DNA from: Nitrospirota bacterium
GTDB lineage: Bacteria; Nitrospirota; Nitrospiria; SBBL01; JAADHI01
Length of the DNA stretch: 64,000 nucleotides
Direction of reading: 5' to 3'
Assembly (NCBI GenBank): GCA_029261165.1
Contig: JAJDBV010000045.1
Coordinates: 13,271 to 77,270 of the forward strand
Shown: positions 1 to 64,000 of the stretch, one piece after another
How the letters are laid out: every line of letters begins with the position of its first letter
How positions within the stretch are numbered: the stretch's first letter is position 1
Translations under genes and position numbers: made by a program
Notes under the pieces: generated by a model
Databases searched by the model: none
Seen by the model: the letters and a program-made list of their open reading frames with translations, nothing else
What the model was told of the DNA's origin: nothing

Positions 1-608
1 GGAGCTTGAACGAGGTTATCATCACCGGCCCCTGCGGCATTCAGATTCTTCCGACCAGCTCTGGAACGGAAGACATGACCCATCTCTCTTCGGAGCAGAA
101 ACTGATTCTTTTGGGGGAAATTGACCGGCTGGATAAGCCGATCGACATATTTCTAATTGATACCGGTGCAGGCATTTCATCAAATGTGCTCTATTTCAAT
201 ACCGTTGCGCAGGAAATCATCGTCGTTGCCTCACCGGAGCCCACCTCATTAACGGATGCCTATGCGATCATGAAAGTTTTATCCACGCATCACGGGGAAA
301 AGCGCTTCAAGCTGCTGGTGAACATGGTTGAAGATGAGCGCGAGGCAAAAGAAGTTTTTCATAAACTCACAATGGTTTCTGATAAATTTCTGGACATCGC
401 CATAGAGTATTTGAGCTATGTTCCCAGGGATGAATATCTCCGTAAGGCCGTCTGTCAACAAAAGGGCGTGGTTGAACTTTATCCGACATCCAAATCAAGT
501 CTTCAATTTATTAAAATTGCCAAAAATGTAGTCAAGTGGCCGATACATGACTTTCCAAAAGGGAATGTTCAGTTTATGTGGAAGAAACTCCTGATGCCTC
601 AAACGTGA
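1..608 (+). CDS. flhG: FlhG/FleN-type MinD/ParA-family ATPase, 5' end outside window
   Basis: The reading frame is open to the window edge, so the listed start is internal. MinD-like motifs 'FLIDTGAGISSNV' and 'VVASPEPTSLTDAYAIMK' are present. It lies immediately upstream of fliA, as in flhF-flhG-fliA blocks. Confidence 0.8.
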   Translation, partial: SLNEVIITGPCGIQILPTSSGTEDMTHLSSEQKLILLGEIDRLDKPIDIFLIDTGAGISSNVLYFNTVAQEIIVVASPEPTSLTDAYAIMKVLSTHHGEKRFKLLVNMVEDEREAKEVFHKLTMVSDKFLDIAIEYLSYVPRDEYLRKAVCQQKGVVELYPTSKSSLQFIKIAKNVVKWPIHDFPKGNVQFMWKKLLMPQT

Positions 609-642
609 TGCCGCAAGTTTGTGATGATCTATTTAGAAGGGA

Positions 643-1437
643 ATGATGGCTGTTTCTAAGAGATATATTGTCGATGAGATCGGGTCTTCACAGACCCGTT
701 TGCCCGATACGGAAAAACTGGTCGATGATTTTGGAGAATTGATCCGGTACATTGCCCATCGGTTTGCTTCTCGGCTGCCTCCCTACCTCGATGTGGATGA
801 TCTGATTCATGCGGGAGTGATCGGCCTCATCGATGCGATTGGGAAATTTGATCCGTCAAGAGAGACGCGTTTCAAGACTTACGCGGAGTTTCGGATCCGA
901 GGGGCGATGCTGGATGAAATGCGTGCCATGGACTGGGTTCCGCGTTCTGTCCATGAAAAAGTCAAGCTCCTCCAGAAGGCACTCAGATCACTGGAGCACC
1001 GTTTGGGTCGGGCGCCAACCCAAGAGGAGGTCATTGAAGAGTTGGACATGGATCAAGATCAATATGATGCCTTCTTGTTCCAGGCCAGGCCGGCGACCCT
1101 CTTGAGCTATGAGGATCTTGGTTTTAGTGAAGGAGACAGAAGGAATGCACTCGATGTCTTGGCGGATCCTCATGCTGAAGATCCGCTTGTTGATCTTATG
1201 TCTCAGGATGCGCATGAAAGGCTTATTGACGCCATTAAAGGGCTTCCGGAAAGAGAGCGGCTGGTGGTTTCACTCTACTATCAAGAGGACCTGACGATGA
1301 AAGAGGTCGGGCGTATCCTTCAGATTACCGAATCCCGGGTCTGTCAAATCCACACACAGGCGGTCTTGAGAATGAAGGGGAAACTCCAGAAGGTGGAAAG
1401 CGAATGTTCCGAACATGATCACGAAGGACGGAGATGA
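643..1437 (+). CDS. fliA: Flagellar sigma factor FliA (sigma-28)
   Basis: 264 aa. Region 2 'YAEFRIRGAMLDEMR' and region 4.2 HTH 'LTMKEVGRILQITESRVCQIHTQAVLRMKG' are present. A purine-rich RBS (AGAAGGGA) precedes the ATG. Several sigma-28-type promoters occur in the same window. Confidence 0.9.
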   Translation: MMAVSKRYIVDEIGSSQTRLPDTEKLVDDFGELIRYIAHRFASRLPPYLDVDDLIHAGVIGLIDAIGKFDPSRETRFKTYAEFRIRGAMLDEMRAMDWVPRSVHEKVKLLQKALRSLEHRLGRAPTQEEVIEELDMDQDQYDAFLFQARPATLLSYEDLGFSEGDRRNALDVLADPHAEDPLVDLMSQDAHERLIDAIKGLPERERLVVSLYYQEDLTMKEVGRILQITESRVCQIHTQAVLRMKGKLQKVESECSEHDHEGRR

Positions 1438-1591
1438 GCAAACGACTCTGCCCGGGTTATCTGTTAAGCACGGCCGGGCTGGTGTCTCTGTCTCCTACAG
1501 GGGAAATCGTCTGGCATCTGGTGGCGCTCGAGGTCGAATATGAGCAGGTAAGAAGCGTGCTTGGCGGGAGAAAAAAACATGGAAGACAGCC

Positions 1592-2002
1592 ATGAAACGC
1601 CGCCTATATCTTATCGCAGGATTTATATCATTGGGAATCGGTCTCCTGGGGATGGTGCTTCCTCTCCTGGATACGACCCCCTTTCTCTTGTTTGCGGCCT
1701 TTTGTTTCTCACGAAGCAGTGCCCGTTGGCACCGATGGCTGATGACGCACCCAATATTCGGCCCCTACATCAAGGCCTTCCAGGAGAGACGGGGCCTTAC
1801 AATGAAGCAGAAGTTGAGAATTGGAGGGCTCACAAGCATCATGCTTGCCGGAACCGCCTGGTTGGGTCCGGCGCCCATTTCTTTTCGCATTGCCGTGTCC
1901 GTCTGGATCATCGGCATGGGCTTTTTATGTTTGAGTCGTACAGCGCAGGAGCCCCCTGTTGGCGGTGTTCCCATACAGGAGAAGGACTATATCCGGCATT
2001 GA
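1592..2002 (+). CDS. DUF454/YbaN-family small inner-membrane protein
   Basis: 136 aa. The N-terminus 'LIAGFISLGIGLLGMVLPLLDTTPFLLFAAFCFSRSS..WHRWL' is typical of YbaN-like proteins. It was preferred over the overlapping 1561-2067 frame, which has no recognisable features. Confidence 0.7.
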   Translation: MKRRLYLIAGFISLGIGLLGMVLPLLDTTPFLLFAAFCFSRSSARWHRWLMTHPIFGPYIKAFQERRGLTMKQKLRIGGLTSIMLAGTAWLGPAPISFRIAVSVWIIGMGFLCLSRTAQEPPVGGVPIQEKDYIRH

Positions 2003-2009
2003 AAAAGGT

Positions 2010-2036
2010 TAATGTTTCCATAAGAGCAACCGATAG
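2010..2036 (+). promoter_or_regulatory. Sigma-28-type promoter upstream of the globin-coupled MCP
   Basis: TAATGTTT (2010-2017), an 11-nt spacer, then ACCGATAG (2029-2036). Compare the consensus TAAAGTTT-N11-GCCGATAA. It sits about 80 nt upstream of the ATG at 2116. Confidence 0.55.
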
Positions 2037-2115
2037 AGTGGGAGTCGAATGGATGACGGTCCACTGAGACCGGGACGTGAAGAGGGTTTATATTCAAGGA
2101 AAAGGAGGACTAGAA

Positions 2116-3387
2116 ATGACGGCAGGGGAGTCAGCAGGGAAGTCACATGGTCCTGAAACTCAAGTCGATCATGTCAGCAAGGTTGTTAAGGCGCTCGGAC
2201 TTGATTCTCCGGATGAGATCCGGGGGAGGCAGGCCTTCATCGGGCTATCACCGGAGGATATTAATCAGGTTCGCAGGGCAAAGCCGATTCTTGACAAGCA
2301 CTTCAAGGCGATTATTGACACGATCTACAATAATCTCCAAAACTTTCCTGAGACATCGAAACATTTGACAAGCGAGTTAAGAATTGAAGGATTAAAGGCT
2401 GCACAAAAAGACTACTTCGACTCACTCTTATCCGGAAAATACGACCCTGCCTATGTCCAAAATGTCGTGAGGGTCGGTCTTGCCCATGTGAAAATCGATC
2501 TGAAGCCGAAGTGGTATATCGGGAACTATTGTGTTTATGTCTGCAAGGTGATTGAGGTCTTGTTTGAAGAATTGTCCGGGAAACAGGCGAAAGGAGGATC
2601 GCTATGGAATAGGATTGGGTCGTATCATGGAAACGGCAGCCACGATCTCGAAAAAATGATCCAATCTGTATTGAAGACCTTCTTCCTGGATATGGCATTG
2701 ACTTTAGAGGCTTATATCGGTCCCATGATGAGTGAAATGACCGAGCAGAATGAGCTTGTAAAACACAGGGTTGAGGGTCTTCAGTCGCTCAGCCGTAGTA
2801 TCGGGGAAGAGACACGCAAAAACAATGAAAATGTTCAAAGTATTGCCAGTGCGTCTGAGGAGATGAGCAGCACGATTAAGGAGATTTCTGAAAATGTTCA
2901 GCAATCGACAAAAATATCGAGTGAGGCGGTGAAGAAAAGTGAAGAGGCAAATCGCGCGATGGCAAAACTCGATGAATCGAGTAAGGAAATTGGCAAGGTG
3001 GTGAAAGCGATTCGTTCGATCGCACAGCAGACCAACCTTCTTGCTTTGAATGCCACCATCGAGGCGGCCCGTGCCGGGGAAGCGGGAAAAGGATTTGCTG
3101 TTGTGGCGAATGAGGTGAAAGACCTCGCGAAGGAAACTGCAGACGCGACGGAGCAGATCTCCCAGAGGATCGCGGCGATCCAGAGAGAGACTTCAGAGGC
3201 CGTGAGCAGTATTGATGGCGTTGGGAAAATAGTCTCTCAAGTGAATGACTTCTGTGTGGGGATTGCGGGTGCGGTTGAAGAGCAGACTGCGACAACAAAT
3301 GAGATAAGCAGCAGCATTACGGAGACGGCGGACGGAGTCGCCAACGTCCTCCGAAAGATTGAAGAGGCTGAAAGGCTTACGAAGTAA
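2116..3387 (+). CDS. hemAT: Soluble globin-coupled methyl-accepting chemotaxis protein (HemAT-like aerotaxis transducer)
   Basis: N-terminal protoglobin-type sensor with 'VRVGLAHVKIDLKPKWYIGNY', which holds the proximal-His region. C-terminal MCP signalling hairpin '[37 protein letters not shown]'. No TM segments. The ATG at 2116 is preceded by GGAGG (2104-2108); the GTG at 2077 is less likely. Confidence 0.85.
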   Translation: MTAGESAGKSHGPETQVDHVSKVVKALGLDSPDEIRGRQAFIGLSPEDINQVRRAKPILDKHFKAIIDTIYNNLQNFPETSKHLTSELRIEGLKAAQKDYFDSLLSGKYDPAYVQNVVRVGLAHVKIDLKPKWYIGNYCVYVCKVIEVLFEELSGKQAKGGSLWNRIGSYHGNGSHDLEKMIQSVLKTFFLDMALTLEAYIGPMMSEMTEQNELVKHRVEGLQSLSRSIGEETRKNNENVQSIASASEEMSSTIKEISENVQQSTKISSEAVKKSEEANRAMAKLDESSKEIGKVVKAIRSIAQQTNLLALNATIEAARAGEAGKGFAVVANEVKDLAKETADATEQISQRIAAIQRETSEAVSSIDGVGKIVSQVNDFCVGIAGAVEEQTATTNEISSSITETADGVANVLRKIEEAERLTK

Positions 3388-3462
3388 CACAGGTGATTGC
3401 AGGAATTGGGGGAGAGATGATCTGGCGTGGAGTTTTCTCTAATGAGGTATTGTCATTTTTAC

Positions 3463-3490
3463 TAAAGATTCCTGGAAGATCAGCCGATAG
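3463..3490 (+). promoter_or_regulatory. Candidate sigma-28-type promoter upstream of cheA
   Basis: TAAAGATT (3463-3470), a 12-nt spacer, then GCCGATAG (3483-3490). The spacer is 1 nt longer than consensus. It lies about 60 nt upstream of the cheA ATG. Confidence 0.4.
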
Positions 3491-3551
3491 GATGTAGAGG
3501 AGGATGAAGTGCTTTCCCTAAGAAACCTTTGAAAAATATGAGAGGTGTGAG

Positions 3552-5924
3552 ATGGAAGAGGAAGACAGTATTCTACAAGAATTTCTAGTCGAATGTTCAG
3601 AGGGGATAGAACGCCTTGACCAGGAATTCGTTGCATTAGAAAAGACCCCGGAGGACGCAGCACTCTTAGCGAGCATTTTTCGGACCATACACACCATTAA
3701 GGGGACCTGCGGGTTTCTCGGTTTGCCCAAGTTGGAAAATATTGCCCACGGGACAGAAAACATTCTCTCAGTGATGCGAGATGGAAAGATGCCGGTCACG
3801 CCGGAAGGGGTAACAATTCTGCTTGAAGCGGTCGATATTATCAAGGACATCCTGGAACATATTGAAGAGAGTGGGTCGGAGCCGGATGAAGATTTTGGGC
3901 CGATGCGGGGGAAGCTTGATACCTTCCTGGAAGAGGGTTTGAAGGCGAAGCCTAAGAAGAAGTCAAAGGCCGTTTCTTCAAAGGGGAAGACTAAAAAATC
4001 AAAGAAGGTCGCCGTCGATCAAAACGAATTTGAACATCTCATAGAACAAGCAGCAGCGGAAAACAAGACCGATCATCCTCCCGTGAAGACGGATGAAGGT
4101 AAAGAGACGGTGAAGACGCCTCCTGCGGAGAAAGTGGAAGCGCCTCAGGCAATTTCTAAACCTGAAAAGGCGCAAGAGAAGACGGCGATTAAAAAGGAAG
4201 CACCTAAGCGACCTTCCATTACAGAATCGACCGTTCGTGTGGATGTCGGATTGCTTGATCGATTGATTAACCTGGTGGGTGAATTGGTCCTGGCTCGGAA
4301 CCAACTTCTCCAGACCATGAGAAAACGGAACGATTCGAGTGAGGCAGGAAGCGCCCAGCAACTGAACCTGATTACCACGGAGCTTCAGGATGCCGTCATG
4401 AAGACACGAATGCAGCCGATTAAAAACGTCTGGGACAAACTGCCCCGGGTTGTTCGGGATCTCTCCAGATCGAATGGGAAAAAAGTGGAGCTTGTCATGG
4501 AGGGGGCCGGAACAGAACTGGATAAGAGCCTCCTCGAATCCATAAAAGATCCCCTCACGCATATTGTTAGAAATTCTATCGACCATGGGATTGAAACGCC
4601 CCAGGAACGGATCGAAGCGGGGAAACCGGAGGGCGGAACACTCCGTCTCAAGGCCTTCCATGAAGGCGGTCAGATTAATATTGAGATCTTGGATGACGGA
4701 AAAGGGATTGATGTTGAAAAAGTCAAAATGAAAGCGATTGAAAACGGTCTGATCACGTCAGAGGTCGCGGAGAATCTTTCGGACCGGGAAGGGTTGGCCT
4801 TGATCTTTAGGGCAGGTCTTTCAACAGCGAAGAAAGTGACGAATGTTTCCGGACGGGGTGTCGGCATGGATGTCGTCAAGACCAATATCGAGAAGATCGG
4901 CGGTGTGGTTGAAATGATGAGCGTCTATGGAAAAGGAACAACCCTCCGGATAAAAATCCCCTTGACCCTCGCCATTGTCCCTGCCTCGATCGTGGTCATA
5001 AATGAGGAGCGGTTTGCCATCCCGCAAGCGAGTCTTCTTGAGTTTGTTCGGGTGGATCATGAGAATGGAGAATCCATTGAGACCATACAGGGAGCTGATT
5101 TCTTTAGACTTCGGGGGGAACTTCTCCCCTTGGTCTCGCTTCATCGTGTTTTGAAAATGGAGGCGAAGGGTAAGGAAGAAGATGCGGTAGAAGAACTAGA
5201 GAGCAACATCGTTGTTCTGAAGGCGAGAGAGAAGGCTTTTGGTCTGCTCGTCGATCATATCAGCGATACCGAAGAGATCGTTGTTAAGCCTTTGAGTCGG
5301 CAGCTGAAAGGGATACCGGTCCTCTCCGGGGCGACCATCATGGGGGACGGTCATGTTGCCCTGATCCTTGATGTGGTTGGGCTTGCCCAGGAAGGGGGTG
5401 TATTTAATGCAGAGACCTTGCAAGAAAAATCAGGCCGTCAGGAGGATACGGTGAGTGAGACGGATGGTGAGCGTCAATCGATTGTTGTTTTTTCAGTTTC
5501 CGATAAGGATCAATATGCTGTTCTTCTCTCAGAGGTGGACCGTCTGGAGGAATTTGATTCGACAACCTTCGAGACTGCCGGTGGAAGAGAGGTGGTTCAG
5601 TATCGTGGGGGGCTTCTCACGCTGGTCCGGCTTGGCGATGTGCTGGGGGTTGAGACCTGCTTCTCCAATGATGAAAATAGCGGACGATGCCCCGTGGTTG
5701 TCTTCTCTAAAGGCAATATGGATGTAGGACTCATCGTCGGGAGTATTTCAGATGCCCTGGAAGCAAAAATGAAACTCTTCCCTTCGTCGGGAAGGACGGA
5801 GGTGACAGGGTCTCTCGTGATTGATGGAAAGACCACTGATCTTCTTGACATCAATCAAATCATCGAGCGGGTCGAGCCGGGTTGGTTAGAGGCGTCCGTA
5901 GAGCAGTCAACCGTGTCGTGTTGA
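3552..5924 (+). CDS. cheA: Chemotaxis histidine kinase CheA (no recognisable P2; two C-terminal CheW-like domains)
   Basis: Hpt motif 'FRTIHTIKGTCGFLGL'. Dimerisation segment 'VRVDVGLLDRLINLVGELV'. HATPase boxes 'HIVRNSIDHGIE', 'DDGKGID' and 'GRGVGMDVV'. Two successive CheW-like segments follow. Confidence 0.95.
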   Translation: MEEEDSILQEFLVECSEGIERLDQEFVALEKTPEDAALLASIFRTIHTIKGTCGFLGLPKLENIAHGTENILSVMRDGKMPVTPEGVTILLEAVDIIKDILEHIEESGSEPDEDFGPMRGKLDTFLEEGLKAKPKKKSKAVSSKGKTKKSKKVAVDQNEFEHLIEQAAAENKTDHPPVKTDEGKETVKTPPAEKVEAPQAISKPEKAQEKTAIKKEAPKRPSITESTVRVDVGLLDRLINLVGELVLARNQLLQTMRKRNDSSEAGSAQQLNLITTELQDAVMKTRMQPIKNVWDKLPRVVRDLSRSNGKKVELVMEGAGTELDKSLLESIKDPLTHIVRNSIDHGIETPQERIEAGKPEGGTLRLKAFHEGGQINIEILDDGKGIDVEKVKMKAIENGLITSEVAENLSDREGLALIFRAGLSTAKKVTNVSGRGVGMDVVKTNIEKIGGVVEMMSVYGKGTTLRIKIPLTLAIVPASIVVINEERFAIPQASLLEFVRVDHENGESIETIQGADFFRLRGELLPLVSLHRVLKMEAKGKEEDAVEELESNIVVLKAREKAFGLLVDHISDTEEIVVKPLSRQLKGIPVLSGATIMGDGHVALILDVVGLAQEGGVFNAETLQEKSGRQEDTVSETDGERQSIVVFSVSDKDQYAVLLSEVDRLEEFDSTTFETAGGREVVQYRGGLLTLVRLGDVLGVETCFSNDENSGRCPVVVFSKGNMDVGLIVGSISDALEAKMKLFPSSGRTEVTGSLVIDGKTTDLLDINQIIERVEPGWLEASVEQSTVSC

Positions 5925-5956
5925 TCTAAAAAAAGTGATGAAGGAGGAGCGTGACA

Positions 5957-6505
5957 ATGGGGACTGAAAGCGCAGCAAATTCCGATACGATGGTTGAGAG
6001 GGGAGTGGACCGCCGGGTTTCAAACGCGCCTTCCCCAGAGGGAGGCGAACGCCGGACCGCAACGGCAGACCGACGACATCTGAATAATCGAAACTATGCC
6101 ACATTCTTCCTTGACGGCCATTATTTGGGGGTTGAGGTTGAAAAGGTCCAGGAAGTATTTACAGCTAGGGATATGACCCCCGTGCCGCTTGCATCACCGG
6201 TTATTTCCGGCTTGATCAATCTGCGGGGACAGATCATTACTGCGATTGATCTTCGTAAGAGACTTGGGTTCTCGGAGCGTCCCGAAAATGAAGAGATCAT
6301 GAACCTGGTCGTTCTGACCGAGGACGGAGTTGTTGATCTGGTGGTCGATAAGATCGGTGATGTCGTCGCAGTCTACCCCAATCTTTTTGATCATCCTCCC
6401 AGTACCCTTGACCGCCGACTGGAAGGCATTGTGGAGGGCGTGTACAAACTCGAAGGTCAACTCCTCCTTGCGCTCAATACGGAAGCCCTGGTGGATGTCG
6501 GGTAA
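5957..6505 (+). CDS. cheW: Chemotaxis coupling protein CheW with an Arg-rich N-terminal extension
   Basis: CheW core 'FFLDGHYLGVEVEKVQEV...PVISGLINLRGQIITAIDLRKRLG'. AAGGAGGAG (5941-5949) sits 7 nt before the ATG at 5957; a GTG at 5951 is an alternative start. Confidence 0.9.
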   Translation: MGTESAANSDTMVERGVDRRVSNAPSPEGGERRTATADRRHLNNRNYATFFLDGHYLGVEVEKVQEVFTARDMTPVPLASPVISGLINLRGQIITAIDLRKRLGFSERPENEEIMNLVVLTEDGVVDLVVDKIGDVVAVYPNLFDHPPSTLDRRLEGIVEGVYKLEGQLLLALNTEALVDVG

Positions 6506-6556
6506 ATCATAGTTCTTGTAGATTACGAAGAAGGAAGAGGTGGATGTTTAAACGGT

Positions 6557-7042
6557 TTGTACCGCTTTATTTCTCAGTCGGCTTTGTTTTTAGTTTCCTT
6601 TACTTTTCTCCGGGAACCGTTCTGGGCGGGAATTACCTCGGTAAAAGGTTATATCGGTGAAGTTGAATTTGGCGATAACACGCCAACCACGAAGGATGAG
6701 GTCGGTATCTGGATGGGAGAGGTGACGCATGGCAAGGGCCAGTGGCAGGTGGCCTTACGTTTGTCAGGTTGGGACCCGGACGACGACGATGGTCTTGCTG
6801 CGGCGAACGCTACGATTCCGAACCCTGGCTTGAACGCGCCCTGGACGGTCGTTGGCGGTACCGGCGCTGCAAGCGCAAGGGTGGATCAAAGTGTTCGACG
6901 TTTACAGCTGGGTGCATCCTGGGCTCTTTCCGAAGATCTTGTCGTCAAGCTGGAGTATGTTGACGATGATTATGATAAGACTGCTATCGGGGAACTGGGC
7001 GATGTCGATGGCGTGATCTTTTTCGTCAATGGAAGGTTTTAG
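6557..7042 (+). CDS. Orphan outer-membrane beta-barrel-like protein inside the che operon; N-terminus probably frameshifted
   Basis: The C-terminal strand pattern 'LVVKLEYVDDDYD...GVIFFVNGRF' ends in Phe, which is an OMP-type terminus. The listed start is a TTG without an RBS. An ATG at 6544 with an upstream GAGG encodes a signal-peptide-like 38-aa ORF in another frame (see findings). Confidence 0.45.
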   Translation: MYRFISQSALFLVSFTFLREPFWAGITSVKGYIGEVEFGDNTPTTKDEVGIWMGEVTHGKGQWQVALRLSGWDPDDDDGLAAANATIPNPGLNAPWTVVGGTGAASARVDQSVRRLQLGASWALSEDLVVKLEYVDDDYDKTAIGELGDVDGVIFFVNGRF

Positions 7043-7066
7043 GGAGATTTTTATGGAGGCAGCATT

Positions 7067-7453
7067 ATGAAAATTTTAGTGGTGGATGATTCAAGGTCGG
7101 TTCGCCGTATTATGGGGGGGATGCTGAGTAAAATGGGGCATGAAATCTTTGAAGCCGAGCATGGGAAAGAAGCCTTGGAGCAGTTGAAGGCCCATCCGGA
7201 TATTGGGCTTCTTATGCTCGACTGGAATATGCCGGTGATGAATGGTATGGAACTCCTTGAGGCAATGAAGAAGGGTAGAGACGAAGGGCCACGTCCAACG
7301 ATCGTGATGTGCACTACCGAAAATGAGATGTCAAAGATTGTTCATGCCATGACCAAGGGGGCAAACGAATACATCATGAAACCGTTCACGAAAGAGATCC
7401 TTGAAGAAAAACTCGGAATTCTTGGGATACATGGGGAAGACAATGGCGCGTGA
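7067..7453 (+). CDS. cheY: CheY-like single-domain response regulator
   Basis: 128 aa. Receiver motifs 'ILVVDDS', 'LLMLDWNMPVMNG' and 'EYIMKPF'. Confidence 0.85.
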   Translation: MKILVVDDSRSVRRIMGGMLSKMGHEIFEAEHGKEALEQLKAHPDIGLLMLDWNMPVMNGMELLEAMKKGRDEGPRPTIVMCTTENEMSKIVHAMTKGANEYIMKPFTKEILEEKLGILGIHGEDNGA

Positions 7454-8576
7454 CCCGATCCGGGTGATGATTGTTGATGACTCCGTCGTGATTCGCCGGG
7501 CGGTCACGGATGCCCTCTCCAAGGATCAGGAGGTTTGTGTTGTGGGAAGCGCACAGAATGGAAAAATCGCTCTGGAAAAAATTCCCAGCCTGAATCCGGA
7601 AGTCCTCATCCTCGATATCGAGATGCCGCTGCTAGACGGCTTCGGCGTCCTCCGGGCCCTTCGCTTAGATCTGAAGAAGATTCATGTGATCATGTTCAGC
7701 ACCTTGACCCAGCGCGGTGAGGAAAAGACGATGAAGGCTCTCACGCTTGGTGCACATGACTATGTTCCGAAACCAACGACGACAAAGGGGATTGGATACC
7801 ATGAAGTGACCAAACTTATTGGGGATGAACTGATCCCGAAGATCAAGCAGTTTCGCCCTGCGGCTCCCGTGGCACCATCAAGACCAGCACGTTCTGCCGC
7901 ACCCGGATCACGGCCTTCCGTGGCACCGTCGAGGCCGGCGCGTCCTGCTGCACCCGGATCCTCTTCCCTTTCCCAAAAAAAGGCGCTGGCCGGCATTCTA
8001 AACGTGGTCGCGATCGGTATATCGACCGGAGGACCCAATGCTCTGATCTCGTGTCTTCCAAAACTAAAGAAAGGCTTTCCTGTTCCTATTTTGATTGTAC
8101 AGCACATGCCGCCGCGTTTCACAAAACTGTTGGCCGACCGCCTGAATGTCATTTCTGAAATTACCGTGAAGGAAGGAGAGGAGGGTGAAGTCGTCGTTCC
8201 GGGAGTGGCGTATATTGCGCCTGGAGACTATCACATGGTTGTGCGGAAGCAGGGAGATGCCCGTGTCCTGGTCCTGAATCAGCGTCCGCGGGAGAACTCC
8301 TGCAGACCTTCGGCGGATGTCCTCTTCCGTTCGGTGAAAGAGGTATATGGTCGACACGCCCTGGGTGTGATCATGACAGGAATGGGACAAGACGGTCTGG
8401 AAGGATTAAGAGTGATGAGCGGCAATGGTTCTCCCGTGGTTGCCCAGGATGAAGAGAGCAGTGTCGTATGGGGGATGCCGGGGGCCGTTGTCAATGAGGG
8501 TTTGGCCGACAAGGTTGTTTCCCTGGATCAGATTGCGGAGACCATCGCGTCCTGTTTCAGTGGCGTATTTGTTTAG
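7443..8576 (+). CDS. cheB: Chemotaxis methylesterase/deamidase CheB (receiver + CheB catalytic domain)
   Basis: Receiver 'IRVMIVDDS...VLILDIEMPLLDG...DYVPKP'. Esterase domain 'VVAIGISTGGPNAL' and 'GVIMTGMGQDG'. The ATG at 7443 overlaps the upstream cheY stop by 11 nt and is preferred over 7401. Confidence 0.9.
   Translation: MARDPIRVMIVDDSVVIRRAVTDALSKDQEVCVVGSAQNGKIALEKIPSLNPEVLILDIEMPLLDGFGVLRALRLDLKKIHVIMFSTLTQRGEEKTMKALTLGAHDYVPKPTTTKGIGYHEVTKLIGDELIPKIKQFRPAAPVAPSRPARSAAPGSRPSVAPSRPARPAAPGSSSLSQKKALAGILNVVAIGISTGGPNALISCLPKLKKGFPVPILIVQHMPPRFTKLLADRLNVISEITVKEGEEGEVVVPGVAYIAPGDYHMVVRKQGDARVLVLNQRPRENSCRPSADVLFRSVKEVYGRHALGVIMTGMGQDGLEGLRVMSGNGSPVVAQDEESSVVWGMPGAVVNEGLADKVVSLDQIAETIASCFSGVFV
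7869..7970 (+). repeat. Tandem 51-bp duplication encoding the Pro/Ala-rich CheB interdomain linker
   Basis: Copy 1 (7869-7919) encodes VAPSRPARSAAPGSRPS. Copy 2 (7920-7970) encodes VAPSRPARPAAPGSSSL. Five consecutive codons differ only by synonymous third-position A/G changes. Confidence 0.85.
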
Positions 8577-8597
8577 AAAAATTTAGGAGGGGAAGGT

Positions 8598-9434
8598 GTG
8601 ATTTCACCGGAAGCAGTCCAGTTTTTCCTGATGCTCCTACGGAAAGAGAGCGGCCTGGCATTAGACGAATCTAAAAAATATCTTCTCGAGACGCGACTCG
8701 AACCGCTTGCCGCTCAGGAAGGATATGCTTCCATCAATGACCTCTACATGGCGGTAAGAAATACAAATAACAGCTTGCTCCGCCAGGAAGTGGTCGACGC
8801 GATGACGACCAACGAGACCTCATTTTTTAGAGACCGGATGCCCTTTGATATTTTTAAAAATGAGGTGATCCCGGACCTGATCAAAAGGAATGAAAGGAGT
8901 CGCCGGATTCGGATCTGGTGTGCCGCCTGTTCGACAGGGCAGGAGCCTTATTCCCTGGCGATGGAACTGGCTTCAATGAGCGCAAAAATGCCCGGCTGGA
9001 ACATAAAAATACTTGGAACTGACATCACAGAGGCGGTCTTGAAGAAGGCACGCGAAGGGACATATTCTCAACATGATATTCAACGCGGTCTTCCCACTCC
9101 TTATTTGATTCGTTTTTTCAAACAGTCGGGGATGAATTGGGTCTTGAATTCCGACCTGAAAAGGATGGTTGAGTTCAAACGGCTGAATCTTCTTTCCAAT
9201 TTCTCGTGGATTGGACAATTCGATATTGTCTTTTGTCGGAATATTCTGATTTATTTTGATGTAGAAACGAAAAAAACGGTGATCGGACGTATCGGAGGTG
9301 TACTCGCTCCGCATGGGGCACTTTTTCTAGGGGGGTCGGAGACCCTGCTGGGGATAGATAATCCTTTTGTCCGTGCGGGAGGAATGAAGGGAAAATACTA
9401 CCATTTAAACGGGGCACCGGCGCCAGTGCGTTGA
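8598..9434 (+). CDS. cheR: Chemotaxis protein methyltransferase CheR
   Basis: 278 aa with 'TNETSFFRD', 'IRIWCAACSTGQEPYSLAM' and 'FDIVFCRNILIYFD'. The GTG start is preceded by GGAGGGGAAGG. Confidence 0.9.
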   Translation: MISPEAVQFFLMLLRKESGLALDESKKYLLETRLEPLAAQEGYASINDLYMAVRNTNNSLLRQEVVDAMTTNETSFFRDRMPFDIFKNEVIPDLIKRNERSRRIRIWCAACSTGQEPYSLAMELASMSAKMPGWNIKILGTDITEAVLKKAREGTYSQHDIQRGLPTPYLIRFFKQSGMNWVLNSDLKRMVEFKRLNLLSNFSWIGQFDIVFCRNILIYFDVETKKTVIGRIGGVLAPHGALFLGGSETLLGIDNPFVRAGGMKGKYYHLNGAPAPVR

Positions 9435-9461
9435 GGTTCCTTCAAAAAGGAGAAGTGTAAT

Positions 9462-9842
9462 ATGCCTGATCTAAAGATAAAGATTTTAATCGTGGACGAT
9501 ATGTCCACGATGCGGAGAATCATCAAAAATGCTTTGAAACAATTAGGCTATGAAAACATGGACGAGGCTGAGGATGGCCAGGTGGCCCTAGGGGCGATCA
9601 GGGAACGCACGCCAGACCTCGTAATCAGTGACTGGAATATGCCGAACCTGGATGGTTTGGGACTTTTGAAAGAGATTCGGAGTGACGCAAATTTAAGTAA
9701 GCTTCCGGTATTGATGGTGACGGCTCAGGCTGAGCAAAAATATGTACTTGAAGCCATCAAGGCGGGCGCAACCAACTATATTGTGAAGCCATTCACGGCC
9801 GAAATTTTAAAGCAGAAGATCGAAAAGATCTTCCCGGAGTAA
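9462..9842 (+). CDS. cheY: Chemotaxis response regulator CheY
   Basis: 126 aa with 'ILIVDDMSTMRRI', 'DLVISDWNMPNLDG', 'PVLMVTAQA' and 'NYIVKPFT'. Confidence 0.9.
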   Translation: MPDLKIKILIVDDMSTMRRIIKNALKQLGYENMDEAEDGQVALGAIRERTPDLVISDWNMPNLDGLGLLKEIRSDANLSKLPVLMVTAQAEQKYVLEAIKAGATNYIVKPFTAEILKQKIEKIFPE

Positions 9843-9864
9843 ACGGCAGACGGGAGGCAAGACA

Positions 9865-10248
9865 ATGAAGGCTGAGATAAATCTTAGAGCGTTTACTAGG
9901 ATCAGGACAAAAGTCTCATTGGATATTTGTCTTAAGGGGTCTCGGAAGAAGCAGACGGGATATACCCAGAATGTCAGTATGAACGGATTTGCAGTTGAAG
10001 GGCTCCCACCCATTCCGCTTGGGGAGATCATTGATGTCGTATTCCATATCGGAGGTCTGGACAGCGGGGTAAAAGTTGAGGTCACGGCTCGGATTTCCAA
10101 TATTGTGGGACATCGGATGGGTGCCGAAATTATCTCTCACCTGACGGTGGAGAGCTACAACCATCTTCAGAAACTTGTGCTTTATCGTTCCGGTGATGGG
10201 GCGGAGTTGATTGAGGGAGAGATCGCGCGTCAAAAGGAAAAGTCATGA
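9865..10248 (+). CDS. PilZ-domain (c-di-GMP-binding) protein
   Basis: 127 aa. It has both halves of the PilZ signature: RxxxR ('RAFTR') and, about 24 aa later, (D/N)xSxxG ('NVSMNG'). Confidence 0.75.
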   Translation: MKAEINLRAFTRIRTKVSLDICLKGSRKKQTGYTQNVSMNGFAVEGLPPIPLGEIIDVVFHIGGLDSGVKVEVTARISNIVGHRMGAEIISHLTVESYNHLQKLVLYRSGDGAELIEGEIARQKEKS

Positions 10249-10273
10249 GAAAAGAGAAACAAGGAGAGAATCG

Positions 10274-10936
10274 ATGAGTATGAATGAAAATCCCGATTTG
10301 GAAAAAAAGAATCTTCAAGACTTGCTCAAGACCGCAAAATCCATGGCTTCTGATGAGAGTCAATTTGTCAGAAGGACGAACGGCCGGCTCTACGGAGAAG
10401 TTGGCGAACTGGCCAAGTATCTGACCGAGATGATGAAAAAAATGGGGTCCGCAGAGCTTTCAATGGGGCAGACGGCTGAAGATATTCCCAAGACCTCGGA
10501 TCAATTAGACGAGATCATTCGGATGACGGAAGAAGGGACACATCGCGTGATGGGACATGCCGAAGACGTCATGAACAATCAGGCACTTCTGATCCAGAAA
10601 ATTGATAGGTTGAAAGAGGGAAAGACCGTACCGGTCGAGAAAGTCAGCGATATGAAAAAATTAGTGGAAGAGAATCAGAAGAAGATGATGGATCTCTTCA
10701 CCTCCTTAGAATTTCAGGATATTGCGGGGCAGCGGCTCCAAAAGGTTGCATTACTGATGAAGGAAATCCAGGGACGGATCTTGAAGTTAGTGGTCGCTTT
10801 CGGCCTGGAGTCAAAAAATTCAAATGGTTCTGAAGACAAACAACAGGTCTTGCTGAAAGAACTCGATGAGCTGAGCTCGGCAAAGCGGCTTGATCAGAAC
10901 TTGATTGACGATATTCTGGGAGAGTTTGGATTTTGA
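10274..10936 (+). CDS. cheZ: CheZ-like CheY-P phosphatase
   Basis: The motif 'LEFQDIAGQRLQKV' matches the CheZ active-site helix (Asp-x3-Gln). The ATG at 10274 is preceded by AAGGAGAG. Position is immediately after cheY and pilZ. Confidence 0.7.
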   Translation: MSMNENPDLEKKNLQDLLKTAKSMASDESQFVRRTNGRLYGEVGELAKYLTEMMKKMGSAELSMGQTAEDIPKTSDQLDEIIRMTEEGTHRVMGHAEDVMNNQALLIQKIDRLKEGKTVPVEKVSDMKKLVEENQKKMMDLFTSLEFQDIAGQRLQKVALLMKEIQGRILKLVVAFGLESKNSNGSEDKQQVLLKELDELSSAKRLDQNLIDDILGEFGF

Positions 10937-10980
10937 GTGGGGGAGTCAGGACTTTATTTTAAAGTGTAGGTGATCGCGTT

Positions 10981-11745
10981 ATGGACATAGCAACACTATT
11001 AGGACTTGTTACTGCGGTGGGTTTGGTTCTTTTTGGAATCCTGTCCGGAGGGAGTCTCATGATTTTTTGGGATTCTGCATCCGCCGCGATTGTGATTGGC
11101 GGGACAATTGGCGTGACTTTAATCAATTATCCTCTGAAGGACATCCTGGGCCTTATCCTGATCGTAAAAAATGTTTTTCTTCATAGCCTACAGACGGCTT
11201 CGGAATTGATCACTTCGCTTGTTGACCTCGCGGGCAAGACCCGGAAGGGGGGTGTGCTGTCGATCGAGCCGGAAATAAAAAACATCAAAGATAACTTTTT
11301 TTCAAAGGGGCTTCAAATGCTGGTCGACGGGATTGAAGTTAATTCAATTCGGTCGGTGATGGAGAAGGAGATCGACTATGTCGGGGATCGACATAAGCTC
11401 GGAGCGGAAATCCTGATGACCCTGGCAACGTTTGCGCCGGCATTGGGAATGATCGGAACCTTGATCGGCCTGGTTCAGATGCTCCAGGAACTGGACGATC
11501 CAAGCAAGATTGGCCCGGCAATGGCCATCGCCCTGATCACGACTTTTTACGGAGCGCTCATGGCCAACCTCTTCTTCATGCCGATGGCCGGAAAGTTAAG
11601 AAAGAGGAGCAAGGAAGAAATGCTCGTGAAGGAATTGATCCTGGAGGGGGTTCTTTCGATCGCATCGGGGGAGAATCCAAGGGTGATGGAGCAGAAACTT
11701 CAGGTTTTTCTTTCTCCCAAAGAACGCAAAATGTCCGAAGAATAG
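10981..11745 (+). CDS. motA: Flagellar stator protein MotA/PomA
   Basis: 254 aa, four TM segments. Conserved C-terminal half 'LGMIGTLIGLVQML...GPAMAIALITTFYGALMANLFFMPMAGKL'. Confidence 0.9.
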   Translation: MDIATLLGLVTAVGLVLFGILSGGSLMIFWDSASAAIVIGGTIGVTLINYPLKDILGLILIVKNVFLHSLQTASELITSLVDLAGKTRKGGVLSIEPEIKNIKDNFFSKGLQMLVDGIEVNSIRSVMEKEIDYVGDRHKLGAEILMTLATFAPALGMIGTLIGLVQMLQELDDPSKIGPAMAIALITTFYGALMANLFFMPMAGKLRKRSKEEMLVKELILEGVLSIASGENPRVMEQKLQVFLSPKERKMSEE

Positions 11746-11955
11746 GTCAACCGCCGATGGCTAGCGCGAGACCCATCCGCGTGCAATATTGCGTTATCGG
11801 CCTTCGTTGGCTCCTCAACGTACGAAGAGTACGCCTCGATCGCCAAGAAGACCTCTGGCCTTGTCTTGCACACGAATTGACGGTTTACCATTCCGCTTCG
11901 GTGAATCTTGGGAAATAATCTCATGAATAGAAGGAACCAAGGCTGGGGGATTTAG

Positions 11956-12657
11956 TTGGCACGGAAGAAAGCAGAAAAAGAGGCGGATACAGGCGCGGGT
12001 CTCATGGTGATGATGGTCTCGCTCAACCTGATCCTTTTGATCTTTTTCATCTTTCTCAATTCAATCGGTGCGAATGATGGTGAGCGGGTGAAGAAAGCAC
12101 TCGGGTCCCTGGCGGGTCGATTCGGTCTCCTGAGAGGCGGTGCCCATCTGATGCCCGGAAAAGAGGTCCTTCTTCCCGGAGCCCCTGTGGCCTCTCCGGA
12201 GATGAACAACGTCGATTTGGCCCGTGAAATCAGGGAGATGCTTGCCGAACGTGAATTGCAGGGCAACATTCGTTTGGTGGTCGATGGATCTAACCTTGTC
12301 ATTGGTTTAAGTGACAACCTCCTCTTTTCCTCCGGGAGCGCCACCCTTCACGCCGGGGCGGATCCTGTACTCGAAAAGCTTTCAGGCCTGTTGAATAAAT
12401 TCAGCGCTCCGATTCGGGTCGAAGGGCATACTGACAATCGGGAAATTTCCACTGATCAATATCCTTCCAATTGGGAGCTTTCCGCCGCACGGGCGATTTC
12501 TGTGATGCGGCACCTCGTTGAAGAGAGGCAATTTCCTGTGAGCCAACTCTCTGCGGTCGGATTTGGAGAATACCGGCCCCTGGTTCCAAATGACAGCACC
12601 TTGAACCGGACCAAAAATCGCCGTGTGAATATTGTTGTGATGAAGGGAAGCGGATAA
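11956..12657 (+). CDS. MotB-like OmpA-domain protein lacking the conserved TM aspartate
   Basis: A single N-terminal TM 'LMVMMVSLNLILLIFFIFL' contains no acidic residue. C-terminal OmpA/MotB peptidoglycan-binding domain 'RVEGHTDN...SNWELSAARAISV...NRRVNIVV'. TTG start, with an ATG alternative at 12004. Confidence 0.7.
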   Translation: MARKKAEKEADTGAGLMVMMVSLNLILLIFFIFLNSIGANDGERVKKALGSLAGRFGLLRGGAHLMPGKEVLLPGAPVASPEMNNVDLAREIREMLAERELQGNIRLVVDGSNLVIGLSDNLLFSSGSATLHAGADPVLEKLSGLLNKFSAPIRVEGHTDNREISTDQYPSNWELSAARAISVMRHLVEERQFPVSQLSAVGFGEYRPLVPNDSTLNRTKNRRVNIVVMKGSG

Positions 12658-12690
12658 GCATGCGATCTAATCGAGAGCTGGGTAGATAAG

Positions 12691-13374
12691 ATGGCGGGCA
12701 GAGGTGATGACGACGATGTAGAGATGGACCCCAATGCCTGGATGGCCACCTTTTCCGATCTGCTGAGCCTTCTTCTGACTTTTTTTGTGCTGCTCTTCGC
12801 AATGAAATCGGTTGATGAGGGAAAATTGGAAGAGACCTTGAGCTATTTCAGAATGGGGGGGATTGGCATCCTGGAGTCGGGAGATTTCATGCCGATCATG
12901 AAGGAGAGAAGTCCGGAGATCAAGAAACAGATCATACCCATCTCTGCGGGGGACCTCAATAATATTCTCAAGAAAAAAAATCTGGGTGAAAAGGTCGTTG
13001 CCTCCTCCCAACGGAAGGGGCTCGTGGTTGCGCTTCCCAGTGCCCTTCTTTTCGATTCCGGAACAGCCGATCTCAATTCGGGTGCGGATGAAGTTTTGAC
13101 AGAAATAGTAGACCTTCTGGAAATGACCAAGTTTAATTTCGAGGTTAGGGGACATACCGATGATCTTCCCATATCGAGTAAGCGCTATGCCTCTAATTGG
13201 GATTTATCCATTGCCCGCGCCGGCAAGGTCCTCAGAGTCCTGACCGACACCGGCAGGTTGGCCCCGGACCGTTTTTCAATTGTAGGTTACGGTGCATCTA
13301 GACCCATTGTAAAAAACAATACACCCGAGAACAGGGCGGCCAATCGAAGAGTCGAGATTATGCTGCTGGAGTGA
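12691..13374 (+). CDS. motB: Flagellar stator protein MotB
   Basis: The TM 'WMATFSDLLSLLLTFFVLLF' carries the conserved Asp (equivalent to E. coli MotB D32). OmpA-like domain 'VRGHTDDLP...SNWDLSIARAGKV...NRRVEIML'. Confidence 0.8.
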   Translation: MAGRGDDDDVEMDPNAWMATFSDLLSLLLTFFVLLFAMKSVDEGKLEETLSYFRMGGIGILESGDFMPIMKERSPEIKKQIIPISAGDLNNILKKKNLGEKVVASSQRKGLVVALPSALLFDSGTADLNSGADEVLTEIVDLLEMTKFNFEVRGHTDDLPISSKRYASNWDLSIARAGKVLRVLTDTGRLAPDRFSIVGYGASRPIVKNNTPENRAANRRVEIMLLE

Positions 13375-13405
13375 GAGAAGGTTCGGTAATGGCAGGGAGG
13401 ACAAT

Positions 13406-14701
13406 ATGGAAAAGAAAGACAACAGGCCGGGTGCGGTGACGGGTTATAAGGAGCAGGGATCTGTGGATGACCAAAATACGGTCTTTATCGGACGACAACC
13501 GATTCTCGACAAACGCCACAGGATCATCGGTTTTGAATTGCTCTTTCGTTCTGCCGACAGTTTGGATGCCAACGTGATTGATAACACCGAGGCCAGTGTG
13601 AGGACGATATCCAACTTTCTGAATATTGGTCTTCAGGATCTGATTGGAAAGCGGGAGAAGGGATTTCTAAATGTCGGGACGGAGGTTTTGCTGAGTGATA
13701 TCCTGGAACTTGTTCCGAAAGACCGGGTGGTCATCGAACTCCTGGAAACAATAGAGGTCAATCCTGAGGTGATCTCCCGCTGCCGGAAGTTAAAGGCAGA
13801 GGGATATTCCCTGGCCCTGGACGATTTTATATACGAACCTGCTTATGATCCCCTGCTGGAGATCGTCGACATCGTGAAGGTCGATATCTTACAGATGACG
13901 CCGACTTCAATGCGTGAGACGGTGGATCGACTGAAACGATACCCTGTGACTTTATTGGCTGAAAAAGTGGAGGACCAGAGCCAATATGATGATGTTCTTT
14001 CCTTGGGATTTGATCTCTTTCAAGGATATTACTTCGCAAAACCGACCCTGGTGACCGGAAAACGACTTGATCCCTCTCGGGTGGCGGTTCTTAAGCTCCT
14101 TGAGCAGGTTCTGGTTGAGACGGATGTGGGAGAAGTAGAGCGGACATTCAAGGAGAACCCGCATTTCACCTACAACCTTTTACGGATTGTCAATTCTGTC
14201 GCCATGGGGGTACGGCAAAACATCGAATCGGTCCGGCAGGCGATTGTCCTGCTGGGTCGGGATCAGATCAAGCGCTGGGCGCAATTACTCTTGTTCTCCG
14301 ATAAAAATACGTCCGGAAGTGTTAGCCCCTTGATGCAAACTGCGGCGAAGCGCGGTCGTTTGATGGAACTCTTGGCGGAGGAGTCCGCAAACAACGGTCT
14401 TTCCAGAGGGGTTGTTGATCTGGCTTTTATGACGGGGATACTCTCTTTAATTGATGCCCTTCTGGGCAAGCCCTTGGAGGAGGTCATTGCAGAACTCAGT
14501 CTGGCAGAAGAGGTTCAGGCGGCCTTGCTCACACGTGAAGGAGAATTGGGGAAGCTTTTGATGCTCACAGAAAAGCTGGAGCAGGGAGAATTCGATGACA
14601 TTCTGACCTTATTAGAGGGGAGTTGTCTAGAATTGGGCCACCTCTTCGCGGCGGAACAAAAAGCAAGTGCCTGGACGAATAGATTGGTCGATTCTTTTTA
14701 A
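13406..14701 (+). CDS. EAL-like + HDOD two-domain c-di-GMP signalling protein (YuxH/COG3434 type)
   Basis: EAL-family landmarks 'GRQPIL', 'FELLFR', 'FLNV', 'ELLETIE', 'ALDDF', 'VKVD', 'LAEKVE' and 'FQGYYF'. The C-terminal HDOD-like region has 'LLRIVNSVAMG...LLGRDQIKRW'. Confidence 0.8.
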   Translation: MEKKDNRPGAVTGYKEQGSVDDQNTVFIGRQPILDKRHRIIGFELLFRSADSLDANVIDNTEASVRTISNFLNIGLQDLIGKREKGFLNVGTEVLLSDILELVPKDRVVIELLETIEVNPEVISRCRKLKAEGYSLALDDFIYEPAYDPLLEIVDIVKVDILQMTPTSMRETVDRLKRYPVTLLAEKVEDQSQYDDVLSLGFDLFQGYYFAKPTLVTGKRLDPSRVAVLKLLEQVLVETDVGEVERTFKENPHFTYNLLRIVNSVAMGVRQNIESVRQAIVLLGRDQIKRWAQLLLFSDKNTSGSVSPLMQTAAKRGRLMELLAEESANNGLSRGVVDLAFMTGILSLIDALLGKPLEEVIAELSLAEEVQAALLTREGELGKLLMLTEKLEQGEFDDILTLLEGSCLELGHLFAAEQKASAWTNRLVDSF

Positions 14702-14712
14702 GGAAGCCGGGG

Positions 14713-15345
14713 ATGGATAGTGACGAGACATTTATAGGGCGGCAACCGATCCTGGATCGCAATGAGAACGTTGTGGGTTTTGAATTGCTGTTCCGTTCCG
14801 GCGATTGTCCGGAGGCCAATGTGACAGACGTCACTCAGGCCAGTATCAGTGTTCTTTTAAACTTCCTCGGCAATCAGGATATGCAAGAGAGGATTGGGCT
14901 GAAGAAGAAAGGGTTCCTAAACGTCGGGATGGATCTCTTAATGAGTGATATGATCGAACTCATTCCGAAGGACCGGATGGTCGTCGAGTTGTTGGAAACG
15001 ATCGAGATAGATCATACCGTCATTGCGCGTTGCAGGGCACTGAAGGCGATGGGCTTCCACCTTGCCCTGGACGATTTTGTTTATGATCCGGTATACGATC
15101 CGCTCCTCGACCTTGTTGATATTGTAAAGATTGATCTTCTGGAAATTGCGCCATCGGATGTCCAGGAGACGGTGGCCCGTCTGAGTCAGTACCCAGTGAC
15201 CTTGTTGGCTGAAAAAGTAGAGGGCCCCAGCCAATATGAGGATGCCCAGACAATGGGTTTTGCGTTGTTTCAGGGATATTATCTTGCCAGACCGACAAAC
15301 ATCTCCGGAAAACGTGTTAATCCGGCCTCGCTTGCCCTGGGCTGA
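14713..15345 (+). CDS. Stand-alone EAL-like domain protein, tandem paralog of the N-terminal half of the preceding gene
   Basis: 210 aa, colinear with residues about 25-235 of the upstream protein ('FIGRQPILD', 'GFELLFRS', 'KGFLNVG', 'ELLETIE', 'LALDDF', 'PVTLLAEKVE', 'FQGYY'). It stops exactly where the upstream protein continues into HDOD. Confidence 0.75.
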   Translation: MDSDETFIGRQPILDRNENVVGFELLFRSGDCPEANVTDVTQASISVLLNFLGNQDMQERIGLKKKGFLNVGMDLLMSDMIELIPKDRMVVELLETIEIDHTVIARCRALKAMGFHLALDDFVYDPVYDPLLDLVDIVKIDLLEIAPSDVQETVARLSQYPVTLLAEKVEGPSQYEDAQTMGFALFQGYYLARPTNISGKRVNPASLALG

Positions 15346-15383
15346 GTCGGTCCCTTCCTCGCTTACAGAGAGAGGAATAATCA

Positions 15384-15719
15384 ATGCAAAACATCCCCTT
15401 GATTCTGGCTGCGCCGGGCATGACCCTTGCCAAGGCGGTGATGCGGCCAGATAGTGAAAGCCGGATGCCGATCTGCGGTGCCGGGACCGCCTTAACCGAA
15501 CTCCTGATCGAACGCTTGGATCAGATGGGGATCGCGTCCGTGCTCGTTGAAGGACATCCGGTATTGATCGAAGGGGAGAAAACACCCGAAGCTGAGATCA
15601 AGGCGCTCGATCATCGCTTCAGACAGGTTTGTGAAGACCCGCTCATGATTCGGCTGAAAGAAATCTATAAAGACCGGCTTATTCGCTTGTCAGAAGAGTG
15701 GCATGCAAACGAAGCGTGA
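15384..15719 (+). CDS. Small hypothetical protein
   Basis: 111 aa, no TM. The 'PGMTLAKAV...GTALTELLIERLDQMGIASVLVEG' pattern resembles N-terminal modules seen ahead of HD-type c-di-GMP proteins; this is a weak, by-eye resemblance. It overlaps the next gene by 17 nt. Confidence 0.45.
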   Translation: MQNIPLILAAPGMTLAKAVMRPDSESRMPICGAGTALTELLIERLDQMGIASVLVEGHPVLIEGEKTPEAEIKALDHRFRQVCEDPLMIRLKEIYKDRLIRLSEEWHANEA

Positions 15720-16566
15720 AGAAATAAATCGGATGGTGCAGGATGTGAAGTCTTTGCCGGCGCTTCCCGGCATTGTGGTGAAACTCAGGGCCCTGGCGGA
15801 GAGTGACGCGGCTTCCCTTCAAATCATCGCCCGACTGATTTCGTCGGACCAGATTCTCTCCGCAAAAGTACTGAAGCTGGTCAATTCTCCGTTCTACGGT
15901 TTTCCAGGACGTGTCTCCACGGTTTCCAATGCCTTGATTCTCCTCGGGGTCAACGTGGTGAAAGCCCTTGTCCTGAGTTCTTCGATCTTTGATTTGATGG
16001 AAGAAAATGTGGTGGGACTCTGGGAACATTCTTTGGGTGCCGGCGTCGCTGCAAACATTATTACAAAGAGGCTTGCATTGCCGGATGGAGAAGAGATCTC
16101 GACCGCGGCCTTGCTCCACGATATTGGAAAGGTCATTATTAAGATTAAACTCAAAGAGGAGGCCGAACGGATCAGATTAAAGGTTGATGGGGGCGAGGTT
16201 TCAATCAGAGAGGCCGAAAAGGAAGTGCTTGACGTCGATCATGCTGAAATCGGAGGCTGGCTTGGAAAGACCTGGTGCCTTCCCGAGAAACTGATCGAAC
16301 CCATTGCCTGTCATCATGATCCCGTACGGTCGGTGACCTATGCGGATCGAACTGCCGTGGTTCATCTCTCAGACATTCTGATCAAGGCGAGCGGGTTCGG
16401 ATATAGCGGGGATGATCTTGTCCCTCGGATTCAAGAGGCTGCCTGGAAGAAACTGAATCTGAGCGATCATGTCTTGAGGGAGATCGTTGATGAGATTGAA
16501 GACAAACTCATCGAGGTAAAAAATTTCAGCTTGGAGATTCAATCTAGCCATGAAGGGAAAGTTTAG
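15703..16566 (+). CDS. Stand-alone HDOD-domain protein
   Basis: 'LPALPGIVVKLRAL...LISSDQILSAKVLKLVNSPFYGF...VSNALILLG', then 'WEHSLG', 'AALLHDIGKV' and 'HAEIGGWL', which are typical of HDOD. Confidence 0.8.
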   Translation: MQTKREEINRMVQDVKSLPALPGIVVKLRALAESDAASLQIIARLISSDQILSAKVLKLVNSPFYGFPGRVSTVSNALILLGVNVVKALVLSSSIFDLMEENVVGLWEHSLGAGVAANIITKRLALPDGEEISTAALLHDIGKVIIKIKLKEEAERIRLKVDGGEVSIREAEKEVLDVDHAEIGGWLGKTWCLPEKLIEPIACHHDPVRSVTYADRTAVVHLSDILIKASGFGYSGDDLVPRIQEAAWKKLNLSDHVLREIVDEIEDKLIEVKNFSLEIQSSHEGKV

Positions 16567-17473
16567 AATTGCGCTCCTTTCGGACGATCGCAAGATGTCT
16601 GAACCGCTCATCCTTCTGCTTGAGAGCCGGGAATACTGCGTTGTTCTGAGGACGGACTTTTCCCGTGTGCTGGGTGCGCTTTATTCCGATCCTCCCGATA
16701 TGATTATCATCGATTTGGGAGCATTTACTCCGGAACGATTGAAGATCGTCTCAGAACTAAAGACAGACAGCTATTTTGCGATTATTCCGATGATCGGTTT
16801 CATCCGTCCATCGATAGAAGAATCTGTCGCGTGGGAACAGCTCCCGCTCGATGACTACATGGTTCTTCCTGTCCAAACCCCTGAACTTTTCAGCCGGATT
16901 GCGCTGTCAATTCAGCGGATGGAACGGATCTTTGACCACAATCCTCTGACCAAACTCCCAGGAAATACCTCGATTCGGCGTGCCGTCGAAAAGAGTATGG
17001 GGAAGCCCAGAGCGGTCTGCTATGTCGACATCAACCTATTCAAGCCGTATAACGATATTTATGGTTTTGTCCGTGGAGACGAAGTGATTCGTATGCTTGC
17101 GAGGATCATTTCAAATGCCGTAAAGGAATCAAAGGAGGGGGGATTTTCAGGACATATCGGAGGGGATGATTTTGTTTTTATCGTTTCAGGGAAAGAGGCA
17201 GAGGCGGTATCGCAACTCGTCATTGACCGGTTTAGCATGATTGTCGTGAACCTTTTTGATAAGGAAGCGCAGGCCAGAGGCTATTATATTTCCAAGGACA
17301 GGCAGGGGCGACGACAGCGTATCCCGCTGTTGGGCATCGCGATCGCCATTGTCCCGACTTCGAACACGGCCATACAGCACTATGGAGAAGTTGCGGCACG
17401 CGCAGCGGAACTCAAGAAGGAGGCGAAAGCGTCTAAAGCGAGTTGCTACGTCATCGATTGCAGGAAGGCCTGA
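16550..17473 (+). CDS. Degenerate-receiver + GGDEF-family protein with a GGDDF motif
   Basis: The N-terminal receiver-like fold ('DMIIIDL') has 'YMVLPV' in place of the conserved KP. The C-terminal GGDEF-family core has 'VDINLFKPYNDIYGFVRGDEVI' and 'GHIGGDDFVFIV'. No RxxD I-site. Confidence 0.75.
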   Translation: MKGKFRIALLSDDRKMSEPLILLLESREYCVVLRTDFSRVLGALYSDPPDMIIIDLGAFTPERLKIVSELKTDSYFAIIPMIGFIRPSIEESVAWEQLPLDDYMVLPVQTPELFSRIALSIQRMERIFDHNPLTKLPGNTSIRRAVEKSMGKPRAVCYVDINLFKPYNDIYGFVRGDEVIRMLARIISNAVKESKEGGFSGHIGGDDFVFIVSGKEAEAVSQLVIDRFSMIVVNLFDKEAQARGYYISKDRQGRRQRIPLLGIAIAIVPTSNTAIQHYGEVAARAAELKKEAKASKASCYVIDCRKA

Positions 17474-17493
17474 TAGCTTGTTGAAAAACTCGT

Positions 17494-17533
17494 AAGCCGT
17501 CATTCCCGATTAAACAATCGGGAATGACGGCTT
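17494..17533. terminator. Perfect 18-bp stem / 4-nt loop hairpin between convergent genes
   Basis: AAGCCGTCATTCCCGATT-AAAC-AATCGGGAATGACGGCTT. It lies 21 nt after the plus-strand stop and about 60 nt after the minus-strand MCP stop. A T5 run follows on the minus strand (ACGAGTTTTTC). Confidence 0.7.
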
Positions 17534-17594
17534 AACCACAATTAGATGCTGTTTTAACAGCCTGTAAACGGTTGTATCCCTCTCCCCGTCGATA

Positions 17595-19610
17595 TCAGGT
17601 ATGAACGAGGGGGGGTGTCGAACCGTTCTTTGGACCGGTGGTTTTCGCTGTCTTATGAGAGGATTCTTCCGACGATATCAGAAGATTCATGAGATCTCCT
17701 GACATCTTGGAGAGATCTACGGAGGCCGACAGGACATTTTCTGTCCCTTGGTTCATGTGGTCTGCATTTTGAGAGAGTTTTTCGATATGCGTGCTGACCT
17801 CTTTGCTCCCATGTGCGGCTTCAGACATGTTCCGGGTAATTTCACCGGTCGTCGCCGCCTGTTCTTCCACTGCCCCGGCGATCGTTGTTGAGATCTCATT
17901 GGTTTTTTCCACAATTTTTCCAATCTCCTTGATCGATTCCACCGCATCGTCAGTGCTATCCTGAATGGCCTTTATCTTTTCCTGGATTTGACCCGTTGCC
18001 TCGGCCGTGGCGTTTGCCAGGTCTTTGACCTCGCTTGCGACGACCGCAAATCCTTTTCCCGCTTCTCCGGCTCGGGCCGCTTCTATTGTGGCGTTCAAGG
18101 CGAGGAGGTTTGTTTTTCCGGCAATGGCGTTAATGACCTTGACCACCTGGCCGATCTCCTTACTGGAATTTGCCAATTTGGTAATTTTCTTATTCATTTC
18201 CGAAGACATGACCACCGCATTATTGGTGATTGTTGTTGCCTCCTGGACATTTTGTGAGATCTCACTGACAGTGGTCGTCATTTCCTCTGCGGCAACAGCA
18301 ACGGTTGCGACATTTTGGTCTGTTTTTTGACTAATGCTCAGGGCCTCGTTCGCCGCCTTCATAGCAATCTCAGCCTGTCTTTTCATCTCTTGACTGGCAC
18401 TGGACAGCTCTTCTGAAGCGGCCGAGACCGAACTCGATGTTTCCTTCAAGGCGCTTTCCATTCTTGTTTTATTCGTATCGATGGCCCATGTGGCCATCTG
18501 TCCGATGCGATTACCGTGTTGGTCATGGATAGCAACAGCGATGAGTTCGAGGGTCTGATCGCCCAGTGTAATGTTACCTTTATGGGGCAGTGAGTCTTCG
18601 TCTAAAAGGATCTGTCTGACCCGCCCGGGATCGGTACCAAAGCGGTCGATGCAGGTTCCCACAATCTGATCCACGGGAACGGGGAGGAGGTGCGCGATTT
18701 TTTTAAGGTTCTTCAGAGAGGCCGGGTTCATATATTCAATGACGAGGTCGTTGTTTGCAAAGATCATATTTGCGTGGCTTCCATCCAGCATGGCCTCGGC
18801 CCGTGCGAGCGTCGTGGCGCTCGCGTCTGAGGCCGTCTTCAATTTCTCAATCATGTGAGAAAAACCCCGGGCCAGTATCGCGATCCCGTCTTTCCCTTCC
18901 GTGTTCAGTTCAACAGAAAAATCTCCATTTCCGATTTTTTCTGCAGCGTCAGAGAGTTTCCTGATGGGATGGATAATGGTATGACTAATCTTCTGTGAGA
19001 TGAAGGTTAGTAAAATAAGAGCTAGGATCGATCCTCCGATAACAACACGCTTTGCATGACTTACAGCAAAACTTCCCTCAGTCTTTGTTTCGAGGATACC
19101 CTCTTCAATCATATTGGAGACTTTTTCCATTTCGACCGCTAAATCTTCATACACCAATAAAAATACTACTTCTCGATCTGCGGCCGCCACCGGATCTACA
19201 AACGCGAGTTTCGTAATCTCTTCAGCGGTACGAATGTATCTTTCCAGTTCATCTTTTAATAATTTTAGGGCTTCATCTATTATCGGAGCAGTGACCAATT
19301 CCTCATTCTTTTTTATCATCTCCCGAAAGGTAGCGGCATGTGACTTGAGTTCCCTTTCAATCTTGTCTTTTTCAGAGGGATTGTGTTCTCCGGCCAGAAT
19401 CGCCTCGAGGACATCGCCTTTTAAGGCATCGTGCATCATATCTGCCGTGAGATGTGTGCGCATGATTTGTGCCTGATCGGTGATGTTTTGTATGGCGACA
19501 TCGGTTTCCGAGACGCCAAGAATACCGGCAATTGCGATTCCGATAACAAGGGCGCAGCCCGTGAGTGACAAGCTTCTGAGCTTCTTCCTGATGGTCCAAT
19601 TCTTTATCAT
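17595..19610 (-). CDS. Membrane-bound methyl-accepting chemotaxis protein (periplasmic helical sensor, HAMP, PAS-like, MCP signalling domain)
   Basis: 671 aa with two TM segments. HAMP '[20 protein letters not shown]'. PAS-like segment '[16 protein letters not shown]'. MCP hairpin '[37 protein letters not shown]'. Confidence 0.9.
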
Positions 19611-19756
19611 TATTTGTTCCTTCTCATTTCTGAATCGTATTTATGAGCGTCACTAAATCAGATCTGGAGATCAACACGGCTGAATATTGTAAGACATCAC
19701 AGGCCAGGTATCCTATTATTTCGATATGACCAGTCGAGGATTTTTTCCTCAAGTTC

Positions 19757-19783
19757 TTATCGGCAGTTTGCCTCAAAACATTA
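19757..19783 (-). promoter_or_regulatory. Sigma-28-type promoter for the 671-aa MCP
   Basis: The minus strand reads TAATGTTT-N11-GCCGATAA. The -35 is at 19783-19776 and the -10 at 19764-19757. It lies about 145 nt upstream of the start codon. Confidence 0.6.
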
Positions 19784-19825
19784 AGTCTGAATTAAAATAT
19801 TTTGTATTTTGTGTCACGATCGGTC

Positions 19826-20410
19826 TCAAGTGACCGTCATTCTCTTGGATTCGTTCTCGTATCGGACCTGTCTTTCCCTTTTTATGATATAGCGGAAGAG
19901 GTCTTCCTGATCGGACTCCTTAAGATCCCTGAATGCAACACCCATCTCAAGATCGGTTTGGTCCTGAACATCACGGGTCTGTTTTTTTTCTCGCGTCCGG
20001 ACAACTTCTCCCTCCAGGATCAATTCCTTGAAGGGGAGGATTGGCAGGATCAATCTGATCTGAAGCTTTGTTCCCTTGGGTTCTACGTTGGGCACAATAA
20101 ACTTCATCCCGGACGCACTCAAATCGGAAACGACGGCCTGGTGTGGAAAAAAAGACTGATCTTTATCTTCGGCGAGGAGTTTGATGAGGTAGGTGACTTT
20201 CCAGTCAAGCCACAGGAGCATGTTCATCATATGGCGATCCGCCTCCTCCTGATGGGCATGGCTCTTTGAGGCAATCTCACGGACTTCCATAGAAGAAAAC
20301 GAATCGAAGACGTCTGGCTTCATCGGGCTGGAATCGTTCGTGTCGATGATCCGGTATCTCACCGGACAATCTGCGCTGACACGGACAAACTGTCGTTGTT
20401 CTGCGTCCAT
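19826..20410 (-). CDS. PilZ-domain protein with a long insertion between the two c-di-GMP-binding motifs
   Basis: 194 aa. RxxxR ('RQFVR', residues 6-10) and DxSxxG ('DLSASG', residues 96-101) are separated by about 85 aa, against the usual 20-30. Confidence 0.7.
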   Translation of the reverse strand: MDAEQRQFVRVSADCPVRYRIIDTNDSSPMKPDVFDSFSSMEVREIASKSHAHQEEADRHMMNMLLWLDWKVTYLIKLLAEDKDQSFFPHQAVVSDLSASGMKFIVPNVEPKGTKLQIRLILPILPFKELILEGEVVRTREKKQTRDVQDQTDLEMGVAFRDLKESDQEDLFRYIIKRERQVRYENESKRMTVT

Positions 20411-20422
20411 TTCAGAGGTTCC

Positions 20423-21889
20423 TTAGTTCACTGCGCTCCGGCAGGCCAGGCTGTCCATAGAAGTCATCATGATCTGGTTGCGCCCGTTTTTCTTTGCCCG
20501 GTAGAGGGCTTGATCGGCAAGTTCAAAAAGGACGTCTGAACTTGTTATTTCCGGGAGCGGGTAGTGCGCGACTCCGATACTCACCGTCACTTCGATGGCT
20601 TTGCTGTTTAGATTAAAATAGGTTGTTTGTACTTGTTCTTTCATGCGCCTCGCAACCACAAGAACTTCTTCCAGATTCGTTCCCGGGAGGAGGGAAACAA
20701 ACTCGTCTCCGCCGTAGCGTGCAAGGATGTCGACCTCGCGGATACTGTTATTTAAGACCGAGACCATCTTTTGCAGTACCTGATCACCCACCAGGTGTCC
20801 ATGCGTGTCGTTGATGTCCTTAAAATAATCGATATCCACCAGAATTAGGGAGAGGGGCGTGTCGTAACGCTTGGCTCTTCTAAACTCGCGTTCAAGTGTT
20901 TTGGAAAAAGCCCTTCGATTCAAGGTCCCGGTGAGTTCATCTCTCACGGCCAGGTCCTGAACCTGCTGGTACATTTCTGCATTCCGAAGGGCAAGCGTCA
21001 GCGGCGTGGAGATCATTGAAAGCATCTTGGTTTGATAGGGGGTGAAGGGGCCCAATACACCCGTACGGAGTTCTTCCCGTTTATCCACACGGGCAAGCCG
21101 CAAGAGACCAATCTTCTCTTTACCGATGACCAGAGGGATGATAATTTCATATCCCCCCTTGCTTACAACCGGGCCCATGATTTCCTGATCCGTTTTCGTG
21201 AATATTCGGCCTTCCTCTAATGTTCTTTCTGAAAAATGTTTGGCGACGGTTCTCAAGCGTTTGGAGTGGGTCTCAATCCGTGTTTGGTCTGATTTATCCA
21301 TGTAGAGGCATGCGATATCATATGGGACAATATTTTTAATATTCCCAAAAGACAAACGGACGACCTCCTCGATGCGAAGTGACTGACTCAAGCTTTGGTT
21401 CAACTGATGAAGGAGGGAAAGATCCTTGTTCCATCTCTTGAGACGATCCCGTTCTTCCGCGATTGATTTGTTTGCCAATTGAAGGTGATTTGAAAGATCC
21501 ATGATTTTGATGAGGTCTTCGCGGTTCTTTAAACCCTTCCGGATGGTTTTGGCTAAACTTTTCAAAGGGAGTGGGGTCTTGATGTAATCGAATACGCCTG
21601 ACCGAAATAAAACACCCAGCTTTCCGACGTCCAGGGGAGGGCCGAACAGCAAGACACAAGCGGTTGATTGATTTGCACGGAGTTTCTTAAGGAATTTGAG
21701 TATGTCCGTGTATGGAAAATCTGTTTCGATTAGAATAACATCAATCGGGTCATTTTCATGAATGACCTGAGAAGTAGAACCCGCCTCTGCCACCGAGAGC
21801 TTGTATTCGCTGTTCTGAACATAGCGTATAAGGTCTTGATGCTTGTCCACATTGGTACTCATGAGGTGTATTGTCTGCATTTTTCTCAT
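20423..21889 (-). CDS. Diguanylate cyclase: atypical receiver-like N-terminus, GAF-like middle, GGDEF with I-site
   Basis: 'LTGTLNRRAF', 'DIDYFKDINDTHGHLVGDQVL', and 'REVDILARYGGDEFV' (RxxD five residues before GGDEF). The ATG at 21889 is preceded by GGGAG. The annotated longer ORF would run into the upstream gene. Confidence 0.85.
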   Translation of the reverse strand: MRKMQTIHLMSTNVDKHQDLIRYVQNSEYKLSVAEAGSTSQVIHENDPIDVILIETDFPYTDILKFLKKLRANQSTACVLLFGPPLDVGKLGVLFRSGVFDYIKTPLPLKSLAKTIRKGLKNREDLIKIMDLSNHLQLANKSIAEERDRLKRWNKDLSLLHQLNQSLSQSLRIEEVVRLSFGNIKNIVPYDIACLYMDKSDQTRIETHSKRLRTVAKHFSERTLEEGRIFTKTDQEIMGPVVSKGGYEIIIPLVIGKEKIGLLRLARVDKREELRTGVLGPFTPYQTKMLSMISTPLTLALRNAEMYQQVQDLAVRDELTGTLNRRAFSKTLEREFRRAKRYDTPLSLILVDIDYFKDINDTHGHLVGDQVLQKMVSVLNNSIREVDILARYGGDEFVSLLPGTNLEEVLVVARRMKEQVQTTYFNLNSKAIEVTVSIGVAHYPLPEITSSDVLFELADQALYRAKKNGRNQIMMTSMDSLACRSAVN

Positions 21890-21998
21890 CTCTACTCCCA
21901 AAGTTAGACTCGGCCCCAAGTAAATGCAATATGTATGCCATTGAAAGGCAGGAAGGACGCGGAGTGGAATGCATCCGGGATATGGGCCATGTTCTTCC

Positions 21999-22592
21999 TC
22001 ATGGGGAACCCGAAGAACCGGATCGGGTGTATATCGTGAGGAGTTTCTCGTGCAGGTCGTGGAGGAAGTCAAGGTTTTCTGAAAGCTCACTTCCTTCCAG
22101 GATGTCCTGGGATAAAAACGCCTCCATTTTCTTGGATGTCTTTTTTAATTGATGGAGTAAGTCATTGTTTTCTCTAATTAATTTTATCCGTTCTACCGCA
22201 TTGTTTACAACGACATAGAGCTCGGCCAGTTGGAAGGGTTTTGTTAGATAATCATAGGCCCCTCCTCGGATGGCCTCGATGGCGGAGCGAAGAGACGCAT
22301 AGCCGGTAATGATGATGACATGGATCTCGGGGGAAAGCGCACGGATTTTATTGAGAAGTTCAATACCGTTTAACCCGGGCATCTTGAGGTCGGTGAGAAC
22401 CAGATCGAAAGCGGCTTTGTCAAGAAGTTGACAGGCCTGCTCGCCGGATTTGGCGGTCTTTACCTGATACCCTTTCTGGGAAAGTGCTTCTTCCAAGAGG
22501 TCTCTTGGGCCGCTTTCGTCATCAACCACGAGAATCTTTACACGCGTTTCGGTCGGCAAAGTTTTCTTAGCTCTGGGCAAAGGTTTCCTCAT
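21999..22592 (-). CDS. Single-domain response regulator with a C-terminal coiled-coil tail
   Basis: 'ILVVDDESGPRDLL', 'DLVLTDLKMPGLNG', 'IIITGYASL' and 'DYLTKPF'. No output domain is recognised. Start taken at Met-14 (22592); 22631 is possible. Confidence 0.85.
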   Translation of the reverse strand: MRKPLPRAKKTLPTETRVKILVVDDESGPRDLLEEALSQKGYQVKTAKSGEQACQLLDKAAFDLVLTDLKMPGLNGIELLNKIRALSPEIHVIIITGYASLRSAIEAIRGGAYDYLTKPFQLAELYVVVNNAVERIKLIRENNDLLHQLKKTSKKMEAFLSQDILEGSELSENLDFLHDLHEKLLTIYTRSGSSGSP

Positions 22593-22827
22593 CAGTAGAC
22601 CCTTCCCTGGGGTCTTGGCGTTCCACTTCATTTAACGCGGGGGGCAATTCCGAGAACTTTCTCCGGGACGCTTCCGAAATGGTCACCCGGTCCCTTCTAG
22701 AGACATCTTGGAGTTTTGTTGTTCCCTCCTGGGGTTCCGGACCCGACCCCGTCGTGCTTGCTTTGGACTTTATAAGGTGATGATAGGTCCTCAACACATT
22801 TTGAACTTGATAAATTGTAATACTCAT
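22567..22827 (-). CDS. Small hypothetical protein, first gene of a sigma-28-driven operon (weakly FlgM-like)
   Basis: 86 aa. A strong RBS (AAGGAG) sits 6 nt before the ATG, and a sigma-28-type promoter lies about 40 nt upstream. 'DRVTISEASRRK' is faintly reminiscent of FlgM-type proteins; there is no firm family call. Confidence 0.55.
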   Translation of the reverse strand: MSITIYQVQNVLRTYHHLIKSKASTTGSGPEPQEGTTKLQDVSRRDRVTISEASRRKFSELPPALNEVERQDPREGSTDEETFAQS

Positions 22828-22864
22828 ACGGGCTCCTTAGGAGAAGAAAGGGGTACTTTCTCCT

Positions 22865-22892
22865 CTATCGGAAGGTTGGTGTGGAAACTTTA
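22865..22892 (-). promoter_or_regulatory. Sigma-28-type promoter for the small-ORF / receiver / GGDEF / PilZ operon
   Basis: The minus strand reads TAAAGTTT (22892-22885), a 13-nt spacer, then CCGATAG (22871-22865). The -35 is perfect; the spacer is 1 nt longer than in the other sites. Confidence 0.55.
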
Positions 22893-23167
22893 GAAGATGT
22901 TGAAGCGAAACACTTCTGGAATCCTGCCTGAGCGGGAATGACGGCGCAAAGCAAAGGTTCACTTGAAATCGTAAGTTTTTTTAATGTTCTCCCGTCCGGA
23001 GGCCGCAAGAGAGACGAGGGTGTCTATAAGGTCTCGCGCTCATATTTAGGCCAGATTTGGTCGATCTGTAATGAGAAACACCGGAGGAATCGTTATTCTA
23101 TTTCGAGGATGGATCGATTGAAGATCGGCCGAAGATGGCCTGAAGATGAGCGTGAGAAGGGGGAGGG

Positions 23168-23527
23168 TTAGGTGTGTGGGCCGTAGGCCTGAACTATTTT
23201 TTTTCCAAGATCAAGATCTTGTCTCAAGCCTCTCATTTTCTGAACGACCAATGTCTTGATCTGATTGTCTATCGAGAGGGTTTTTCGGATCAATTCGGCC
23301 TGCCTTTCGGCGGCCTCCTTGTCCATGCGCTGGTTTTTTCCCGGAGTCCTGACCCGCTTCAGGATATTTTGGCGGCCCGTTTCCTGAGAAGTCAGGCTGT
23401 GCCAATCCCCCCGTTGTGCGTTCTCAAACATTTGCTGGGTCACGGCGTAGACCTCAGCATACAGGACGATATTCTGTTGATCTGTCGGATGCTCTTTTTT
23501 TCTTCGTATGCGTGCCGGATTCTTCAA
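23168..23527 (-). CDS. fliT: FliT-like flagellar export chaperone
   Basis: 119 aa, helical, directly downstream of fliS. The tail 'IRKTLSIDNQIKTLVVQKMRGLRQDL...KKIVQAYG' parallels E. coli FliT '...ILDNESRVKQLLQIRMDELAKL...SVLSAYG'. Confidence 0.6.
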   Translation of the reverse strand: MKNPARIRRKKEHPTDQQNIVLYAEVYAVTQQMFENAQRGDWHSLTSQETGRQNILKRVRTPGKNQRMDKEAAERQAELIRKTLSIDNQIKTLVVQKMRGLRQDLDLGKKIVQAYGPHT

Positions 23528-23533
23528 GTGGAA

Positions 23534-23965
23534 TTATCCCCTCCGGGTCCCTTCCAAGGACATCTCCTGTGTGTCTGATTTGGGCCGACTTCCTATTTCC
23601 TTCCAGGCCCCTTTTATTTCAGACAGCAATTGAATGACCTCATCCAGAGCTTCGACATTGTTTTTATGATTGGCCTCTACCAGTTTTACAGACATGTATT
23701 CGTATAATGCCATGAGATTGGCCGCAAGTTCTCCACCCGCTTCAACGTTCAGGCTTCGGGCCAGTTCTTGTATAATACTGATTGCCTTGGAAATCGCATT
23801 TCCCTTCGCCGGGATATTTTTACGTGAGATCTCTCTTTTGGAAGCGATGATGGCCTCAATTGCGCCTTCCAACAACATTAAAATCAGCCCATGCGGATCG
23901 GCGGCAGCGACCGCGGTTCCAATTCCGACCTCCGTGTATCGATTCATAAGGCTATTTTGCGGCAT
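23534..23965 (-). CDS. fliS: Flagellin-specific chaperone FliS
   Basis: 143 aa with 'DPHGLILMLLEGAIEAI' and 'KAISIIQELARSLN...GGELAANLMALYEYM'. Confidence 0.9.
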   Translation of the reverse strand: MPQNSLMNRYTEVGIGTAVAAADPHGLILMLLEGAIEAIIASKREISRKNIPAKGNAISKAISIIQELARSLNVEAGGELAANLMALYEYMSVKLVEANHKNNVEALDEVIQLLSEIKGAWKEIGSRPKSDTQEMSLEGTRRG

Positions 23966-24015
23966 GAACTCCTCCTATCTTTGTTTTTGTCGAGGTCGAC
24001 CGTAAGTATGGATCA

Positions 24016-26031
24016 TTAATTCGTTGCGCTGAAATTTGTCAGTCCTGTTAAGATGCTGAATTGTTGGGTCAGAAAACTACCCGTCGCCGTCATGCCGCTC
24101 AGCAGAACGTCAAGTCGGGTAAATTGGTCCCGGAGATTTTTTTCAGTGTCGAACAGCCGTGAACTTAAGACCTCTCTCTGGCCGATAATATCTTCGATAC
24201 GCCGATTGATCCCATCGGTCCGGCTGGCAATTTGGCCAGAGGTCCCGAGTAAGTCTACGGCCAGTTTTTCTAATTGAAAGGCATATCCTTCTGAATAAGC
24301 GATGGTTCCCCGGCTTCCCGTGGCCCCTCCTGTAATCTTAATTTTGAGCCCCTCTGCCGTGCTTCCTGCAGAACCGGTCAGGAATTGCCCGAAGCCGGTG
24401 GCGGCACTGTTGTTGATTGTTCCGGCCACATCGGTTCCCGTTGTATCTGTCGGCGTCCCCAAAAGGTTTGTTTTGCCGTTTCCTCCGGTCACATTTACTT
24501 TTGAAGCCGATCCGTAACCGGCCGAGGTCATCGTCAACACACCGACTGATTCCGATACGGTGACAGAGATGCCTGCCGTCGAGAAAGCGTTGGCCCCATT
24601 GATTTTGGACTGGACCTCCGTTGCGAGGGTGCCAGCGGTATAGGTCCCGGCCGCAAGTGTGACCGTGGCGCTCCCGCCGTCAACGGTGACAGTCAATGTA
24701 TCGTTAATTCCGGTTGTAATCGTCAGGCCCGCCGCCGCACTGCCGACCGTCTTCCCTTGTGTGGCCAGGCTGGTTACCGACACCGCGTAGTTGCCCGGAC
24801 TGGTCTTGTCTGTTGCGCTGTCATACTTTATCAGGCTGTCGGACGGCTTGCCAATGGCGACGAAAAGACCTGCAATATCGTTAAAGTTCGTATCGATGGC
24901 GGTTTGCAGCCGGGTAGAGTCAAGGGCCAGTGTTCCATCCTTTTGAAAGGAGACGCCAATATCGGACAATGCCGTAAAGGCACCCGTCAAGGCTGTGACG
25001 GAGGAGGTCATGACGCGTCGGATTTGCCTCTGAATTGACAACACAGAAGTGTCGCCCTGTAAAAGCCCTGCTTGATTGGTGACGGGATCGAAGGCGATCA
25101 GATCGGAAATTGCCGAGTTCACGGTATTAAAGCTGTTCACAAATGTATCGACAGAGGTCTTTAGCCCGCTGGTGTCCTGTGTAACGGTCAGGGTTTCCGC
25201 ACTGCCGATATTTTCCTTGAGAAGGTTCAGCGTCATCCCCTGAATCACATCTGTGATCGTATTGGATGTCTTGACGATGGAGATGCCGTCGACTTTCAGA
25301 TTTGCGTCTTTGGCCGTGACCGTCTCGGAAAGATTTTGTGTTGCGGCTGGATCATGCGCCAGGAGGGTCGACAATGCGGCATCGCCCGTAACCGTGACCT
25401 TGATGCTGTTTTTTTCTCCGATCTTGTCGGAGCTTAAAGAAAGACGGTAAGGGGAGACGCCGCCATCATTCACGATAGAGGCGGTTATGCCGATCTTCGC
25501 CGCGTTGATCGCATCACGGATGCCCAGGAGGGAGTTGTTCGTACTGTCGATGGTCACTGTTGACGCTCCGGAGCCGTTGCTGGCAAAGCTTGCCCCCGTA
25601 TACTTTCCCGTGTTCGAATCGAAGGTGCCGCCGCTGATCGTGCCGAAGTCAAAAGTCAGCGTGCCATTTCCAACCACATCCGTGGTATTCGCTTGCCCGA
25701 CGGAAGCCAGCTTTTGTGCCTTGGCCAGTTGGGTTACTTCGACTGAGAAAGACCCTGGGCCCGCCGTCGTTCCTGCCGAGGCTGTAAAGACTGTTTTATC
25801 GGAGGAGACCACATTGAGGTTCTGAAATTTTGATAGATTATTTAAATCCTTGACGGCGTCCTGGAAGGAAGAGATGGTCCCGCTCAAGGTCCCATACGCA
25901 CTGAGTTCGGCCTGAAAGCCGGCCTCTTTCTGATCCAGAAGGAGCAAGGGGCGTTGCTCAATTTCCATTAACTGGCCGATGATTCCGTTGACGTCAAGAT
26001 TTGATCCGATTCCCGGGGAGGCGATAGCCAT
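24016..26031 (-). CDS. fliD: Flagellar filament cap protein FliD (HAP2)
   Basis: 671 aa. N-terminus 'GIGSNLDVNGIIGQLMEIEQRPL...QAELSAYGTL'. Conserved C-terminal helix 'EKNLRDQFTRLDVLLSGM'. Confidence 0.9.
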   Translation of the reverse strand: MAIASPGIGSNLDVNGIIGQLMEIEQRPLLLLDQKEAGFQAELSAYGTLSGTISSFQDAVKDLNNLSKFQNLNVVSSDKTVFTASAGTTAGPGSFSVEVTQLAKAQKLASVGQANTTDVVGNGTLTFDFGTISGGTFDSNTGKYTGASFASNGSGASTVTIDSTNNSLLGIRDAINAAKIGITASIVNDGGVSPYRLSLSSDKIGEKNSIKVTVTGDAALSTLLAHDPAATQNLSETVTAKDANLKVDGISIVKTSNTITDVIQGMTLNLLKENIGSAETLTVTQDTSGLKTSVDTFVNSFNTVNSAISDLIAFDPVTNQAGLLQGDTSVLSIQRQIRRVMTSSVTALTGAFTALSDIGVSFQKDGTLALDSTRLQTAIDTNFNDIAGLFVAIGKPSDSLIKYDSATDKTSPGNYAVSVTSLATQGKTVGSAAAGLTITTGINDTLTVTVDGGSATVTLAAGTYTAGTLATEVQSKINGANAFSTAGISVTVSESVGVLTMTSAGYGSASKVNVTGGNGKTNLLGTPTDTTGTDVAGTINNSAATGFGQFLTGSAGSTAEGLKIKITGGATGSRGTIAYSEGYAFQLEKLAVDLLGTSGQIASRTDGINRRIEDIIGQREVLSSRLFDTEKNLRDQFTRLDVLLSGMTATGSFLTQQFSILTGLTNFSATN

Positions 26032-26214
26032 AGTTCCTCACTTTTTTAGACAGATCCTTTTAGACCAGGATGTTGTAACTTCTCAGGTTGCCGATATTTT
26101 TTTATCACTGTCCTCGGGCGGCGTTGTTGTGGCGCGCGAAGCGCTCCCGTAGCCCTCGCGCCTTGCCCCGAAAGGAAACCCGGCAAGCTGAACAGTGACA
26201 ACATCCGTGAATGT

Positions 26215-26230
26215 TGCAACTTCAGTGCCT
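26215..26230 (-). promoter_or_regulatory. Sigma-54-type (-24/-12) promoter upstream of fliD-fliS-fliT
   Basis: The minus strand reads AGGCAC-TGAAG-TTGCA, with the GG and GC separated by 10 nt (consensus TGGCAC-N5-TTGCW). It is about 185 nt upstream of the fliD ATG. Confidence 0.6.
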
Positions 26231-26257
26231 TAATCTCATTGTTGTTGCCCGGAATGA

Positions 26258-26629
26258 CTACCCGACGGTATGCAGGATCGCGCTCATGTCACGCTCGAGA
26301 TGATGCGCGAGGGCCAGCACCTCGTCTGACGGGATCTGGCGTATGATCTCCTTTGTCTCAGGATTAACGACGGTAATCACTGTACGGTCTGCCACTTCAT
26401 CAATCCTGAAATGAAGGTCACGCTCCATCTTCCCTGCAAACGCATTCAGTTTATCAACTGTTTGCCGTAGGGTCTCGCTTGCCGCCGGTGTTGCTTCAGT
26501 GTTCTCCGGAGTGCCGTGGGGAACATCTTGCCCACGTATCGGCAAACTTATCCGACCCTTGGATGGTAAGGTCTTGCCCGAACCGCTTACGGGGACGACC
26601 TGTTCCGGGATAGGATCTATTGGAGTCAT
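26258..26629 (-). CDS. flaG: Flagellar protein FlaG
   Basis: 123 aa with 'LHFRIDEVADRTVITVVNPETKEIIRQIPSDEVLALA', the characteristic FlaG C-terminal block. Located downstream of flagellin. Confidence 0.85.
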   Translation of the reverse strand: MTPIDPIPEQVVPVSGSGKTLPSKGRISLPIRGQDVPHGTPENTEATPAASETLRQTVDKLNAFAGKMERDLHFRIDEVADRTVITVVNPETKEIIRQIPSDEVLALAHHLERDMSAILHTVG

Positions 26630-26656
26630 GCAATGCCTCCCTCATGATGATGGGTC

Positions 26657-26686
26657 GGCGCTCGGGGAAGATCGCCCCCGAGCGCC
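26657..26686 (-). terminator. GC-rich 11-bp hairpin between flagellin and flaG (attenuator/partial terminator candidate)
   Basis: GGCGCTCGGGG-N8-CCCCGAGCGCC, starting 29 nt after the flagellin stop. No clear U-tract, so function is uncertain. Confidence 0.4.
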
Positions 26687-26714
26687 GTTCCTATCAGTTG
26701 TCGGCGGACTTCTC

Positions 26715-28157
26715 TTACTGGAGAAGTGCCAACACGTTCTGTGGCAGGGAGTTGGCCTGAGACAAGATGGCGATACCCGCTTGCTGCAGGATCTGGCCTC
26801 TTGCGAGGGCCGCCGTTTCGGCCGCGAAGTCGGCGTCTTCAATCCGGCTCCTTGATGCCGAGAGGTTTTCCGCCGTCGTCGAGATACTGACGATGGTGGA
26901 GGTGAACCGGTTCTGAAGGGCACCCAGATCGGCACGGGTGCTGTTGATCGTGGTCAGCGCCGCGTCGATAATCGCCAAGGCGTTGGTCGCCCCCGTTGCA
27001 GTCGTCAAATCGACCGACGAAACACCGGCACCTACGGTGGTCGTTGCCGCAGTGACGCCGATCGTTGCCCCGATCAACGCAGACTCCGTGCCACCGATGG
27101 TGATGCCGTCGACTGACGAGGAGGTCAGATTGATCGCTGCCTGGGTGGTGGCCACGACCAGGCCGCTGTCGCCGGCAGTGGTTCCAGAGATTTGGATGTT
27201 CCGGCCATCGGCGGCGGTCAGTGTATAGCCAGCGGCGGAGGCCACTGCGGTCACCCCGGTCTGGCTGCTTATGGAATTGATGGCGGCGGTCATTTCTCCC
27301 GCAGCCACGGAAGCATCGGCGGAGAGGACAACTGCGCCTGCCGTCCCGAGAGCGATCCCGTTAAGCGACATGCCCGCGGTGTCGCCACCGACAGCGGTGG
27401 CAGTGACCGCGAGAGAGGTCGCGTCGATCGTTGCCGTAACGCCGCTGTTTCCAGAGACCGCGTTGATGGCGGCGGCCTTGGAAATGGCACTCGCCGTGTC
27501 CAGGGTTGAAGACACGCCGTCGGCGGTACTCGCACCGATGGCCGTGCCGTTCAGGACCAGGCCTCCGGCCGTCAATGCTGTGGCGGTCGTTGCAGTCAGG
27601 GCGTTCAGGTCTGTCACAGAACTTGATCCCGATCCCACCCCTAAAGCAGCACTTCTTGAGCTTGAGATCGAGGAAATCGTAATCTGGTTGGAGCCTCCGG
27701 AGTTGGCTCCGACCTGGAATGTCTGTGCCGAGAAGGTCCCGTCGAGCAGGACAACGCCATTGAAGTTCGTGTTCTGTGCGACACGGTCGATCTCAGAAAC
27801 CAGGAGCGAAGCCTCTGCATTCAGGGCCGCACGGTCTGTCGTGCTGTTGGTGGCATTGGCCGACTGGACGGACAATTCACGGATACGCTGGAGGTTGTTA
27901 ATCACCTCGTTTAAGGCCCCCTCTGCGGTCTGAGCGAGAGAGACCCCGTCGTTTGCATTCCGGGCCGCCACATTGAGCCCACGGATCTGTGCGCTAAATC
28001 TAGCGACAATCGCGACGCCCGCCGCGTCATCTTTCGCACTGTTCAAGCGCAGACCGGAAGAGAGACGCTGCAATGCCGTTGACAATGCGCTTTGCGACTT
28101 GTTCAAGTTTCTTTGTGCATTTAAAGATGGAATGTTTACATTGACTGTTAATCCCAT
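26715..28157 (-). CDS. fliC: Flagellin
   Basis: N-terminal 'NIPSLNAQRNLNKSQSALSTALQRLSSGLRLNSAKDDAAG' and C-terminal 'AETAALARGQILQQAGIAILSQANSLPQNVLALLQ'. The central domain is rich in Ala, Thr, Ser and Gly. The ATG at 28157 is preceded by AAGGAGGA. Confidence 0.95.
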   Translation of the reverse strand: MGLTVNVNIPSLNAQRNLNKSQSALSTALQRLSSGLRLNSAKDDAAGVAIVARFSAQIRGLNVAARNANDGVSLAQTAEGALNEVINNLQRIRELSVQSANATNSTTDRAALNAEASLLVSEIDRVAQNTNFNGVVLLDGTFSAQTFQVGANSGGSNQITISSISSSRSAALGVGSGSSSVTDLNALTATTATALTAGGLVLNGTAIGASTADGVSSTLDTASAISKAAAINAVSGNSGVTATIDATSLAVTATAVGGDTAGMSLNGIALGTAGAVVLSADASVAAGEMTAAINSISSQTGVTAVASAAGYTLTAADGRNIQISGTTAGDSGLVVATTQAAINLTSSSVDGITIGGTESALIGATIGVTAATTTVGAGVSSVDLTTATGATNALAIIDAALTTINSTRADLGALQNRFTSTIVSISTTAENLSASRSRIEDADFAAETAALARGQILQQAGIAILSQANSLPQNVLALLQ

Positions 28158-28233
28158 GATTCTATCCTCCTTGATTGAAATGACGGGCATCCATGCCCGA
28201 TTGTTTTGAGAGCTTTGTCCTCTCGTGCTTACA
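28158..28233 (-). promoter_or_regulatory. Flagellin 5' leader with three GGA (CsrA-type) sites
   Basis: RNA sense. Hairpin GAGAG-GACAAAG-CUCUC (28224-28208). Hairpin CGGGCA-UGGA-UGCCCG (28199-28184), with GGA in the loop. AAGGAGGA overlaps the SD (28172-28165). Confidence 0.5.
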
Positions 28234-28239
28234 GTAGTC

Positions 28240-28266
28240 TTATCGGATCAGGGATGAGAAACTTGA
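28240..28266 (-). promoter_or_regulatory. Sigma-28-type promoter of flagellin
   Basis: The minus strand reads TCAAGTTT (28266-28259), an 11-nt spacer, then TCCGATAA (28247-28240). Confidence 0.7.
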
Positions 28267-28385
28267 GGGGAAATGGACCGGTGGGTGGTCAAAGAATGAT
28301 GAAAAAATGAAAAATTACCTCATTATCTTGAAATCTTATGGAACTATTTAGGAGAATAGGTTGAAGGGGATTAGAAAGCAGGTGG

Positions 28386-28501
28386 ATAGGCTGAAGGCTG
28401 AAGGTTAAACCCGGCAGTTCCTTCGCGTCGTCGGACGCGAAGGTTTTGAGTTTTGTATGATCACGTATTATTTTCCTAATAGCCCTCAGCCTTCAGCCTA
28501 T
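28386..28501. repeat. Nested inverted repeat: 19-nt arms (18/19) enclosing a 10-bp GC hairpin
   Basis: The outer arms are ATAGGCTGAAGGCTGAAGG (28386-28404) and CCCTCAGCCTTCAGCCTAT (28483-28501). The inner hairpin is CCTTCGCGTC-GTCG-GACGCGAAGG (28420-28443). On the plus strand it is followed by TTTTGAGTTTTG. Confidence 0.6.
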
Positions 28502-28505
28502 TCAC

Positions 28506-28943
28506 CTAAGTCTCTTTGATCACCGGTTCGCGAACGTCGTAGCCGGCATCATAAAGGATGATCTGCTTCCCCTTTCGGGTCTCGGCGTTAATGACAAGGG
28601 GCGCCTGGAGATTTGCGGTCAGCTTGAGTGGATCGTCGTGCGGAATGGTCAGAATCGCCAATATCATCAGGGCACCGGCATCGGGGGTCTCAAGGCCCTG
28701 AAGGTCTTCTTTTCGAAGCGTGGGCCGGTAATCGGACTTAAAGATAAGCGGATCCATGACCGCGAAGGCCAGTTCAGGATCTTCCATGGCCTGGAGCCAG
28801 AAGAAGGGATGTCCTTTATCCTTTTCAACCAGGATATAGCGTTTCTCGATCGGGAATCCCAGTATACCTTCCGGGAAATCAATGAGACGGTCTGCTTCAA
28901 CATCCAGGCGGCCCAATTTCCTGCTTTCGATGACAATGCTCAC
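28506..28943 (-). CDS. fliW: Flagellar assembly factor FliW (CsrA antagonist)
   Basis: 145 aa with 'IDFPEGILGFP', 'FFWLQAMEDPELAFAVMDP' and 'LTANLQAPLVIN'. Confidence 0.9.
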   Translation of the reverse strand: MSIVIESRKLGRLDVEADRLIDFPEGILGFPIEKRYILVEKDKGHPFFWLQAMEDPELAFAVMDPLIFKSDYRPTLRKEDLQGLETPDAGALMILAILTIPHDDPLKLTANLQAPLVINAETRKGKQIILYDAGYDVREPVIKET

Positions 28944-28946
28944 GGT

Positions 28947-29207
28947 TTACTCTCCTTTTCCATGTTCCGGTCGTATGTCCTTCACGATCTCCCTCCCCAG
29001 GATATCCTCGAGCTTCTCGGGATGGAGATCGGCCGCATCCTTGTTCTCACGCATGATCCTGGAGAGAACCTCCTCCCGATGTACGGGCACACCGGGGGGC
29101 GCCTCGATTCCCAGCTTCACTTTCCCGCCTTTCACTTCGATGACCACCACCCTGATTTGATCTCCGAGGGTAATCGCTTCTCCGAGTTTTCGTGTTAGGA
29201 CCAGCAT
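28947..29207 (-). CDS. csrA: Carbon storage regulator CsrA with a C-terminal extension
   Basis: 'MLVLTRKLGEAITLGDQIRVVVIEVKGGKVKLGIEAPPGVPVHREEV' followed by an approximately 35-aa tail. Confidence 0.95.
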   Translation of the reverse strand: MLVLTRKLGEAITLGDQIRVVVIEVKGGKVKLGIEAPPGVPVHREEVLSRIMRENKDAADLHPEKLEDILGREIVKDIRPEHGKGE

Positions 29208-29260
29208 AGGGGTTTCCTTATGTACGCAAATCTCCTTCGACAGATGGGGAGATAAAGACC

Positions 29261-32200
29261 CTAATGTGAGGAGATCTTGACATTTTGATAGCGTTCCTTA
29301 ATCAGTTTAATTCGCCTTTCAATCTCCGGATCGAAAAATCCGGTGTTGTAAATCGCTTCCAGCGTCGGGAGAGATTCTTCTCCCGTAAAATAGGACGAGA
29401 AGGCCCGGGCTTTCTCTCGCTGATCCAAAATGCTCGCAAAAAGCCATTCCGCCAGGCGCTCACCAGGATCGATTGCTGCATATTCATCCGATAAGGGCAG
29501 GAAGGGCTCATTGATTTCAATCTCCCCTCCCTTTTCAAAGAGGGCAAATATCTGGTTGAGCAGATGAACCGCGGACTCACGTTTTCCCAGTTCAATCATG
29601 ACCCGACTTAAAGATAAAAGTCGGGGGAGTGTTGCCTTTGCCTTGGCCAACATTACAAGAATACCGTAGGAGGTTTCCAGGGAAGCGTATCGTACTTCTG
29701 CCGTGCGTCCTGCGTCCTTTGCCCTTGCATATAGATTCAGGGCAATCCAATAGGACTCCCATTCTTCTAAATTTGAAGGAACAGTGATCCAGTGCTCAAT
29801 CAATGCAGATGCATAGGGAAACGACTTGAGATAGCCCTGCCAATCCTTTATGTGTGTCCCGGGGAGATCAGAAGCCGGCGCGGCTTTTCGGACCAAGACG
29901 CCCTGTTTCTCCAGGAGGTCCGCACGGTCTCCTTTACAGAAGAACAGATTGACGGCAAAGACATCCAGATCTTCATCTGTTGTAAAAGGAAGTAACAGGT
30001 TCACCCCTGGAACAAGACGATACGGATGATATTCAAGTTGTTTGAATTCGGATACCAATTGTGTATCAACAATTTGATTATCCCGTCTAATACCAAACAT
30101 AATGAGAGGGGAATTTTGTGAGAAAAAACGCTTTCCACTTTGTAAAAATCCGGTATCTGTCGCATTTGTACTTATGCGGACAAAGTCAATTTCTTTCAAG
30201 CCCTGGAATTTCATTTCCGAGTCAAGAAAGAGTGTCCGGTCTCCTTTTACCATAAGGCACAGGTTATCCAGGGCATTATGCGCCTTACTCTTTTCCATAA
30301 AGCGCGCCTCTTTCTCCGTTTTTGTCGTTGCCCACAACCGGCCTTTCCCGCCTACCTTTTTTGCCAGGGGGATCGCATAAGCGCCCACGCCTGTACAAAT
30401 GTCTAGCAATTGCATGCCCGGCTGAATCAAATTCAGCACGAATCCGTGTTCGGGATCAAACCAGCCTTCCTGTTCCCTTAGAATATAGGTGTTGATTTCC
30501 TCGAGTGTGCCTTCTACCGCAATGTCTACCCCTCCTCGGACCGGAATGTATTGGACTGCCTTCTCCTTTGTCTCGGGAATCACAGGAGATTCAGGGAATT
30601 TCCTTTTCCATCCTTCGATGTAGGCGGCTTCCACCTGTTTTGTTAAGTGTATCGGGTCGCACAGAACGGAACTGCTCAAGCTCTCAGGAATGGTGCGATG
30701 AAGTTCAGCAATTCTGGCCGGATTACTTGCCAGCGCGACTGCTTTCTCGACGTATTCTTCTTCGCTAAAAGCAATCAAGTCCTTAAGGTCAATGCCGATA
30801 TTGCTAAGAACCGAGTAGGAAATGCGATGCGGACAGATGTCACCGACCAGGGTGACCACCGAAACCCCCATCCAAAGGGCATCCATTGTTGTCGTTCCGC
30901 CTGTTAAGGGAAAGGTATCTAACATGATGTCAATGTCGTTGTAATAACGCAGATAACTGCCTTTGGGATGCGTCTTCCAAACGATGTCAATGCGCTGCCC
31001 ATCAATGCCGTGTTTGGAAAACTCCTTGAGGATGTTAATCCTTGTCACTTCCATCTCGCAGTTGGGGTGATTGATGATCATTCTGGAATCAGGGATGCGT
31101 TTCAGAATTTGGCTCCAGACATAGATCAGCTCCGGGCTTAACTTATAGGTACTGTTCAGTGAACCAAAAGTAATAAACCGATTTCGTTCAAAGGGGATGA
31201 CCTTTTCAATGGCCTGTTCGAACAGTCTGGACATGGTACATGATATGTGAGGCAGACGAAGTTGTTGTTCAGTAAAATACTTTGCATTGTCAGGGCCATC
31301 CATATAAGGATCGGTGACAAAATAGTCAACAGCGGGTAAGCCCGAGGTGTAAGGGTAGCCAATATACATCATCTGAACAGGGGCGGGGCGATAACTCAGA
31401 GCCCCGAGTCTGCCGTGTTGGGTGTATCCTGCCAGGTCAAGAAGGAAATGGATGCCATCCGAATGGATCCGTTCCGCCAATTGACGGTCGGACAATTGGC
31501 TCACGTTTACAAAGATATCGGCCGCTTCCCGGTATTGCGCGGTGATGTCATCTTCAAGTTCAAGCTTTGTACTCGAGTAGCAATAAACCTCGAAACGATC
31601 TCTGTCATGGTTGTTAATGAGTCCCCGAACAAAGGTACTCACGCTGTGCCGACGAAAGTCGGGTGAAAGATACCCCACGCGCCAACGGGGCGTGGGGTGC
31701 ATCGCCTCTTCATGGGTTTCATAGGCTGGACGCTCCCGGAGGGCTTCAATGGTCTTTCCCGTCATCTTGTGAACATCTAAAAGCGATGCATGACTGATGC
31801 CCACAGTTGCCAATAGGAGCAGGTTAATATTCTCAAAGGAACTTATCGTGGTGCTGTTTTGAGATATTAACTTCATTATTTCGGGAAGGGACTTTTTTGC
31901 CTCTTCCCAGAGGCAAAAATTCTTGGCGCTCGCATATGCGGTAAAAAGCGCCAGGCCCGGGTGCGGCAAGCTTACGATATGATAAGTGAGTTTCAGCATT
32001 TCTTTCTTATTTCCAGTGAGTTTTTCCCAAATGAGCAGGTTTGAAAGAATATCCGGATTGTCTGGGTAACTGCTCAGTGCCTGTCGATAGTATTTCATAA
32101 CGTCTTGAGGTTTATTTTTTCTGGAAGCAATGACCCCGAGGTTGTTGAGGCTAATGACGTTATTTGGGTCGATGGCCAATACTTTATGAAAAATATTTTC

Positions 32201-32572
32201 TGCCTCATCGTTCTGTGTCCTGGAAAGATAAGTAATTCCCAAGTTGACCAAGCCGTTTACATGGGCAGGATCAATCTCACTCACTCTTTTAAAGAAGCTT
32301 CCCGCCGTAAGGGTGTCTCTGTCGTGTTCCAGACAGACCATCCCGAGGTAATTGAGGGCGTCCGGGTGGTTCGGGTTGAGGGAGAGTATCTGTTTGAACA
32401 ATGTGCGGCTTTTTTCATAGTCCTTTTCCACGAGATAAATGGAACCGAGCAGGATGAGCGTTTCTATTCGATTCGCTTCCCTGGAAAGAATCTTCCGGCA
32501 AAGTTTTTTGGCTTGCTCTAATTGGCCTGCTTTGGCAGATTGGTTTGCCTTCTTTTGCAAGGTTTCGATCAT
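29261..32572 (-). CDS. Multidomain TPR + GT41-type glycosyltransferase + FkbM-type methyltransferase + C-terminal helical-repeat protein (FlmG-like putative flagellin glycosyltransferase)
   Basis: N-terminal TPRs ('LNPNHPDALNYLG', 'IDPAHVNGLVNLG', 'IDPNNVISLNNLG'). SPINDLY/GT41-like core ('RVGYLSPDFRRHSV', 'LDLAGYTQHGR', 'FGSLNSTYKL', 'LDTFPLTGGTTTMDALWMGV'). SAM-MTase segment ('LLDICTGVGAYAIPLAKKVG'). The start at 32572 lies 2 nt after the upstream stop; 32608 is an alternative. Confidence 0.8.
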   Translation of the reverse strand: MIETLQKKANQSAKAGQLEQAKKLCRKILSREANRIETLILLGSIYLVEKDYEKSRTLFKQILSLNPNHPDALNYLGMVCLEHDRDTLTAGSFFKRVSEIDPAHVNGLVNLGITYLSRTQNDEAENIFHKVLAIDPNNVISLNNLGVIASRKNKPQDVMKYYRQALSSYPDNPDILSNLLIWEKLTGNKKEMLKLTYHIVSLPHPGLALFTAYASAKNFCLWEEAKKSLPEIMKLISQNSTTISSFENINLLLLATVGISHASLLDVHKMTGKTIEALRERPAYETHEEAMHPTPRWRVGYLSPDFRRHSVSTFVRGLINNHDRDRFEVYCYSSTKLELEDDITAQYREAADIFVNVSQLSDRQLAERIHSDGIHFLLDLAGYTQHGRLGALSYRPAPVQMMYIGYPYTSGLPAVDYFVTDPYMDGPDNAKYFTEQQLRLPHISCTMSRLFEQAIEKVIPFERNRFITFGSLNSTYKLSPELIYVWSQILKRIPDSRMIINHPNCEMEVTRINILKEFSKHGIDGQRIDIVWKTHPKGSYLRYYNDIDIMLDTFPLTGGTTTMDALWMGVSVVTLVGDICPHRISYSVLSNIGIDLKDLIAFSEEEYVEKAVALASNPARIAELHRTIPESLSSSVLCDPIHLTKQVEAAYIEGWKRKFPESPVIPETKEKAVQYIPVRGGVDIAVEGTLEEINTYILREQEGWFDPEHGFVLNLIQPGMQLLDICTGVGAYAIPLAKKVGGKGRLWATTKTEKEARFMEKSKAHNALDNLCLMVKGDRTLFLDSEMKFQGLKEIDFVRISTNATDTGFLQSGKRFFSQNSPLIMFGIRRDNQIVDTQLVSEFKQLEYHPYRLVPGVNLLLPFTTDEDLDVFAVNLFFCKGDRADLLEKQGVLVRKAAPASDLPGTHIKDWQGYLKSFPYASALIEHWITVPSNLEEWESYWIALNLYARAKDAGRTAEVRYASLETSYGILVMLAKAKATLPRLLSLSRVMIELGKRESAVHLLNQIFALFEKGGEIEINEPFLPLSDEYAAIDPGERLAEWLFASILDQREKARAFSSYFTGEESLPTLEAIYNTGFFDPEIERRIKLIKERYQNVKISSH

Positions 32573-32574
32573 TT

Positions 32575-33339
32575 TCACTGAACCCTCCGTAACCATGCCC
32601 CTGGCCAATAGGTGACCCTTTCGGTGATCTTCCCCTCATTGAAGGGGAAAGAGGGTTCTTCAATCACAAAGTTAGGGTTGGATGCGACAAAGACCTCGGC
32701 GGCGGCCCTTGGATTGTTCCATGACCAGTCTTTATTGCTCCGGGGCGCGCCAACCAGATCTCCCATGATCCCATCTGCTGCGATGATGTAAGAGCCGACC
32801 GAAACCAGGGTGGAATATGCACGGAGCTCAGACAAGACGTGCGCTTTTGTATGATTGGAATCGAGCATCACCAGAACCTTCTCATCCGATTTTACCTTCG
32901 AGGTCACCTTTTCTATGATTTCTAGGTCAATTGAGCTTCCTTCCACTAAGGTAATGTATTCAAATAATTCATGTGCCTCGATAGCTTCACGGTTATGTGG
33001 TCGTATTTCTACATCAATTCCGATCACGCGTCCGCGTCCCATGGCCTTGCACAGGCTTGCATAAAATATAAGGGAACCGCCGTGCGCAACCCCCGTCTCA
33101 ATAATCACGTCAGGTTTTACCTGATAGATGACCTCTTGAATCCTGAACATATCCTCTGGCAACTGAATCATCGGCCGGCCAAGCCAGGAGAAGCCGTAGA
33201 CATATTTATTATCCCAACCACTTCTTAACCAAGCGCCGGAAATAATAGAAAACGCCTCAGGCGTTCCGATGGGATGCGTCTCAGATTCATTCCCGTTTTC
33301 TAGAACAACGATGCCCTTTTCTACGTCAATTTTAATCAT
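32575..33339 (-). CDS. CmcI (cephalosporin hydroxylase)-family class I methyltransferase, sugar O-methyltransferase-like
   Basis: 254 aa with 'FSWLGRPMIQLPEDM', 'PDVIIETGVAHGGSLIFYA' and 'LVMLDSNHTKAHVLSEL'. Confidence 0.75.
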   Translation of the reverse strand: MIKIDVEKGIVVLENGNESETHPIGTPEAFSIISGAWLRSGWDNKYVYGFSWLGRPMIQLPEDMFRIQEVIYQVKPDVIIETGVAHGGSLIFYASLCKAMGRGRVIGIDVEIRPHNREAIEAHELFEYITLVEGSSIDLEIIEKVTSKVKSDEKVLVMLDSNHTKAHVLSELRAYSTLVSVGSYIIAADGIMGDLVGAPRSNKDWSWNNPRAAAEVFVASNPNFVIEEPSFPFNEGKITERVTYWPGAWLRRVQ

Positions 33340-33421
33340 GGTGGCTCAGTGCTCCCGTAATTAAATACTTGGTTATTGTGTCTCATTCTTGCGATGAAAA
33401 TGGATCGCCTAAACCAACCCT

Positions 33422-34582
33422 TTAATGAACGGGCTGTTCACTGAATAAAATACCCTTTAATGCGCTGCAAACATATCTGACTTTTTCTTCGGTTAAATTT
33501 AGACCGGATGGAAGGTTTATCCCATACCGGCTAATTTCATGCCCCACTTTATTACGACGGCGTGCATGTTGGGACTGTTCTAGATCTTTATAGGCCGGAA
33601 TAAAACTCAAAGGACGAAAGAACGGACGGCAGTCAATGCTTTTTTCATTCATTAACCCGATGAAACGATCTTTATCCATGCCGAACTTTGGATCGAGGAT
33701 CATTGTGATCATCCAGTAGGTATTTTTGGTGCTGGTCGCCTCGTTATTCAATGTCACATCTTTGAGGTCGACCAATTCCCTTTGATACCAGGAGAAGATC
33801 TGGCGCCTGCGGGCAAGCAGGTCTTCGATCCGCTCTAATTGTGCAAGTCCCAAGGCCGCCTGCAAACAGCTCATTTTATATTTATAGGCGATCTCTGTGT
33901 TCCGGTACATTTTGTCGCCCGGTTTGCGACCATGGTCACGCAAGAACATGGCACGGTCATATAGATCTTTTCGATCCGTCACCAGCATTCCACCCTCACC
34001 GGTGGTGATGGTTTTTGATCCATGGAAGCTAAAGACGCCCGTGTCTCCAAAGGAACCCGCCTTCTTCCCCTTGTACTCCGACCCCACGGCCTCGGCGGCA
34101 TCTTCGATGACCGCAATTCCGTATTGTTTTGCGAGATTCCGTATGGCGTCCATTTCCGGCATATTGCCGTAGAGGTCGACTGGGATAACGGCTTTCGTCT
34201 TTTTCGTGATACATTCCTCAAAGGATTGAGACGATAAACACCAGGTCCTGGAGTCAATATCGGCAAAGACCGGTGTTGCACCTACATGGGTAATCGGTGC
34301 AGCGGAGGCAATCCATGTTACATCCGGAACAATCACTTCATCGCCCGGGCCGATGCCAAGTGCCAACAGAGAGAGGTGAATTGCCGAAGTACAAGAAGGC
34401 AGGGAGATTGAAAACCGAACACCAATATAATCTGAAAAAGCCTTTTCAAAACGTTCATGGTAGATGTTTGCATTGGCATACCAGGCATTCGAAACGGCAT
34501 CGGTCACATAGTCAATTTCTTTTTCCGTAATCCAGGGACCGGATATTGGAATTCTTTCAAGGGGCTGTCCCAAAACCGTCAT
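33422..34582 (-). CDS. DegT/DnrJ/EryC1-family PLP-dependent sugar aminotransferase
   Basis: 'GPGDEVIVPDVTWIASA', 'VIEDAAEAVGSEYKGKKAGSFGDTGVFSFHGSKTITTGEGGML'. The ATG at 34582 gives an ATGA overlap with the upstream gene; the longer listed ORF is rejected. Confidence 0.85.
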   Translation of the reverse strand: MTVLGQPLERIPISGPWITEKEIDYVTDAVSNAWYANANIYHERFEKAFSDYIGVRFSISLPSCTSAIHLSLLALGIGPGDEVIVPDVTWIASAAPITHVGATPVFADIDSRTWCLSSQSFEECITKKTKAVIPVDLYGNMPEMDAIRNLAKQYGIAVIEDAAEAVGSEYKGKKAGSFGDTGVFSFHGSKTITTGEGGMLVTDRKDLYDRAMFLRDHGRKPGDKMYRNTEIAYKYKMSCLQAALGLAQLERIEDLLARRRQIFSWYQRELVDLKDVTLNNEATSTKNTYWMITMILDPKFGMDKDRFIGLMNEKSIDCRPFFRPLSFIPAYKDLEQSQHARRRNKVGHEISRYGINLPSGLNLTEEKVRYVCSALKGILFSEQPVH

Positions 34583-35340
34583 GATAAATCCTTTATACAA
34601 TTCAAGTATCCATCCGGAGCAGCTGTAATCAGGAGCTTGCTCTCGACTGTCTTGTCGATGACAAACCGGTCGTTGGCCTTCAGGAATTCCCATACGGCAG
34701 TCTTTGGGTTATTCCCTTTCCCCCAGGGACGATCCGGAAAGAAATCCTCCGGCATGTCTTCTATGATTGTGTCAAATACGACGAGGTAACTCCCTTTGGT
34801 GACCAGCGGCGAGTAGCGATTCAGCTCCTTGAGTACATGCGCGTGCGTGTGATTCGAATCCAGAATCAACAACACCGGGTTTTTCCCTCGGGCAAAATCA
34901 CAAACCTTTTTAACCGTATCTTCGTCGGTTGAAGATCCCTCGATCATTTTAATCCGCTTGCAGAGGGGGTGTTTTTCAATTTCACCACGATTATGCTCAC
35001 GAATATCGATATCAATACCTAAAACTTGTCCGTTTCCACCAAGCAGCTCAAGCATCGAAGCATAAAAGACAAGAGATCCTCCGTGGGCAATGCCGGTTTC
35101 TATGATCAAATCCGGCTGAACCTTCCAAATGATCTCCTGCATTCCGAGAACGTCTTGAGGGAGCTGGATAAGCGGCCTTCCCAGCCAAGTGAAATTGTGC
35201 GCATATTTATGCTGTGTAACCTCCTTTACCCAGTGCGTAGAGAGGTCTTGTATCTCTCGGTCGGCCTCCATGCCTTGAATGTGCTCCGATACTTCGCGGA
35301 AATGTTTTTCGATCTCGTTCATTTCAAGAATTCTTTCCAA
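34579..35340 (-). CDS. Second CmcI-family methyltransferase, paralog of 32575-33339
   Basis: 253 aa with 'FTWLGRPLIQLPQDV', 'PDLIIETGIAHGGSLVFYA' and 'LLILDSNHTHAHVLKEL'. Colinear with the other copy. Confidence 0.75.
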   Translation of the reverse strand: MERILEMNEIEKHFREVSEHIQGMEADREIQDLSTHWVKEVTQHKYAHNFTWLGRPLIQLPQDVLGMQEIIWKVQPDLIIETGIAHGGSLVFYASMLELLGGNGQVLGIDIDIREHNRGEIEKHPLCKRIKMIEGSSTDEDTVKKVCDFARGKNPVLLILDSNHTHAHVLKELNRYSPLVTKGSYLVVFDTIIEDMPEDFFPDRPWGKGNNPKTAVWEFLKANDRFVIDKTVESKLLITAAPDGYLNCIKDLS

Positions 35341-36035
35341 TAAACCGTTCCGGAATGGATCATTTTCCCTCCCTCTTTCCCGCGATTGGCGATCAAGTCC
35401 AGGATGGACACATGTGGGTTGAAGGCCCCGTACAGCTGAGGATAGGGTGTTCTTCGGTACTTCATGTATTCAACGTGTATTTTGTTCTTCTCAAAAACTG
35501 CATGGTCCAGGTAGTTTTTTGCGCCATGGCCCGTAATATAAACATCGCCCCCGGCTTTCTTCACGGTGTTGACAACTCTTTGGCTGCTTTCCCCGCCGAC
35601 TCCCATATGAGAAGAATATCGAAACTCCCGTCCCTCGCAAAGGCCAAAGTAACGGCACACTTCTAGGAGACCTGCGACCACGATATCAATCAGTTTCCTT
35701 TCTTCATTCCGGTACACTTTTTCTACGACTGCAATCATCTCGTCCTTATAGGGGGCGCGTCGGTAAGTCTGCGCCAGGAATGTCAGGTGTTGGTTTCTCC
35801 AGTCTTGTTCATCATCCGTAAGAACCTCTAGAATTGCTTGTCCCAACCGTTGCTTGTAGAGCGGGATGGTTAACCATTTGAATCCATCGGAGGTTTTTAT
35901 CTGAACACGGTTAACAAAGCTCCCCTTAGAGAACTGTACATCGTCGTAGTGCACATATGTGTCCGCAAGCCGGATCTGCTCAAACATTCCGACCCATGGG
36001 AAGAACATTGGCTGAGAGATAATGATACGCTTCAC
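35319..36035 (-). CDS. WbqC-family protein (sugar-modification cluster protein of unknown mechanism)
   Basis: 'IISQPMFFPWVGMFEQIRLADTYVHYDDVQFSKGSFVNRVQIKT' is the typical WbqC N-terminus. Confidence 0.75.
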   Translation of the reverse strand: MKRIIISQPMFFPWVGMFEQIRLADTYVHYDDVQFSKGSFVNRVQIKTSDGFKWLTIPLYKQRLGQAILEVLTDDEQDWRNQHLTFLAQTYRRAPYKDEMIAVVEKVYRNEERKLIDIVVAGLLEVCRYFGLCEGREFRYSSHMGVGGESSQRVVNTVKKAGGDVYITGHGAKNYLDHAVFEKNKIHVEYMKYRRTPYPQLYGAFNPHVSILDLIANRGKEGGKMIHSGTVYWKEFLK

Positions 36036-36538
36036 AGGTGTTTTTCCATCATCATCACGTCCAGATACTTCCCCTGCTGTCGGTGGTGGCGGGTATAAAA
36101 TCCGACCCTGGAATACCCTGAGCGTTCGTAAAATGCGATCACATTATTCCGGTGTGCAAGCACTTTCAGAATGACCTTTCGAAGGCTGAGCTCCTTTTGT
36201 ACGTATTCCTCGAACAACCGAAGTGCTTCGCTACCATACCCTCTGCCCTGGAAGTCATCGTCCAGCAGAATGCCTAGCTCGCCCGTTCCATCCATAAAAT
36301 CGATGTTCACCAATTGGATATAGCCGCACGGAAGATCGCCAGACTTCTCTGCAATGATGAAAAATAGGGAACACGCATCACCGAGCCGTCGCTCCAACCA
36401 CTCCGTAACCATTGCAGAGGTGTTGGTCCGGGGACGTGCCATGACCTTGTGCTGCAATTCCGTGTTGTTTCGCATGGAGATCAGAGAACCCTTATCTTTT
36501 TCTTGAGGCAATCTTAGAATGATCTTGCATCCATTCAA
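36032..36538 (-). CDS. GNAT-family N-acetyltransferase
   Basis: 168 aa with 'QGRGYGSEALRLFEEY', the acetyl-CoA-binding Q/RxxGxG/A motif. 4-nt overlap with the next gene. Confidence 0.75.
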   Translation of the reverse strand: MNGCKIILRLPQEKDKGSLISMRNNTELQHKVMARPRTNTSAMVTEWLERRLGDACSLFFIIAEKSGDLPCGYIQLVNIDFMDGTGELGILLDDDFQGRGYGSEALRLFEEYVQKELSLRKVILKVLAHRNNVIAFYERSGYSRVGFYTRHHRQQGKYLDVMMMEKHL

Positions 36539-36555
36539 TACTGGATCTCCCTGTA

Positions 36556-37713
36556 CTACAAGAAAAAATAATGAATCTTACGACCGTTCCATGCCTCGAC
36601 CCTGTCGATGTTGACCTGAGCAATTTTGGGATTCAGGCCCACATAAACCACATCAATATCTGGGTCAAGTTTTTCCGGTCCTAAGATCGGCTTTTCGAAT
36701 AAGACCTTCCCCTTTCGAAAAGAACTTTGATCGATGAAGCTAGTAACTTTTTTGGGGGCAGACAGACAACTCAGGATGAAACTGCCGTAAAAGCCTGATC
36801 CATAAATTGCGACATTTGACCTGTCCGCGTAGGCCTGCTCAAACGTCTTCACCTTGTGGGACAAATCCTGCCAGAAAGCCCCTACCTCTCTCATTCTCTC
36901 TTGTACGTCAGTAACCTGATGCTCCCAGTCCGGGCAGCGTTCTTCTGATATGTCAGCCTTTCGGGCGACAATGACGAAGGCGCCGCGGTGAATTTCTCCG
37001 TCTATCTCCAGCGGGTCAAAACCAACCTTGCTCAGCAAGTACCGGATCGACGTTTCGGTGAAATGATTCACATGATCCACGACGACGTAGTCTGCGATAT
37101 TGGTAAATACATTAGGGACGATGATGTAGCATAAGCCCTCAGGTTTCAGGAATGATCGGATTTTGGTGAGCATGGAATGAGGATCCCCCACGTGCTCCAG
37201 AGAGAAGAAAGAAGTGACTACATCAAACAGGCCTGTCCACTTCTTATTGGGTTCATAGGTTGCCCAATGTTCAGGTTGAGCAAACTTTTCCCAGAACGGG
37301 ACGTACATCTCGCTGACATCAAAAAGGTGCGGCGTAATGTCGGGGCGGGTCTGGATGAGACGCCTGAGCATGCTGCTCTTGGCACAACCATAATCTAATA
37401 CGCGTGCCCCCTCTGGCAGGGAGACTTTGCTGATGAGGGTCTGCATCTGGTGCTCGACCCGATAGATCTTTTTGCTCTCCCTTATTTCGTAAAGCTGGTC
37501 TTCTTCTTCGCTGTCGGTGAGGATTTTGTACGTTGTATCATAATACGCGTCCAGTCCCGTGACCTCAGTGGTTTGAAGATGTCCGCAGCGATCACACAGG
37601 AAGACTTCTGTTTTTCCCTGGTAAATATCGCATAGAGATGTGATGGAAGTGGCGCCATCGGAGCGATACACTGGTGCTTTAAGAGAAGATCTGCAGATAT
37701 TACATGTGGACAT
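36556..37713 (-). CDS. Zn-ribbon + class I SAM methyltransferase + C-terminal domain (C-methyltransferase-like paralog)
   Basis: N-terminal 'CNICRS...CDRCGHLQT' (CxxC...CxxC). SAM motif 'VLDYGCAKSS'. The architecture parallels the 438-aa enzyme at 39172-40488. Confidence 0.65.
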   Translation of the reverse strand: MSTCNICRSSLKAPVYRSDGATSITSLCDIYQGKTEVFLCDRCGHLQTTEVTGLDAYYDTTYKILTDSEEEDQLYEIRESKKIYRVEHQMQTLISKVSLPEGARVLDYGCAKSSMLRRLIQTRPDITPHLFDVSEMYVPFWEKFAQPEHWATYEPNKKWTGLFDVVTSFFSLEHVGDPHSMLTKIRSFLKPEGLCYIIVPNVFTNIADYVVVDHVNHFTETSIRYLLSKVGFDPLEIDGEIHRGAFVIVARKADISEERCPDWEHQVTDVQERMREVGAFWQDLSHKVKTFEQAYADRSNVAIYGSGFYGSFILSCLSAPKKVTSFIDQSSFRKGKVLFEKPILGPEKLDPDIDVVYVGLNPKIAQVNIDRVEAWNGRKIHYFFL

Positions 37714-37730
37714 CGGTTTCCTTTCCTAAG

Positions 37731-38576
37731 TCAGCCCGCCATGAGGTCAGGATGAACATGTTCCAGAGCGACTTCGGAAGAAGATGCGCCACACCAGCCA
37801 ATCTGGATTCCCGTCGGATCGAGAAAATTAAAATACCGAAGCTGCATCGACCACCGCGATCGTATTCCCTGATTGATACCGGAGGCATGTACCACAAGGA
37901 AATCAATAAGAACAAGGTCTCCAGGCTCCGTCAAGGGTGCAACAGGAGGATAGTTCAAGATAATTTCCCTTTCCCTCTCTAATATCAGTCCGTACGCGCC
38001 CGTTTTTTCGGGATTTTTAGGGTCGTTTCGACGAATGCTCAGGAGTCCCTCCTTGTGTGAACCGATGCAGAAGTTGACCGGGCCGAGAGACTCGGTGACT
38101 TGTAGCAATGGACTCCAGAAGGTGACCCCATCGAGACTGCGAAACTGTGCTGGATATTCCTGATGCCACCTTGCCCGATACCTTTCTTCCCCTGGATTGT
38201 CGATACGGATTCCGTATCCGCAGGCTGCGACTCCGGGCATATCCGTCGCCCTGAGTTGGCTCATGAGAGATTCCAGTCGGGAAGACGCAACCAACCTCAA
38301 AAATGCAGGAATCTGCTTGACGGCGTCATACATCTCGCCGCCATACCTGCGGTTCATGGCGATCAACTCTTGGTACCCGGAATCGAATGTTTGGGGGGTG
38401 AAAGCCTGCTGTTCAATCGGCAAGCGATATTTTGTGATGAGAATCTGAATGATTTTGTAGACGGCAAACTGGATTGGCTCGATTTCCTGCTTCAAATCAA
38501 AGAACGATTTGATGAGTAAAACGCCATCCTCATGAAACGTATCAATTTGTTCGGCGGTCAGCATGTTTTTATTCAC
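37731..38576 (-). CDS. Phytanoyl-CoA dioxygenase (PhyH)-family Fe(II)/2-oxoglutarate oxygenase
   Basis: 281 aa. N-terminus 'LTAEQIDTFHEDGVLLIKSFF'. 'WHQEYP' and 'VVHASGIN' fit the His-x-Asp/Glu...His facial triad pattern. Confidence 0.7.
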   Translation of the reverse strand: MNKNMLTAEQIDTFHEDGVLLIKSFFDLKQEIEPIQFAVYKIIQILITKYRLPIEQQAFTPQTFDSGYQELIAMNRRYGGEMYDAVKQIPAFLRLVASSRLESLMSQLRATDMPGVAACGYGIRIDNPGEERYRARWHQEYPAQFRSLDGVTFWSPLLQVTESLGPVNFCIGSHKEGLLSIRRNDPKNPEKTGAYGLILEREREIILNYPPVAPLTEPGDLVLIDFLVVHASGINQGIRSRWSMQLRYFNFLDPTGIQIGWCGASSSEVALEHVHPDLMAG

Positions 38577-39168
38577 TCGTTAACTTATCCTGAAATGTCT
38601 TCGTTTTTTCTGTCTCTTCTTGAGACTTAGAGAATAAACTGTATGACCCATCCTGTTTTGACATGGTGATTTCTGTCAATGGCCATTCAATGGCAAATGT
38701 CGGATCATTCCATCGGATTCCTTTTGCAGATTCCGGACGATAGAATGCTGACATCTGGTAAGAAGCCTCCGCGTTATCGGACAAAGACTGAAAACCGTGA
38801 GCAAAGCCTTCCGGAACATAAAGCATCTTATAGTTTTCAGCATCTAACTCCACTGAAAACCATTGGCAATAAGTAGGAGAATCGGGACGAAGATCAATGA
38901 TGACATCATAAATCGTGCCCTGTATACATCGGACCAGCTTTGCTTCCTCATGAGGCTTCATCTGATAATGCATCCCGCGCAGCGTTCCCCTTTTTTTGTT
39001 ATAGGAGGTATTGCATTGTACGATATTAAATGGGATTCCGTGGGCCTCAAACTCTTCTCGACAGAATGTCCGCGCAAAGGAACCGCGTTCATCTTCTATC
39101 GGATCGATCTCAATGATGTAGGCCCCTTTTAGTTTGGTTTCCTTAAATATCATTGCTTGTATGGGCAC
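38569..39168 (-). CDS. NDP-4-keto-6-deoxyhexose 3,5-epimerase (RfbC/RmlC family)
   Basis: 'DERGSFARTFCREEF', 'QCNTSYNKKRGTLRGMHYQ', 'KLVRCIQGTIYDVIIDLR' and 'LYVPEGFAHGF'. Confidence 0.85.
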   Translation of the reverse strand: MPIQAMIFKETKLKGAYIIEIDPIEDERGSFARTFCREEFEAHGIPFNIVQCNTSYNKKRGTLRGMHYQMKPHEEAKLVRCIQGTIYDVIIDLRPDSPTYCQWFSVELDAENYKMLYVPEGFAHGFQSLSDNAEASYQMSAFYRPESAKGIRWNDPTFAIEWPLTEITMSKQDGSYSLFSKSQEETEKTKTFQDKLTSE

Positions 39169-39171
39169 CTC

Positions 39172-40488
39172 TCACAGAACCGTCACTTCCGGGATCGGCA
39201 CCACAAACGCTCCGCCCCATTCCCGAATGAAGGCCATCTGATTCATGATCTCATCCTTGAGATTCCAGGGCAGGATGAGGAGATAGTCCGGTTTGGTTTC
39301 TCTGATCTTCTCAGGAGGGTAGATCGGGATATGTGTTCCCGGAAGAAAAAGACCCTGTTTGTGCGAACTTCGATCGACTGTATAGTTCAGCATTTCCGAA
39401 TCAATCCCGCAATAGTTTAACAGGGTGTTCCCCTTTGCGGGGGCCCCGTATCCGGAAATGGTCTTTCCTTGTTGTTTAATCATCATGAAGAATGCCAATA
39501 ATCTTTTCCTTGTCTCGCGCACTTTCTCATTAAAAGGGAAGTAGGTCTCTAATTGGTCCAATCCATTTTTTTTCTCTTTCTTTCTCAACCGGGTGATCGT
39601 CTGGCTGATCCTTTTGTTTCGATCATCTTGATGGCATGCATAAATCCGAAGAGATCCCCCGTGTGAACTTAATTCTTCTACGTCAAACAAAACCAAGGCA
39701 TGGTTGGAAAAAATCTTTTCCACGGTGAGAAGTGACAGGTAAGAAAAGTGTTCGTGGTAGATCGTATCGAACTGATTCTCCTCCATTAAGCGTAACAAAT
39801 GGGGAAACTCCATGGTGATCACACCACCGGGTTTGAGTATGATCTTCAGGCCCTGGATAAAATCATTCAGGTCCGGAACATGGGCCAACACATTATTTCC
39901 CACCAGAAGGTCGGCACCGGAGCCATCTTGTCTTATCTCTCTGGCCGCCCTAGACCCAAAGAATGTCACCCGCGTTGGAATGCCCCTAGCCTTTGCGACC
40001 GCTGCCACATTTTCCGCCGGTTCAATGCCCAAGACAGGGACTCTCTTTTTCTGGAAATATTGAAGGAGGTAGCCGTCGTTACTGGCAATCTCAACTACCT
40101 GATGTTTTAGTCCGAGTCCAAACCGCTTTATCATCTCTTCGGTATATCTCTTTGCATGCCTGAGCCAACTGTCGGAGGTGGATGAAAAATAGGCGTAGTC
40201 TTGAAAAATTTCTTCGGGGCTTTGAAATTCCTGTAATTGCACGAGATAGCAACACTCACAGACATAGGCATGTAAAGGGTAGAAGGGTTCCAACTGTGAC
40301 AACTGTTCCCGTTTGATGAAGGCATTCGAGAGCGGCGCCATGCCGAGATCACAGAACGAGTGTTCCAGGGCGGTCCCGCAAAACCTGCATTGACTGGAAT
40401 TTAGACACGTTCCAGATTTTGGCAGCATGTAATCTGGTGCGTTGTTAATTGACGCATGTCTGCTTTTTTTTGAAACATTTTGTACCAT
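39172..40488 (-). CDS. NDP-hexose C-methyltransferase (TylCIII-like: Zn-binding domain + SAM MTase + C-methyltransferase C-terminal domain)
   Basis: 'CRFCGTALEHSFCDLGMAPLSNAF...LHAYVCECCYLVQL', 'VVEIASNDGYLLQYF', 'VLAHVPDLNDF' and 'GYGAPAKGNTLLNYCG'. Confidence 0.8.
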   Translation of the reverse strand: MVQNVSKKSRHASINNAPDYMLPKSGTCLNSSQCRFCGTALEHSFCDLGMAPLSNAFIKREQLSQLEPFYPLHAYVCECCYLVQLQEFQSPEEIFQDYAYFSSTSDSWLRHAKRYTEEMIKRFGLGLKHQVVEIASNDGYLLQYFQKKRVPVLGIEPAENVAAVAKARGIPTRVTFFGSRAAREIRQDGSGADLLVGNNVLAHVPDLNDFIQGLKIILKPGGVITMEFPHLLRLMEENQFDTIYHEHFSYLSLLTVEKIFSNHALVLFDVEELSSHGGSLRIYACHQDDRNKRISQTITRLRKKEKKNGLDQLETYFPFNEKVRETRKRLLAFFMMIKQQGKTISGYGAPAKGNTLLNYCGIDSEMLNYTVDRSSHKQGLFLPGTHIPIYPPEKIRETKPDYLLILPWNLKDEIMNQMAFIREWGGAFVVPIPEVTVL

Positions 40489-40496
40489 TCAACAAC

Positions 40497-41476
40497 CTAC
40501 TCCATGGTAGTCTCAAGAGATATTTTGGGTGACCAGTCTAAGCAGATCTTTGCCTTAGACGAATCGAGCTTGAGGAGAGCGGCTTCATGTGGCTGTTGCG
40601 AAATCTCCATCTCCCAACACACCTTATGGCCCCATGCGTGCATTAAATAGTCAGCGACTCAGGATACCGGTCTGGCGTCTTCCCGTCTTGGTCCGAAGTT
40701 CAATCCCTCCCCAAATTTTGGACCTTCCTCCCACAGTTTTTCAGCAAGGCTCAGGTATCCGTCTAACGGCTCAAGCACGTGCTTCCAATGACGTACCGCT
40801 TCAGGATATCGAAGAATAATCGGTCGATCTTTCATGAGGGCAGTCATCATATCGGGAACAAGCCGGTCCTCTGCCCAGTCTCCTCCACCGACGACATTGC
40901 CCGCCCGGGCCGTTGCCACTTCGACGCCATTGCTGAAGCCATCGGCCTTTGAAAAGGAGTAATTCCGATACGCGCTTGTGATCAATTCGGAACACCCCTT
41001 GATGCTTGAGTAGGGGTCAAGGCCATCGGATCCGTTTCATTATAGCGAATATCCTGATCCCGATTTTCGTAGCATTTGTCGCTTGTGATATTCACGACAA
41101 CCCGGACATTTTTCGCAAGGCGGATCGCCTCCAAGAGGTTCACTGTCCCGATCACATTTGTTGTATATGTTTCAACCGGGTCCTTATGGGAGGATCGGAC
41201 CAGAGACCGTGCGGCCATATGGATCACGATTTCAGGTTGATGCTCTGATAATATCGATCTTAAAAAAGAAAGATCGCGTAGATCTCCCTCTAACGAAACC
41301 ATACCGCCGGAGACGCCAGCCACTTCAAACAAACTTGGACGGGTAGGAGGGGGGAGCGAATAACCGACAACATGTGCCCCTAGATTTTGTATCCAGAGAG
41401 ACAACCAGCTTCCCTCAAATCCGGTATGTCCGGTGATGAAGACCTTTTTATCTCTCCAGAATTCCGGAGTCATCAC
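40497..41476 (-). pseudogene. rfbG: CDP-glucose 4,6-dehydratase (RfbG/DdhB type) disrupted by one frameshift and one in-frame TGA
   Basis: There are three colinear pieces. 41476-40982 has 'KKVFITGHTGFEGSWL...ITSDKCYEN...ETDPM', then the frame is lost near 41019-41027. 40985-40659 has 'DPYSSIKGCSELITSAYRNYSF...' up to 'RPVS' followed by TGA (40658-40656). The same frame continues with 'VADYLMHAWG...PHEAALLKLDSSKAKICLDWSP' to the TAG at 40499-40497. Confidence 0.8.
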
Positions 41477-41645
41477 CAGGTCCTCTCTTTACATGCAGTA
41501 CAGTAACGATCCAGGGTGCCTGGATAAAGCTTCAGGGCAAGGCGTGAGGAATGCAGAACCGCAGCGCATTTTCTATACGTGAGGATTCGAGTACCATAGC
41601 AACGCAGCCATGGAGCCTTAGACAGGTTGCCTGAGTCGTTACGCA

Positions 41646-42413
41646 TCACCAGACCTTCCAGGGGGCCTTGCCGCTATTCCAAAGGGCTTCTATCCTTTTC
41701 CTATCCCGGAGCGTATCCATCGGTTGCCAGAACCCCTTATGCTGGTATGCCGACAGGTTCCCTTCACTTGCCAGCCGTTCCATCGGCTCCAGTTCCCATG
41801 GTGTTTCATCACCCTCAATGTAATCGATGACATTCGGAGATAGGACAAAAAAACCACCGTTTATCCAAGCCCCGTCGCCTTGAGGTTTTTCCAAAAACCC
41901 ACTCACCATGTCTTTTTTCATCTTCAATGCGCCGTAGCGGCCGGGTGGCTGGACCGCCGTTACTGTGGCGAGTGACTTTTTATCCTTGTGATATTTCACC
42001 AGATTTCCGATGTTGAGGTCGGCCACACCATCGCCATAGGTGAAGCAAAAATCTTTCTTCCCCAAATAATCACGAACCCTTTTTAATCGACCGCCTGTCA
42101 TGGTCCGCTCACCGGTATCGACCAAGGTGACGCGCCAGGGCTCAACATGGTTCTGATGGACTTCCATTTTATTATGGGCCATATCGAAGGTTACATCCGA
42201 CATGTGAAGAAAATAATTGTTGAAATACTCTTTAACAAGATAACCTTTGTATCCAAGGCAGATGATAAAATCATTGATGCCGTAAGTAGAGTAGCTCTTC
42301 ATGATGTGCCACAGGATCGGTTTTCCGCCGATCTCGATCATTGGTTTAGGTTTGACATGCGTCTCCTCACAGATCCGCGTTCCCAGGCCTCCGGCCAGTA
42401 TAACCGCTTTCAA
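41646..42413 (-). CDS. rfbF: Glucose-1-phosphate cytidylyltransferase (RfbF/DdhA)
   Basis: '[40 protein letters not shown]...[14 protein letters not shown]' and '[11 protein letters not shown]'. Confidence 0.9.
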
Positions 42414-42473
42414 GGGCTTCTCCTCATTCAGGACAGGGACACTCTGGCTTCCTTGTCTTGCACTTAGCTTTAA

Positions 42474-42489
42474 TGCAATAAACTTGCCA
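42474..42489 (-). promoter_or_regulatory. Near-consensus sigma-54 (-24/-12) promoter upstream of rfbF and the sugar island
   Basis: The minus strand reads TGGCAA-GTTTA-TTGCA, against consensus TGGCAC-N5-TTGCW. It is about 60 nt upstream of the rfbF ATG. Confidence 0.65.
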
Positions 42490-42806
42490 ATACTTCTCCG
42501 CTATCCATAGGTGAACGGCCTAGCGAAATAGAAGGGAAGGTAGTATAAAGCGAGATTAATCTTTTTCTGAAAAGTCCAATACGGTCATGGGCACCCGCAA
42601 TTCAAGATATGAATATCCTAGAATATCAATGGCTTAGATGTATTAAGGGATCTAGAGGGTTGGCGGAAATCGGTGTTTCAGGATTTTTATGCTTTCATCG
42701 GGGTTTGAATAATGCGGCCGTCATTACTTTGACGATCTTCCTGTTTCATATTGACAGGTAACGATTGCCCTTTCTTCGAAAATATCGTTGTAATTGAGGA
42801 GGTGCT

Positions 42807-44030
42807 TTATCGGAGGAAGTCTAAAAGGGATCTCTGGATGAGCTTGGCAAAGGTGGCCCGCGTTGCTTCAAGGACGTTCTGCTGTTGTACGAGGTCGGAA
42901 ATCGCACGGGTAATGTCGACATTTTCCCGTTCGGATTTAAATGTCGCCAGGGTGAGCCTAAGATCCTCCAACATCGACCCATCTGTTTCCGCACGCTTGA
43001 GTCTGGCCCCCAGCAAGGTCCGAGCATTGCTTATCTGGTCATCCGCTCTATCAAGGTTTGCCAGGGCGGTCTGGATGCCGTTGAGATCATTTGTTTCCAA
43101 TGCGGTTTGGAGTCCGCCCACCACTGCGAAAATATCAATTCCGCCGATCGTCCCTTTGAAGAGCCGATCGCCGGGGATGTTCTTGGTGATCGTTGCCCCC
43201 TCTCCGATCAGGACCTTGCTCTCTGCCGAATCTCCAAGATAAGTTCCTGACGGTCGATTGATCGCACCTCCGCCGGACGCAAGCCCCAATAGCGGCTCAG
43301 CCGTTCCGCCAGTGATATTCACATTCGACGCACCCCCCACTGCGGTTGACGTAATGACGAGGTGGTCCGTATCAAAGGTCCCGGTCACTGAGACCCCGGC
43401 TGTCTGAAAAGTCGCGTCTCCATTAATCGCGGTCTGTACGGCTGTCGCCAATTGGGTCCCCGTATAGGTTCCGGCAGCGATGGTCACATTACTGGATACA
43501 CCATCTACGGTGATGTCTAAGCCGTCATTGGCGACCGTAATCGTAATCGGGAGGGAGGGGGAGATGTCCGTTCCGATATACTCGCCTTTTGATACAAACG
43601 GAATTGTTGTGGTCTTGTTTCCTGCAAAGAGGGAATGTCCTGCGAGGGTTGCATTTCCCACGGAAATCATCTGGTCAAAGATCTGTTGCACTTCCTTGGC
43701 AACATTTGCGCGGTCCGCCGCAGAATTCGTGGCATTTGCCATCTGGACGGCCAACTCACGGACCCGAACCAGTTGGTTCTGAACGGTCTGGAGGGCAGAT
43801 TCACTCGTCGAAAGAAAAGATTCTAACTGGTTGATGTTCCTTAGATGCTGATCGACCGTCTCCAGGGATTTTTCAAAACGTAAGACCTGTGCCTGACCGA
43901 TCGGATCATCCGATGGGCGGTTGATCTTTTTTCCTGTGGAGACTTGCTCTTGTGTTTTAATTAGTGCCGTCGTCTGTCGTTGAAGCTGATTGGTGACGGA
44001 ATTAAAAAGCATACGCTCAGATACACGCAT
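42807..44030 (-). CDS. flgL: Hook-filament junction protein FlgL (HAP3)
   Basis: N-terminus 'MRVSERMLFNSVTNQLQRQTTALIKTQEQVSTGKKINRPSDDP'. C-terminus 'ISDLVQQQNVLEATRATFAKL'. Confidence 0.9.
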   Translation of the reverse strand: MRVSERMLFNSVTNQLQRQTTALIKTQEQVSTGKKINRPSDDPIGQAQVLRFEKSLETVDQHLRNINQLESFLSTSESALQTVQNQLVRVRELAVQMANATNSAADRANVAKEVQQIFDQMISVGNATLAGHSLFAGNKTTTIPFVSKGEYIGTDISPSLPITITVANDGLDITVDGVSSNVTIAAGTYTGTQLATAVQTAINGDATFQTAGVSVTGTFDTDHLVITSTAVGGASNVNITGGTAEPLLGLASGGGAINRPSGTYLGDSAESKVLIGEGATITKNIPGDRLFKGTIGGIDIFAVVGGLQTALETNDLNGIQTALANLDRADDQISNARTLLGARLKRAETDGSMLEDLRLTLATFKSERENVDITRAISDLVQQQNVLEATRATFAKLIQRSLLDFLR

Positions 44031-44067
44031 GAGGGTCCCCTTGATATTGTTTAATCACCGATTTTCT

Positions 44068-45717
44068 CTAACGCTTCATGCCGATAATAGTCTGGAGCAA
44101 TTCGTCTGCGACAGAGATGATCCGGGCCGAGGCCTCGTAGGCCCGCTGGAATTTGATCAGGTTGGTCATCTCCTCATCGATCGAAACCCCAGAAGTCTCT
44201 TCTCTCATATTGCTAAGCTGACCCTGGATGATCTCTTCAACTGAAAGGTTGTTTTGAGATAAGCGTGACTCGGACCCCACTTGCCCGATCAAACTGCCGT
44301 AGAAGCTTTGTAAGGTGGCACCCCCCAAGGCTGTGATTCCTTTCTCCTGGAGTGATGCCAGAAGAAGGGCGTTGTCATTTCCGCCCGGCAAGGCGGTCGA
44401 GATATTGGCCGCAGCAATTGCGTTTGGATCGCTCACTGCCACAGACATCGATCCTGCGGCGCCTTGATGGGCGCTGACTTGAAAGGTGTCTCCATTTGCC
44501 GGGACACCGGTGATACTGATCTGAAGCCCTTCAAATGTGATCGTGGTTGGGTCGACATAGGCTCCGGTGGTTGTGGCACCGGTGTCGATATTTCTGACGG
44601 TGACGTTCCCTGGAGAGAAAGTCACATCATAGTCATTGAAGGTTAGAACGCTTGCGTCGGATATGGTCACGCCGACTAGGGCCGACCCGGTATTTGTGGT
44701 CGTGGCCGAAGCCGCTGGATTCAAAGGGCCAAAGAAGTCATTCCCTGTCGAACCATCCAAGCCAACCCCAACGCGATGTTGTTGATTAAACTCATTGATG
44801 AGTCCGGCGGCCAGTTGGTCAAGCTGATTGATGGTGTCGGGAAGGATGGTGTCGCGAAGGTCAAGCAGGCCCTTCAGGCGGCCGTTTGTAATTGCAGTTC
44901 CGATGTCGACTGTTGTTCCGGTTCCCGGATCATACGCAACGGTGACAAAGCTGGCATTACCCGAACCCGGCAGGCCGAGGAGACCCATGGCCCGTCTTCC
45001 TTCAACCAGGACATTTCCATTTCCCACAAAGAGAGTCAACTCCCCTAGATCATTTTCGAAGGTGTTGATGTTTATTTGCTTGGAGAGATCGTTTATGAAA
45101 AGCTGGCGCTGATCCCGAAGGTCATTTGCCTGTTGACCGGTGAGTTCCGCCTGGCTGATCTGTCCGTTCAGGTCTGCAATTTGAACAGCAAGAGAATTTA
45201 TATTGTTAATGGCTCCTGAGATTTCAGAGTTGGTATCCGTCCGAATCTGTTGTAATCGTGCATCGGTTGTTGCGAACATTTGGGTCAGGGCCTGTGAACG
45301 TTCAAGGAGAATGATCCGCTCAGGTTGGCTTTGCGGGTTTGTCGAGAGATCTTGCATTGCCGCAAAAAGATCGGAGAAGGCTTGGTTGATGCCGGTTCCC
45401 TGGGTATCGGTAAAGATCGATTCGACCCGGCGTAGAAACTGTTCTTTGGTCTGAAGCTGGCCAAGATTCGAGTTTCCAGAGGTGATCTGATTTTCGACAA
45501 AACGATCGACGACGCGCCGAATTTCCGTGACGGTCACACCCGTCCCTATCTGTCCGGGTTGTCCATCGAGTGGGCGATGTGCTTCTAGAACTGCCTCCTG
45601 CCGTGTATATCCGGGAGTGTTGGCATTGGCAATGTTCTGGGAAGTAACCGCGAGGGCGTTCTGGTTCGCGAAGAGCGCCAGTCGGCTGAGATTAAACATC
45701 CCTGAAATGCCTTGCAT
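44068..45717 (-). CDS. flgK: Hook-filament junction protein FlgK (HAP1)
   Basis: 'FANQNALAVTSQNIANANTPGYTRQ' at the N-terminus. 'SGVSIDEEMTNLIKFQRAYEASARII' at the C-terminus. Confidence 0.9.
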   Translation of the reverse strand: MQGISGMFNLSRLALFANQNALAVTSQNIANANTPGYTRQEAVLEAHRPLDGQPGQIGTGVTVTEIRRVVDRFVENQITSGNSNLGQLQTKEQFLRRVESIFTDTQGTGINQAFSDLFAAMQDLSTNPQSQPERIILLERSQALTQMFATTDARLQQIRTDTNSEISGAINNINSLAVQIADLNGQISQAELTGQQANDLRDQRQLFINDLSKQININTFENDLGELTLFVGNGNVLVEGRRAMGLLGLPGSGNASFVTVAYDPGTGTTVDIGTAITNGRLKGLLDLRDTILPDTINQLDQLAAGLINEFNQQHRVGVGLDGSTGNDFFGPLNPAASATTTNTGSALVGVTISDASVLTFNDYDVTFSPGNVTVRNIDTGATTTGAYVDPTTITFEGLQISITGVPANGDTFQVSAHQGAAGSMSVAVSDPNAIAAANISTALPGGNDNALLLASLQEKGITALGGATLQSFYGSLIGQVGSESRLSQNNLSVEEIIQGQLSNMREETSGVSIDEEMTNLIKFQRAYEASARIISVADELLQTIIGMKR

Positions 45718-45720
45718 AAC

Positions 45721-46272
45721 TTAACCCTTCGCGATTATTTTTCCGCCTGAGGGGGACTCACAAATTAACCCAGTCGGCTGATATGTGACGGTATTAAAGG
45801 CCATCTGCTTCAGAAGGCCGAGAAGGCTTGTAATCTGTTGAAGAACCCGTTCGACCAGGATGCCGTTCATCTGATTAATATCTTGAATGCTTGCCGAAAG
45901 GGCATCCAGGTGGGCCTGGGAGGAACGCAAGGGCCCCTGATTTTCTGGAGGAACACGATGGATTAATGCCTGAAGACTTATATTCGGGTCCTGAGGAGAC
46001 ATCAGGGCGATCTCTTCTTGCCTCCGTTCTTCGAGGGCCTGTAAGCCTCGGACGACCTCCTCTTTTTTGGCCAGACAACAGACCAGATCCTCGACATCCC
46101 CATTAATAATTAATCGTTTTTCTTCTTGCAAGATGCGCATAAGTTCTTGATATTGTGATATTATCTCATCGAGGATTACATGAAGCCTCGCTGAATCCAT
46201 GTCGGGGGCAGGAGAGCGGCTCACTACGAGCGACAGATCCTCTCCCTTTTGATTTAACGGATACGGTGTCAT
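45721..46272 (-). CDS. flgN: FlgN-like export chaperone for FlgK/FlgL
   Basis: Helical protein with 'LDEIISQYQELMRILQEEKRLIINGDVEDL', positioned between flgM and flgK. The start may be the internal Met at 46200. Confidence 0.65.
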   Translation of the reverse strand: MTPYPLNQKGEDLSLVVSRSPAPDMDSARLHVILDEIISQYQELMRILQEEKRLIINGDVEDLVCCLAKKEEVVRGLQALEERRQEEIALMSPQDPNISLQALIHRVPPENQGPLRSSQAHLDALSASIQDINQMNGILVERVLQQITSLLGLLKQMAFNTVTYQPTGLICESPSGGKIIAKG

Positions 46273-46305
46273 CGACCTATTTTCCCTTCACCATACGGAC
46301 GGGTT

Positions 46306-46608
46306 TTAAATCTCGCCTCGGAGGGCCGCCTGGACCACGTTCTCAGCGATCTTTTCGGGCTGAATCTGAAATGTTCCGGACACAATTTGATTATTTATCT
46401 CGGCAATACGGTCTGCGCGGATATCTGGAAGTGAGGCAATCGAGTCTTTCATGTCGCGAATCACTTGGACCTGCCCTGAAAGATCGATTTTGTCGCTGCG
46501 GGAAGAACCGGACTCGCTTGAATCCTTTGCGGCGCCTCCGCTTACCCCTTGCGTGCCCGGACGAGATATTTCCAGGTGGTGCAGCGGGTCATTTTCTGGG
46601 ATTTTCAT
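46306..46608 (-). CDS. flgM: Anti-sigma-28 factor FlgM
   Basis: 100 aa. 'DKIDLSGQ', then C-terminal 'IRADRIAEINNQIVSGTFQIQPEKIAENVV'. RBS AGGAGA. Confidence 0.8.
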   Translation of the reverse strand: MKIPENDPLHHLEISRPGTQGVSGGAAKDSSESGSSRSDKIDLSGQVQVIRDMKDSIASLPDIRADRIAEINNQIVSGTFQIQPEKIAENVVQAALRGEI

Positions 46609-47020
46609 TTCTGTCTCCTACAGTTACACTGTGACTTAATCGATTATATCTATCTATAGCCTCTCTTCTATCGGTTGTTTCTCCTGAAACCTTTAGACCC
46701 GTTGTTAACTTTTTGATGATGAGGCGAGACAGGCCCATTCCTCCGCTTTCGGTCATTTTTTGAGAAATCTTTTCATCAAAGAGTGACTGATAGATTTCTT
46801 TTCCGGCTCCCCCACCAAAAAGGCCTTCCTTGGGCTGGGTTTTTCTCATCTCTTTCAGAAGCGATTTGATGAAATAGGCCTCAAAGGCGCGGGCGGCCTT
46901 CTTCAGTTGAGCCGCCTGATCGGCCTCTGATGGGGACGTCTTGGATTTACCTCGCTGAATCAGTGGTCTCAGGGGTATGGCTGAGGTCATTTTTGGGATT
47001 GCGCTCTCCGGAAGATCCAT
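46589..47020 (-). CDS. Rod-binding protein (FlgJ N-terminal domain only; no muramidase domain)
   Basis: 143 aa with 'AARAFEAYFIKSLLKEMRKT...GKEIYQSLFDEKISQKM'. It overlaps the flgM start by 20 nt. Confidence 0.75.
   Translation of the reverse strand: MDLPESAIPKMTSAIPLRPLIQRGKSKTSPSEADQAAQLKKAARAFEAYFIKSLLKEMRKTQPKEGLFGGGAGKEIYQSLFDEKISQKMTESGGMGLSRLIIKKLTTGLKVSGETTDRREAIDRYNRLSHSVTVGDRNENPRK
46668..46694 (-). promoter_or_regulatory. Sigma-28-type promoter for flgM, internal to the rod-binding-protein gene
   Basis: The minus strand reads AAAGGTTT (46694-46687), an 11-nt spacer, then ACCGATAG (46675-46668). It is about 60 nt upstream of the flgM ATG. Confidence 0.55.
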
Positions 47021-48189
47021 TATATCATCTCCAGGTCGGCATGAAGCGCACCGGCAGCCTTGATGGCCTGGAGAACCGAGATTAGGTCGCGCGGGGTGAC
47101 ACCAATCGCGTTCAAGCCCCTGATCAGGTCACCAATTGTGGTTCCTCCCCGCATAAGTACAATCTTACTGTCTTCTTCTGTGACGGAGGTTTCCCGTTGT
47201 GGAACGACGACCGTTTCCGACCCTTCGGGTGAAAAAGGAGGAGGTTGGGAGACCTGTAGATCGGTCTGGACACGAATGGTCAGATTTCCATGGGCAATCG
47301 CCACATCTGAGATCTTGACCCGGTCTCCCATGACAATGGTTCCTGTTCGCTCATTCACGACAATTTTAGCCGGAAAATCGATCTCAATATTGAGACTTTC
47401 TATCATGGCAAGCAGTTCAACGCCGTTTCCTGGATAGGATTCACTCAACTGGAGCCGAACGGTTCCGCCATCAACCGGAATTGCTGTCGCAATGGCGGGC
47501 TGAGTCGTTTCCAAGGCCCCGTTGATCGCCTGGGAGACACGCAAGGCCGTCGTAAAATCTTGTTGACGAAGGAGGATGGTGATCTCCTTGTTGTCCGCGA
47601 AAGGGACTGAAACCTCTTTCTCAATTAATGCCCCGCCTGAAATCCTGCCGGCCGTGGGGTGGTTTTTCTGGGTGGAATCACCTCCGCTTCCCCCTAGAAA
47701 TCCGCCGACTGACACAGATCCCTGGACCACGGCATAAACCTCCTGATCGGCCCCTTTGAGCGGTGTCAATAACAAGGTTCCGCCTTGAAGGCTGGTGGCG
47801 TCTCCCATGGAAGAAACAACGACATCAATGCTGCTCCCGGCTTTAACGAAAGGAGGAAGGTCTGCCGTGACCATTACTGCAGCCACATTCTTGACCTTGA
47901 CCGCATTCGGGTCGACGGTGATCCCCATCTTGTTCAACATGCTGGTGAGGGTTTGCACGGTAAATGTTGTGCCCGTCTTATCACCCGTTCCATTCAATCC
48001 AATCACCAGGCCATAGCCGATCAAAGAATTATTCCGAACCCCCTGAATGGTCGCGATGTCTTTGATTCTCGCAGCATGAGAAGCATAACTTAAGAGCATA
48101 ATGACGATAGCACAAAGGACGAGAATGACGGTATATTGTTTTATCGGTTTCAAGCTTTTTATCTCTCCTTCAAAATGGTTATGGAGCAA
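47020..48189 (-). CDS. flgI: Flagellar P-ring protein FlgI
   Basis: 'RIKDIATIQGVRNNSLIGYGLVIGLNGTGDK' and 'LNAIGVTPRDLISVLQAIKAAGAL.A'. Confidence 0.9.
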   Translation of the reverse strand: MLHNHFEGEIKSLKPIKQYTVILVLCAIVIMLLSYASHAARIKDIATIQGVRNNSLIGYGLVIGLNGTGDKTGTTFTVQTLTSMLNKMGITVDPNAVKVKNVAAVMVTADLPPFVKAGSSIDVVVSSMGDATSLQGGTLLLTPLKGADQEVYAVVQGSVSVGGFLGGSGGDSTQKNHPTAGRISGGALIEKEVSVPFADNKEITILLRQQDFTTALRVSQAINGALETTQPAIATAIPVDGGTVRLQLSESYPGNGVELLAMIESLNIEIDFPAKIVVNERTGTIVMGDRVKISDVAIAHGNLTIRVQTDLQVSQPPPFSPEGSETVVVPQRETSVTEEDSKIVLMRGGTTIGDLIRGLNAIGVTPRDLISVLQAIKAAGALHADLEMI

Positions 48190-48193
48190 TGCG

Positions 48194-48892
48194 TTAAAAC
48201 GGCCAAATCCAATCGATGATTCTCATGAGCCAGCCGGGCCTCTGTTTATCATTCAGGACACCGTAGCCTGAGTATTTAATCTCCGCATCGGCGATAAAGG
48301 TGGATAAGATTGTATTCCCAGGGCCGATGTCTTCCGGCCGGATGGTTCCTTTCAGAAAAATAAATTCTTTTTCAGCATTGATAGAGACCTCGCGCCGACC
48401 TTTGATCCGCATGTTCCCATTGGGTAAAACGTCTGTGACCACGGCGGTCACATTCGCCGTGAGCGTCCCGCTCCGACTGGTTGAACCACTGCCGTCAAAG
48501 GAATCCGAAAAGTCGGCACCGGCCCTGAGTTTTGCTGTTGTTGCTGTCGGCAGCCCCAGGATGGAGGTTGTCGATGCATTCAGCGTAGACGTCCGTCCTG
48601 ATTTTGTCTTGGCATCTTTTGTCCCTTTTGCATTTTCAATCACTTTTACGGTGACGATGTCTCCAATATGACTCGCATTGGTGTCCTGGAAGTAGAAGTT
48701 TCTCGATAGGCTGTCTCTCCAGAGCGATCCGCTAGAGCGATCTTCCGGCGAAGGCCGCGTAGGCATGGGTGATGGATGTTCGCTCACCATCTGTTTGATC
48801 TCCTTCGATGTGTGTGAACATCCGACCAGAAGGATCGTGCCCGAAAAAACAGAGACGCCCATCATCATTAATTTATGATAAATTTCTTTCAT
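48194..48892 (-). CDS. flgH: Flagellar L-ring lipoprotein FlgH
   Basis: Lipobox 'LLVGC'. 'GSLWRD...RNFYFQDTNASHIGDIVTVKV' and 'GNMRIKGRREV'. Start at the internal Met (48892), just after the flgA stop. Confidence 0.9.
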   Translation of the reverse strand: MKEIYHKLMMMGVSVFSGTILLVGCSHTSKEIKQMVSEHPSPMPTRPSPEDRSSGSLWRDSLSRNFYFQDTNASHIGDIVTVKVIENAKGTKDAKTKSGRTSTLNASTTSILGLPTATTAKLRAGADFSDSFDGSGSTSRSGTLTANVTAVVTDVLPNGNMRIKGRREVSINAEKEFIFLKGTIRPEDIGPGNTILSTFIADAEIKYSGYGVLNDKQRPGWLMRIIDWIWPF

Positions 48893-48896
48893 TGAT

Positions 48897-49631
48897 TCAC
48901 CGAATGGTCTTGAAGGAGACTTTGACAACTCCCGATTCGACCACCTTTCCATAGACGACTTTTTTGGAGTCGAGGTTCTGAATGCCGATGATCTTTCCGA
49001 GAAAACCATCCTCTTTTGCTCTTCCCAGGGTCATGATTTGTAAGCCGCCCGACTCCAGTAGAAGAATGACCCGTTCTCCTCGGATGATCAGGGGAGTATC
49101 TTCGACCAGGTCAGGCCGGAATGGAACCCCTTTTCCCGTAGAGCGGGTGAGACGCAGGCCGACCAGTGACTCCGAACGGCTGACATAGTGATTTCGTTGA
49201 CGGGTTACAGACAGGGTTCGGGTCGTCAGATCGTCCGGGCGGAGCACATGATGCCTTTTGAGGGGGCGAGAGGCGACAACGATGGTGCGCATCCTTTCAA
49301 CCTCTGCGGTGACCCAGCGCGAGATCGGTCCACGGCCCTGCCCTTCGATGGACAGAATGAAGAGAACGCGTCCGAGCAACCTTCCTTTCGATCCCGCCCT
49401 GAGGCCTTTCACCTTTCCTGACGATGGAAATGATCCGCCGTCGCTTGGAACGACCCGACTCACACGGATTTCCTCCAGGCCGGCTGCCAACTGTTGGGCG
49501 ACATAGTCCTGGATCATGGCCGTAAGCGCGTCCTCATCATGGACAGCATTGCGGCCAGCTTCCGCCGGACTCGAGATGATCAGGGTGAGAAGGATCAAAC
49601 TTGTAGAAATAAAAGTCTTCATCATTGTCAC
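48897..49631 (-). CDS. flgA: P-ring assembly chaperone FlgA
   Basis: Signal peptide, then a C-terminal SAF/FlgA block 'IIRGERVILLLESGGLQIMTLGRAKEDGFLGKIIGIQNLDSKKVVYGKVV'. Confidence 0.8.
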   Translation of the reverse strand: MTMMKTFISTSLILLTLIISSPAEAGRNAVHDEDALTAMIQDYVAQQLAAGLEEIRVSRVVPSDGGSFPSSGKVKGLRAGSKGRLLGRVLFILSIEGQGRGPISRWVTAEVERMRTIVVASRPLKRHHVLRPDDLTTRTLSVTRQRNHYVSRSESLVGLRLTRSTGKGVPFRPDLVEDTPLIIRGERVILLLESGGLQIMTLGRAKEDGFLGKIIGIQNLDSKKVVYGKVVESGVVKVSFKTIR

Positions 49632-50413
49632 CGTTTCAGGTTATTGGCCATTGACATCATTTCGTCTGCTGTCTGAATTGCCTTGGAATTGAGTTCATAT
49701 GCACGCTGTGCCACAATCATATTGACCATTTCTTCAGCGATATTGACGTTAGATCCCTCAAGTGCTCCTTGAAGTATTGATCCGAGCCCTTCTTGTCCTG
49801 GAGTTCCTGTGACCGCTTCACCCGAGGCCGATGTGGGCTGAAAGAGATTTTTTCCCTTACTGTCAAGCCCGGAAGGATTTGTGAAACGGGCCAGCTCAAT
49901 TGTTCCGACCTGTGTGGGGGTCGGGTTTCCGGCCTGGATCACAGAAACCAGACCGCTGGGTGAGATATTAACGGTCTGTGCATCGGAGGGCACGGTAATA
50001 TCGGGAAGGATGGGAAAGCCATCGGATGTCACGATGCTTCCTTCGCTGTCCAACTTTAATGCCCCGGCGCGCGTATAGGCGATCGAACCGTCCGGCAGGG
50101 AAACCTGAAAAAATCCTGAACCTTCTATGGCCAAATCAAGAGGATTCTTGGTCTGCTCGAAATCCCCTTGTGCAAATGTACGGTAAACCGATACCGGATG
50201 TACTCCGGATCCGAGTTGAAGACCGACGGGCAGTGTTCCGATGCCTGTGTCGGTTCCGGGCGCCGTGATGGTCTGGTAAATGAGATCTTGAAAATCAAAA
50301 TTGCTTTTCTTAAATCCGGTTGTTGAAACATTGGCCAGATTATTTGAGATGATCTCTACCGAAATTTGTTGTGCCGCCATCCCGGTACTTGCGATAGATA
50401 AAGCCCGCATCAT
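49628..50413 (-). CDS. flgG: Distal rod protein FlgG
   Basis: 'MRALSIASTGMAAQQISVEIISNNLANVSTTGFK' and 'LEGSNVNIAEEMVNMIVAQRAYELNSKAIQTADEM'. Confidence 0.9.
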   Translation of the reverse strand: MMRALSIASTGMAAQQISVEIISNNLANVSTTGFKKSNFDFQDLIYQTITAPGTDTGIGTLPVGLQLGSGVHPVSVYRTFAQGDFEQTKNPLDLAIEGSGFFQVSLPDGSIAYTRAGALKLDSEGSIVTSDGFPILPDITVPSDAQTVNISPSGLVSVIQAGNPTPTQVGTIELARFTNPSGLDSKGKNLFQPTSASGEAVTGTPGQEGLGSILQGALEGSNVNIAEEMVNMIVAQRAYELNSKAIQTADEMMSMANNLKR

Positions 50414-50560
50414 GGTTCATTCCTCCTTAATAGAGATGGTGAGTTCTTCTTTTCTCCTTTACGAAGGGAGATAAATACAAGTGTTTCTATCGGGTATTTT
50501 CCTATCCTTTTACAAAGGAAATTATTGACGCCGATTACATCATATTGTGTCGGGGAGATT

Positions 50561-51325
50561 TTACGCCACACGGCCCACCTCGTTTGCGGCCTTCCCTGCA
50601 ATTTCATCTGCGGTCTGCATCGCTTTTTGAGCCGCTTCATACCGCCGTGTCACGGCAATCATGGCGACCATTTCCTCAACAGAGTTCACGTTCGACCCTT
50701 CCAGAGCGCCTTGCTGAATCAGCCCTTCTGTTGATGGCGTGGCCTCTGCACCTCCGGCATCGAAAAGGGTTGCACCCACCTTTGTAAGAGCGTCTGTATT
50801 CGCAAACCGAAAGATGGGCAAGAGGTCGATCTCTACCGGGGTTCCTCCAACGGTCTCGGACTCTCTTACAGAAATTCTTCCTTCAGCATCGATCATAATG
50901 GTTCCTGTCGGAAGTGAAATGGGACCGCCCGATCCTAGTATCTGGAATCCCCCTTGCGTCACGATTTCCCTTTCCGCGTTGAGCGTAAGATGTCCGTTTC
51001 GTGTATATCGAATGCCGGCCGGGGTCTGGACTGCCAAAAAACCCTCTCCAGCAATCGCCAGATCCAAGGGCTCCCCAGTCTGTCGAATCGGGCCGGGTGA
51101 AAAATCTGTTAAAATTTGATTGATGTTGCTGAACATCACTGAGGCCTGCGGTAATTGTAGATTCCGACTTGTAGTGGTCTCTTGTTCCATGCCGAGAATT
51201 CCCTCGAAAAGTGCGATATCCTTTTTAAACCCGTTGGTGTTGATATTTGCAAGGTTGTTGGTAATTACCTCTAAACGCTTTTCTTGCGCTAGGGCTCCAG
51301 ATAGAACCGGATAGATCACATCCAT
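50561..51325 (-). CDS. flgF: Proximal rod protein FlgF (FlgG-family paralog)
   Basis: 'LSGALAQEKRLEVITNNLANINTNGFK' and 'LEGSNVNSVEEMVAMIAVTRRYEAAQKAMQTADE'. Start taken at the Met at 51325. Confidence 0.8.
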   Translation of the reverse strand: MDVIYPVLSGALAQEKRLEVITNNLANINTNGFKKDIALFEGILGMEQETTTSRNLQLPQASVMFSNINQILTDFSPGPIRQTGEPLDLAIAGEGFLAVQTPAGIRYTRNGHLTLNAEREIVTQGGFQILGSGGPISLPTGTIMIDAEGRISVRESETVGGTPVEIDLLPIFRFANTDALTKVGATLFDAGGAEATPSTEGLIQQGALEGSNVNSVEEMVAMIAVTRRYEAAQKAMQTADEIAGKAANEVGRVA

Positions 51326-51365
51326 AACAGGCCTCTCGCTTCGACTAAGACTTGTTTGGTCAAAA

Positions 51366-51381
51366 TGCAATCTTCATGCCC
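51366..51381 (-). promoter_or_regulatory. Sigma-54-type promoter upstream of flgF
   Basis: The minus strand reads GGGCAT-GAAGA-TTGCA (GG-N10-GC). It is about 40 nt upstream of the flgF ATG. A CCGATAAG box abuts its 5' side. Confidence 0.55.
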
Positions 51382-51794
51382 TCTTATCGGGAGAATGGGG
51401 CGGTCTTTGCGGTACAAGATCTTTCGGACCGGTCTTTATTGCCGGTACCCTTAGGCAAAAAGTTCCTACTCGGTCGCGGAACAAGACTGGTGTGCCACCT
51501 TATCTCAAGTGGAATATTTCAAATAGCGTTTGTTTTTTAACACAGTGTAGTCAAAGAATTGACATGCGAGTCTATTGGGTTGAATTACGGTGTATGGTGA
51601 GCGGGGTTCAATCCTAAAAAGAAACGGGCTTATCATTCCGCAATTCGACGGAATTTTTTTGGCTTCGCCGGATTCCTTTATTTTGTTGAAGGGATAAACC
51701 ATTATCAGTATAGTCATGAACATAGACAGTGATTGCGCTTTAGAGTGCCCCGATTTGTCCTCAGCCATGAAGCACATGTTTGTAGAAAGACTGT

Positions 51795-52217
51795 ATGAGG
51801 CAGCGTAAAGAGAACGTTCAGGTCAGTATCTATATTCTATGGGTCAGTGCGGTTTTTACGGTCATGGTTTGTTTGGGTACCAGTCTTGCGAAAGAATTAC
51901 CTCTGCTTGTCGAACTCTCTGATCTTGGTGAAGTCTACGACGGAAAGAGAATCACGGTTTTTGGATGGGTCAAATCCACTGAGGTGAAGACCGGACGGCG
52001 GGGGAGTCTACATCTGGAACTTATCGTCGGAGAGGGGGATCATTCTGTTCATGTTTTTACGGTGAGGCCGGTTTCCCATATTTTGAATCGGAGGGTGATT
52101 GTCCAGGGGATCTTTCATGAACACGGAAGGTTTGCCGGACATGAGAAGGCGCATTTCATCGTCGCTGAAACGATTGTTAGAGATTGGGGTGAGTCGAAGA
52201 AGGGCGATGATTCTTGA
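51795..52217 (+). CDS. Hypothetical protein with an N-terminal membrane anchor/signal
   Basis: 140 aa. Hydrophobic N-terminus 'VSIYILWVSAVFTVMVCLG', then a beta-rich region. No family recognised. Confidence 0.45.
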   Translation: MRQRKENVQVSIYILWVSAVFTVMVCLGTSLAKELPLLVELSDLGEVYDGKRITVFGWVKSTEVKTGRRGSLHLELIVGEGDHSVHVFTVRPVSHILNRRVIVQGIFHEHGRFAGHEKAHFIVAETIVRDWGESKKGDDS

Positions 52218-52239
52218 GAAGGGTGTTCATCCAGACGTC

Positions 52240-53541
52240 TCAGCCGTACAAGTAAGAACATGCGGCAACCGCCCCGATGATCCCGGCCGCATCGGCGGTC
52301 AGCCCGGCGAAGAGGGCGTGACGGGAGCGACGAACCTGTACTGCGCCGAAATAAACGGCCAGGACATAGAATGTGGTTTCCGTTGATCCCTGTAAGGTAC
52401 TGACCAGGATACCGATGTAACTGTCGGGACCGATAGCCGGGTTGTTGATTGTTTCCGCTAAAAGTCCAAAAGCGCCGGATCCGGAAAGAGGCCGCATCAG
52501 GGCCATCGGCAGGGCTTCTGCGGGCAGACCGATCATTCCTGTAAATTGACCGATGGTTCCGATGATCATGTCCATCGCCCCGCTGTGGCGGAACATGCCG
52601 ACCGCAACCAGGATGGCGACCAAAAAAGGAATGATTTTTATCGCAACATTGAACCCGTCTTTCGCGCCCTCAACAAAAACCTCATAAATATTTACGCCGC
52701 GTGTGAAACCAAAGGACAATAAACTCACGGCCAGGCCCGGCACAATCCAAGGGCCGATTTCCTTGCCGTAAATGATTGCAAGGGGAATCAAGGTTATCAG
52801 TCCACCCAGAGCGAGATAAGAGATCCAGGCCGGATAAGCCCCGGCGTTCTCCTGCGCGGTTTTTTCTGATCCACTGCCACCGTCTGGGCCGGAATTTTCT
52901 CCCGGGTCTGTGGACTCCGGAAAATCGGATACTGGTGGAAACCGCTGATAGGTTTTCGCCGCGAGTATGGCAACGGTGGTTGAGCAGAGTGTTGCAAAGA
53001 GGGTGGTGGCCAGGATGCCCGCCGGATTGGTGGAACCGGCAGCGGCCCTTAATGCAATGACACCGGTCGGCAGTAATGTGACGCTGGAGGTGTTGATCGC
53101 GAGAAAGAGCGCCATGGCGTTGGTCGCCGTTCCCTTCCGGGGATTCAATTTGTCTAGCTCCTGCATTGCCCGAATGCCGAAGGGCGTTGCCGCATTTCCC
53201 AGCCCCATCGCATTTGCCGAAATGTTCATAATCATTGCTCCCATGGCCGGATGTTCGGCGGGGACGTCCGGAAAGAGCTTTACCATGATGGGCCGGACCA
53301 CACGCGCGATCATGCGAAGCAGACCTCCTTCTTCCGCAACTTTCATCAGGCCCAGGAAAAAAGCCATCACCCCGACGAGGCCGAGGGCCAATTCCACGGA
53401 ACCTTTGGCGGAAAGAACAATCCCCTCCGTCAAGGCCTGCATCGGAGAAACAGCGTCCGCGTCAATTGGGACCCACATGAATTGATGATAAGCGCTTGTG
53501 AGAAAAGCGATCAGTATGAGGAGGAAAAAAATAATATTCAA
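52240..53541 (-). CDS. Fused SpmA/SpmB-like nucleoside-recognition (Gate) domain membrane protein
   Basis: 433 aa, polytopic. 'ELALGLVGVMAFFLGLMKVAEEGG', 'MNISANAMGLGNAATPFGIRAM', 'RPLSGSGAFG'. Confidence 0.7.
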   Translation of the reverse strand: MNIIFFLLILIAFLTSAYHQFMWVPIDADAVSPMQALTEGIVLSAKGSVELALGLVGVMAFFLGLMKVAEEGGLLRMIARVVRPIMVKLFPDVPAEHPAMGAMIMNISANAMGLGNAATPFGIRAMQELDKLNPRKGTATNAMALFLAINTSSVTLLPTGVIALRAAAGSTNPAGILATTLFATLCSTTVAILAAKTYQRFPPVSDFPESTDPGENSGPDGGSGSEKTAQENAGAYPAWISYLALGGLITLIPLAIIYGKEIGPWIVPGLAVSLLSFGFTRGVNIYEVFVEGAKDGFNVAIKIIPFLVAILVAVGMFRHSGAMDMIIGTIGQFTGMIGLPAEALPMALMRPLSGSGAFGLLAETINNPAIGPDSYIGILVSTLQGSTETTFYVLAVYFGAVQVRRSRHALFAGLTADAAGIIGAVAACSYLYG

Positions 53542-53827
53542 GTTAATGCCTCAGATCAAGGGGTGTGTCGGGAAAATAGGATCGTAGCGAGGTGAATGAA
53601 AAATAGAGACAAGTTTTCGGATTATTTGAGGCGAATAGCCCGCTATTTAACGAAAATGATCTGCAAAAATGGGCCTATTTGTCATCACTGTAGTAGATCC
53701 CTTATTTCTCCGGCACACTCCTAAGTTCAATCATAGCGATTTTTGACTTCCAGTCAACAACAAATCAGAATATCCCTCAAATCTCAGATCCGTTACTGGA
53801 GGCAGTCTATGAATAGTAAATAATATG

Positions 53828-53856
53828 TTGACAATTTATTATTTAGGGCCTATATT
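53828..53856 (+). promoter_or_regulatory. Sigma-70-type promoter of the TetR gene (implies a leaderless mRNA)
   Basis: TTGACA (53828-53833), a 17-nt spacer, then TATATT (53851-53856). The ATG at 53864 begins 7 nt after the -10, and no SD is present. Confidence 0.55.
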
Positions 53857-53863
53857 TAATTTC

Positions 53864-54457
53864 ATGCAGGCGAGCGTAGAAATAAAACAACAAATTATTG
53901 ATGTGGCCGATACCCGGTTTCGACGTTATGGTTTTGGCAAAACAACCATGGCTGAGATTGCCAAAGATTGCAGTATGTCAGCGGCCAATCTCTATCGATA
54001 TTTTGACAATAAGCAAAAGATCGGGGTTGAAATCGCGGAGAATTGCATACGGAACAAGGAAAAAGTAGGCAGGGGGGTCCTCCAGCGGGAAAATCTATCT
54101 GCAAGCGTCCGTCTGGAAGTTTTTTTCGTGGAGATACTCCGTTACACACATGATCTCTGCGCGGATGATCCCCATCTCTTTGAACTCGTGTCATTTATTT
54201 CCCAGGAACATCCGGACCTTGTCCTGAGGCATCAAGAGTCGCTTCGCTCTTTTGTCGCCGAGATCCTTGCAGAAGGAAACCGAACGGGAGAGTTTGAGGT
54301 ACTAGATATCATTGCAACGGCCCAAACCCTCTTGTTTGCGACGGTTCATTTTTATTATCCACCACTGGTTGCGATGAAAACCCCTTCTCTGGAAGAGCTT
54401 AATCAGGCAGCAAAAGGCGTTATTGCTCTTATTATTGGAGGGATCTCCAAGCACTAA
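53864..54457 (+). CDS. TetR-family transcriptional regulator
   Basis: HTH 'RFRRYGFGKTTMAEIAKDCSMSAANLYRYFDNK'. Start chosen at 53864, because the longer ORF (53825) would overlap its own promoter. Confidence 0.85.
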   Translation: MQASVEIKQQIIDVADTRFRRYGFGKTTMAEIAKDCSMSAANLYRYFDNKQKIGVEIAENCIRNKEKVGRGVLQRENLSASVRLEVFFVEILRYTHDLCADDPHLFELVSFISQEHPDLVLRHQESLRSFVAEILAEGNRTGEFEVLDIIATAQTLLFATVHFYYPPLVAMKTPSLEELNQAAKGVIALIIGGISKH

Positions 54458-54562
54458 TTTTTTTGTTTTACAGTGAATATTATACAATAAATTTAATAGT
54501 TATCTTTCATGGTTTTTTATAGAAATTAGAGTAATCGCGCTTAAAAAAAGGGGGAGAGAGAC

Positions 54563-56890
54563 ATGGACGGAAAAAGACTGGGTGAATGGGTCATACGATT
54601 CAGATGGTTGATTATCTTGGTGACACTTTCCATTGCGATGGCCTCGGGGAGTGGTGGGCGGTTTCTTGGATTTTCGACGGACTATCGGGTCTTCTTCGGG
54701 AAAAATAATCCACAGCTCCAGGCCTTTGAAAGCCTGCAGGATACCTATACTAAGAACGACAATGTTCTCTTTGCCATCGCCCCCAACAATGGCAAGGTCT
54801 TCACCCGCGAGACCCTGTCTCTTATCGAGGCTTTGACAAAAGATGCCTGGCAGATTCCCTATTCGATTCGCGTTGATTCGATCACCAACTTTCAACATAC
54901 CTGGGCAGATGGGGACGAATTGATCGTGGAAGGATTGGTAAACAATGCGGACGCTCTATCTGACGCCGATCTGGATCGGATAAGGAAAATTGCCCTTGCA
55001 GAACCGCTCCTGTTAAACCGAAATATCTCTCCCGCAACTGACGTAACAGGAATCAATGTCACGATAAACCTCCCAGGAAAGTCGATGAACGAAGTCCCGA
55101 AGGTAGTCGCCTTTGTCCGAGAAATGGCACAAAATATAGAGACCGCATATCCTGAAATTAGGGTTTATTTAAGCGGCATGGTGATGATGAATAATTCATT
55201 CTCAGAGGCAAGTCAGGACGATATGTCTACCCTGATGCCGCTGATGTACCTGGTCCTCATTGTCACCATGGGGCTGATGCTCCGGTCGTTTTCCGGAACC
55301 TTCGCCGCGGTCTTGGTCATCGGCCTCTCCGCATTTACGGCGCTGGGTTTGGCCGGGTGGGCCGGTATTCTCTTTACGCCGCCCTCCGCCAGTGCCCCAA
55401 CAATCATCCTGACCTTGGCAGTGGCAGACAGTGTCCACTTCCTGGTCACGATGTTCCAGGAGATGCGTCGTGGAAAGACCAAGCGAGAAGCGATCATCGA
55501 ATCGATGCGGATCAATCTCCTGCCTATCTTTTTGACCTCTTTAACCACGGCCATCGGTTTTTTAAGTATGAATACCAGCGACTCTCCTCCTTTTCATGAT
55601 CTCGGAAACATGGTCGCGACGGGTGTGATCGCCGCTTTTTTATACTCGATCCTCTTCCTTCCTGCCATGATGTCGGTGTTGCCGGTTTGGATCAAGGGCC
55701 ATAAGAAAAGTTCACTTTTATTTATGGATCGTTTTGGCAACTTTGTGGTCAATCGTCGAAGACCGCTCTTTTTGGTGATGCTTGCCATTACACTCCTCTT
55801 TGTTTTCTCCGTCTCATTGAATCGCTTTAATGATCAGTTTGTGAATTATTTTGATGACCGTTACACCTTTCGGACGGACACCGACTTCATCGTCGATCAC
55901 CTCACTGGGATTTACCAGATCGAGTATTCACTCGATTCCGGAGAGGAAGGCGGCGTCAGTAATCCAGAATACCTTAAGACACTAGAGGCATTTGGCGAGT
56001 GGTACAAGGAACAGGCCAGCGTACTTCATGTCAGTTCTCTGACGGATATCATGAAGCGGCTCAATCAAAACATGCATGGCGATGATCCAAGCTATTATCG
56101 AATTCCAGAGAATCGGGAACTCTCTGCCCAATATCTTCTCTTGTATGAGATGTCGCTCCCTTATGGACTGGACCTGAATAACCAGATTAACGTAAAAAAA
56201 TCGGCCACCCGTTTCAGCGTGACCCTGGAGAACGTCACGACGAATGAGATGTTGGCACTTGAGGAAAGGGCACAGCAATGGCTCCGAGATAATGCCCTTC
56301 CTTCGATGCAAGTGCCTGGAGCCAGCACCACGATTATGTTTTCCCACATTTCTGAACGGAACATCAATAGTATGATGGTGGGTACCGCACTGGCTCTGAT
56401 TCTGATCTCCGGAATCCTGGTCTTCTCCTTGCGGGATGTCAAGATCGGTCTCATGAGCATCATCCCGAACCTGGTCCCAGCCGCGATGGCTTTTGGTCTC
56501 TGGGGGTTGATGGTGGGAGAGATCGGTGTCGGGACGTCGATCGTGGTCGGTATGAGTCTCGGCATCGTGGTAGACGACACCGTCCATTTCCTGAGTAAAT
56601 ACATCCGTGCAAAACGGGAACATGGGATGAACAGTCAGGACGCGGTCCGTTACGCATTTCACAACGTGGGGACTGCGCTATGGGTTACGTCATTCATCTT
56701 AACCGCCGGATTTTCTGTGCTTAATTTCTCCGGGTTCTCAATGAATTCTGAGATGGGGCTCCTAACCGCCATTACCATCTCTTTTGCCCTGGTGGCAGAT
56801 TTTTTACTCCTTCCGCCATTGTTGATGATCATGGAAGGGACGAAGCCTGAGAAAGTGATGCGCCCTGTGAATGAACCGAGCAGAGTTTAG
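54563..56890 (+). CDS. RND-superfamily MMPL/SSD-type transporter (12 TM, two large periplasmic loops)
   Basis: 775 aa with duplicated halves. 'TLAVADSVHFL' and 'GIVVDDTVHFLSKY' are repeated RND TM4-type motifs. RBS GGGGGAGAG. Confidence 0.85.
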   Translation: MDGKRLGEWVIRFRWLIILVTLSIAMASGSGGRFLGFSTDYRVFFGKNNPQLQAFESLQDTYTKNDNVLFAIAPNNGKVFTRETLSLIEALTKDAWQIPYSIRVDSITNFQHTWADGDELIVEGLVNNADALSDADLDRIRKIALAEPLLLNRNISPATDVTGINVTINLPGKSMNEVPKVVAFVREMAQNIETAYPEIRVYLSGMVMMNNSFSEASQDDMSTLMPLMYLVLIVTMGLMLRSFSGTFAAVLVIGLSAFTALGLAGWAGILFTPPSASAPTIILTLAVADSVHFLVTMFQEMRRGKTKREAIIESMRINLLPIFLTSLTTAIGFLSMNTSDSPPFHDLGNMVATGVIAAFLYSILFLPAMMSVLPVWIKGHKKSSLLFMDRFGNFVVNRRRPLFLVMLAITLLFVFSVSLNRFNDQFVNYFDDRYTFRTDTDFIVDHLTGIYQIEYSLDSGEEGGVSNPEYLKTLEAFGEWYKEQASVLHVSSLTDIMKRLNQNMHGDDPSYYRIPENRELSAQYLLLYEMSLPYGLDLNNQINVKKSATRFSVTLENVTTNEMLALEERAQQWLRDNALPSMQVPGASTTIMFSHISERNINSMMVGTALALILISGILVFSLRDVKIGLMSIIPNLVPAAMAFGLWGLMVGEIGVGTSIVVGMSLGIVVDDTVHFLSKYIRAKREHGMNSQDAVRYAFHNVGTALWVTSFILTAGFSVLNFSGFSMNSEMGLLTAITISFALVADFLLLPPLLMIMEGTKPEKVMRPVNEPSRV

Positions 56891-56902
56891 AAAGGAGCTA
56901 AA

Positions 56903-57685
56903 ATGAAACGTTTTATACTTTTTTGGGTTGTATTGTTATTGCTTCCAGTCGCATCTTTTTCCGAAACCCCGGAAGAAAAGGGTCTGGCCATTGCCATGGA
57001 GGCCGATCTCCGCGACAATGGATTTGGAGACTTTACTTCTCAGCTAAAAATGGTCTTAAGGAACCGGCAAGGAGAATCAAGTACGCGTGTCATCCGAAAC
57101 CAGACGCTGGAGGTTGAGGGTGATGGAGACAAGTCTCTCATTATTTTTGACAATCCGAGGGACGTCAAGGGGACGGCTTTCCTCAGCTTTACACACAAGG
57201 TCAAAAATGACGATCAATGGCTTTTTCTTCCCGCATTGAAACGCGTCAAACGCATCAGTTCTTCCAATAAGTCCGGCTCTTTTATGGGCAGCGAGTTTGC
57301 CTATGAGGACATTACAAGTCAAGAGGTTGAAAAATATACCTACCGATGGCTTCGGGACGAGGCCTATGAAGGACAGTCAACTTTCGTCATCGAACGAGAT
57401 CCTGTCGACCCCAAATCGGGATATACCCGCCAGGTGGTCTGGATTGATCAGGCGGAATATCGGCCTTTGAAGATTGAATACTACGACCGAAAAAATGACC
57501 GGCTTAAGACCTTGATTTATCATGGGTATCAGCAATATCTTGGAAAATTCTGGCGGGCGGACCGGATGGAGATGGTCAATCATCAGACTGGAAAGGGGAC
57601 GGTCCTCAACTGGAAGGATTACAAATTCAAAACCGGACTGACAGATCGGAACTTCAACAAAAACAGCCTGAAACGGGTCCGGTGA
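56903..57685 (+). CDS. LolA-like outer-membrane lipoprotein-sorting family protein
   Basis: Signal peptide. 'DDQWLFLPALKRVKRISSSNKSGSFMGSEFAYEDI' is characteristic of the LolA-like partners of MMPL/RND genes. Confidence 0.75.
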   Translation: MKRFILFWVVLLLLPVASFSETPEEKGLAIAMEADLRDNGFGDFTSQLKMVLRNRQGESSTRVIRNQTLEVEGDGDKSLIIFDNPRDVKGTAFLSFTHKVKNDDQWLFLPALKRVKRISSSNKSGSFMGSEFAYEDITSQEVEKYTYRWLRDEAYEGQSTFVIERDPVDPKSGYTRQVVWIDQAEYRPLKIEYYDRKNDRLKTLIYHGYQQYLGKFWRADRMEMVNHQTGKGTVLNWKDYKFKTGLTDRNFNKNSLKRVR

Positions 57686-58884
57686 GACTTCCCCCTTTGA
57701 TACGTTTTATGCCCTTACTCATTTTATGCAGCTTTGGCGTCTTCATGCCAGAGGCCATGGCAAATGAGTTAACAGGTTATGTCGCCATTGAGGGGCGTTT
57801 ATTTTTTGACGATTCGCTCCATACTGGTCAAAGGGAACAACAGAGTTCTATCATAGCGAAGCCGGAGTACTTCCACGAATGGAAAGAGAGCATTCTCACC
57901 GTTGCCCCCTTTTTTCGTCTCGACAGTGCCGATTCAAAACGGAGTCATGTTGACATCAGAGAATTCTTTGTCCTCTGGTATCCGGAGGCTTTTGAGCTTG
58001 GCATTGGCATCCGAAAAGTTTTCTGGGGAGTGACGGAGTCTCAGCATCTGGTAGATATCATCAATCAGACCGACCTTGTGGAACTCCCGGACGGAGAAGA
58101 AAAGCTCGGCCAGCCGATGGTCAACCTTTCACTCTTAAGAGATTGGGGAACCCTTGATCTTTATCTCCTCCCGTATTTTCGAGAGCGCACCTTTCCAAGT
58201 CTTAAAGGAAGACTTCGCTCCTCTTTGGTTGTCGAGACCGACCGGACGCGATATGAAAGCGGCGCGAAACAACACCATCTGGATGTTGCGGCCCGTTACA
58301 GTCAGACCTTTGGGGATTGGGATGTTGGCCTCTCCTATTTCCAGGGTACGGGTCGAGAACCCACCTTGATCCCAGGGGCAGATGCTTCAGGCAATCCAGT
58401 CCTAATACCCTTCTACGAACAGATCGGCCAAACCGGTCTGGAGCTTCAATGGGTCGTGGAAGAATGGCTCTGGAAGCTTGAGATGATCCACCGGGTTGGC
58501 CAAGGGGATTCTTTTGAGGCTTGGACGGGTGGTTTCGAATATACTTTTACCGCACTTTTTGGGAGTAAGATGGATCTTGGGGTCATTGGAGAATGGCTGC
58601 ATGATACGCGGGGAGAAGCGGCCCCCACACCTTTTGAAGAGGACATCATGGTCGGGTTTCGGCTCGGCGTCAACGATATGGCGAGCACAGAACTCCTTTT
58701 CGGAGTGATCCAGGACCTTGAGCGATCAGACCGAATTCTCAGTCTAGAAGCGAGTCGCCGCATCACCGACCATTGGAAGATAGAAATTGAAGCATTCATC
58801 TTTGCGCGACAGTCTCCCAATGAACTTCTTTTTTCTCAAAGGGATGATGATTTTCTCCAGGCTTCATTGTTTTATCACTTTTAA
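57682..58884 (+). CDS. Putative outer-membrane beta-barrel protein, third member of the RND/LolA-like set
   Basis: Signal peptide 'LLILCSFGVFMPEAMA', alternating beta-strand pattern, C-terminal 'LQASLFYHF'. 4-nt overlap with the upstream gene. Confidence 0.5.
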   Translation: MRLPPLIRFMPLLILCSFGVFMPEAMANELTGYVAIEGRLFFDDSLHTGQREQQSSIIAKPEYFHEWKESILTVAPFFRLDSADSKRSHVDIREFFVLWYPEAFELGIGIRKVFWGVTESQHLVDIINQTDLVELPDGEEKLGQPMVNLSLLRDWGTLDLYLLPYFRERTFPSLKGRLRSSLVVETDRTRYESGAKQHHLDVAARYSQTFGDWDVGLSYFQGTGREPTLIPGADASGNPVLIPFYEQIGQTGLELQWVVEEWLWKLEMIHRVGQGDSFEAWTGGFEYTFTALFGSKMDLGVIGEWLHDTRGEAAPTPFEEDIMVGFRLGVNDMASTELLFGVIQDLERSDRILSLEASRRITDHWKIEIEAFIFARQSPNELLFSQRDDDFLQASLFYHF

Positions 58885-58950
58885 CGAGGCACCCTGAATC
58901 TCTAATCCGGCGATACGATGTGTTCCTCTCCTTGCAGACCTCAGAAAAGT

Positions 58951-59748
58951 CTATTCAAAAATCCCTTTAAAAAAAGTCTGTGTGCGTTGCCAGGAGTCTT
59001 TGTCCGCAGTTGCATCATAGACCAATGGCAATGAAAACTTCTTTCCTTTTTCGGCAGCACCCGGAACGGTGAAGCTGTGTTTGACTCCGGGATAACTTTT
59101 GAGTTCGAAATCGACACCTGCTTCGGTCATGGACTTCACAAAGGCCTGTAAGGACTCCATCGAGACAAATGGATCAGCGCCCCCGGTAAAGGCGAGTACT
59201 TTTGCCTTTACCGGTTTGGGCAGGGAAGGCGTCTGGGTGGCGAATGCAAAGCTGCCGTGAAAACTGACCACCCCATTCAAACCGACAACCCCTGTTCGGG
59301 CCATGTGCATCACGATGCCGCCGCCCATGCAATACCCGATTGCGGCAATATTTTTAGGGTCCACTGTTTTTTGTTCCAATAAAATCTCATAGGCTGCTTT
59401 AAAGCGTTTTTCGGCTTCAGGAAGTTGGCCGACGGCAGCTTTCATAAACTTTTTTGCATCTTCGGGATGTTTGGCCAACTTGCCGGTGCCATACATATCC
59501 AGAGCGAATGCGGTGTAGCCTAATTTTGCCAGCATGTTCGCTCGTGTTCGGGCATAGTCATCATGCCCCCACCATTCATGCACGACAAGAATACCTGGGC
59601 GTTTCCCGGAGATGGCATCATCAAAGGCCAGGTAGCCTGTAAATTCGTTTTCGCCCACCTTGTATTTAATTTCTTTCGTCTGAAGTGCAGCTTGGGCCTC
59701 GAGGCTAAAAAAGGACAACAAGATCATAACCACCAATATTTTTTTCAC
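58951..59748 (-). CDS. Secreted dienelactone hydrolase-family protein
   Basis: 'PGILVVHEWWGHDDYARTRANMLAKLGYTAFALDMYG', nucleophile region 'IGYCMGGG', and 'FHGS'. GTG start at 59748, preceded by AAGGAG. Confidence 0.8.
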   Translation of the reverse strand: MKKILVVMILLSFFSLEAQAALQTKEIKYKVGENEFTGYLAFDDAISGKRPGILVVHEWWGHDDYARTRANMLAKLGYTAFALDMYGTGKLAKHPEDAKKFMKAAVGQLPEAEKRFKAAYEILLEQKTVDPKNIAAIGYCMGGGIVMHMARTGVVGLNGVVSFHGSFAFATQTPSLPKPVKAKVLAFTGGADPFVSMESLQAFVKSMTEAGVDFELKSYPGVKHSFTVPGAAEKGKKFSLPLVYDATADKDSWQRTQTFFKGIFE

Positions 59749-59898
59749 TTGAGGGCTCCTTTCGTTCACTGTAAAAATAGTAGGCCATTCTCTCAATATG
59801 CGCCTTGAATCTGATCAGACTGAGAACGACAATGAGGCTTTATTTTAAGTTGAACACACATAGAGAGTCAAACCCCGCCCTTTTAGGATGGTGTTCTT

Positions 59899-59940
59899 TA
59901 AACAAAAAGATCCCAGGCCGCGTTTGCCGCCTGGGATCTT
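59899..59940 (-). terminator. Rho-independent terminator of the OMP gene
   Basis: Minus strand: AAGATCCCAGG-N12-CCTGGGATCTT followed by TTTGTTT. It lies 30 nt after the stop at 59972. Confidence 0.75.
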
Positions 59941-59971
59941 AAAGGTATATTTTGCCCTTTTGGTTATCGTA

Positions 59972-60772
59972 TTAAAATGTCCAATTGAGACCGAGGCTTA
60001 ATGCCGACTCATCAACAAACCTGAACTCAATGTTTGCACTTAATCCGGGCTTCAAGACAACGTCTGTTCCGACAAAGAGTCCGATATTGCCGTCTGCCTT
60101 GTGTTCTTCGTGAAATGTATCAGCCAGAAGCGATCTGTCAATCTCCACATTTAATTCCGAAAATTTCAACCCGCCGTAGGGCGTCCACATATCGAATGTC
60201 TTTGCCGCAAAGAGGGCAAGCTGAACCTCCTGAACCGTGGCTTCAGCAGTTCCTAATAGAACACCATCTTCTGTGTAAGCGCCCTCAACTTCAGACTGGA
60301 ATAAGTGGAGATTAGAATAGACTTGGTAGCCCTCCACATTCGCAATTGCTGCCTTCAAGCCAAGGCCGTAAGCCAAGTCTGAATCGCCGCTAAAACTGAT
60401 GGCTTCAGGGACACCCAGTTCAATCACTTGATAGGAAAAATCAGCGTCAGCAAACCCAAGCTGAACGAAAGCATCCATCCAGTCAGTCAGCCCAAACGAT
60501 CCCCTCAACATTATCCGTGACGACTCAAAACTGCCCCCCGTGATACTATTCCCAAGCGCCAGGAATGGTTCTGTCCCTCCCCCCTCGAGAATAATTCCAC
60601 TATCAAATTGCATATCTCTCTCCGACTCAGAATCATACTCAAAGCCGAGTGACATCTTTCCGTATTCTCCCTGGACTCCCGCACCGTTGTTCACTCTGGC
60701 TGCATGACTCATAGAATGAAAAGCTAAAATAGTGATAATTGTAAGGGTCAAACTTTTAATGACTTTATTCAT
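59972..60772 (-). CDS. Outer-membrane beta-barrel protein
   Basis: Signal peptide 'LTLTIITILAFHSMSHA', alternating strands, C-terminal 'LSLGLNWTF'. Confidence 0.6.
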   Translation of the reverse strand: MNKVIKSLTLTIITILAFHSMSHAARVNNGAGVQGEYGKMSLGFEYDSESERDMQFDSGIILEGGGTEPFLALGNSITGGSFESSRIMLRGSFGLTDWMDAFVQLGFADADFSYQVIELGVPEAISFSGDSDLAYGLGLKAAIANVEGYQVYSNLHLFQSEVEGAYTEDGVLLGTAEATVQEVQLALFAAKTFDMWTPYGGLKFSELNVEIDRSLLADTFHEEHKADGNIGLFVGTDVVLKPGLSANIEFRFVDESALSLGLNWTF

Positions 60773-61028
60773 TCTGAACTTGCCTCCACTGATTAAATTT
60801 GTGAGCCCCAGATCTGTCTTAAGAAATGTGAGACTTTCACTTGTTGTTGATGAGTCAATGCACCTTTTATGCCATTCATATAACCGATTGATTTAAAACA
60901 AATAATCGTATTGGGGTTCCTCATTAAGTGATTAATTATTAGCATGACAACCATCATGGAGATATGCAGATATCCTATTGAAATATAAAGAAATATTTAT
61001 GATATTTGATTTAAATATGGTGGAATAG

Positions 61029-61610
61029 AGGGTGGGGGATTTCACGCATACTGAGGTGCCCTTCCGCTACTTCAGGTGGATCATCAATGCAAGGGAGGAA
61101 TTCAAAAGATTCTTGGCCGAAAAGCCAGAAACCCTAACCGACGTCCAGCGGGCCGTCCGGTTCTACTACCTGTTGAGATCCGGATAAGGGGCCAAGATTA
61201 CCGGCCAGACCTTCAACGTCAACACCACCCGGAGGCCGAACATCAACCTCCTGAGAATAGAAGAAGAACTCTCCGCCGCCCACATGAGACTGAGCAGCGT
61301 CTATATAGAGAACATGCCCTATGAGCGCCTGACAAAAAGATTTGACAAGCTCCACACCTCCTTCTACATCGACCCATCATATTACGGCTGCGAAAACGAC
61401 TACGGAAAAGGCGTGTTCGAAAGGGAGGATTTCCCCCGTTTAAACACGATTTTAAGAACGATTAAAGGCAAGTTTATAATGTCATTAAACGACACAAAAC
61501 AAACCAGAGAACTCTTCAAAGGCTTCAAAATAGAGAAGGTACAGACGACCTATAATGTGTCCGCAGAAAAGAAGAAAAAGGTAGGCGAACTCCTGATCAG
61601 GAATTTTTAA
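61029..61610 (+). pseudogene. Remnant of a Dam-type (D12 class) N6-adenine DNA methyltransferase: N-terminally truncated, with an in-frame TAA
   Basis: One frame reads 'TLTDVQRAVRFYYLLRSG*GAKITGQTFNV...LLRIEEELSAAHMRLSSVYIENMPYE...SFYIDPSYYG', with DPSY in place of DPPY. The stop is at 61185-61187. The N-terminal SAM-binding region is absent (the frame is closed at 61026-61028). Confidence 0.7.
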
Positions 61611-61720
61611 CTGGAAATCATACAAATACCGTGTTATCAAGTCAGTGTAATTCTTAGGAATTCGAGGAAAGTGGAAACCATCCAACAGCTTATTATCCGT
61701 CACCTGGGGAGCGGTATCCC

Positions 61721-62644
61721 ATGCCCAATCTTCGCGAAAAAAGGTCTCGACCGGGATTCGTACTTACCGCACTGTCTGTTCTAGTTCCAATGGTAATTTT
61801 TTTCCTGAATCTCTATTTAAGCCAACGAACAAAAGAGATTTCCATAGGAATTGTCGCGCGGTCACCTCTTGTTGCTCGTGGCGAAACTGATCTCAGTGAC
61901 TTCGAACTTATTTTCCAGGGGAAGAAGGTTGAGAGGGTAGAATCCCTTACGTTACAGTTCGAGAATTCAGGCGATATTTCTATAGAGAGGGAAGATTTCG
62001 ATGGAGACATCGTAGCTGAGTTTGGGGAGAAAGCGCGTGTCCTATCGGCAAGTCTGTCGGAAGCAGCCCCGGCAAGCCTTAATCCTAGCTTCTTTAGTGA
62101 TCCTAACACCCTATTTCTACGACCATTACTCTTAAACCCAGGAGACCGTTTCTCTCTTTCCTTGTTGATCTCTGGTCAGCCTTCAGAACCAAAGATTAGG
62201 GCACGTATCTCGGGCATACGACGTGTCTCTCTCCTTGGTCCGAAACCAGATAAAACGTTTCTCCGCGCTTTTATTTCCGGTGTGGCTGGCTTTGTTGCGC
62301 TTTTTCTTCATTTCTATCTTATGGGGTTTTTTTTTCAAGGTTTTTCAAAAGATATAAAATTCTCCTCCATGCTCAAGTGGATACCGCTGGGCCACGCGGC
62401 ATCCGTGCCCTCCATAGTTTTACTTGTATTATCGGCCGGATATCTAGAGATTTCAGGTCTTCAGAGTCTTTTGATTTTACTAGGGATGATAGTGCTCTGC
62501 TCGCCTGGGATATTTGTTGGTATTCGGCACAGATATCGCCTCTACTGTTCGTTCGTTGATGACATTAGTTCTCAGGCAGAGACGGAAGGTGACACCGGGC
62601 ATTATGACCTGACAAAGGGGGGCACTCCTCCTGTGGATAACTAG
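61721..62644 (+). CDS. Orphan membrane protein (1 N-terminal TM, soluble beta-rich domain, about 3 C-terminal TMs)
   Basis: 307 aa. 'FVLTALSVLVPMVIFFLNLYL', later 'FISGVAGFVALFLHFYLMGFFF', 'VPSIVLLVLSAGYL' and 'LLILLGMIVLCSPGIFVG'. No family recognised. Confidence 0.5.
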   Translation: MPNLREKRSRPGFVLTALSVLVPMVIFFLNLYLSQRTKEISIGIVARSPLVARGETDLSDFELIFQGKKVERVESLTLQFENSGDISIEREDFDGDIVAEFGEKARVLSASLSEAAPASLNPSFFSDPNTLFLRPLLLNPGDRFSLSLLISGQPSEPKIRARISGIRRVSLLGPKPDKTFLRAFISGVAGFVALFLHFYLMGFFFQGFSKDIKFSSMLKWIPLGHAASVPSIVLLVLSAGYLEISGLQSLLILLGMIVLCSPGIFVGIRHRYRLYCSFVDDISSQAETEGDTGHYDLTKGGTPPVDN

Positions 62645-63239
62645 CCACTAAGGAGGAAGTTTCCCACGTAAAGAAGCAATCTACGGGGGTCTCTCCGTGG
62701 AACACTTTTCTCAAACTCAATGTCCGGCTACAGCTAGATTTACACTTCCTTTCTGCAATATTATCCTTGACACAATATCTTGTGTGAAAAGAAAGAAGGT
62801 CCCAATGATCATTATTTGGGCAAAGTGTTGATCTGCCTGAATGACAAGGGAGAAGTGGTGGTCAGGCAGGCAGACCCACAGCATATCAACAGTAATTGTG
62901 GATAAATTAATCAGGCATTTTGAGAGGTAAAATTTAGAATTAGTATAACATTATCATAGTTTTACAAGGTAAATGGACCTTAAATATCTCTAATTGATCG
63001 AAATGACCTTCACTTTCTAAACAAGTTGATATTAATCAATGCATTACGGCAATAAGATCATAGAGTCCTTCGATTGATCCGGTAAAAATTATAAAAAGAT
63101 CGGTCCGAGATCGCTTGGTCTGAAGCATGGGGTTGACCCGAAAATTGATTGAGTTATACAATGGAACATCGTTCATAAAAGTTCCGATTGGGATGTCAGT
63201 GGGTCATATAAGGAAGTTTCTAATCAAAGGGAGGTCGTC

Positions 63240-63662
63240 ATGATGAAGGTGGGCTTTTTGATCTTGGTGATATCTGCACTTTTCTTCCCATTTTCGGCGC
63301 TTGCACGCACATCCTCTCCGGAGGGTGCACTTGTCTATATCATATCTCCTGCGGACGGGGAGGGGGTCCGTAGCCCGGTTATCATCAAATTTGGTTTGCA
63401 GGGGATGGGCGTTGCTCCAGCGGGAGTTGATATGAAAAACACGGGTCATCACCACTTGCTCATCGATACAAGACGCTTTCCTTCCCTGGATAAACCGATC
63501 CCGTCAGACAAGCGCCACAAACACTTCGGAAAGGGGCAGACAGAGACCACTCTGGAGTTGTCACCCGGCGTACATACCCTTCAACTTGTCTTCGGCGATA
63601 AGGCGCATATCTCTTTTGATCCGCCACTGCTATCTGGGAAAATCACGATTCTGGTGAAGTGA
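63240..63662 (+). CDS. DUF4399-family secreted protein
   Basis: Signal peptide. 'VIIKFGLQGMGVAPAG......GHHHLLID' and 'HFGKGQTETTLELSPGVHTLQLVFGD' are typical of DUF4399. RBS AAGGGAGG. Confidence 0.7.
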   Translation: MMKVGFLILVISALFFPFSALARTSSPEGALVYIISPADGEGVRSPVIIKFGLQGMGVAPAGVDMKNTGHHHLLIDTRRFPSLDKPIPSDKRHKHFGKGQTETTLELSPGVHTLQLVFGDKAHISFDPPLLSGKITILVK

Positions 63663-63863
63663 CTGTTAGCGTATTATTTTTGATATGCTGATTGTGACAG
63701 AAAAGGCAGGAAGCCAGGCGTTTGGGTCTCTTCTTCCTTCTGTGTTGTTTTGAAAAACCCCGCCCAAGAAATGCTCGGTCATGCACAGGAAGGTGCGCGT
63801 GTCTAAACGACTGTGATGTGGTAGAGTTGTCGAATCTTGGAAGACAAGAACAGGACGCGTTCT

Positions 63864-64000
63864 ATGACCATACAGATCATCGTGATTTTATTTTTCGGCG
63901 TAGGTCTGCCAATGTATGCCTTCTTAACCGGGGTGTACTATATTAAAAAAAACAAGGTAAGTGAAGATAGAATTAATCGCGTTGCCACCCAAGTGATTGA
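63864..64000 (+). CDS. Partial ORF (N-terminal TM segment) running off the 3' edge
   Basis: The ATG at 63864 opens 'MTIQIIVILFFGVGLPMYAFLTGVYYIKKNK...', which stays open to the end of the window. There is no family call, and it is too short to judge. Confidence 0.3.
   Translation, partial: MTIQIIVILFFGVGLPMYAFLTGVYYIKKNKVSEDRINRVATQVI

Follow-up and report, generated by a model that had tools for sequence, protein, structure and literature searches.

A conserved four-gene c-di-GMP module with two predicted promoters in the flagellar gene cluster of Nitrospirota

Four genes in the window, the whole 64,000-nucleotide stretch of Nitrospirota DNA analyzed here, form a conserved Nitrospirota module within the flagellar gene cluster. 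The best explanation of their arrangement, to which we assign a probability of about 0.55, is two co-directional transcription units in the flagellar regulon with a staged mechanism of action. The first unit, read from a sigma-28 promoter, would encode a small and mostly disordered protein related to the DVU0524 (FlgM-associated) family and a translationally coupled, phosphorylatable receiver of the NtrC1 type, while the second, read from a sigma-54 promoter, would encode a diguanylate cyclase and a stand-alone, tPilZ-like, c-di-GMP-binding PilZ protein. All four genes named in the preliminary description were recovered (Table 1), as was their placement between filament genes (fliC-flaG-fliD-fliS-fliT, upstream) and an MCP gene (downstream).

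Table 1. Module genes, predicted promoters and compared features (window numbering)
Feature	Position	Strand	Remarks
fliA (sigma-28)	643..1437	plus	TIGR02479, 264.7 bits against a cut-off of 189.6
Strong terminator downstream of MCP gene	17534..17493
MCP gene	17595..19610	minus	HAMP + MCPsignal; neighbor, not a conserved module member
Sigma-28-type promoter of downstream MCP gene	19758..19783	minus	TAATGTTT-N11-GCCGATA(A); marks 3′ boundary of module
PilZ protein, 194 aa	20410..19826	minus	Pfam E 6.9e-12
Diguanylate cyclase, 488 aa	21889..20423	minus	pseudo-receiver, coiled coil, probable GAF, GGDEF
Sigma-54-type -24/-12 promoter	21925..21940	minus	TGGCATACATATTGCA; 35 nt 5′ of cyclase ATG
Receiver (response regulator)	22592..21999	minus	REC domain, without output domain
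Small ORF, 86 aa	22827..22567	minus	RBS AAGGAG 5 nt before ATG 22827
Sigma-28 (FliA)-type promoter	22866..22892	minus	TAAAGTTT-N12-TCCGATA(G), in full TAAAGTTTCCACACCAACCTTCCGATA; about 35 nt 5′ of small ORF
Sigma-54-type site, for comparison	26215..26230	minus	AGGCACTGAAGTTGCA; 5′ of fliD-fliS-fliT
True FlgM	46608..46306

The order small–RR–DGC–PilZ was found in more than 15 Nitrospirota loci (it is kept in L002, L005, L006, L009, L011–L016, L022, L027, L031 and L037, with divergent versions in L038, L049 and L050), which bears out the co-conservation of the gene set. The surroundings of the module are filament genes, a che cluster (L005) or unrelated genes (L008), and because they differ in this way the module is a self-contained unit. 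The flanking MCP gene lies outside it, with what reads as its own sigma-28-type promoter; it adjoins the module in the window and L002 only, and other genes follow the PilZ gene wherever else the flanks are annotated. The receiver gene is absent from L008, L029 and L035, hence the cyclase can exist without it. No cognate kinase gene adjoins the module. Other c-di-GMP genes of the window encode EAL, HDOD, GGDDF and a second PilZ protein. With the receiver start that is consistent with its homologues (ATG 22592), the 26-nt overlap between the small ORF and the receiver gene was reproduced exactly, while the receiver–cyclase gap is 109 nt and the cyclase stop is 12 nt from the PilZ start. The cyclase start given in the ORF list (GTG 22090) was rejected as too far upstream; with ATG 21889 the protein is exactly as long as its L002 orthologue.

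The small protein, previously left without a confident family, is, as judged from profile comparison, related to the DVU0524 "FlgM-associated" family (NCBIfam NF041863), although it is short and divergent. It had no match in the Pfam search and scored 20.6 bits against NF041863, below the cut-off of 40; a profile built from the Nitrospirota small proteins retrieved annotated DVU0524 members. An N-terminal helix (M.I..YQ[VI][QH]NVLRTY) is followed by a disordered linker and then by D-R-V-T-I-S-x-E, a motif resembling FlgM, and the protein has in common with the family the N-terminal ..Y.[VI]Q.VLRTY and the D/E-K/R-V-[ST]-I-S-x-E motifs, its size and a sigma-28-type promoter upstream. In other lineages, members of this family are encoded either directly 5′ of flgM or 5′ of a receiver and a REC-GAF-HD-GYP enzyme, and many of these loci have a sigma-28-like site upstream. 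Unlike the members paired with flgM, the small gene of the window is followed by a receiver gene. The small-protein/receiver pair was also found upstream of a REC-GAF-HD-GYP enzyme, in L024 and L025, and this ties the pair to c-di-GMP turnover enzymes generally.

The receiver consists of a single REC domain (E 7.7e-32), in which the five phospho-chemistry residues (D24, D25, D68, T96 and K118) are invariant among 14 orthologues, and of a coiled-coil linker with a conserved C-terminal tail (L..L...L..[VI]Y.R.G), in agreement with its earlier designation as a lone receiver with a coiled-coil tail. It is NtrC1-like including the linker (structure 1zy2, E 6.5e-34 over residues 19–160), and its nearest relatives are the receivers of the sigma-54 activators NtrC1, AtoC, NtrC and FlgR (1.2e-22). 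The receivers of the HD-GYP variants (L024, L025) are 40% identical to it over the full length.

The cyclase contains the signature reported at the outset (REVDILARYGGDEF) with its I-site. Both the RxxD I-site and GG[DE]EF are invariant among 14 orthologues, as are the metal-binding and guanine-binding residues, and the A-site is intact; PleD is among the nearest GGDEF relatives in PDB and NCBIfam (6e-55). The receiver-like N-terminus proposed earlier proved to be a degenerate receiver, with an hhalign probability of 96% (E 2e-9), that lacks the acidic pair, T and K; in the two-unit explanation it is a degenerate paralogue of the module receiver. The middle domain, earlier called GAF-like, is kept here as a probable GAF domain between the coiled coil and GGDEF, as weakly suggested by Pfam GAF matches in 3 of the 14 orthologues (E 0.02–0.07) and by an alignment of the N-terminus and linker with a REC-GAF-HD-GYP protein that runs up to where the GAF region of the latter begins (E 1e-5).

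The fourth gene does encode a PilZ protein, in which the RxxxR (R6/R10) and DxSxxG (D96-x-S98-x-x-G101) motifs are conserved among 19 homologues, and which has an invariant D-W-K and no fused output domain. Its predicted model, of moderate confidence (pLDDT 69), was matched best by Foldseek to the tetrameric PilZ (tPilZ) protein XCC6012, over its full length (190 columns), and then to the PilZ domains of YcgR and MotI. The presence of tPilZ proteins in Nitrospirae was reported previously (10.1101/814665). Like XCC6012, PA2989 and FlgX, the module protein stands alone, has about 190 aa, two helices inserted between beta1 and beta2, a D-x-K-h-[N/T] motif in the long inserted helix and a basic C-terminal helix. 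On the other hand, no member of its family matched the Pfam tPilZ model PF16823 and no link to XCC6012 was found at the sequence level, and the c-di-GMP motifs of the module protein are intact, as in PA2989 and unlike in XCC6012 and FlgX. With the catalytic and I-site residues of the cyclase and both PilZ c-di-GMP motifs retained, the idea of a flagellum-linked circuit that writes and reads c-di-GMP holds at the level of sequence.

By all available computational tests, the sigma-28 promoter predicted upstream of the small gene is real. It can be read as TAAAGTTT-N13-CCGATAG, as was done originally, or in the usual notation as TAAAGTTT-N12-TCCGATAG, and the ribosome binding site noted behind it was found as well. 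The pattern TAAA-N14-17-CCGATA occurs six times in the window against 0.26 expected, and a stricter regular expression four times against 0.12 expected, upstream of cheA, the MCP gene, this module and fliC; the site resembles the window promoters of fliC, MCP, cheA and flgM. In 17 distinct loci (180 kb) there were 12 matches against 0.32 expected, all of them upstream of the small ORF or flagellin. The element is kept 5′ of the orthologous small ORF in most related loci (L002, L003, L005, L008, L009, L011–L016, L027, L031, L037, L049 and L051), including those where the module lies beside che or unrelated genes; L006 and L022 lack it at this position, and the small ORF of L006 is located closely downstream of fliT. 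The FliA encoded in the window would be the factor that reads this promoter.

The preliminary description had also proposed that all four genes form one sigma-28 operon, expressed only once late flagellar expression is on. In that form the proposal is not supported: its sigma-28 promoter stood, but a sigma-54-type promoter was found to precede the cyclase gene in 16 of the 16 distinct loci first examined, and also in several metagenome loci. In the alignment of the receiver–cyclase gaps, which are otherwise 32% identical, this site is the sole conserved block. Overall, 24 matches were found in 217 kb against 4.7 expected. Neither rpoN nor a sigma-54 activator gene was found within the window. 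Both promoters are motif-plus-conservation calls. Given the promoter in the gap, the cyclase and PilZ protein could therefore be made independently of FliA and are probably also members of the sigma-54 tier, while the specific contribution of sigma-28 is probably the small protein and the receiver. Transcription from the sigma-28 promoter may still read through into the cyclase–PilZ unit, because no convincing intrinsic terminator was detected in the gap of the window or in that of most related loci; the few terminator-like calls were weak.

In the staged mechanism, the cyclase and the PilZ protein would be produced in the sigma-54 tier, together with fliD and flgF, and after completion of the hook-basal body the release of FliA would lead to the appearance of the receiver and the small protein. 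The receiver could then, according to whether it is phosphorylated, pair with the pseudo-receiver and coiled coil of the cyclase and reset GGDEF dimerization, as in a PleD whose two receiver domains are split between separate proteins. The I-site would limit the c-di-GMP output, and the PilZ protein would read the resulting c-di-GMP and act on the motor, most likely on the stator by analogy to FlgX, YcgR, FlgZ and MotI, or alternatively on chemotaxis proteins. The sequences themselves show the gene content, the conserved residues, the synteny, the two promoter motifs with their conservation and the family relationships, while we infer that receiver and cyclase touch, whether this switches the cyclase on or off, what the PilZ protein acts on and what the small protein does.

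A single FliA-dependent four-gene operon, in which the TGGCA-N6-TTGCA block would be, for example, a repressor site or a 5′-UTR element, is an unlikely alternative, even though the gene order is conserved, two junctions are tight, the 109-nt gap has no convincing terminator, and the HD-GYP variants, with receiver and enzyme genes 9–72 nt apart and no sigma-54 motif, are probably each one operon. The block, however, fits every informative position of the sigma-54 consensus (GG-N10-GC, TGGCA, TTGCA) while its N5 spacer varies freely across loci, and it lies on the coding strand 35–140 nt before the cyclase start. It is kept in L008, where the receiver gene was lost, and duplicated in L012, and comparable sites precede fliD and flgF; in L002 the same position upstream of fliD-fliS-fliT is also occupied by such a site (6685).

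Of two other explanations, one replaces the motor as the target and the other replaces the cyclase as the main partner of the receiver. It is quite improbable that the module serves the motile-to-attached transition or flagellar expression and assembly, with the PilZ protein reading completion-stage c-di-GMP to act on adhesins or exopolysaccharide, or on filament assembly and export (FliS, FliT, FlgM). The module does adjoin fliD-fliS-fliT in many loci, the family of the small protein is normally paired with flgM, and the EAL, HDOD, GGDDF and second PilZ genes suggest a wider network; yet the PilZ protein lacks a fused output domain, its nearest structural relatives of known function act on the motor (YcgR and MotI by Foldseek, FlgX through the tPilZ fold that, according to the literature, it has in common with the top match XCC6012; PMC11725899), and in L005 the module adjoins che rather than assembly genes. 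Slightly less credible still is a late receiver acting mainly as feedback on sigma-54 flagellar transcription, in which an NtrC1-type REC and linker without AAA+ would draw phosphate away from a flagellar activator of the FleR/FlrC/FlgR type or trap it in inactive heterodimers, so that middle-class promoters, including that of cyclase–PilZ, are shut down once sigma-28 is active. The kinship of the receiver to sigma-54 activator receivers fits this idea, as do the position of its gene directly upstream of the sigma-54 promoter and its retained linker helix, which in NtrC1, as known from NtrC1 and DctD, mediates inhibitory dimers. Against it, no activator gene is nearby, and the receiver stays linked to REC-GAF enzymes with other outputs where there is no sigma-54 promoter (L024, L025), which speaks for receiver and enzyme being partners at the protein level.

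The two-unit reading has parallels in known systems. In E. coli, ycgR and yhjH are FliA-dependent and their promoters are bound by FliA (PMC4183435). Like the E. coli and Salmonella pair of YcgR, a PilZ brake, and PdeH/YhjH, the module has c-di-GMP components under FliA promoters (there of the TAAAGTTT-N11-GCCGATAA type) and a PilZ effector dedicated to the flagellum. It differs in that the co-expressed enzyme is a cyclase and not a phosphodiesterase (an HD-GYP phosphodiesterase in sister lineages), in its single PilZ domain with the two-helix insert in place of PilZN-PilZ, in the separate sigma-54 promoter of cyclase–PilZ and in the receiver and small-protein partners, which the E. coli pair lacks. 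In Pseudomonas, flgZ needs FliA as well as the sigma-54 activator FleQ for its expression (PMC3913639). The flgM-flgN-flgZ operon, in which FlgZ is a PilZ brake on MotC, shares the PilZ gene inside a flagellar operon and the FlgM theme, while FlgZ is a YcgR homologue that obtains c-di-GMP from unlinked cyclases (WspR, SadC); here cyclase and receiver are encoded within the module, and the FlgM-like element is a DVU0524-type protein, not FlgM itself. FlgX of C. jejuni is a tPilZ protein that binds the stator and is located beneath it (PMC11725899). With PleD (REC-REC*-GGDEF) and other cyclases under receiver control (WspR, DgcR) the module shares the combination of a phosphorylatable receiver, a degenerate adaptor receiver and an I-site GGDEF, although in comparison with PleD the phosphorylatable receiver is encoded as a protein of its own and from another promoter, and a coiled coil and probable GAF domain are inserted between pseudo-receiver and GGDEF. 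Its two conserved promoters, a late sigma-28 one and an internal sigma-54 one, thus make the module most likely a staged form of the flagellar c-di-GMP brake known from other systems, and not one late operon.

A small ORF, a receiver gene, a cyclase gene and a PilZ gene behind a sigma-28-type promoter had been proposed in the preliminary description, and the analysis confirmed the promoter motif and the four genes where they had been placed, all on the minus strand. The sequence AAGGAG lies 5 nt ahead of the ATG of the small ORF. For the cyclase, the start suggested by an automatic ORF call (GTG 22090) was dropped in favor of the downstream ATG, which gives the same length as the orthologue in the related locus L002; this and the other L-numbered loci are stretches from other genomes or metagenomes compared with the window. 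Judged by its homologues, the window itself comes from a Nitrospirota MAG (Nitrospiria / Manganitrophaceae-like). The MCP gene beyond the PilZ gene was considered as a further member of the module and rejected, because it has its own promoter, a TAATGTTT-N11-GCCGATAA sigma-28-type site in the PilZ–MCP gap, and is not conserved downstream of PilZ. Across the array formed by fliD-fliS-fliT, the small ORF and receiver, the cyclase and PilZ, and the MCP, predicted sigma-54 and sigma-28 promoters alternate, with one strong terminator at the end.

Positions of the c-di-GMP module, its predicted promoters and other features in the window
Feature	Position	Strand	Remarks
fliC	28190..26715	-	upstream of the module; followed by flaG, fliD, fliS
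FliT-family gene	23527..23168	-	last gene before the module
Gap, FliT-family gene to small ORF			340 nt; holds the sigma-28-type site
Sigma-28-type site TAAAGTTT-N12-TCCGATAG (full: TAAAGTTTCCACACCAACCTTCCGATAG)	22892..22866	-	upstream of small ORF
Small ORF	22827..22567	-	86 aa
Receiver gene	start ATG 22592	-	26-nt overlap with small ORF; orthologues agree on start
Sigma-54-type site TGGCATACATATTGCA	21940..21925	-	in the 109-nt receiver–cyclase gap
Cyclase gene	start ATG 21889	-	488 aa
PilZ gene	20410..19826	-	begins 12 nt past cyclase stop
MCP gene	19610..17595	-	215 nt beyond PilZ
Terminator	17534..17493		19-bp stem; sole strong terminator of the array, after MCP
Sigma-28-type site, cheA	3463..3489	+
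Sigma-28-type site, fliC	28241..28266	-
Sigma-28-type site, flgM	46669..46695	-
flgM	46608..46306		true FlgM
Sigma-54-type site, fliD	26215..26230	-	conserved in L002
Sigma-54-type site, flgF	51366..51381	-
Sigma-54-like site GGGCATGACCCTTGCC	15416..15431	+	5′ end of 111-aa ORF upstream of HDOD gene
c-di-GMP-related block	13406..17473	+	downstream of motA and two motB-like genes
Protoglobin-MCP gene	2077..3387	+	beside fliA
cheY	9462..9842
Second PilZ gene	9865..10248	+	127 aa; inside che operon
cheZ	10211..10936
Glycosylation-like island	29261..42413	-	between fliW and flgL

The window encodes FliA, the sigma-28 factor (TIGR02479, 264.7 bits), and the module site, on the coding strand ahead of its gene, was compared with the consensus TAAAGTTT-N11-GCCGATAA. 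The spacer of the module site (N12) is 1 nt over this consensus, and the fliC and MCP sites have N11. The pattern TAAA-N14-17-CCGATA had 6 matches in the window compared with 0.26 expected, and a stricter pattern had 4 compared with 0.12 expected, which were located upstream of cheA, the MCP gene, the module and fliC; flgM has a related site. In most loci that extend far enough upstream, orthologous small ORFs are also preceded by the element, at a distance of 30–65 nt in related loci and of ~200 nt in L002 (L002, L003, L005, L008, L009, L011–L016, L027, L031, L037, L049 and L051). The proteins encoded by these loci are only 35–55% identical, and their flanking DNA is unalignable. In 17 distinct loci (180 kb) there were 12 matches against 0.32 expected, every one upstream of a small ORF or a flagellin gene, and the element stays with the module also beside che genes (L005) or NAD synthase (L008). 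The site is absent upstream of the small ORF in L006, where this ORF begins 68 nt after fliT, and in L022.

The receiver–cyclase gap contains a predicted promoter of a different class. The site TGGCATACATATTGCA is a full −24/−12 match (GG-N10-GC, TGGCA and TTGCA) to the sigma-54 consensus, for which TGGCAC-N5-TTGCW and the spacing GG-N10-GC were sought ahead of the gene on its coding strand. The motif [N]GG[CT]A[CT]-N5-TTGC[N] precedes the cyclase in 16 of the 16 distinct loci first examined, as well as in the metagenome loci L027, L029, L031 and L037, and it is kept in L008, which has lost the receiver gene. When 11 gaps were aligned with MAFFT (32% mean identity), GGCATA…TTGC was the sole conserved block, with both TTGC and GGCATA nearly invariant. 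In total, the motif had 24 matches in 217 kb compared with 4.7 expected. In L012 (4257..4291), and also in L037 (5341..5376), the site is duplicated in tandem before the cyclase, as TGGCATAGCTGTTGCG and, 20 nt later, TGGCATAGCTATTGCA. Elsewhere in the window, the sigma-54-like site GGGCATGACCCTTGCC, which has a counterpart in the same place in L002 (17479, minus strand), could act as a promoter inside the block.

Both sigma-54 and sigma-28 tiers are used in the flagellar systems of Vibrio and Pseudomonas. The sigma-54-type sites before fliD and flgF suggest that this lineage also appears to use the two tiers. Within the 64-kb window, rpoN and a cognate AAA+ activator gene were not found. No convincing intrinsic terminator or attenuator was detected between receiver and cyclase, either in the window, where the fold z is −1.1, or in the corresponding gaps of 13 related loci, and hence read-through from the sigma-28 promoter into the cyclase and PilZ genes is possible. 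An Rfam scan of positions 17000..29000 (E ≤ 1) returned two chance-level matches only and no c-di-GMP riboswitch. The description of the module as sigma-28-driven thus holds, as a predicted promoter, for the small protein and receiver genes, while the proposal that it forms one late operon under this promoter alone is doubtful given the conserved sigma-54-type site inside it.

The receiver protein has a canonical REC domain (Pfam E 7.7e-32), and all 14 orthologues share its D24, D25, D68, T96 and K118. It is closest to the receiver-plus-linker of Aquifex NtrC1 (1zy2, E 6.5e-34, residues 19–160), and its REC domain is followed by a conserved tail and no output domain. Module copies without a receiver gene were observed in L008 (7929..9964), L029 and L035; the small ORF of L008 is degenerate, with the second motif lost, and the sigma-28 and sigma-54 sites are both retained there. 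In L022 (3554..6425; Ca. Manganitrophus sp. GAC4, CP114561), which is from a complete genome, a single open frame (3554..4303) spans the small ORF and receiver, and the PilZ match falls into two segments; gene fusion, pseudogenisation or frameshifts in the assembly could account for this.

The cyclase has a GGDEF domain (Pfam E 3e-47) with the residues expected of an active diguanylate cyclase, which is its predicted activity. In its 14 orthologues the A-site is conserved (G393, G394, D/E, E396), and the metal-, guanine- and phosphate-binding set D352, D354, N360, D361, D369, K466 and R470 is conserved too. The I-site had been reported as intact, and indeed the RxxD motif five residues ahead of GGDEF, R384-E-V-D387, is invariant in these 14 proteins. 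The N-terminus of the cyclase is a homologue of the receiver (hhalign 96%, E 2e-9; BLASTP 8e-6 against the neighboring receiver), in which the acidic pair and the Thr and Lys register are missing and the acceptor position is E or D. From this pseudo-receiver a coiled coil runs into a middle domain that is weakly GAF-like by sequence, with Pfam GAF matches in 3 of 14 orthologues (E 0.02–0.07); the N-terminus and linker also align with a REC-GAF-HD-GYP protein up to the start of its GAF region (E 1e-5). The cyclase gene divergent from DVU0524-flgM in Desulfosoma (L023) was rejected as an orthologue, as its match is confined to the GGDEF domain.

The PilZ protein (Pfam E 6.9e-12) belongs to a family of 19 proteins in a search of 5.8 billion protein sequences, and its relatives among species-representative genomes are all from Nitrospirota (14 of 14). 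Both c-di-GMP motifs are kept, R6-Q-F-V-R10 and D96-L-S-A-S-G101, with R10, D96, S98 and G101 invariant in the 19 homologues, so that it is a predicted c-di-GMP binder. Binding of c-di-GMP has been described for PA2989 (PMC11725899). The structural trait sought for a tetrameric PilZ (tPilZ) protein was an insert of ~60 aa forming two helices between β1 and β2 together with a C-terminal amphipathic basic helix. The AF2 model (pLDDT 69; strands 15–21 and 90–97, helices 40–50, 55–83 and 165–193) is predicted to have this architecture, which is a barrel, two helices inserted between β1 and β2, and a long basic C-terminal helix. Its top Foldseek match was the tetrameric PilZ protein XCC6012, aligned over the full length (190 columns, E 6e-5, TM about 0.5), and the YcgR and MotI PilZ domains came next. 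The long inserted helix contains D69-W-K71, which is invariant in the 19 homologues and is similar to the motif [DENH]x[KR]h[DEN] by which tPilZ proteins interlock (10.1101/814665). At the fifth residue, 16 of the 19 homologues have N (DWK[MVL]N) and the window protein has T (DWKVT), which is outside the motif. A tPilZ identity was not supported by sequence, since none of the 19 members matched PF16823 at E ≤ 1, and the profile search of PDB sequences found MotI only (E 0.04), and not 3PH1, 3RQA or XCC6012. The protein may represent a c-di-GMP-responsive equivalent of FlgX, a tPilZ protein that binds the stator. A second stand-alone PilZ protein, with RAFTR and NVSMNG motifs intact, is encoded between cheY and cheZ, a placement like that of MapZ.

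The small protein carries two conserved motifs, M.I..YQ[VI][QH]NVLRTY and D-R-V-T-I-S-x-E, and its family has 25 representatives among 1.84 billion proteins. In the AF2 model (pTM 0.29) a confident helix 5–26 is followed by a disordered linker and a short helix 52–60. The window protein scored 20.6 bits (E 4e-4) against NF041863, the NCBIfam DVU0524 family “FlgM-associated protein,” which is below the 40-bit cut-off; 25 of its 29 relatives matched this model at E ≤ 0.01 (best 4.8e-13), and the FlgM-adjacent relatives reached 49–73 bits, above the cut-off. The reverse search with the small-protein profile found annotated NF041863 members from Desulfosoma and Syntrophobacteraceae. At the level of these profile matches, the small-protein family merges with NF041863. 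That the small protein is itself FlgM was rejected, as the true FlgM gene is located 23 kb away, not adjacent to the small ORF, and only a short motif is shared, in an 18-column match at D-x-V-x-[IL]-S (hhalign P 0.004, probability 8.6%). Pfam FlgM (PF04316) matched 1 of 29 members (E 0.09), and the sigma-28-binding C-terminal helices of FlgM (G.Y.vD...IA) are not present in the small protein.

The neighbors of the small gene were compared in 32 metagenome loci. It is directly upstream of flgM in 18 of them, often in a 140–150-aa form, upstream of a receiver gene, usually with the cyclase and PilZ genes next, in 7, and directly upstream of the cyclase gene in 2; the other 5 are truncated contigs. 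Adjacency to flgM is also found in Desulfosoma L023. The longer DVU0524 proteins (99–152 aa) directly 5′ of flgM were observed in L028, L030, L032–L034, L036, L039–L043, L046–L048, L052, L054, L055 and L057, and the one from L046 has a near-threshold FlaG Pfam match in its C-terminal half (E 1.8e-4, 22 bits, cut-off 23.8). A further arrangement is present in L024 (5220..8640) and L025 (5296..8599), where a DUF8042 gene, a sigma-28-like site and the small gene are followed by an orthologous receiver, 40% identical to the module receiver over its full length, and by a REC-GAF-HD-GYP phosphodiesterase that replaces the cyclase and PilZ. The L024 copy has fliD, fliS and flgN close by, and L025 is outside flagellar loci. 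A sigma-28-like site precedes the small gene in these two loci and in many flgM-linked ones, and in Desulfosoma it reads TCAAGCTT-N12-TCCGATAT. What stays constant in the DVU0524 family is that its gene is predicted to come first after a sigma-28-type promoter. No paper was found in a literature search for DVU0524. The small protein seems to be of the fold-on-binding type, with translational coupling to the receiver in this module and to FlgM in other loci.

The c-di-GMP-related block downstream of the mot genes encodes an EAL-HDOD protein, a short EAL protein, the 111-aa ORF, an HDOD protein and a receiver-like protein whose GGDEF motif is replaced by GGDDF. This block, which is conserved in L002, and the MCP gene converge on the 19-bp-stem terminator. 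The large island between fliW and flgL resembles a flagellin glycosylation locus, with a 1115-aa TPR-GT41 protein, several methyltransferases, a DegT aminotransferase and sugar-nucleotide enzymes.

In a few model Proteobacteria and Firmicutes, c-di-GMP brakes are known to be embedded in the flagellar regulon, with one or two parts each: YcgR and PdeH, FlgZ, or MotI. Both ycgR and yhjH are FliA-controlled (PMC4183435), and flgZ, which belongs to a flagellar operon that depends on FleQ and FliA, encodes a PilZ brake (PMC3913639). In contrast to these regulons, a two-component input is packed together here with writer and reader, in a phylum whose genetics is almost undeveloped, and the parts are divided, by their predicted promoters, between both flagellar sigma factors. 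The module is not categorically new; what is new is the packaging of input, writer and reader, the division between two sigma factors, the DVU0524-type partner, and a tPilZ-like reader that keeps its c-di-GMP motifs. A literature search for prior descriptions in Nitrospirota returned nothing specific.

The best-supported reading is that of a flagellar-regulon c-di-GMP module with staged expression; beyond the sequence features, all its functional steps are what we infer from them. The sigma-54 promoter would express the cyclase and PilZ protein, possibly with read-through from upstream, and the sigma-28 promoter the small protein and receiver. It is probable that the receiver acts on the cyclase by way of the latter's paralogous pseudo-receiver and coiled coil, like the REC-REC*-GGDEF cyclase PleD split in trans, because the gene linkage persists across lineages and enzyme types, the receiver domain of the cyclase has lost its own phospho-chemistry, and NtrC1-like linkers are present in both proteins. 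Flagellar completion would then either release a brake or arm one. By analogy with FlgX, YcgR, FlgZ and MotI, the target of the PilZ protein is most likely the motor or stator, while it could also lie in chemotaxis, as it does for MapZ, since the module of L005 adjoins che genes.

A more specific joint reading, a checkpoint-coupled c-di-GMP switch on the stator, appears to us rather improbable. It holds that the sigma-54 tier would bring in an FlgX-like tetrameric, c-di-GMP-binding PilZ protein together with a dedicated cyclase, and that these would hold or organize stators during flagellar construction. Sigma-28 would be released once the hook-basal body is complete, and only then would the receiver and the FlgM-like disordered DVU0524 protein be made; the receiver would re-set the cyclase, and the small protein would be tied to the FlgM/export checkpoint, where it might act by binding to sigma-28 or to FlgM, or might itself be a substrate of flagellar type III export.

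For the staged-expression reading, the sigma-factor split predicts a regulator that arrives after the enzyme it regulates, which would be a simple timing device. Flagellar tiers in Nitrospirota and Manganitrophaceae genomes can be mapped with the two motifs defined in this analysis, sigma-54 and sigma-28, and the uncharacterised DVU0524 family gains a consistent signature, namely a sigma-28-type promoter followed by flgM or by a receiver and a c-di-GMP enzyme. If the checkpoint-coupled switch were true, the DVU0524 family would be a general, unrecognised late-flagellar regulator, which partners FlgM in Desulfobacterota, and receivers or c-di-GMP enzymes in Nitrospirota and other lineages.

Follow-up and report, generated by a model that had tools for sequence, protein, structure and literature searches.

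Flagellin glycosylation islands and branched deoxysugar pathways

The a-type flagellin glycosylation island of Pseudomonas aeruginosa lies between flgL and fliC. The Pseudomonas islands share with the locus described here, a 13-kb island in a Nitrospirota genome, both the flgL-adjacent insertion site and a content of aminotransferase, methyltransferase and glycosyltransferase genes, whereas their transferase FgtA/PA1091 belongs to GT2 and the one encoded here to GT41. Their glycans have rhamnose or another deoxyhexose as base, with viosamine or phospho-dimethylthreonine, and no CDP-hexose C-methyl pathway is described for them. The flagellin glycosylation genes of strain PAO1 are pa1088-pa1091 (PMC11833859), and the flagellin locus of P. 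putida ITEM 17297 holds a WbqC-like gene (PMC7932912).

The enterobacterial islands catalogued by De Maayer & Cowan (2016; PMC4875605) resemble the present one in carrying variable cargo in the interval from fliC to fliA or flgL. Many of them carry genes for SPINDLY-type GT41 transferases with a fused methyltransferase domain (194 strains), for DegT aminotransferases and for FkbM/AdoMet methyltransferases, and type 23 (4 strains) contains genes for CDP-4-keto-6-deoxy-D-glucose (PMC4875605). A term search of PMC4875605 gave no mention of a C-methyl branch or of WbqC. These islands are predictions only and come from another phylum, and the csrA-fliW context found here differs from theirs.

SPINDLY moves fucose, a 6-deoxyhexose, onto Ser/Thr. 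Arabidopsis SPINDLY and animal OGT (7y4i, 8dtf, 3pe3) have the same TPR plus GT41 layout and the same YK and GGTTT motifs as the transferase of the island; unlike it, these eukaryotic enzymes work with GDP- or UDP-sugars and have neither a fused methyltransferase nor a C-terminal helical domain. A TPR region is likewise combined with a glycosyltransferase in Caulobacter FlmG, a soluble cytoplasmic flagellin O-glycosyltransferase whose N-terminal TPR domain binds flagellins and whose C-terminal GT-B domain is inactive without it (PMC7591256). FlmG differs from the transferase here in its length of 596 aa, its use of pseudaminic acid and its lack of a methyltransferase domain, and on present evidence is not GT41.

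The biosynthetic genes of the island, referred to below as the cassette, follow a logic similar to that of the branched deoxysugar pathways for mycarose (TylC3/TylK/TylC2), sibirosamine and the N-acyl kansosamine of M. kansasii, and of the CDP-vinelose of Azotobacter, also a branched-deoxysugar relative. In that logic an MtmC/TcaB9-family C-3 methyltransferase and an RmlC-type epimerase are followed by either a 4-ketoreductase or a 4-aminotransferase, and N-acyl and O-methyl decoration is shared with the product predicted for the cassette. Kansosamine, a 4-acylamino-4,6-dideoxy-3-C-methyl-2-O-methyl-L-hexose, is of the predicted product class. The described pathways use dTDP or an unspecified nucleotide and serve antibiotics or glycolipids, and none is known to have PhyH, the Zn-ribbon methyltransferase (ZnMT) or WbqC. 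Kansosamine itself is a unique LOS sugar (PMC4403928).

Position and gene content of the island

The window, the whole 64-kb stretch of DNA that was analysed, contains the island in the order flgK-flgL-island-csrA-fliW-flagellin, all on the minus strand (Table 1). The flagellar genes around it, from flgF to fliT, follow one another without a break on the minus strand, with FlgN, FlgK and FlgL encoded on one side and CsrA, FliW, flagellin, FlaG, FliD, FliS and FliT on the other. Profile matches confirmed both flanks. Of the twelve genes that the initial annotation had placed between flgL and csrA, eleven are intact and match their labels; the remaining one, for CDP-glucose 4,6-dehydratase, is a pseudogene. 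The genes are not tightly packed throughout, as had been stated, since the flgL-rfbF gap measures 393 bp and a spacer of 169 bp separates rfbF from rfbG; in relatives this spacer is absent and the two genes overlap. An independent Logan contig (L001) matches the window at 100% from cmcI-a through the flagellin gene.

Table 1. Features of the island and its flanks, with window coordinates and supporting profile matches.
Feature	Position	Strand	Assignment and support
flgK+flgL	42807..45717	-	upstream flank, hook-filament junction proteins; NCBIfam profiles
flgK	44068-45717	-	TIGR02492 404 bits, above cutoff
flgL	42807-44030	-	TIGR02550 255 bits, above cutoff
sigma-54-type -24/-12 motif	42474..42489	-	TGGCAAGTTTATTGCA; 60 nt before the rfbF start, within the flgL-rfbF gap
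rfbF	41646..42413	-	glucose-1-phosphate cytidylyltransferase, 255 aa, TTG start; TIGR02623 468 bits, cutoff 300
rfbG pseudogene	40401..41476	-	CDP-glucose 4,6-dehydratase; TIGR02622 443 bits for repaired translation
C-methyltransferase	39172..40428	-	NDP-hexose 3-C-methyltransferase, TylCIII/MtmC/TcaB9 type, 418 aa, ATG 40428; PF08421+PF08484
epimerase	38569..39168	-	RmlC-type 3,5-(or 5-)epimerase; PF00908; TIGR01221 186 bits, cutoff 156
PhyH	37731..38576	-	PhyH-family Fe(II)/2-oxoglutarate oxygenase; PF05721 E=4e-12
ZnMT	36556..37713	-	second methyltransferase, N-terminal CxxC...CxxC Zn-ribbon, 385 aa; PF13489 (Methyltransf_23)
GNAT	36032..36538	-	N-acyltransferase, PseH-like; profile matches, below cutoff
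WbqC	35319..36035	-	WbqC-family protein; PF08889 229 bits
CmcI-a	34579..35340	-	CmcI-family methyltransferase, cassette paralogue; PF04989 306 bits
DegT	33422..34585	-	PLP aminotransferase, 387 aa with Met37 of the long ORF as start; PF01041
CmcI-b	32575..33339	-	CmcI-family methyltransferase; PF04989 243 bits
TPR-GT41-methyltransferase	29261..32572	-	TPR + GT41 (SPINDLY/OGT-like) + class-I methyltransferase fold + C-terminal helical domain; PF13844 188 bits, TPR families
csrA, fliW, flagellin, flaG, fliD, fliS, fliT	23168..29207	-	downstream flank; NCBIfam + Pfam
csrA	28947-29207	-	
fliW	28506-28943	-	
flagellin	26715-28157	-	

The best solved relatives of the C-methyltransferase are MtmC (PDB 4rv9, E=7e-87), KijD1 and TcaB9, and those of the epimerase include RmlC. 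DegT is closest among solved structures to GDP-perosamine synthase, a C-4 aminotransferase (3bn1, E=5e-89), and is predicted to act at C-4. ZnMT matches PF08421 only at E=0.07; it has 1163 homologues, of which the best 120 share 46-62% identity, and C4, C7, C40 and C43 are invariant. WbqC has 2524 homologues at E<=1e-10, with no sequence match in the PDB and no significant Foldseek match between its model (pLDDT 93) and solved structures. As had been claimed, a profile search of the island found no SDR-type ketoreductase and no Maf, Pse or Leg equivalog; DegT and GNAT match the LegC, PseC and PseH models below cutoffs only.

The two CmcI enzymes are 47% identical. Copies of CmcI-b (60-77% identical) adjoin GT41 in loci L002, L005, L010, L011 and L017, and none occurs in the 52 longer loci found through ZnMT; CmcI-b is the paralogue that accompanies the GT41 transferase, both in Nitrospirota and in further flagellar islands. 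The transferase is 1103 aa long from the ATG at 32572 (range 1103-1115 aa), with SPINDLY as its best solved relative (7y4i, E=2.5e-83, over residues 278-670), and its YK and GGTTT motifs are invariant across 16 homologues. About 215 residues of the modelled C-terminal part (pLDDT 90) match class-I SAM methyltransferases of a generic kind and are followed by the helical domain; on the basis of the model we assign this part to that generic fold. An FkbM domain, the label first given to this part, found no support, as PF05050 gave no match at E<=1.

Flagellin cores are commonly Ser/Thr-rich. The core encoded here has 28% Ser+Thr and 36% Ala+Gly; the Ser/Thr-rich core pointed out in the initial annotation is thus real, but it is weak evidence for glycosylation.

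The motif behind the sigma-54 promoter proposed for the island is present. The core TGGCA-N6-TTGC has two exact matches in 64 kb against 0.36 expected, a number reached in 3 of 100 shuffles. L006 has an exact match to the motif 49 nt before its rfbF, but 12 other loci lack the motif; in L002 the flgL-rfbF interval is just 15 bp. Neither rpoN nor an enhancer-binding protein was found among the window ORFs scanned, which lay outside the chemotaxis block at 1-13,400. Control of the island by sigma-54 may be read from the motif.

The disrupted rfbG gene

The CDP-glucose 4,6-dehydratase gene, originally taken as intact, is broken by one frameshift and two in-frame stops. The frameshift (about 41021-41026) falls on the invariant Gly-Gly preceding the YxxxK motif, and the stops are a TGA at 40659-40661 and a TAG at 40497-40499, where most relatives have Trp. 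Altered invariant columns number 11 of 97 in rfbG against 11 of 457 in the pooled neighbouring genes (Fisher p=3.6e-4); examples in rfbG are P230H and Q232K within RPWQHVLEP, S159I within the YxxxK motif and W to L within WNFGP. In five other island genes 0-3.5% of invariant columns are altered versus 11% in rfbG, with 0/68 in RfbF and 0/55 in CmcI-b. Orthologues in related loci are uninterrupted in 45 of 46 cases. No second CDP-glucose 4,6-dehydratase or any other SDR was found in the 64-kb window, and with a pseudogene for its second step the pathway cannot operate from the genes of the island.

The island might thus be a decaying relic, in which loss of rfbG blocks the pathway, flagellin is unmodified or otherwise decorated, and the other genes have not yet decayed. 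We regard this as unlikely. The three independent lesions, the altered invariant residues, the 169-bp spacer and the lack of another dehydratase in the window agree with it, but all three lesions fall within the 1.07 kb of rfbG, and the other eleven genes (about 11.8 kb) are free of frameshifts and premature stops where the lesion density of rfbG would predict about 30; the intact invariant columns of RfbF and CmcI-b argue in the same direction. That the lesions stem from errors of sequencing or assembly, and that the island is fully functional, is quite improbable: the contig is metagenome-derived, the rfbG region was read from a single assembly, identical proteins are recorded only in NCBI and in the Logan assembly of SRR15505516, and an indel of 1-2 nt is typical of assembly errors, but two nonsense substitutions and 11 invariant-residue replacements, confined to rfbG with its neighbours clean, are unlike an error pattern.

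With rfbG dead and the eleven other genes apparently under selection, the island most likely still works and draws on a CDP-glucose 4,6-dehydratase from another part of the genome. Such trans-complementation has a precedent in enterobacterial islands without rmlB; for some islands of that catalogue that have no 4,6-dehydratase, a supply from elsewhere has been proposed (PMC4875605).

Distribution of the cassette and proposed function

The cassette of ten biosynthetic genes is conserved, and its copies in cyanobacteria and Paenibacillus are collinear with that of the window. Co-occurrence was counted in 52 metagenome loci of at least 8 kb found through ZnMT, and PhyH is present in 51 of these, WbqC in 51, DegT in 48 and CmcI-a in 46. 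GNAT and a formyltransferase exchange at one slot, the latter occupying it in Paenibacillus aestuarii. After the C-methyltransferase/epimerase pair, SDR reductase and DegT are mutually exclusive in related loci, and this alternation supports the earlier proposal that amination takes the place of 4-ketoreduction.

Flagellar genes lie within 10 kb of the cassette in 13 of the 52 loci, some in exactly the order flgK-flgL-cassette-fliC; the ten-gene cassette is found between flgK-flgL and fliC in L124, L155 and L166, and L115 has a GT41 homologue in addition to the cassette. The rfbF-rfbG-C-methyltransferase-epimerase core together with a GT41 homologue lies beside fliC/fliD/fliS or flgKL in L002, L005, L006, L009, L029, L046, L047, L052 and L062, and Ralstonia wenshanensis 56D2 has the cassette in an eight-gene form, flanked by fliE on one side and fliT-fliS-fliD-flagellin on the other. 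Among loci with a close TPR-GT41 homologue (44-59% identity) and enough downstream sequence, flagellin is downstream in 7/7 (L002-L007 and L009); these loci stem from MAGs of Nitrospirota and of Gamma-, Beta- and Deltaproteobacteria.

The sugar is not intrinsically flagellar, because in 39 of the 52 loci no flagellar gene lies within 10 kb and because the cassette stands beside GT2/GT4 enzymes and housekeeping genes in cyanobacterial metagenome contigs and in Chamaesiphon minutus, whose locus has no flagellar genes. Cyanobacteria are not known to have flagella. A bacterial GT41 enzyme is, moreover, reportedly needed for pilin glycosylation (PMC9306852). That the island serves a non-flagellar glycoconjugate (LPS, EPS, S-layer or pilin) and sits among flagellar genes incidentally is nevertheless very unlikely, as the cassette is joined here to a GT41 protein whose homologues lie directly upstream of flagellin at every informative locus, independent lineages also have the entire cassette between flgL and fliC, and its strand and orientation are those of the late flagellar genes.

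Flagellin glycosylation, as first proposed, holds by this synteny across phyla, and we consider it reasonably probable that the locus is a flagellin O-glycosylation island of two modules that works with a dehydratase encoded elsewhere. The first module, the widespread ten-gene cassette, would produce a CDP-activated sugar. RfbF would convert Glc-1-P to CDP-glucose and RfbG activity would yield CDP-4-keto-6-deoxyglucose, followed by C-3 methylation by the TylCIII-type enzyme, C-5 or C-3/C-5 epimerisation by the RmlC-type enzyme, C-4 transamination by DegT, N-acylation of the amino group by GNAT and O-methylation by a CmcI enzyme; PhyH, ZnMT and WbqC would add further steps. We infer the order of steps and the C-3 and C-4 positions. 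CmcI-b and the TPR-GT41-methyltransferase protein form the second module. On the model of FlmG and SPINDLY, the TPR arm may bind flagellin, the presumed acceptor, in the cytoplasm, the putative GT41 transfer would place the 6-deoxyhexose derivative on Ser/Thr of the flagellin core before export, and the fused methyltransferase-fold domain may add a methyl group. The suggestion that FliD or FlgL is glycosylated as well is purely speculative.

The gene set had been considered unlike any described pathway, and the cassette is indeed uncharacterised, but similar enterobacterial islands were already catalogued (PMC4875605). By its distribution, the set is a widespread cassette and not peculiar to this Nitrospirota genome, and flagellin islands with GT41-methyltransferase fusions or CDP-4-keto-6-deoxyglucose genes are already on record in the Enterobacteriaceae.

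An island within the late flagellar genes

In profile searches, the late flagellar genes form a single minus-strand run that is interrupted by the island (Table), whose position between flgL and csrA is as the initial annotation had placed it. Eleven of the twelve gene labels proposed there were confirmed by Pfam, NCBIfam and PDB sequence searches, the exception being the supposedly intact CDP-glucose 4,6-dehydratase gene, rfbG, which is a pseudogene. The confirmed products include the glucose-1-phosphate cytidylyltransferase RfbF (468 bits with TIGR02623, whose cutoff is 300), an RmlC-type epimerase, a PhyH protein, a GNAT, WbqC, a glycosyltransferase with TPR and GT41 regions, and two CmcI paralogues, CmcI-a and CmcI-b, that are 47% identical to each other. 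PF08421, the SAM domain and PF08484 were all found in the C-methyltransferase, whose nearest relatives of solved structure are MtmC, KijD1 and TcaB9, all C-3 methyltransferases, and which aligns over its full length with MtmC (4rv9, E=7e-87). The second, Zn-ribbon methyltransferase is not of this TylCIII type, with PF08421 reaching just E=0.07 and PF08484 absent. For the DegT aminotransferase, the nearest solved structure is GDP-perosamine synthase, a C-4 aminotransferase.

Features of the island and its surroundings in the window
Feature	Position	Strand	Description
Late flagellar run	~51,370-23,168	-	flgF, flgG, flgA, flgH, flgI, rod-binding FlgJ-like, flgM, flgN, flgK, flgL, island, csrA, fliW, flagellin (fliC), flaG, fliD, fliS, fliT
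FlgL	42807-44030		inserted domain at residues 137-245
Sigma-54-type motif	42474-42489	-	TGGCAAGTTTATTGCA
Island	29,261-42,413	-	gene calls; Pfam, NCBIfam and PDB sequence searches
rfbF-rfbG spacer	41477-41645		non-coding, 169 bp
rfbG	40401-41476	-	pseudogene
rfbG in-frame TGA	40659-40661	-	site is Trp in most of ten relatives
rfbG in-frame TAG	40497-40499	-	site is Trp in most of ten relatives
Zn-ribbon methyltransferase	36556-37713	-	Methyltransf_23 with N-terminal four-Cys ribbon
Sigma-54-like site, one mismatch	26216-26230	-	AGGCACTGAAGTTGCA
FliD	24016-26031	-	inserted domain at residues 413-520
c-di-GMP signalling block	13406-22631		EAL-HDOD, HDOD, degenerate GGDEF, MCP, PilZ, GGDEF, stand-alone receiver domain
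GGDEF diguanylate cyclase	20423-22090		response-regulator-like
Second sigma-54-type core match	21926-21940	-	TGGCATACATATTGC
Arg/Ser-rich ORF	14938-15585	-	215 aa, no Pfam match

The absence of Maf, Pse and Leg genes claimed for the island was borne out by profile searches, which gave neither a nonulosonate synthase nor a Maf transferase; DegT lies below the equivalog cutoffs for LegC (313, cutoff 420) and PseC (269, cutoff 423), as does GNAT for PseH (63 vs 93). These searches likewise found no SDR ketoreductase among the island genes. The GC comparison proposed in the initial annotation gave ~0.48 for the island and ~0.49 for the window, and thus no compositional sign of recent transfer. Neither an Rfam scan of the window at gathering thresholds nor exact look-ups of three sequences, namely the 1115-aa ORF, RfbF and the second methyltransferase, gave a match. 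Independent assembly support, from the Logan contig L001, covers only the segment from cmcI-a to flagellin.

Elsewhere in the window, both FlgL and FliD have an inserted domain of ~110 aa, 45% identical between the two (BLASTP E=3e-18). It contains TVDG...AAGTYT...LA..VQ..ING, and we take it to be probably an insertion of the 'flagellin hook IN' type. The c-di-GMP signalling block directly adjoins the filament genes, and the Arg/Ser-rich ORF, on the opposite strand to its neighbours, is probably not a gene.

Decay of the dehydratase gene

The one frameshift of rfbG breaks its reading frame behind ...NETDPM, at the invariant Gly-Gly ahead of the catalytic YxxxK, and the gene also carries two in-frame stop codons (Table). 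The family match is clear only once the frame is repaired, when the translation scores 443 bits with TIGR02622. Eleven of 97 columns that are invariant across nine relatives are changed in rfbG, including RPWQHVLEP to RHWKHVLEP, the Ser of YSSSK, and WNFGP to LNFGP, against 11 of 457 in the pooled RfbF, C-methyltransferase, epimerase, CmcI-b and GT41 sequences (Fisher p=3.6e-4). Of the 46 RfbG orthologues in the whole set of fetched loci, 45 are without interruption; the single exception (L117) is free of stops and aligned over just 85% of its length. The spacer between rfbF and rfbG is absent in relatives, where the two genes overlap, and neither this spacer nor that between flgL and rfbF is repeated within the window or matched in the 82 loci fetched first. 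At the level of sequence, the lesions are best read as genuine decay limited to one gene, rather than as an assembly error. None of the remaining eleven island genes (~11.8 kb) contains a disabling lesion, which suggests that the island in its entirety is still under selection.

No second copy of the dehydratase gene was found within the window. In the simplest reading, a dehydratase encoded elsewhere in the genome would supply the missing RfbG step, and the same kind of borrowing is the published proposal for flagellar islands of enterobacteria without rmlB (PMC4875605). Because the dehydratase gene is dead, the pathway cannot be read directly from the island content in this genome, which calls for caution here.

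The transferase and its association with flagellin genes

The initial annotation described the transferase as a TPR-GT41-FkbM protein, of which the first two parts stood. The PF13844 catalytic domain scores 188 bits (cutoff 25) and is preceded by TPR_1, TPR_2 and other TPR families at residues 14–205, and the best solved relative of residues 278–670 is Arabidopsis SPINDLY (E=2.5e-83), followed by animal OGT. Tyr 476 and Lys 477 of a YK..P motif and Gly 558, Gly 559, Thr 560, Thr 561 and Thr 562 of a GGTTT loop are invariant in 16 full-length homologues, and we presume that these conserved residues correspond to the site of OGT Lys 842. The FkbM label was not supported: the PF05050 profile had no match at E<=1, and in a model of the last 426 residues (pLDDT 90) the first ~215 adopt a class-I SAM methyltransferase fold with generic matches only, the remainder being helical. 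PF05050 is present in some distant homologues. Together the motifs, the fold model and the missing profile point to a TPR, GT41, methyltransferase-fold and helical domain architecture in which FkbM is not demonstrable.

The alignment of the transferase family was scanned over one genome per species, giving a best match of 51% identity, and the proteins of the window were then mapped onto the loci. Seven loci with close homologues (44–59% identity; L002–L007 and L009, from Nitrospira/Nitrospiria and gamma-, beta- and deltaproteobacterial MAGs) had enough downstream sequence to be informative, and in all seven a flagellin gene lies downstream of the transferase, often by way of csrA-fliW. Within Nitrospira/Nitrospiria, L004, L005 and the homologues P0002–P0008 show, immediately before csrA-fliW-fliC, both a far longer transferase (~1,600–1,800 aa) and another GT41 protein (~650 aa), and the transferase module has evidently been expanded or duplicated in this lineage.

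L002 has a layout like that of the window with a different middle, in the order flgN-flgK-flgL, then rfbF, intact rfbG, C-methyltransferase, epimerase, hexapeptide acyltransferase, SDR reductase, TylF, CmcI-b and transferase, then csrA-fliW-fliC-flaG-fliD-fliS-fliT. Across 13 loci, the genes that follow the C-methyltransferase and epimerase pair are either such a reductase set or the DegT set, never both, which supports the earlier suggestion that amination takes the place of 4-ketoreduction.

The island lies within the flagellar cluster and beside the flagellin gene, comprises a GT41 enzyme and ten biosynthetic genes, of which rfbG is a pseudogene, and has relatives in which the association with flagellin is kept: in the seven close transferase loci, in 13 of 52 metagenome loci carrying the sugar genes and in Ralstonia wenshanensis. 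The flagellar interpretation is thus well supported by synteny. As to whether such islands always abut flagellin genes, they did so in every informative close-transferase locus, whereas the sugar genes taken by themselves also occur in non-flagellar settings.

Flagellin glycosylation islands adjoining flgL or fliC are already known from Pseudomonas and the Enterobacteriaceae, and an enterobacterial survey lists GT41-methyltransferase fusions, DegT, FkbM and one CDP-4-keto-6-deoxyglucose island type (PMC4875605). A WbqC-like gene has been recorded in a P. putida flagellar locus (PMC7932912), and FlmG provides a model for flagellin selection by a TPR and glycosyltransferase protein (PMC7591256). 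Pseudomonas FgtA is a GT2 enzyme and does not belong to GT41.

The sigma-54 promoter proposed for the island was found as a motif with little conservation. The sequence upstream of the operon fits the -24/-12 consensus, with GG at -24, GC at -12 and consensus spacing, and the window has two copies of the core TGGCA-N6-TTGC, where 0.36 would be expected. Among 13 loci, the exact motif is present in L006, 49 nt upstream of rfbF, and missing from the other twelve; the flgL-rfbF gap of L002 is just 15 bp. No rpoN or enhancer-binding protein gene was found among the scanned window ORFs, all of them outside the chemotaxis block at 1-13,400. Sigma-54 control of the island is plausible. The other core match is found shortly before the probable true start of the diguanylate cyclase gene, and the one-mismatch site falls between flaG and fliD, ahead of fliD and on the coding strand. 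Scans of the window for sigma-70 promoters and terminators were at or under chance, and a simple sigma-28 pattern had no match upstream of fliC, flgK, flgM or fliD.

A ten-gene cassette and its predicted sugar

Searching with the Zn-ribbon methyltransferase and reading the neighbourhoods of its homologues showed that the gene order of the window, rfbF, dehydratase, C-methyltransferase, epimerase, PhyH, methyltransferase, GNAT, WbqC, CmcI-a and DegT, recurs in two settings. In Chamaesiphon minutus PCC 6605 and cyanobacterial contigs this cassette is followed by a GT2/GT4 protein, with flagellar genes absent nearby; in Paenibacillus aestuarii it lies between TPR-containing glycosyltransferases upstream and hpf-secA-prfB downstream, with a formyltransferase in place of GNAT. 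The RfbF orthologues of both are above the cytidylyltransferase cutoff (TIGR02623, 300). The Chamaesiphon epimerase (L087, CP003600.1, ~8784-9137) is a truncated remnant with 42% coverage and no gene called, the other nine genes being intact, and may be a further case of the loss of a single gene inside the cassette.

A metagenome scan yielded 52 loci with the Zn-ribbon methyltransferase that measure 8 kb or longer. Its companions there are PhyH and WbqC (51 loci each), DegT (48), CmcI-a (46), the epimerase and GNAT (44 each) and the C-methyltransferase (41). Flagellar genes lie within 10 kb in 13 of the 52, among them L124, L155 and L166, with the order flgK-flgL-cassette-fliC, and L115, with flgL-GT41-cassette-fliC-flaG-fliD-fliS. 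The megaplasmid of Ralstonia wenshanensis 56D2 carries an annotated eight-gene cassette without C-methyltransferase and CmcI, plus two glycosyltransferases, close to fliT-fliS-fliD-flagellin. This sugar island, at ~1,377,000-1,386,200 of CP076412.1, is bracketed by two fliE copies (8055-8393 and 17667-17993 of locus L170), as might result from an insertion that duplicated its target gene. Recurrence of the cassette with and without flagellar genes indicates that the island of the window is a mobile, widely used sugar cassette fused with a flagellin-directed GT41 module (CmcI-b and the transferase). The cassette extends over Nitrospirota, Proteobacteria, Firmicutes and Cyanobacteria; named homologues of WbqC and the methyltransferase make its presence in further phyla probable.

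The conserved core consists of RfbF, RfbG, epimerase, DegT, PhyH, Zn-ribbon methyltransferase, an acyl- or formyltransferase and WbqC; the C-3 methyltransferase and CmcI are often added to it. Since PhyH and the Zn-ribbon methyltransferase are kept where a formyltransferase replaces GNAT, the N-acyl chain is an unlikely target for either of them. For WbqC, 2524 homologues were found at E<=1e-10, and its model (pLDDT 93) gave no significant fold match among solved structures.

Judged from its enzymes, the cassette probably makes a CDP-linked, C-methyl-branched amino sugar, presumably of the class of N-acylated, O-methylated 4-amino-4,6-dideoxy-3-C-methylhexoses, for which we take N-acyl kansosamine and sibirosamine as chemical precedents; the reductase variant of the island presumably resembles CDP-vinelose. 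In the literature, with incomplete coverage, neither a CDP-based C-methyl-branched amino sugar nor the ten-gene set was linked to flagellin or to a characterised pathway, and nothing relevant was found that connects flagellin glycosylation with 3-C-methyl sugars, with CDP-glucose or with Nitrospira. We tentatively propose, as a possibility somewhat short of probable, that the core makes a never-described CDP-sugar by way of at least one enzyme class with uncharacterised chemistry (WbqC), that several phyla place this sugar on flagellin and other surface glycoconjugates, and that the GT41 enzyme transfers from a CDP donor; we know of no such transfer reported for the GT41 family.

Flagellin glycans influence filament assembly, motility, and phage and immune recognition, and to our knowledge nearly all that have been characterised derive from nonulosonic acids or from dTDP or UDP sugars. 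The main value of this analysis is that it delimits a widespread, conserved and uncharacterised ten-gene cassette, for the study of which Ralstonia wenshanensis 56D2, Paenibacillus aestuarii and Chamaesiphon minutus PCC 6605 are cultured carriers.

Follow-up and report, generated by a model that had tools for sequence, protein, structure and literature searches.

Motility, assembly of the filament and recognition by the immune system are all influenced by glycosylation of flagellin, and the choice of acceptor and donor by flagellin transferases is understood for few systems, mainly Maf and FlmG. FlmG of Caulobacter crescentus is a flagellin O-glycosyltransferase of 596 aa, the TPR domain of which binds flagellins in two-hybrid assays and the C-terminal GT-B domain of which selects the donor (PMC7591256; bioRxiv 10.1101/2022.03.25.485807). 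SPINDLY is a GT41 protein O-fucosyltransferase which uses GDP-fucose and transfers a 6-deoxyhexose, and the donors of characterised GT41 enzymes comprise UDP-GlcNAc, GDP-fucose and UDP-glucose (PMC9715652). Enterobacterial flagellin glycosylation islands encode GT41 proteins (SPINDLY-type, COG3914), nearly all of them reportedly with a methyltransferase domain (De Maayer & Cowan 2016, PMC4875605), i.e., GT41-methyltransferase fusions in flagellin islands are already known from comparative genomics. The same study treats FkbM methyltransferases as separate genes (PMC4875605), and standalone FkbM genes are known from flagellin glycosylation clusters (PMC7575072). In Burkholderia cenocepacia, deletion of the gene encoding FlmQ (BCAL0111), a predicted flagellin glycosyltransferase, results in unglycosylated flagellin and reduced motility (PMC4462625). 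A search of the searchable literature returned no study in which a GT41 enzyme acting on flagellin had been examined experimentally.

The gene analyzed here is located in a window of 64,000 nucleotides (the whole stretch of DNA under study) assigned to a Nitrospirota bacterium, and its features are listed in Table 1. Its deduced product is, on balance, probably a cytoplasmic flagellin O-glycosyltransferase, which probably uses a CDP-sugar donor and which carries a methyltransferase relic that is probably non-catalytic.

Table 1. Features of the glycosyltransferase gene and its surroundings, in window coordinates
Feature	Coordinates	Strand	Basis or remark
Flagellin, 480 aa from ATG 28157, presumed acceptor	26715..28157	-	Central region 30% Ser+Thr
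fliW	28506..28943	-	Pfam FliW E=3e-39
csrA	28947..29207	-	Pfam CsrA E=7e-23
Gap to csrA ATG, 53 nt	29208..29260	-	Shine-Dalgarno-like AAGGA inside; no terminator or promoter predicted
Whole gene, 1,103 codons + stop (TAG 29261-29263)	29261..32572	-	ORF call; collinear with 35 other full-length homologues
All-helical TPR-like solenoid, residues 881-1103 (223 aa)	29264..29932	-	AF2 pLDDT 92.0, pTM 0.88
FkbM-derived class-I methyltransferase-fold domain, residues 676-880, probably non-catalytic	29933..30547	-	AF2 pLDDT 92.6; Foldseek and HMM
Motif I LLDICTGVG, residues 722-730	30383..30409	-	Canonical relatives: D[VI]GAN[FY]G
GT41 (SPINDLY-like GT-B) domain, residues 281-660	30593..31732	-	PF13844 E=3.4e-55, 187.8 bits
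Lys477, equivalent of essential SPY Lys665 / human OGT Lys842	31142..31144	-	Alignment and SPY mutagenesis mapping
Linker from TPR array to catalytic domain, residues 211-280	31733..31942	-	Lowest conservation of all segments (29% mean pairwise identity)
N-terminal TPR array, residues 1-210, about five to six repeats	31943..32572	-	Many Pfam TPR models, E down to 8e-20
Upstream sugar island, presumed donor pathway	32575..42413	-	Profile matches

Architecture and the glycosyltransferase half

The protein is composed of four parts, i.e., a TPR array, a SPINDLY-like GT41 domain, a class-I methyltransferase-fold domain and a helical domain of 223 aa, the last being close to the ~230 aa that a preliminary description of this DNA had claimed. 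The single long ORF reported in that description was borne out. The earliest TTG start extends the minus-strand ORF to 29261-32608, while the ATG at 32572, which yields a product of 1,103 aa, is also the start chosen independently for this gene in a public collection (P0001); the ORF contains neither internal stops nor frameshifts. Furthermore, since 35 other proteins of ~1,100 aa align over ~99% of its length with 34-60% identity, the four-part architecture does not stem from an assembly error or a frameshift.

Definition of domain boundaries by HMM, as had been suggested, returned matches to TPR families and to PF13844 (Glyco_transf_41), but none to PF05050 (Methyltransf_21/FkbM). TPR_1, TPR_2, TPR_8 and related models match residues 1-200, confirming the TPR array, which by analogy with FlmG, OGT and SPINDLY (SPY) would recognize flagellin as the acceptor. 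The mean identity of this array among homologues is 31%, as opposed to 40% for the methyltransferase-fold domain.

The GT41 assignment is also confirmed, the PF13844 score lying above the curated cut-off of 25 bits. Among solved structures, the catalytic domain is closest to Arabidopsis SPINDLY (PDB 7y4i/8dtf, E=7e-67), followed by TtOGT (5e-56), human OGT (6e-48) and XcOGT (1e-34). The domain aligns to SPY residues 465-843 in one contiguous stretch and to human OGT in two, and the OGT intervening domain is absent, as is typical of SPINDLY-type proteins. When key residues were placed by mapping onto SPY mutagenesis data, SPY D491, H495, S496, N661, K665 and T748 were found to correspond to D305, H309, S310, N473, K477 and T560. 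Across 36 homologues, D305, H309 and K477 do not vary, and T560 is conserved in at least 90%. The glycosyltransferase half thus looks fully functional, with its key catalytic residues intact.

At the gatekeeper position, SPY Tyr744 is replaced by L556, and the base-stacking SPY His728 by Tyr540. Two traits of a SPINDLY-type O-fucosyltransferase, the bulky Tyr744 gatekeeper and a GDP-fucose donor, are thus not matched, the gatekeeper being Leu556 and the adjacent island encoding a CDP-glucose pathway in place of GDP-fucose synthesis.

The FkbM-derived domain and its helical partner

The preliminary description had assigned an in-line FkbM domain to this protein, a claim of which part holds: homology to FkbM proteins and the class-I fold were both recovered, while the family models, a 26-aa segment and the motif residues were not. 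Foldseek and HMM profile searches with the domain returned SAM methyltransferases only (3dh0 with E=8e-7 and E=1e-9, respectively). PF05050 does not match at E<=1 with the whole protein or at E<=0.01 with the C-terminal module, nor does the NCBIfam model TIGR01444 match the protein, although standalone and distant fused relatives do produce hits. The FkbM segment of 26 aa that includes the A-L-S-x-x-x-G region is deleted. The string LLDICTGVGAYAIPLAKKVG, previously quoted for this domain, is located at motif I, and the motifs of the protein read DICTGVG, ATTKT and RISTNATD as against the canonical D-[VI]-G-A-N-x-G, x-E-P and K-x-D-x-E-G-x-E; across seven canonical fused relatives, G-A-N-F/Y-G, E-P and K-x-D-A-E-G-x-E are all invariant. 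Within the clade of 47 members to which the protein belongs, the first glycine of motif I is present in 27 and the second in 34, with Asp or Glu at the latter position in 12. The motif-II Glu is found in a single member and the motif-IV Asp in three, and the Glu two residues after that Asp is found in none (0/47).

The protein itself retains D724, G728 and G730 of motif I as well as the G-D after strand 3. Active methyltransferases of the Trm5/RumA type possess D-x-F-x-G-x-G, and enzymes of the cyclopropane-synthase/coclaurine N-methyltransferase type carry Thr rather than an acidic residue at motif II; both types aligned to the profile of the domain. Given these enzymes and the second and third motif-I glycines kept here (C-T-G-V-G), binding of SAM by this protein would be possible on sequence. 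Asp or Glu at the second motif-I glycine, in turn, is hard to square with canonical SAM binding in class-I methyltransferases.

Taken over its full length, the methyltransferase-fold domain has stayed conserved. It is still under purifying selection, as would equally be expected of an enzyme with a changed substrate.

The helical domain matches no Pfam family and resembles no solved structure significantly (best PDB match E=0.19, TM 0.41). It occurs in 1,223 representative clusters, proteins of ~470 aa being frequent among them, and in the family of this protein it always accompanies FkbM-type domains. The AF2 model of the C-terminal module is a single rigid unit (pLDDT 92.6, pTM 0.91). Module residues 667-1095 align with the standalone protein P0134 (BLASTP, 35% identity, E=4e-89), and because P0134, itself a TIGR01444 member (94 bits), aligns over the whole module, common descent with bona fide FkbM members is indicated. 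The C-terminal 440 residues would therefore represent a rigid two-domain module descended from a widespread standalone FkbM methyltransferase + helical protein. The alignment with P0134 takes in the YxLxEQxxWFxxE motif and the helical domain, but unlike the protein described here, standalone proteins of this kind (for example P0134 and P0139, ~470-490 aa) match TIGR01444 with 94-96 bits and keep DIGANYG, AFEP and KLDAEGEE.

The preliminary description further held that one polypeptide recognizes the substrate, transfers the sugar and methylates it. In such a model, flagellin would be bound by the TPR array, the GT41 domain would transfer the sugar, and an active SAM-dependent domain of FkbM type would add a methyl group to that sugar or to flagellin. 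Such a trifunctional enzyme would be consistent with the class-I fold, with homology to bona fide FkbM proteins, with the retained motif-I and G-D residues and with the conservation of the domain, as well as with the common occurrence of GT41-methyltransferase fusions in enterobacterial flagellin islands (PMC4875605) and of standalone FkbM genes in flagellin glycosylation clusters (PMC7575072). The claim is nevertheless doubtful because both FkbM models fail, the 26-aa segment is missing and invariant motif residues are replaced, including the loss of E-P and K-x-D-x-E-G-x-E. Moreover, twelve clade members retain the domain despite an acidic residue at the second motif-I glycine, and four dedicated methyltransferase genes are located in the same island. 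A trifunctional enzyme is therefore considered unlikely.

Within the clade, the YxLxEQxxWFxxE motif (at the N-terminus of the module), the fold and the helical domain are conserved although the methyltransferase site has decayed, and the module is therefore most likely non-catalytic. Having lost the residues by which its family is recognized, the domain has probably ceased to be an enzyme; the module might instead serve for scaffolding, for dimerisation or for binding of the substrate or of partner proteins, methylation of the sugar being improbable. As a tentative suggestion, this pseudo-enzyme module (FkbM-derived + helical, found in more than 1,000 clusters) may bind flagellin, the glycan or a flagellar partner, or may control the GT41 domain, which, if its donor comes from the neighbouring pathway, would act with a CDP-activated branched sugar. 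When a multi-domain glycosyltransferase is annotated with a ‘methyltransferase’ domain, activity must not be deduced from this, since here the fold and homology survive while the motifs do not. The conserved, unannotated helical domain is worth defining.

Genomic context and the presumed donor

The neighbours of the gene are as previously described, with csrA, fliW, flagellin, fliD and fliS downstream and a sugar-biosynthesis island upstream. Its ATG (32572) and the stop codon of the preceding gene, which encodes a CmcI methyltransferase, are 2 nt apart, a spacing that suggests translational coupling to the island. The reported distance of 53 nt to csrA is correct, and the gap contains no predicted minus-strand terminator or promoter and no sigma-28 match, in contrast to the flagellin gene, which has one; in a homologous locus (L085), the corresponding gene shares its last 7 nt with csrA. 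Co-transcription with csrA-fliW, as had been proposed, is thus plausible and, judged from these features, probable.

The FlmG-like logic that had been put forward for this gene is supported by synteny. A flagellin gene adjoins the glycosyltransferase gene in all nine close-homologue loci (38% identity or more; L001-L003 and L081-L086), which span Nitrospirota, Gammaproteobacteria and Desulfobacteraceae assemblies, and the position of the gene in these is fixed, being directly upstream of flagellin or of csrA-fliW-flagellin. TPR-GT41 proteins are, however, very common outside flagellar loci: a flagellin gene was found in only about one in six of the retrieved loci that lack the module, and near two of seven distant proteins that possess it, another of the seven belonging to a cyanobacterium. 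These relatives in non-flagellar contexts would fit a GT41 enzyme that glycosylates proteins or polysaccharides in general and lies beside flagellar genes by chance, a reading which the nine-of-nine association and the fixed gene position of the close clade render very improbable. In the favoured reading, the GT41 domain would move the sugar onto Ser/Thr residues of the Ser/Thr-rich centre of flagellin (14% Ser, 16% Thr).

The island comprises genes for a glucose-1-phosphate cytidylyltransferase, a 4,6-dehydratase (pseudogene), a C-methyltransferase, a 3,5-epimerase, PhyH, a methyltransferase, GNAT, WbqC, CmcI, DegT and a second CmcI, including four separate methyltransferase genes. The cytidylyltransferase (TIGR02623, 468 bits; cut-off 300) is its only nucleotidyltransferase, which makes the CDP-sugar donors suggested earlier plausible, and a Pse/Leg (nonulosonate) synthase gene is absent from the island, the pathway of which starts from CDP-glucose. 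In loci with enough upstream flank, a cytidylyltransferase/dehydratase/C-methyltransferase/epimerase cluster precedes the close homologues. From this conserved gene order, the donor would most likely be a CDP-activated, C-methylated, aminated/acylated and O-methylated 6-deoxyhexose, the O-methyl groups of which are probably added by the island's separately encoded methyltransferases, of CmcI type and others.

The proposed donor may not be made here, however, because the CDP-glucose 4,6-dehydratase gene is a pseudogene, frameshifted near 41020 and interrupted by two in-frame stops (TGA, 40659-40661; TAG, 40497-40499), and no second copy is present within the window. These three independent lesions would agree with a decaying glycosylation island, in which the donor pathway is broken and flagellin is no longer glycosylated even though the ORF is intact. 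This scenario appears quite improbable, as neither the ORF of 1,103 codons nor any of the other ten genes of the island is damaged, the catalytic residues of the GT41 domain have not changed and a dehydratase encoded elsewhere in the genome could complement the defect; furthermore, the lesions, in a region that the independent Logan contig does not cover, could represent metagenome-assembly errors or minority variants.

Comparison with known systems

If the flagellin O-glycosyltransferase assignment proposed above is correct, a close functional counterpart, likened by description, would be FlmG, which is likewise soluble, has an N-terminal TPR and a C-terminal GT-B domain and is genetically tied to flagellin modification. 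FlmG differs in having no methyltransferase-like or extra helical domain and in its donor, which is pseudaminic or legionaminic acid (CMP-Pse or CMP-Leg) as opposed to the presumed product of a CDP-hexose pathway; its GT-B domain is not assigned to GT41 in the FlmG papers, whereas that of the present protein belongs to GT41.

The enterobacterial GT41-methyltransferase fusions, also set beside this protein by description, are known from comparative genomics only and carry a generic cd02440 domain (PMC4875605); that study describes no helical domain and no decay of motifs such as those seen here. TPR-GT41 proteins of Burkholderia/Paraburkholderia loci, which may or may not include FlmQ, are distant relatives (~29% identity over residues 16-656) and, unlike the present protein, lack the C-terminal module.

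Structurally, the closest solved relative is Arabidopsis SPINDLY (PDB 7y4i, 8dtf; PMC9715652), which similarly has a TPR array in front of its catalytic domain, no OGT-type intervening domain and equivalent catalytic residues, but which is eukaryotic and nucleocytoplasmic and does not possess the C-terminal module. The donor in the present case is likely CDP-linked, and if so the known donor range of GT41 would be widened. The family represents a widespread, environmentally distributed class of probable flagellin glycosyltransferases built on the OGT/SPINDLY scaffold.

Integrity of the fusion and its GT41 domain

The query gene, encoding the 1,103-residue TPR-glycosyltransferase fusion, occupies a single unbroken open reading frame (ORF), and its ATG start is the same as that in an independent gene call of the identical collection protein P0001. 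The protein aligns with 35 other proteins of ~1,100 residues over ~99% of its length (34-60% identity), and this end-to-end collinearity indicates that the four-part fusion is not a frameshift or assembly artefact. A wrong start or hidden frameshift, which the preliminary description had considered as a possible cause of a split protein, was thus rejected on the basis of the continuous ORF, the collinear homologues and the matching start. The fusion of 1,100 residues proposed there stands, and the methyltransferase motif, the distance to csrA (53 nt) and the helical tail (~220 residues) are as described. The TPR array and GT41 domain were both matched by Pfam (Glyco_transf_41, 187.8 bits, E=3.4e-55).

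Segment-wise BLAST of 120 homologues identified the order TPR, GT41, methyltransferase-like domain and helical domain in about 45 proteins, with the latter two domains always co-occurring, while forms of ~1,790 residues carry the TPR-GT41 unit twice. A large group of ~1,683-residue proteins (P0049-P0090, one named uncultured Selenomonas) possesses three tandem GT41 domains, with essentially no Pfam TPR matches and no C-terminal module.

The best solved relative of the GT41 domain is Arabidopsis SPINDLY (7y4i/8dtf, E=7e-67), with which it aligns contiguously across SPY residues 465-843; against human OGT, the alignment falls into two pieces because the query lacks the intervening domain of OGT. 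Residue equivalences were mapped onto the SPINDLY structure paper (PMC9715652), whereby D305, H309, S310, N473, K477 and T560 of the query correspond to SPINDLY D491, H495 (H558 in human OGT), S496, N661, K665 (mutation of which abolishes SPY activity) and T748, respectively. Among 36 aligned sequences, no variation is seen at D305, H309 and K477, and T560 is nearly invariant. The query is a member of GT41, every testable feature of which is present. Two donor-contacting positions differ from SPINDLY, i.e., Tyr744, the so-called 'gatekeeper' proposed to set donor size, is replaced by Leu556, and His728, which stacks on guanine, by Tyr540 (PMC9715652). OGT-like transfer from UDP-GlcNAc is considered unlikely, given the different gatekeeper residue and the CDP-sugar pathway encoded by the island upstream of the query gene.

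Coordinates of features in the window, the query protein and homologous loci (L-numbers)
Feature	Position	Strand	Detail
Query ORF	29261-32608	-	start ATG at 32572
TPR array	residues 1-200		Pfam
C-terminal module	residues 661-1103		
Methyltransferase-like domain	residues 676-880		
Helical domain	residues 881-1103		
YxLxEQxxWFxxExxF	30440-30487	-	residues 696-711
Island 4,6-dehydratase	40413-41476	-	frameshift near 41020; TGA 40659-40661; TAG 40497-40499
Flagellin leader	28184-28266	-	
Sigma-28 match, flagellin	28240-28266	-	TCAAGTTT-N11-TCCGATAA, two mismatches
Leader hairpin	28184-28199	-	cGGGCAtGGAtGCCCg, GGA in loop
Second sigma-28 match	19757-19783		precedes chemoreceptor gene
Chemoreceptor gene	17595-19610		
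Regulatory genes downstream of fliS	19826-22631	-	response regulator, GGDEF diguanylate cyclase, PilZ-domain protein
Locus L086	6449-7528, 8346-8990		regions noted in a locus with a ~215-aa unannotated protein in place of CmcI
Locus L083	7344-7994		~215-aa unannotated protein in place of CmcI
Locus L085	7050-14367		652-aa TPR-GT41 gene and gene for 1,788-aa protein

The C-terminal methyltransferase-like and helical domains

At E up to 0.01, the C-terminal module is not matched by any Pfam family, and it returned weak generic methyltransferase matches only (TRM5, E=0.15; MenG, about 1e-3). Direct assignment to FkbM by HMM failed, FkbM/Methyltransf_21 and TIGR01444 matching neither the whole query nor the module alone (Pfam, NCBIfam). 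A profile built from 34 such modules matches solved structures of SAM-dependent methyltransferases (3dh0, E=1e-9), AlphaFold2 models the module as one confident unit (pLDDT 92.6, pTM 0.91), and Foldseek matches its alpha/beta half to class-I methyltransferases only; the agreement between these three approaches indicates that the methyltransferase fold assignment is right. Pfam FkbM is matched by five of the 34 modules, all from distant relatives and not including the query. Homology to FkbM was instead established through intermediates: the module aligns end-to-end with P0134, a standalone protein of 478 residues that scores 94 bits on TIGR01444 (35% identity, E=4e-89), and on sequence comparison its homology to P0134-type FkbM proteins is certain. 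The in-line FkbM domain of the preliminary description is therefore upheld in fold and descent, and not in family models or motifs; the query descends from the FkbM family, yet neither of the latter measures places it within that family.

The motifs were compared between canonical relatives, i.e., those keeping the FkbM motifs, and the query, with each position counted in seven canonical fused relatives and in the query's clade (47 members).

Methyltransferase motifs in canonical relatives and in the query or its clade
Element	Canonical relatives	Query	Query's clade
Motif I	D[VI]GAN[FY]G	DICTGVG	
Motif II	AFEP / AVEP	ATTKT	
A-L-S-x-x-x-G segment	present	26-aa deletion	
Motif IV	F[LV]K[LIV]DAEGxE	FVRISTNATD	
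First motif-I Gly	7/7 Gly		Gly 27/47
Second motif-I position	invariant Asn (n=7)		Gly 34/47, Asp/Glu 12/47
Third motif-I Gly	invariant (n=7)		47/47
Motif-II Glu	invariant (n=7)		1/47
Motif-IV Asp	invariant (n=7)		3/47
Glu two residues past motif-IV Asp	invariant (n=7)		0/47

The domain is conserved as such, with a mean pairwise identity of 40%, compared to 31% for TPR, 56% for GT41 and 38% for the helical domain. Eroded motifs in a domain that is kept are the usual signature of lost catalysis with another role retained, though not proof of it. Of the three motif-I glycines the query retains two, and enzymes with D-x-F-x-G-x-G motifs, as well as others with Thr at motif II, are known among active methyltransferases. 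The absence of the first motif-I Gly and the motif-II Glu was consequently rejected as proof of inactivity, since active Trm5/RumA-type and coclaurine N-methyltransferase-type enzymes vary likewise. The case for inactivity is made by the clade-wide pattern, the 26-residue deletion and motif IV, and on these sequence features we lean towards a catalytically inactive domain. Separate methyltransferase genes are plentiful in the island, and a CmcI gene is the immediate upstream neighbour of the glycosyltransferase gene in the window, as it is in three of five close homologue loci inspected. In two loci, L086 and L083, an unannotated protein takes the place of CmcI; one of the two also carries a standalone FkbM gene, indicating that the methylation genes of these islands are interchangeable.

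Modelled alone, the helical domain forms a ten-helix bundle (pLDDT 92.0, pTM 0.88), which is covered by no Pfam family. A Foldseek search against the PDB returned nothing significant, the best match being the sNASP TPR domain (E=0.19, TM 0.41) and other weak matches also being TPR-like solenoids, and the domain could therefore not be named from structure. When 1.84 billion representative proteins were searched with a profile, the domain was located in 1,223 clusters (1,021 at E up to 1e-10). Many of these proteins are 450-500 residues long with the domain at about 245-470, i.e., standalone 'FkbM + helical' proteins, and there are also fusions of about 1,100, 1,200-1,300, 1,790 and 2,400 residues. 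The last 440 residues of the query thus constitute an ancient unit of two domains that became joined to TPR-GT41. Two canonical FkbM + helical modules, TPR-GT41 and further domains are present in the multi-domain proteins P0122 (2,409 residues) and that of locus L005, the latter a cyanobacterial assembly without a nearby flagellin gene, so that the module is not confined to flagellar systems.

The highest conservation common to canonical and decayed forms falls on an N-terminal YxLxEQxxWFxxExxF, the last motif-I glycine, SPL, YRLxPG, NLF and several helical-domain residues. The first of these motifs lies ahead of the methyltransferase core and outside the region matched by FkbM models, its Y696, E700, E708 and F711 are invariant in both forms, and it may mark the conserved function of the module.

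The sugar island, flagellin and transcription

All genes discussed lie on the (-) strand, in the order flgF/G/A/H/I/J/N/K/L, a 12-gene sugar island ending with the query gene, csrA, fliW, flagellin, fliD and fliS. The island encodes a glucose-1-phosphate cytidylyltransferase (TIGR02623, 468 bits; cut-off 300), a 4,6-dehydratase, a sugar C-methyltransferase, a 3,5-epimerase, a PhyH-type dioxygenase, a Methyltransf_23 protein, a GNAT acetyltransferase, a WbqC-like protein, a DegT aminotransferase and two CmcI-type O-methyltransferases. Five close homologues (P0009, P0035, P0040, P0006 and P0042) are all encoded downstream of the same cytidylyltransferase/dehydratase/C-methyltransferase/epimerase cluster and immediately ahead of flagellin, flaG, fliD, fliS and fliT, with csrA-fliW intervening in some. 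The genome scan, queried with the full-length alignment, retrieved mostly generic TPR-GT41 loci. Counted by local tblastn over all fetched loci, a flagellin gene is present in nine of nine close-clade loci (assemblies labelled Nitrospirota, Gammaproteobacteria and Desulfobacteraceae), in two of seven loci of distant proteins with the module, and in about one in six TPR-GT41 loci without it. The central region of the flagellin is 14% Ser and 16% Thr.

At locus L085, the TPR-GT41 gene for 652 residues directly precedes that of the 1,788-residue protein, which has two TPR-GT41 units and the module. The three successive GT41 catalytic domains thus encoded upstream of csrA-fliW-flagellin suggest that a glycan of several sugars is assembled in steps.

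The CDP-glucose 4,6-dehydratase gene of the island is a pseudogene, disrupted by one frameshift and by two in-frame stops that each fall at a conserved Trp position; the remaining island genes are all intact. No second copy was found within the window and, barring an assembly problem or a substitute dehydratase, this organism cannot make the proposed donor.

The query ATG lies 2 nt beyond the stop of the CmcI-type gene that precedes it. The gap to csrA contains AAGGA, and neither a (-) terminator nor a sigma-70-type promoter was predicted within it. A sigma-28 consensus search (four matches in the window versus 0.53 expected) returned a good match upstream of flagellin and none upstream of csrA, and in L085 csrA shares 7 nt with the 3' end of the glycosyltransferase gene. 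Co-transcription of csrA-fliW with the query gene, as previously suggested, is thus likely. Downstream of the flagellin promoter, the leader contains a hairpin followed by a GGA-containing Shine-Dalgarno sequence, which looks like a CsrA-binding arrangement and fits the adjacent csrA-fliW. A second sigma-28 match precedes a chemoreceptor gene, and the GGDEF and PilZ neighbours just downstream of fliS hint at c-di-GMP control beside the filament genes.

Comparison with known glycosyltransferases

The GT41 enzymes of enterobacterial flagellin islands have been reported by De Maayer and Cowan to nearly all carry a methyltransferase domain (PMC4875605), so that the two occurring together in such islands is not novel; flagellin glycosylation clusters are also documented to contain standalone FkbM genes (PMC7575072). 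A literature search found no experimental study of any flagellin GT41 enzyme, and no description of the conserved helical domain or of the methyltransferase-site decay. What the preliminary description had observed is confirmed, while its interpretation of one polypeptide that recognises, glycosylates and methylates its substrate is partly supported.

SPINDLY transfers fucose, a 6-deoxyhexose, and the island likewise builds a 6-deoxyhexose derivative, but a CDP-activated one; by its donor features the query does not fit a SPINDLY-type fucosyltransferase. In Caulobacter FlmG, it has been demonstrated by experiment that the TPR domain binds flagellins while the GT-B domain selects the donor (PMC7591256; bioRxiv 10.1101/2022.03.25.485807). 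The best model, drawn from analogy and synteny, follows this division of labour, in that the TPR array would provide recognition and the GT41 domain sugar transfer, and the query would work like FlmG while being built on a SPINDLY/OGT scaffold.
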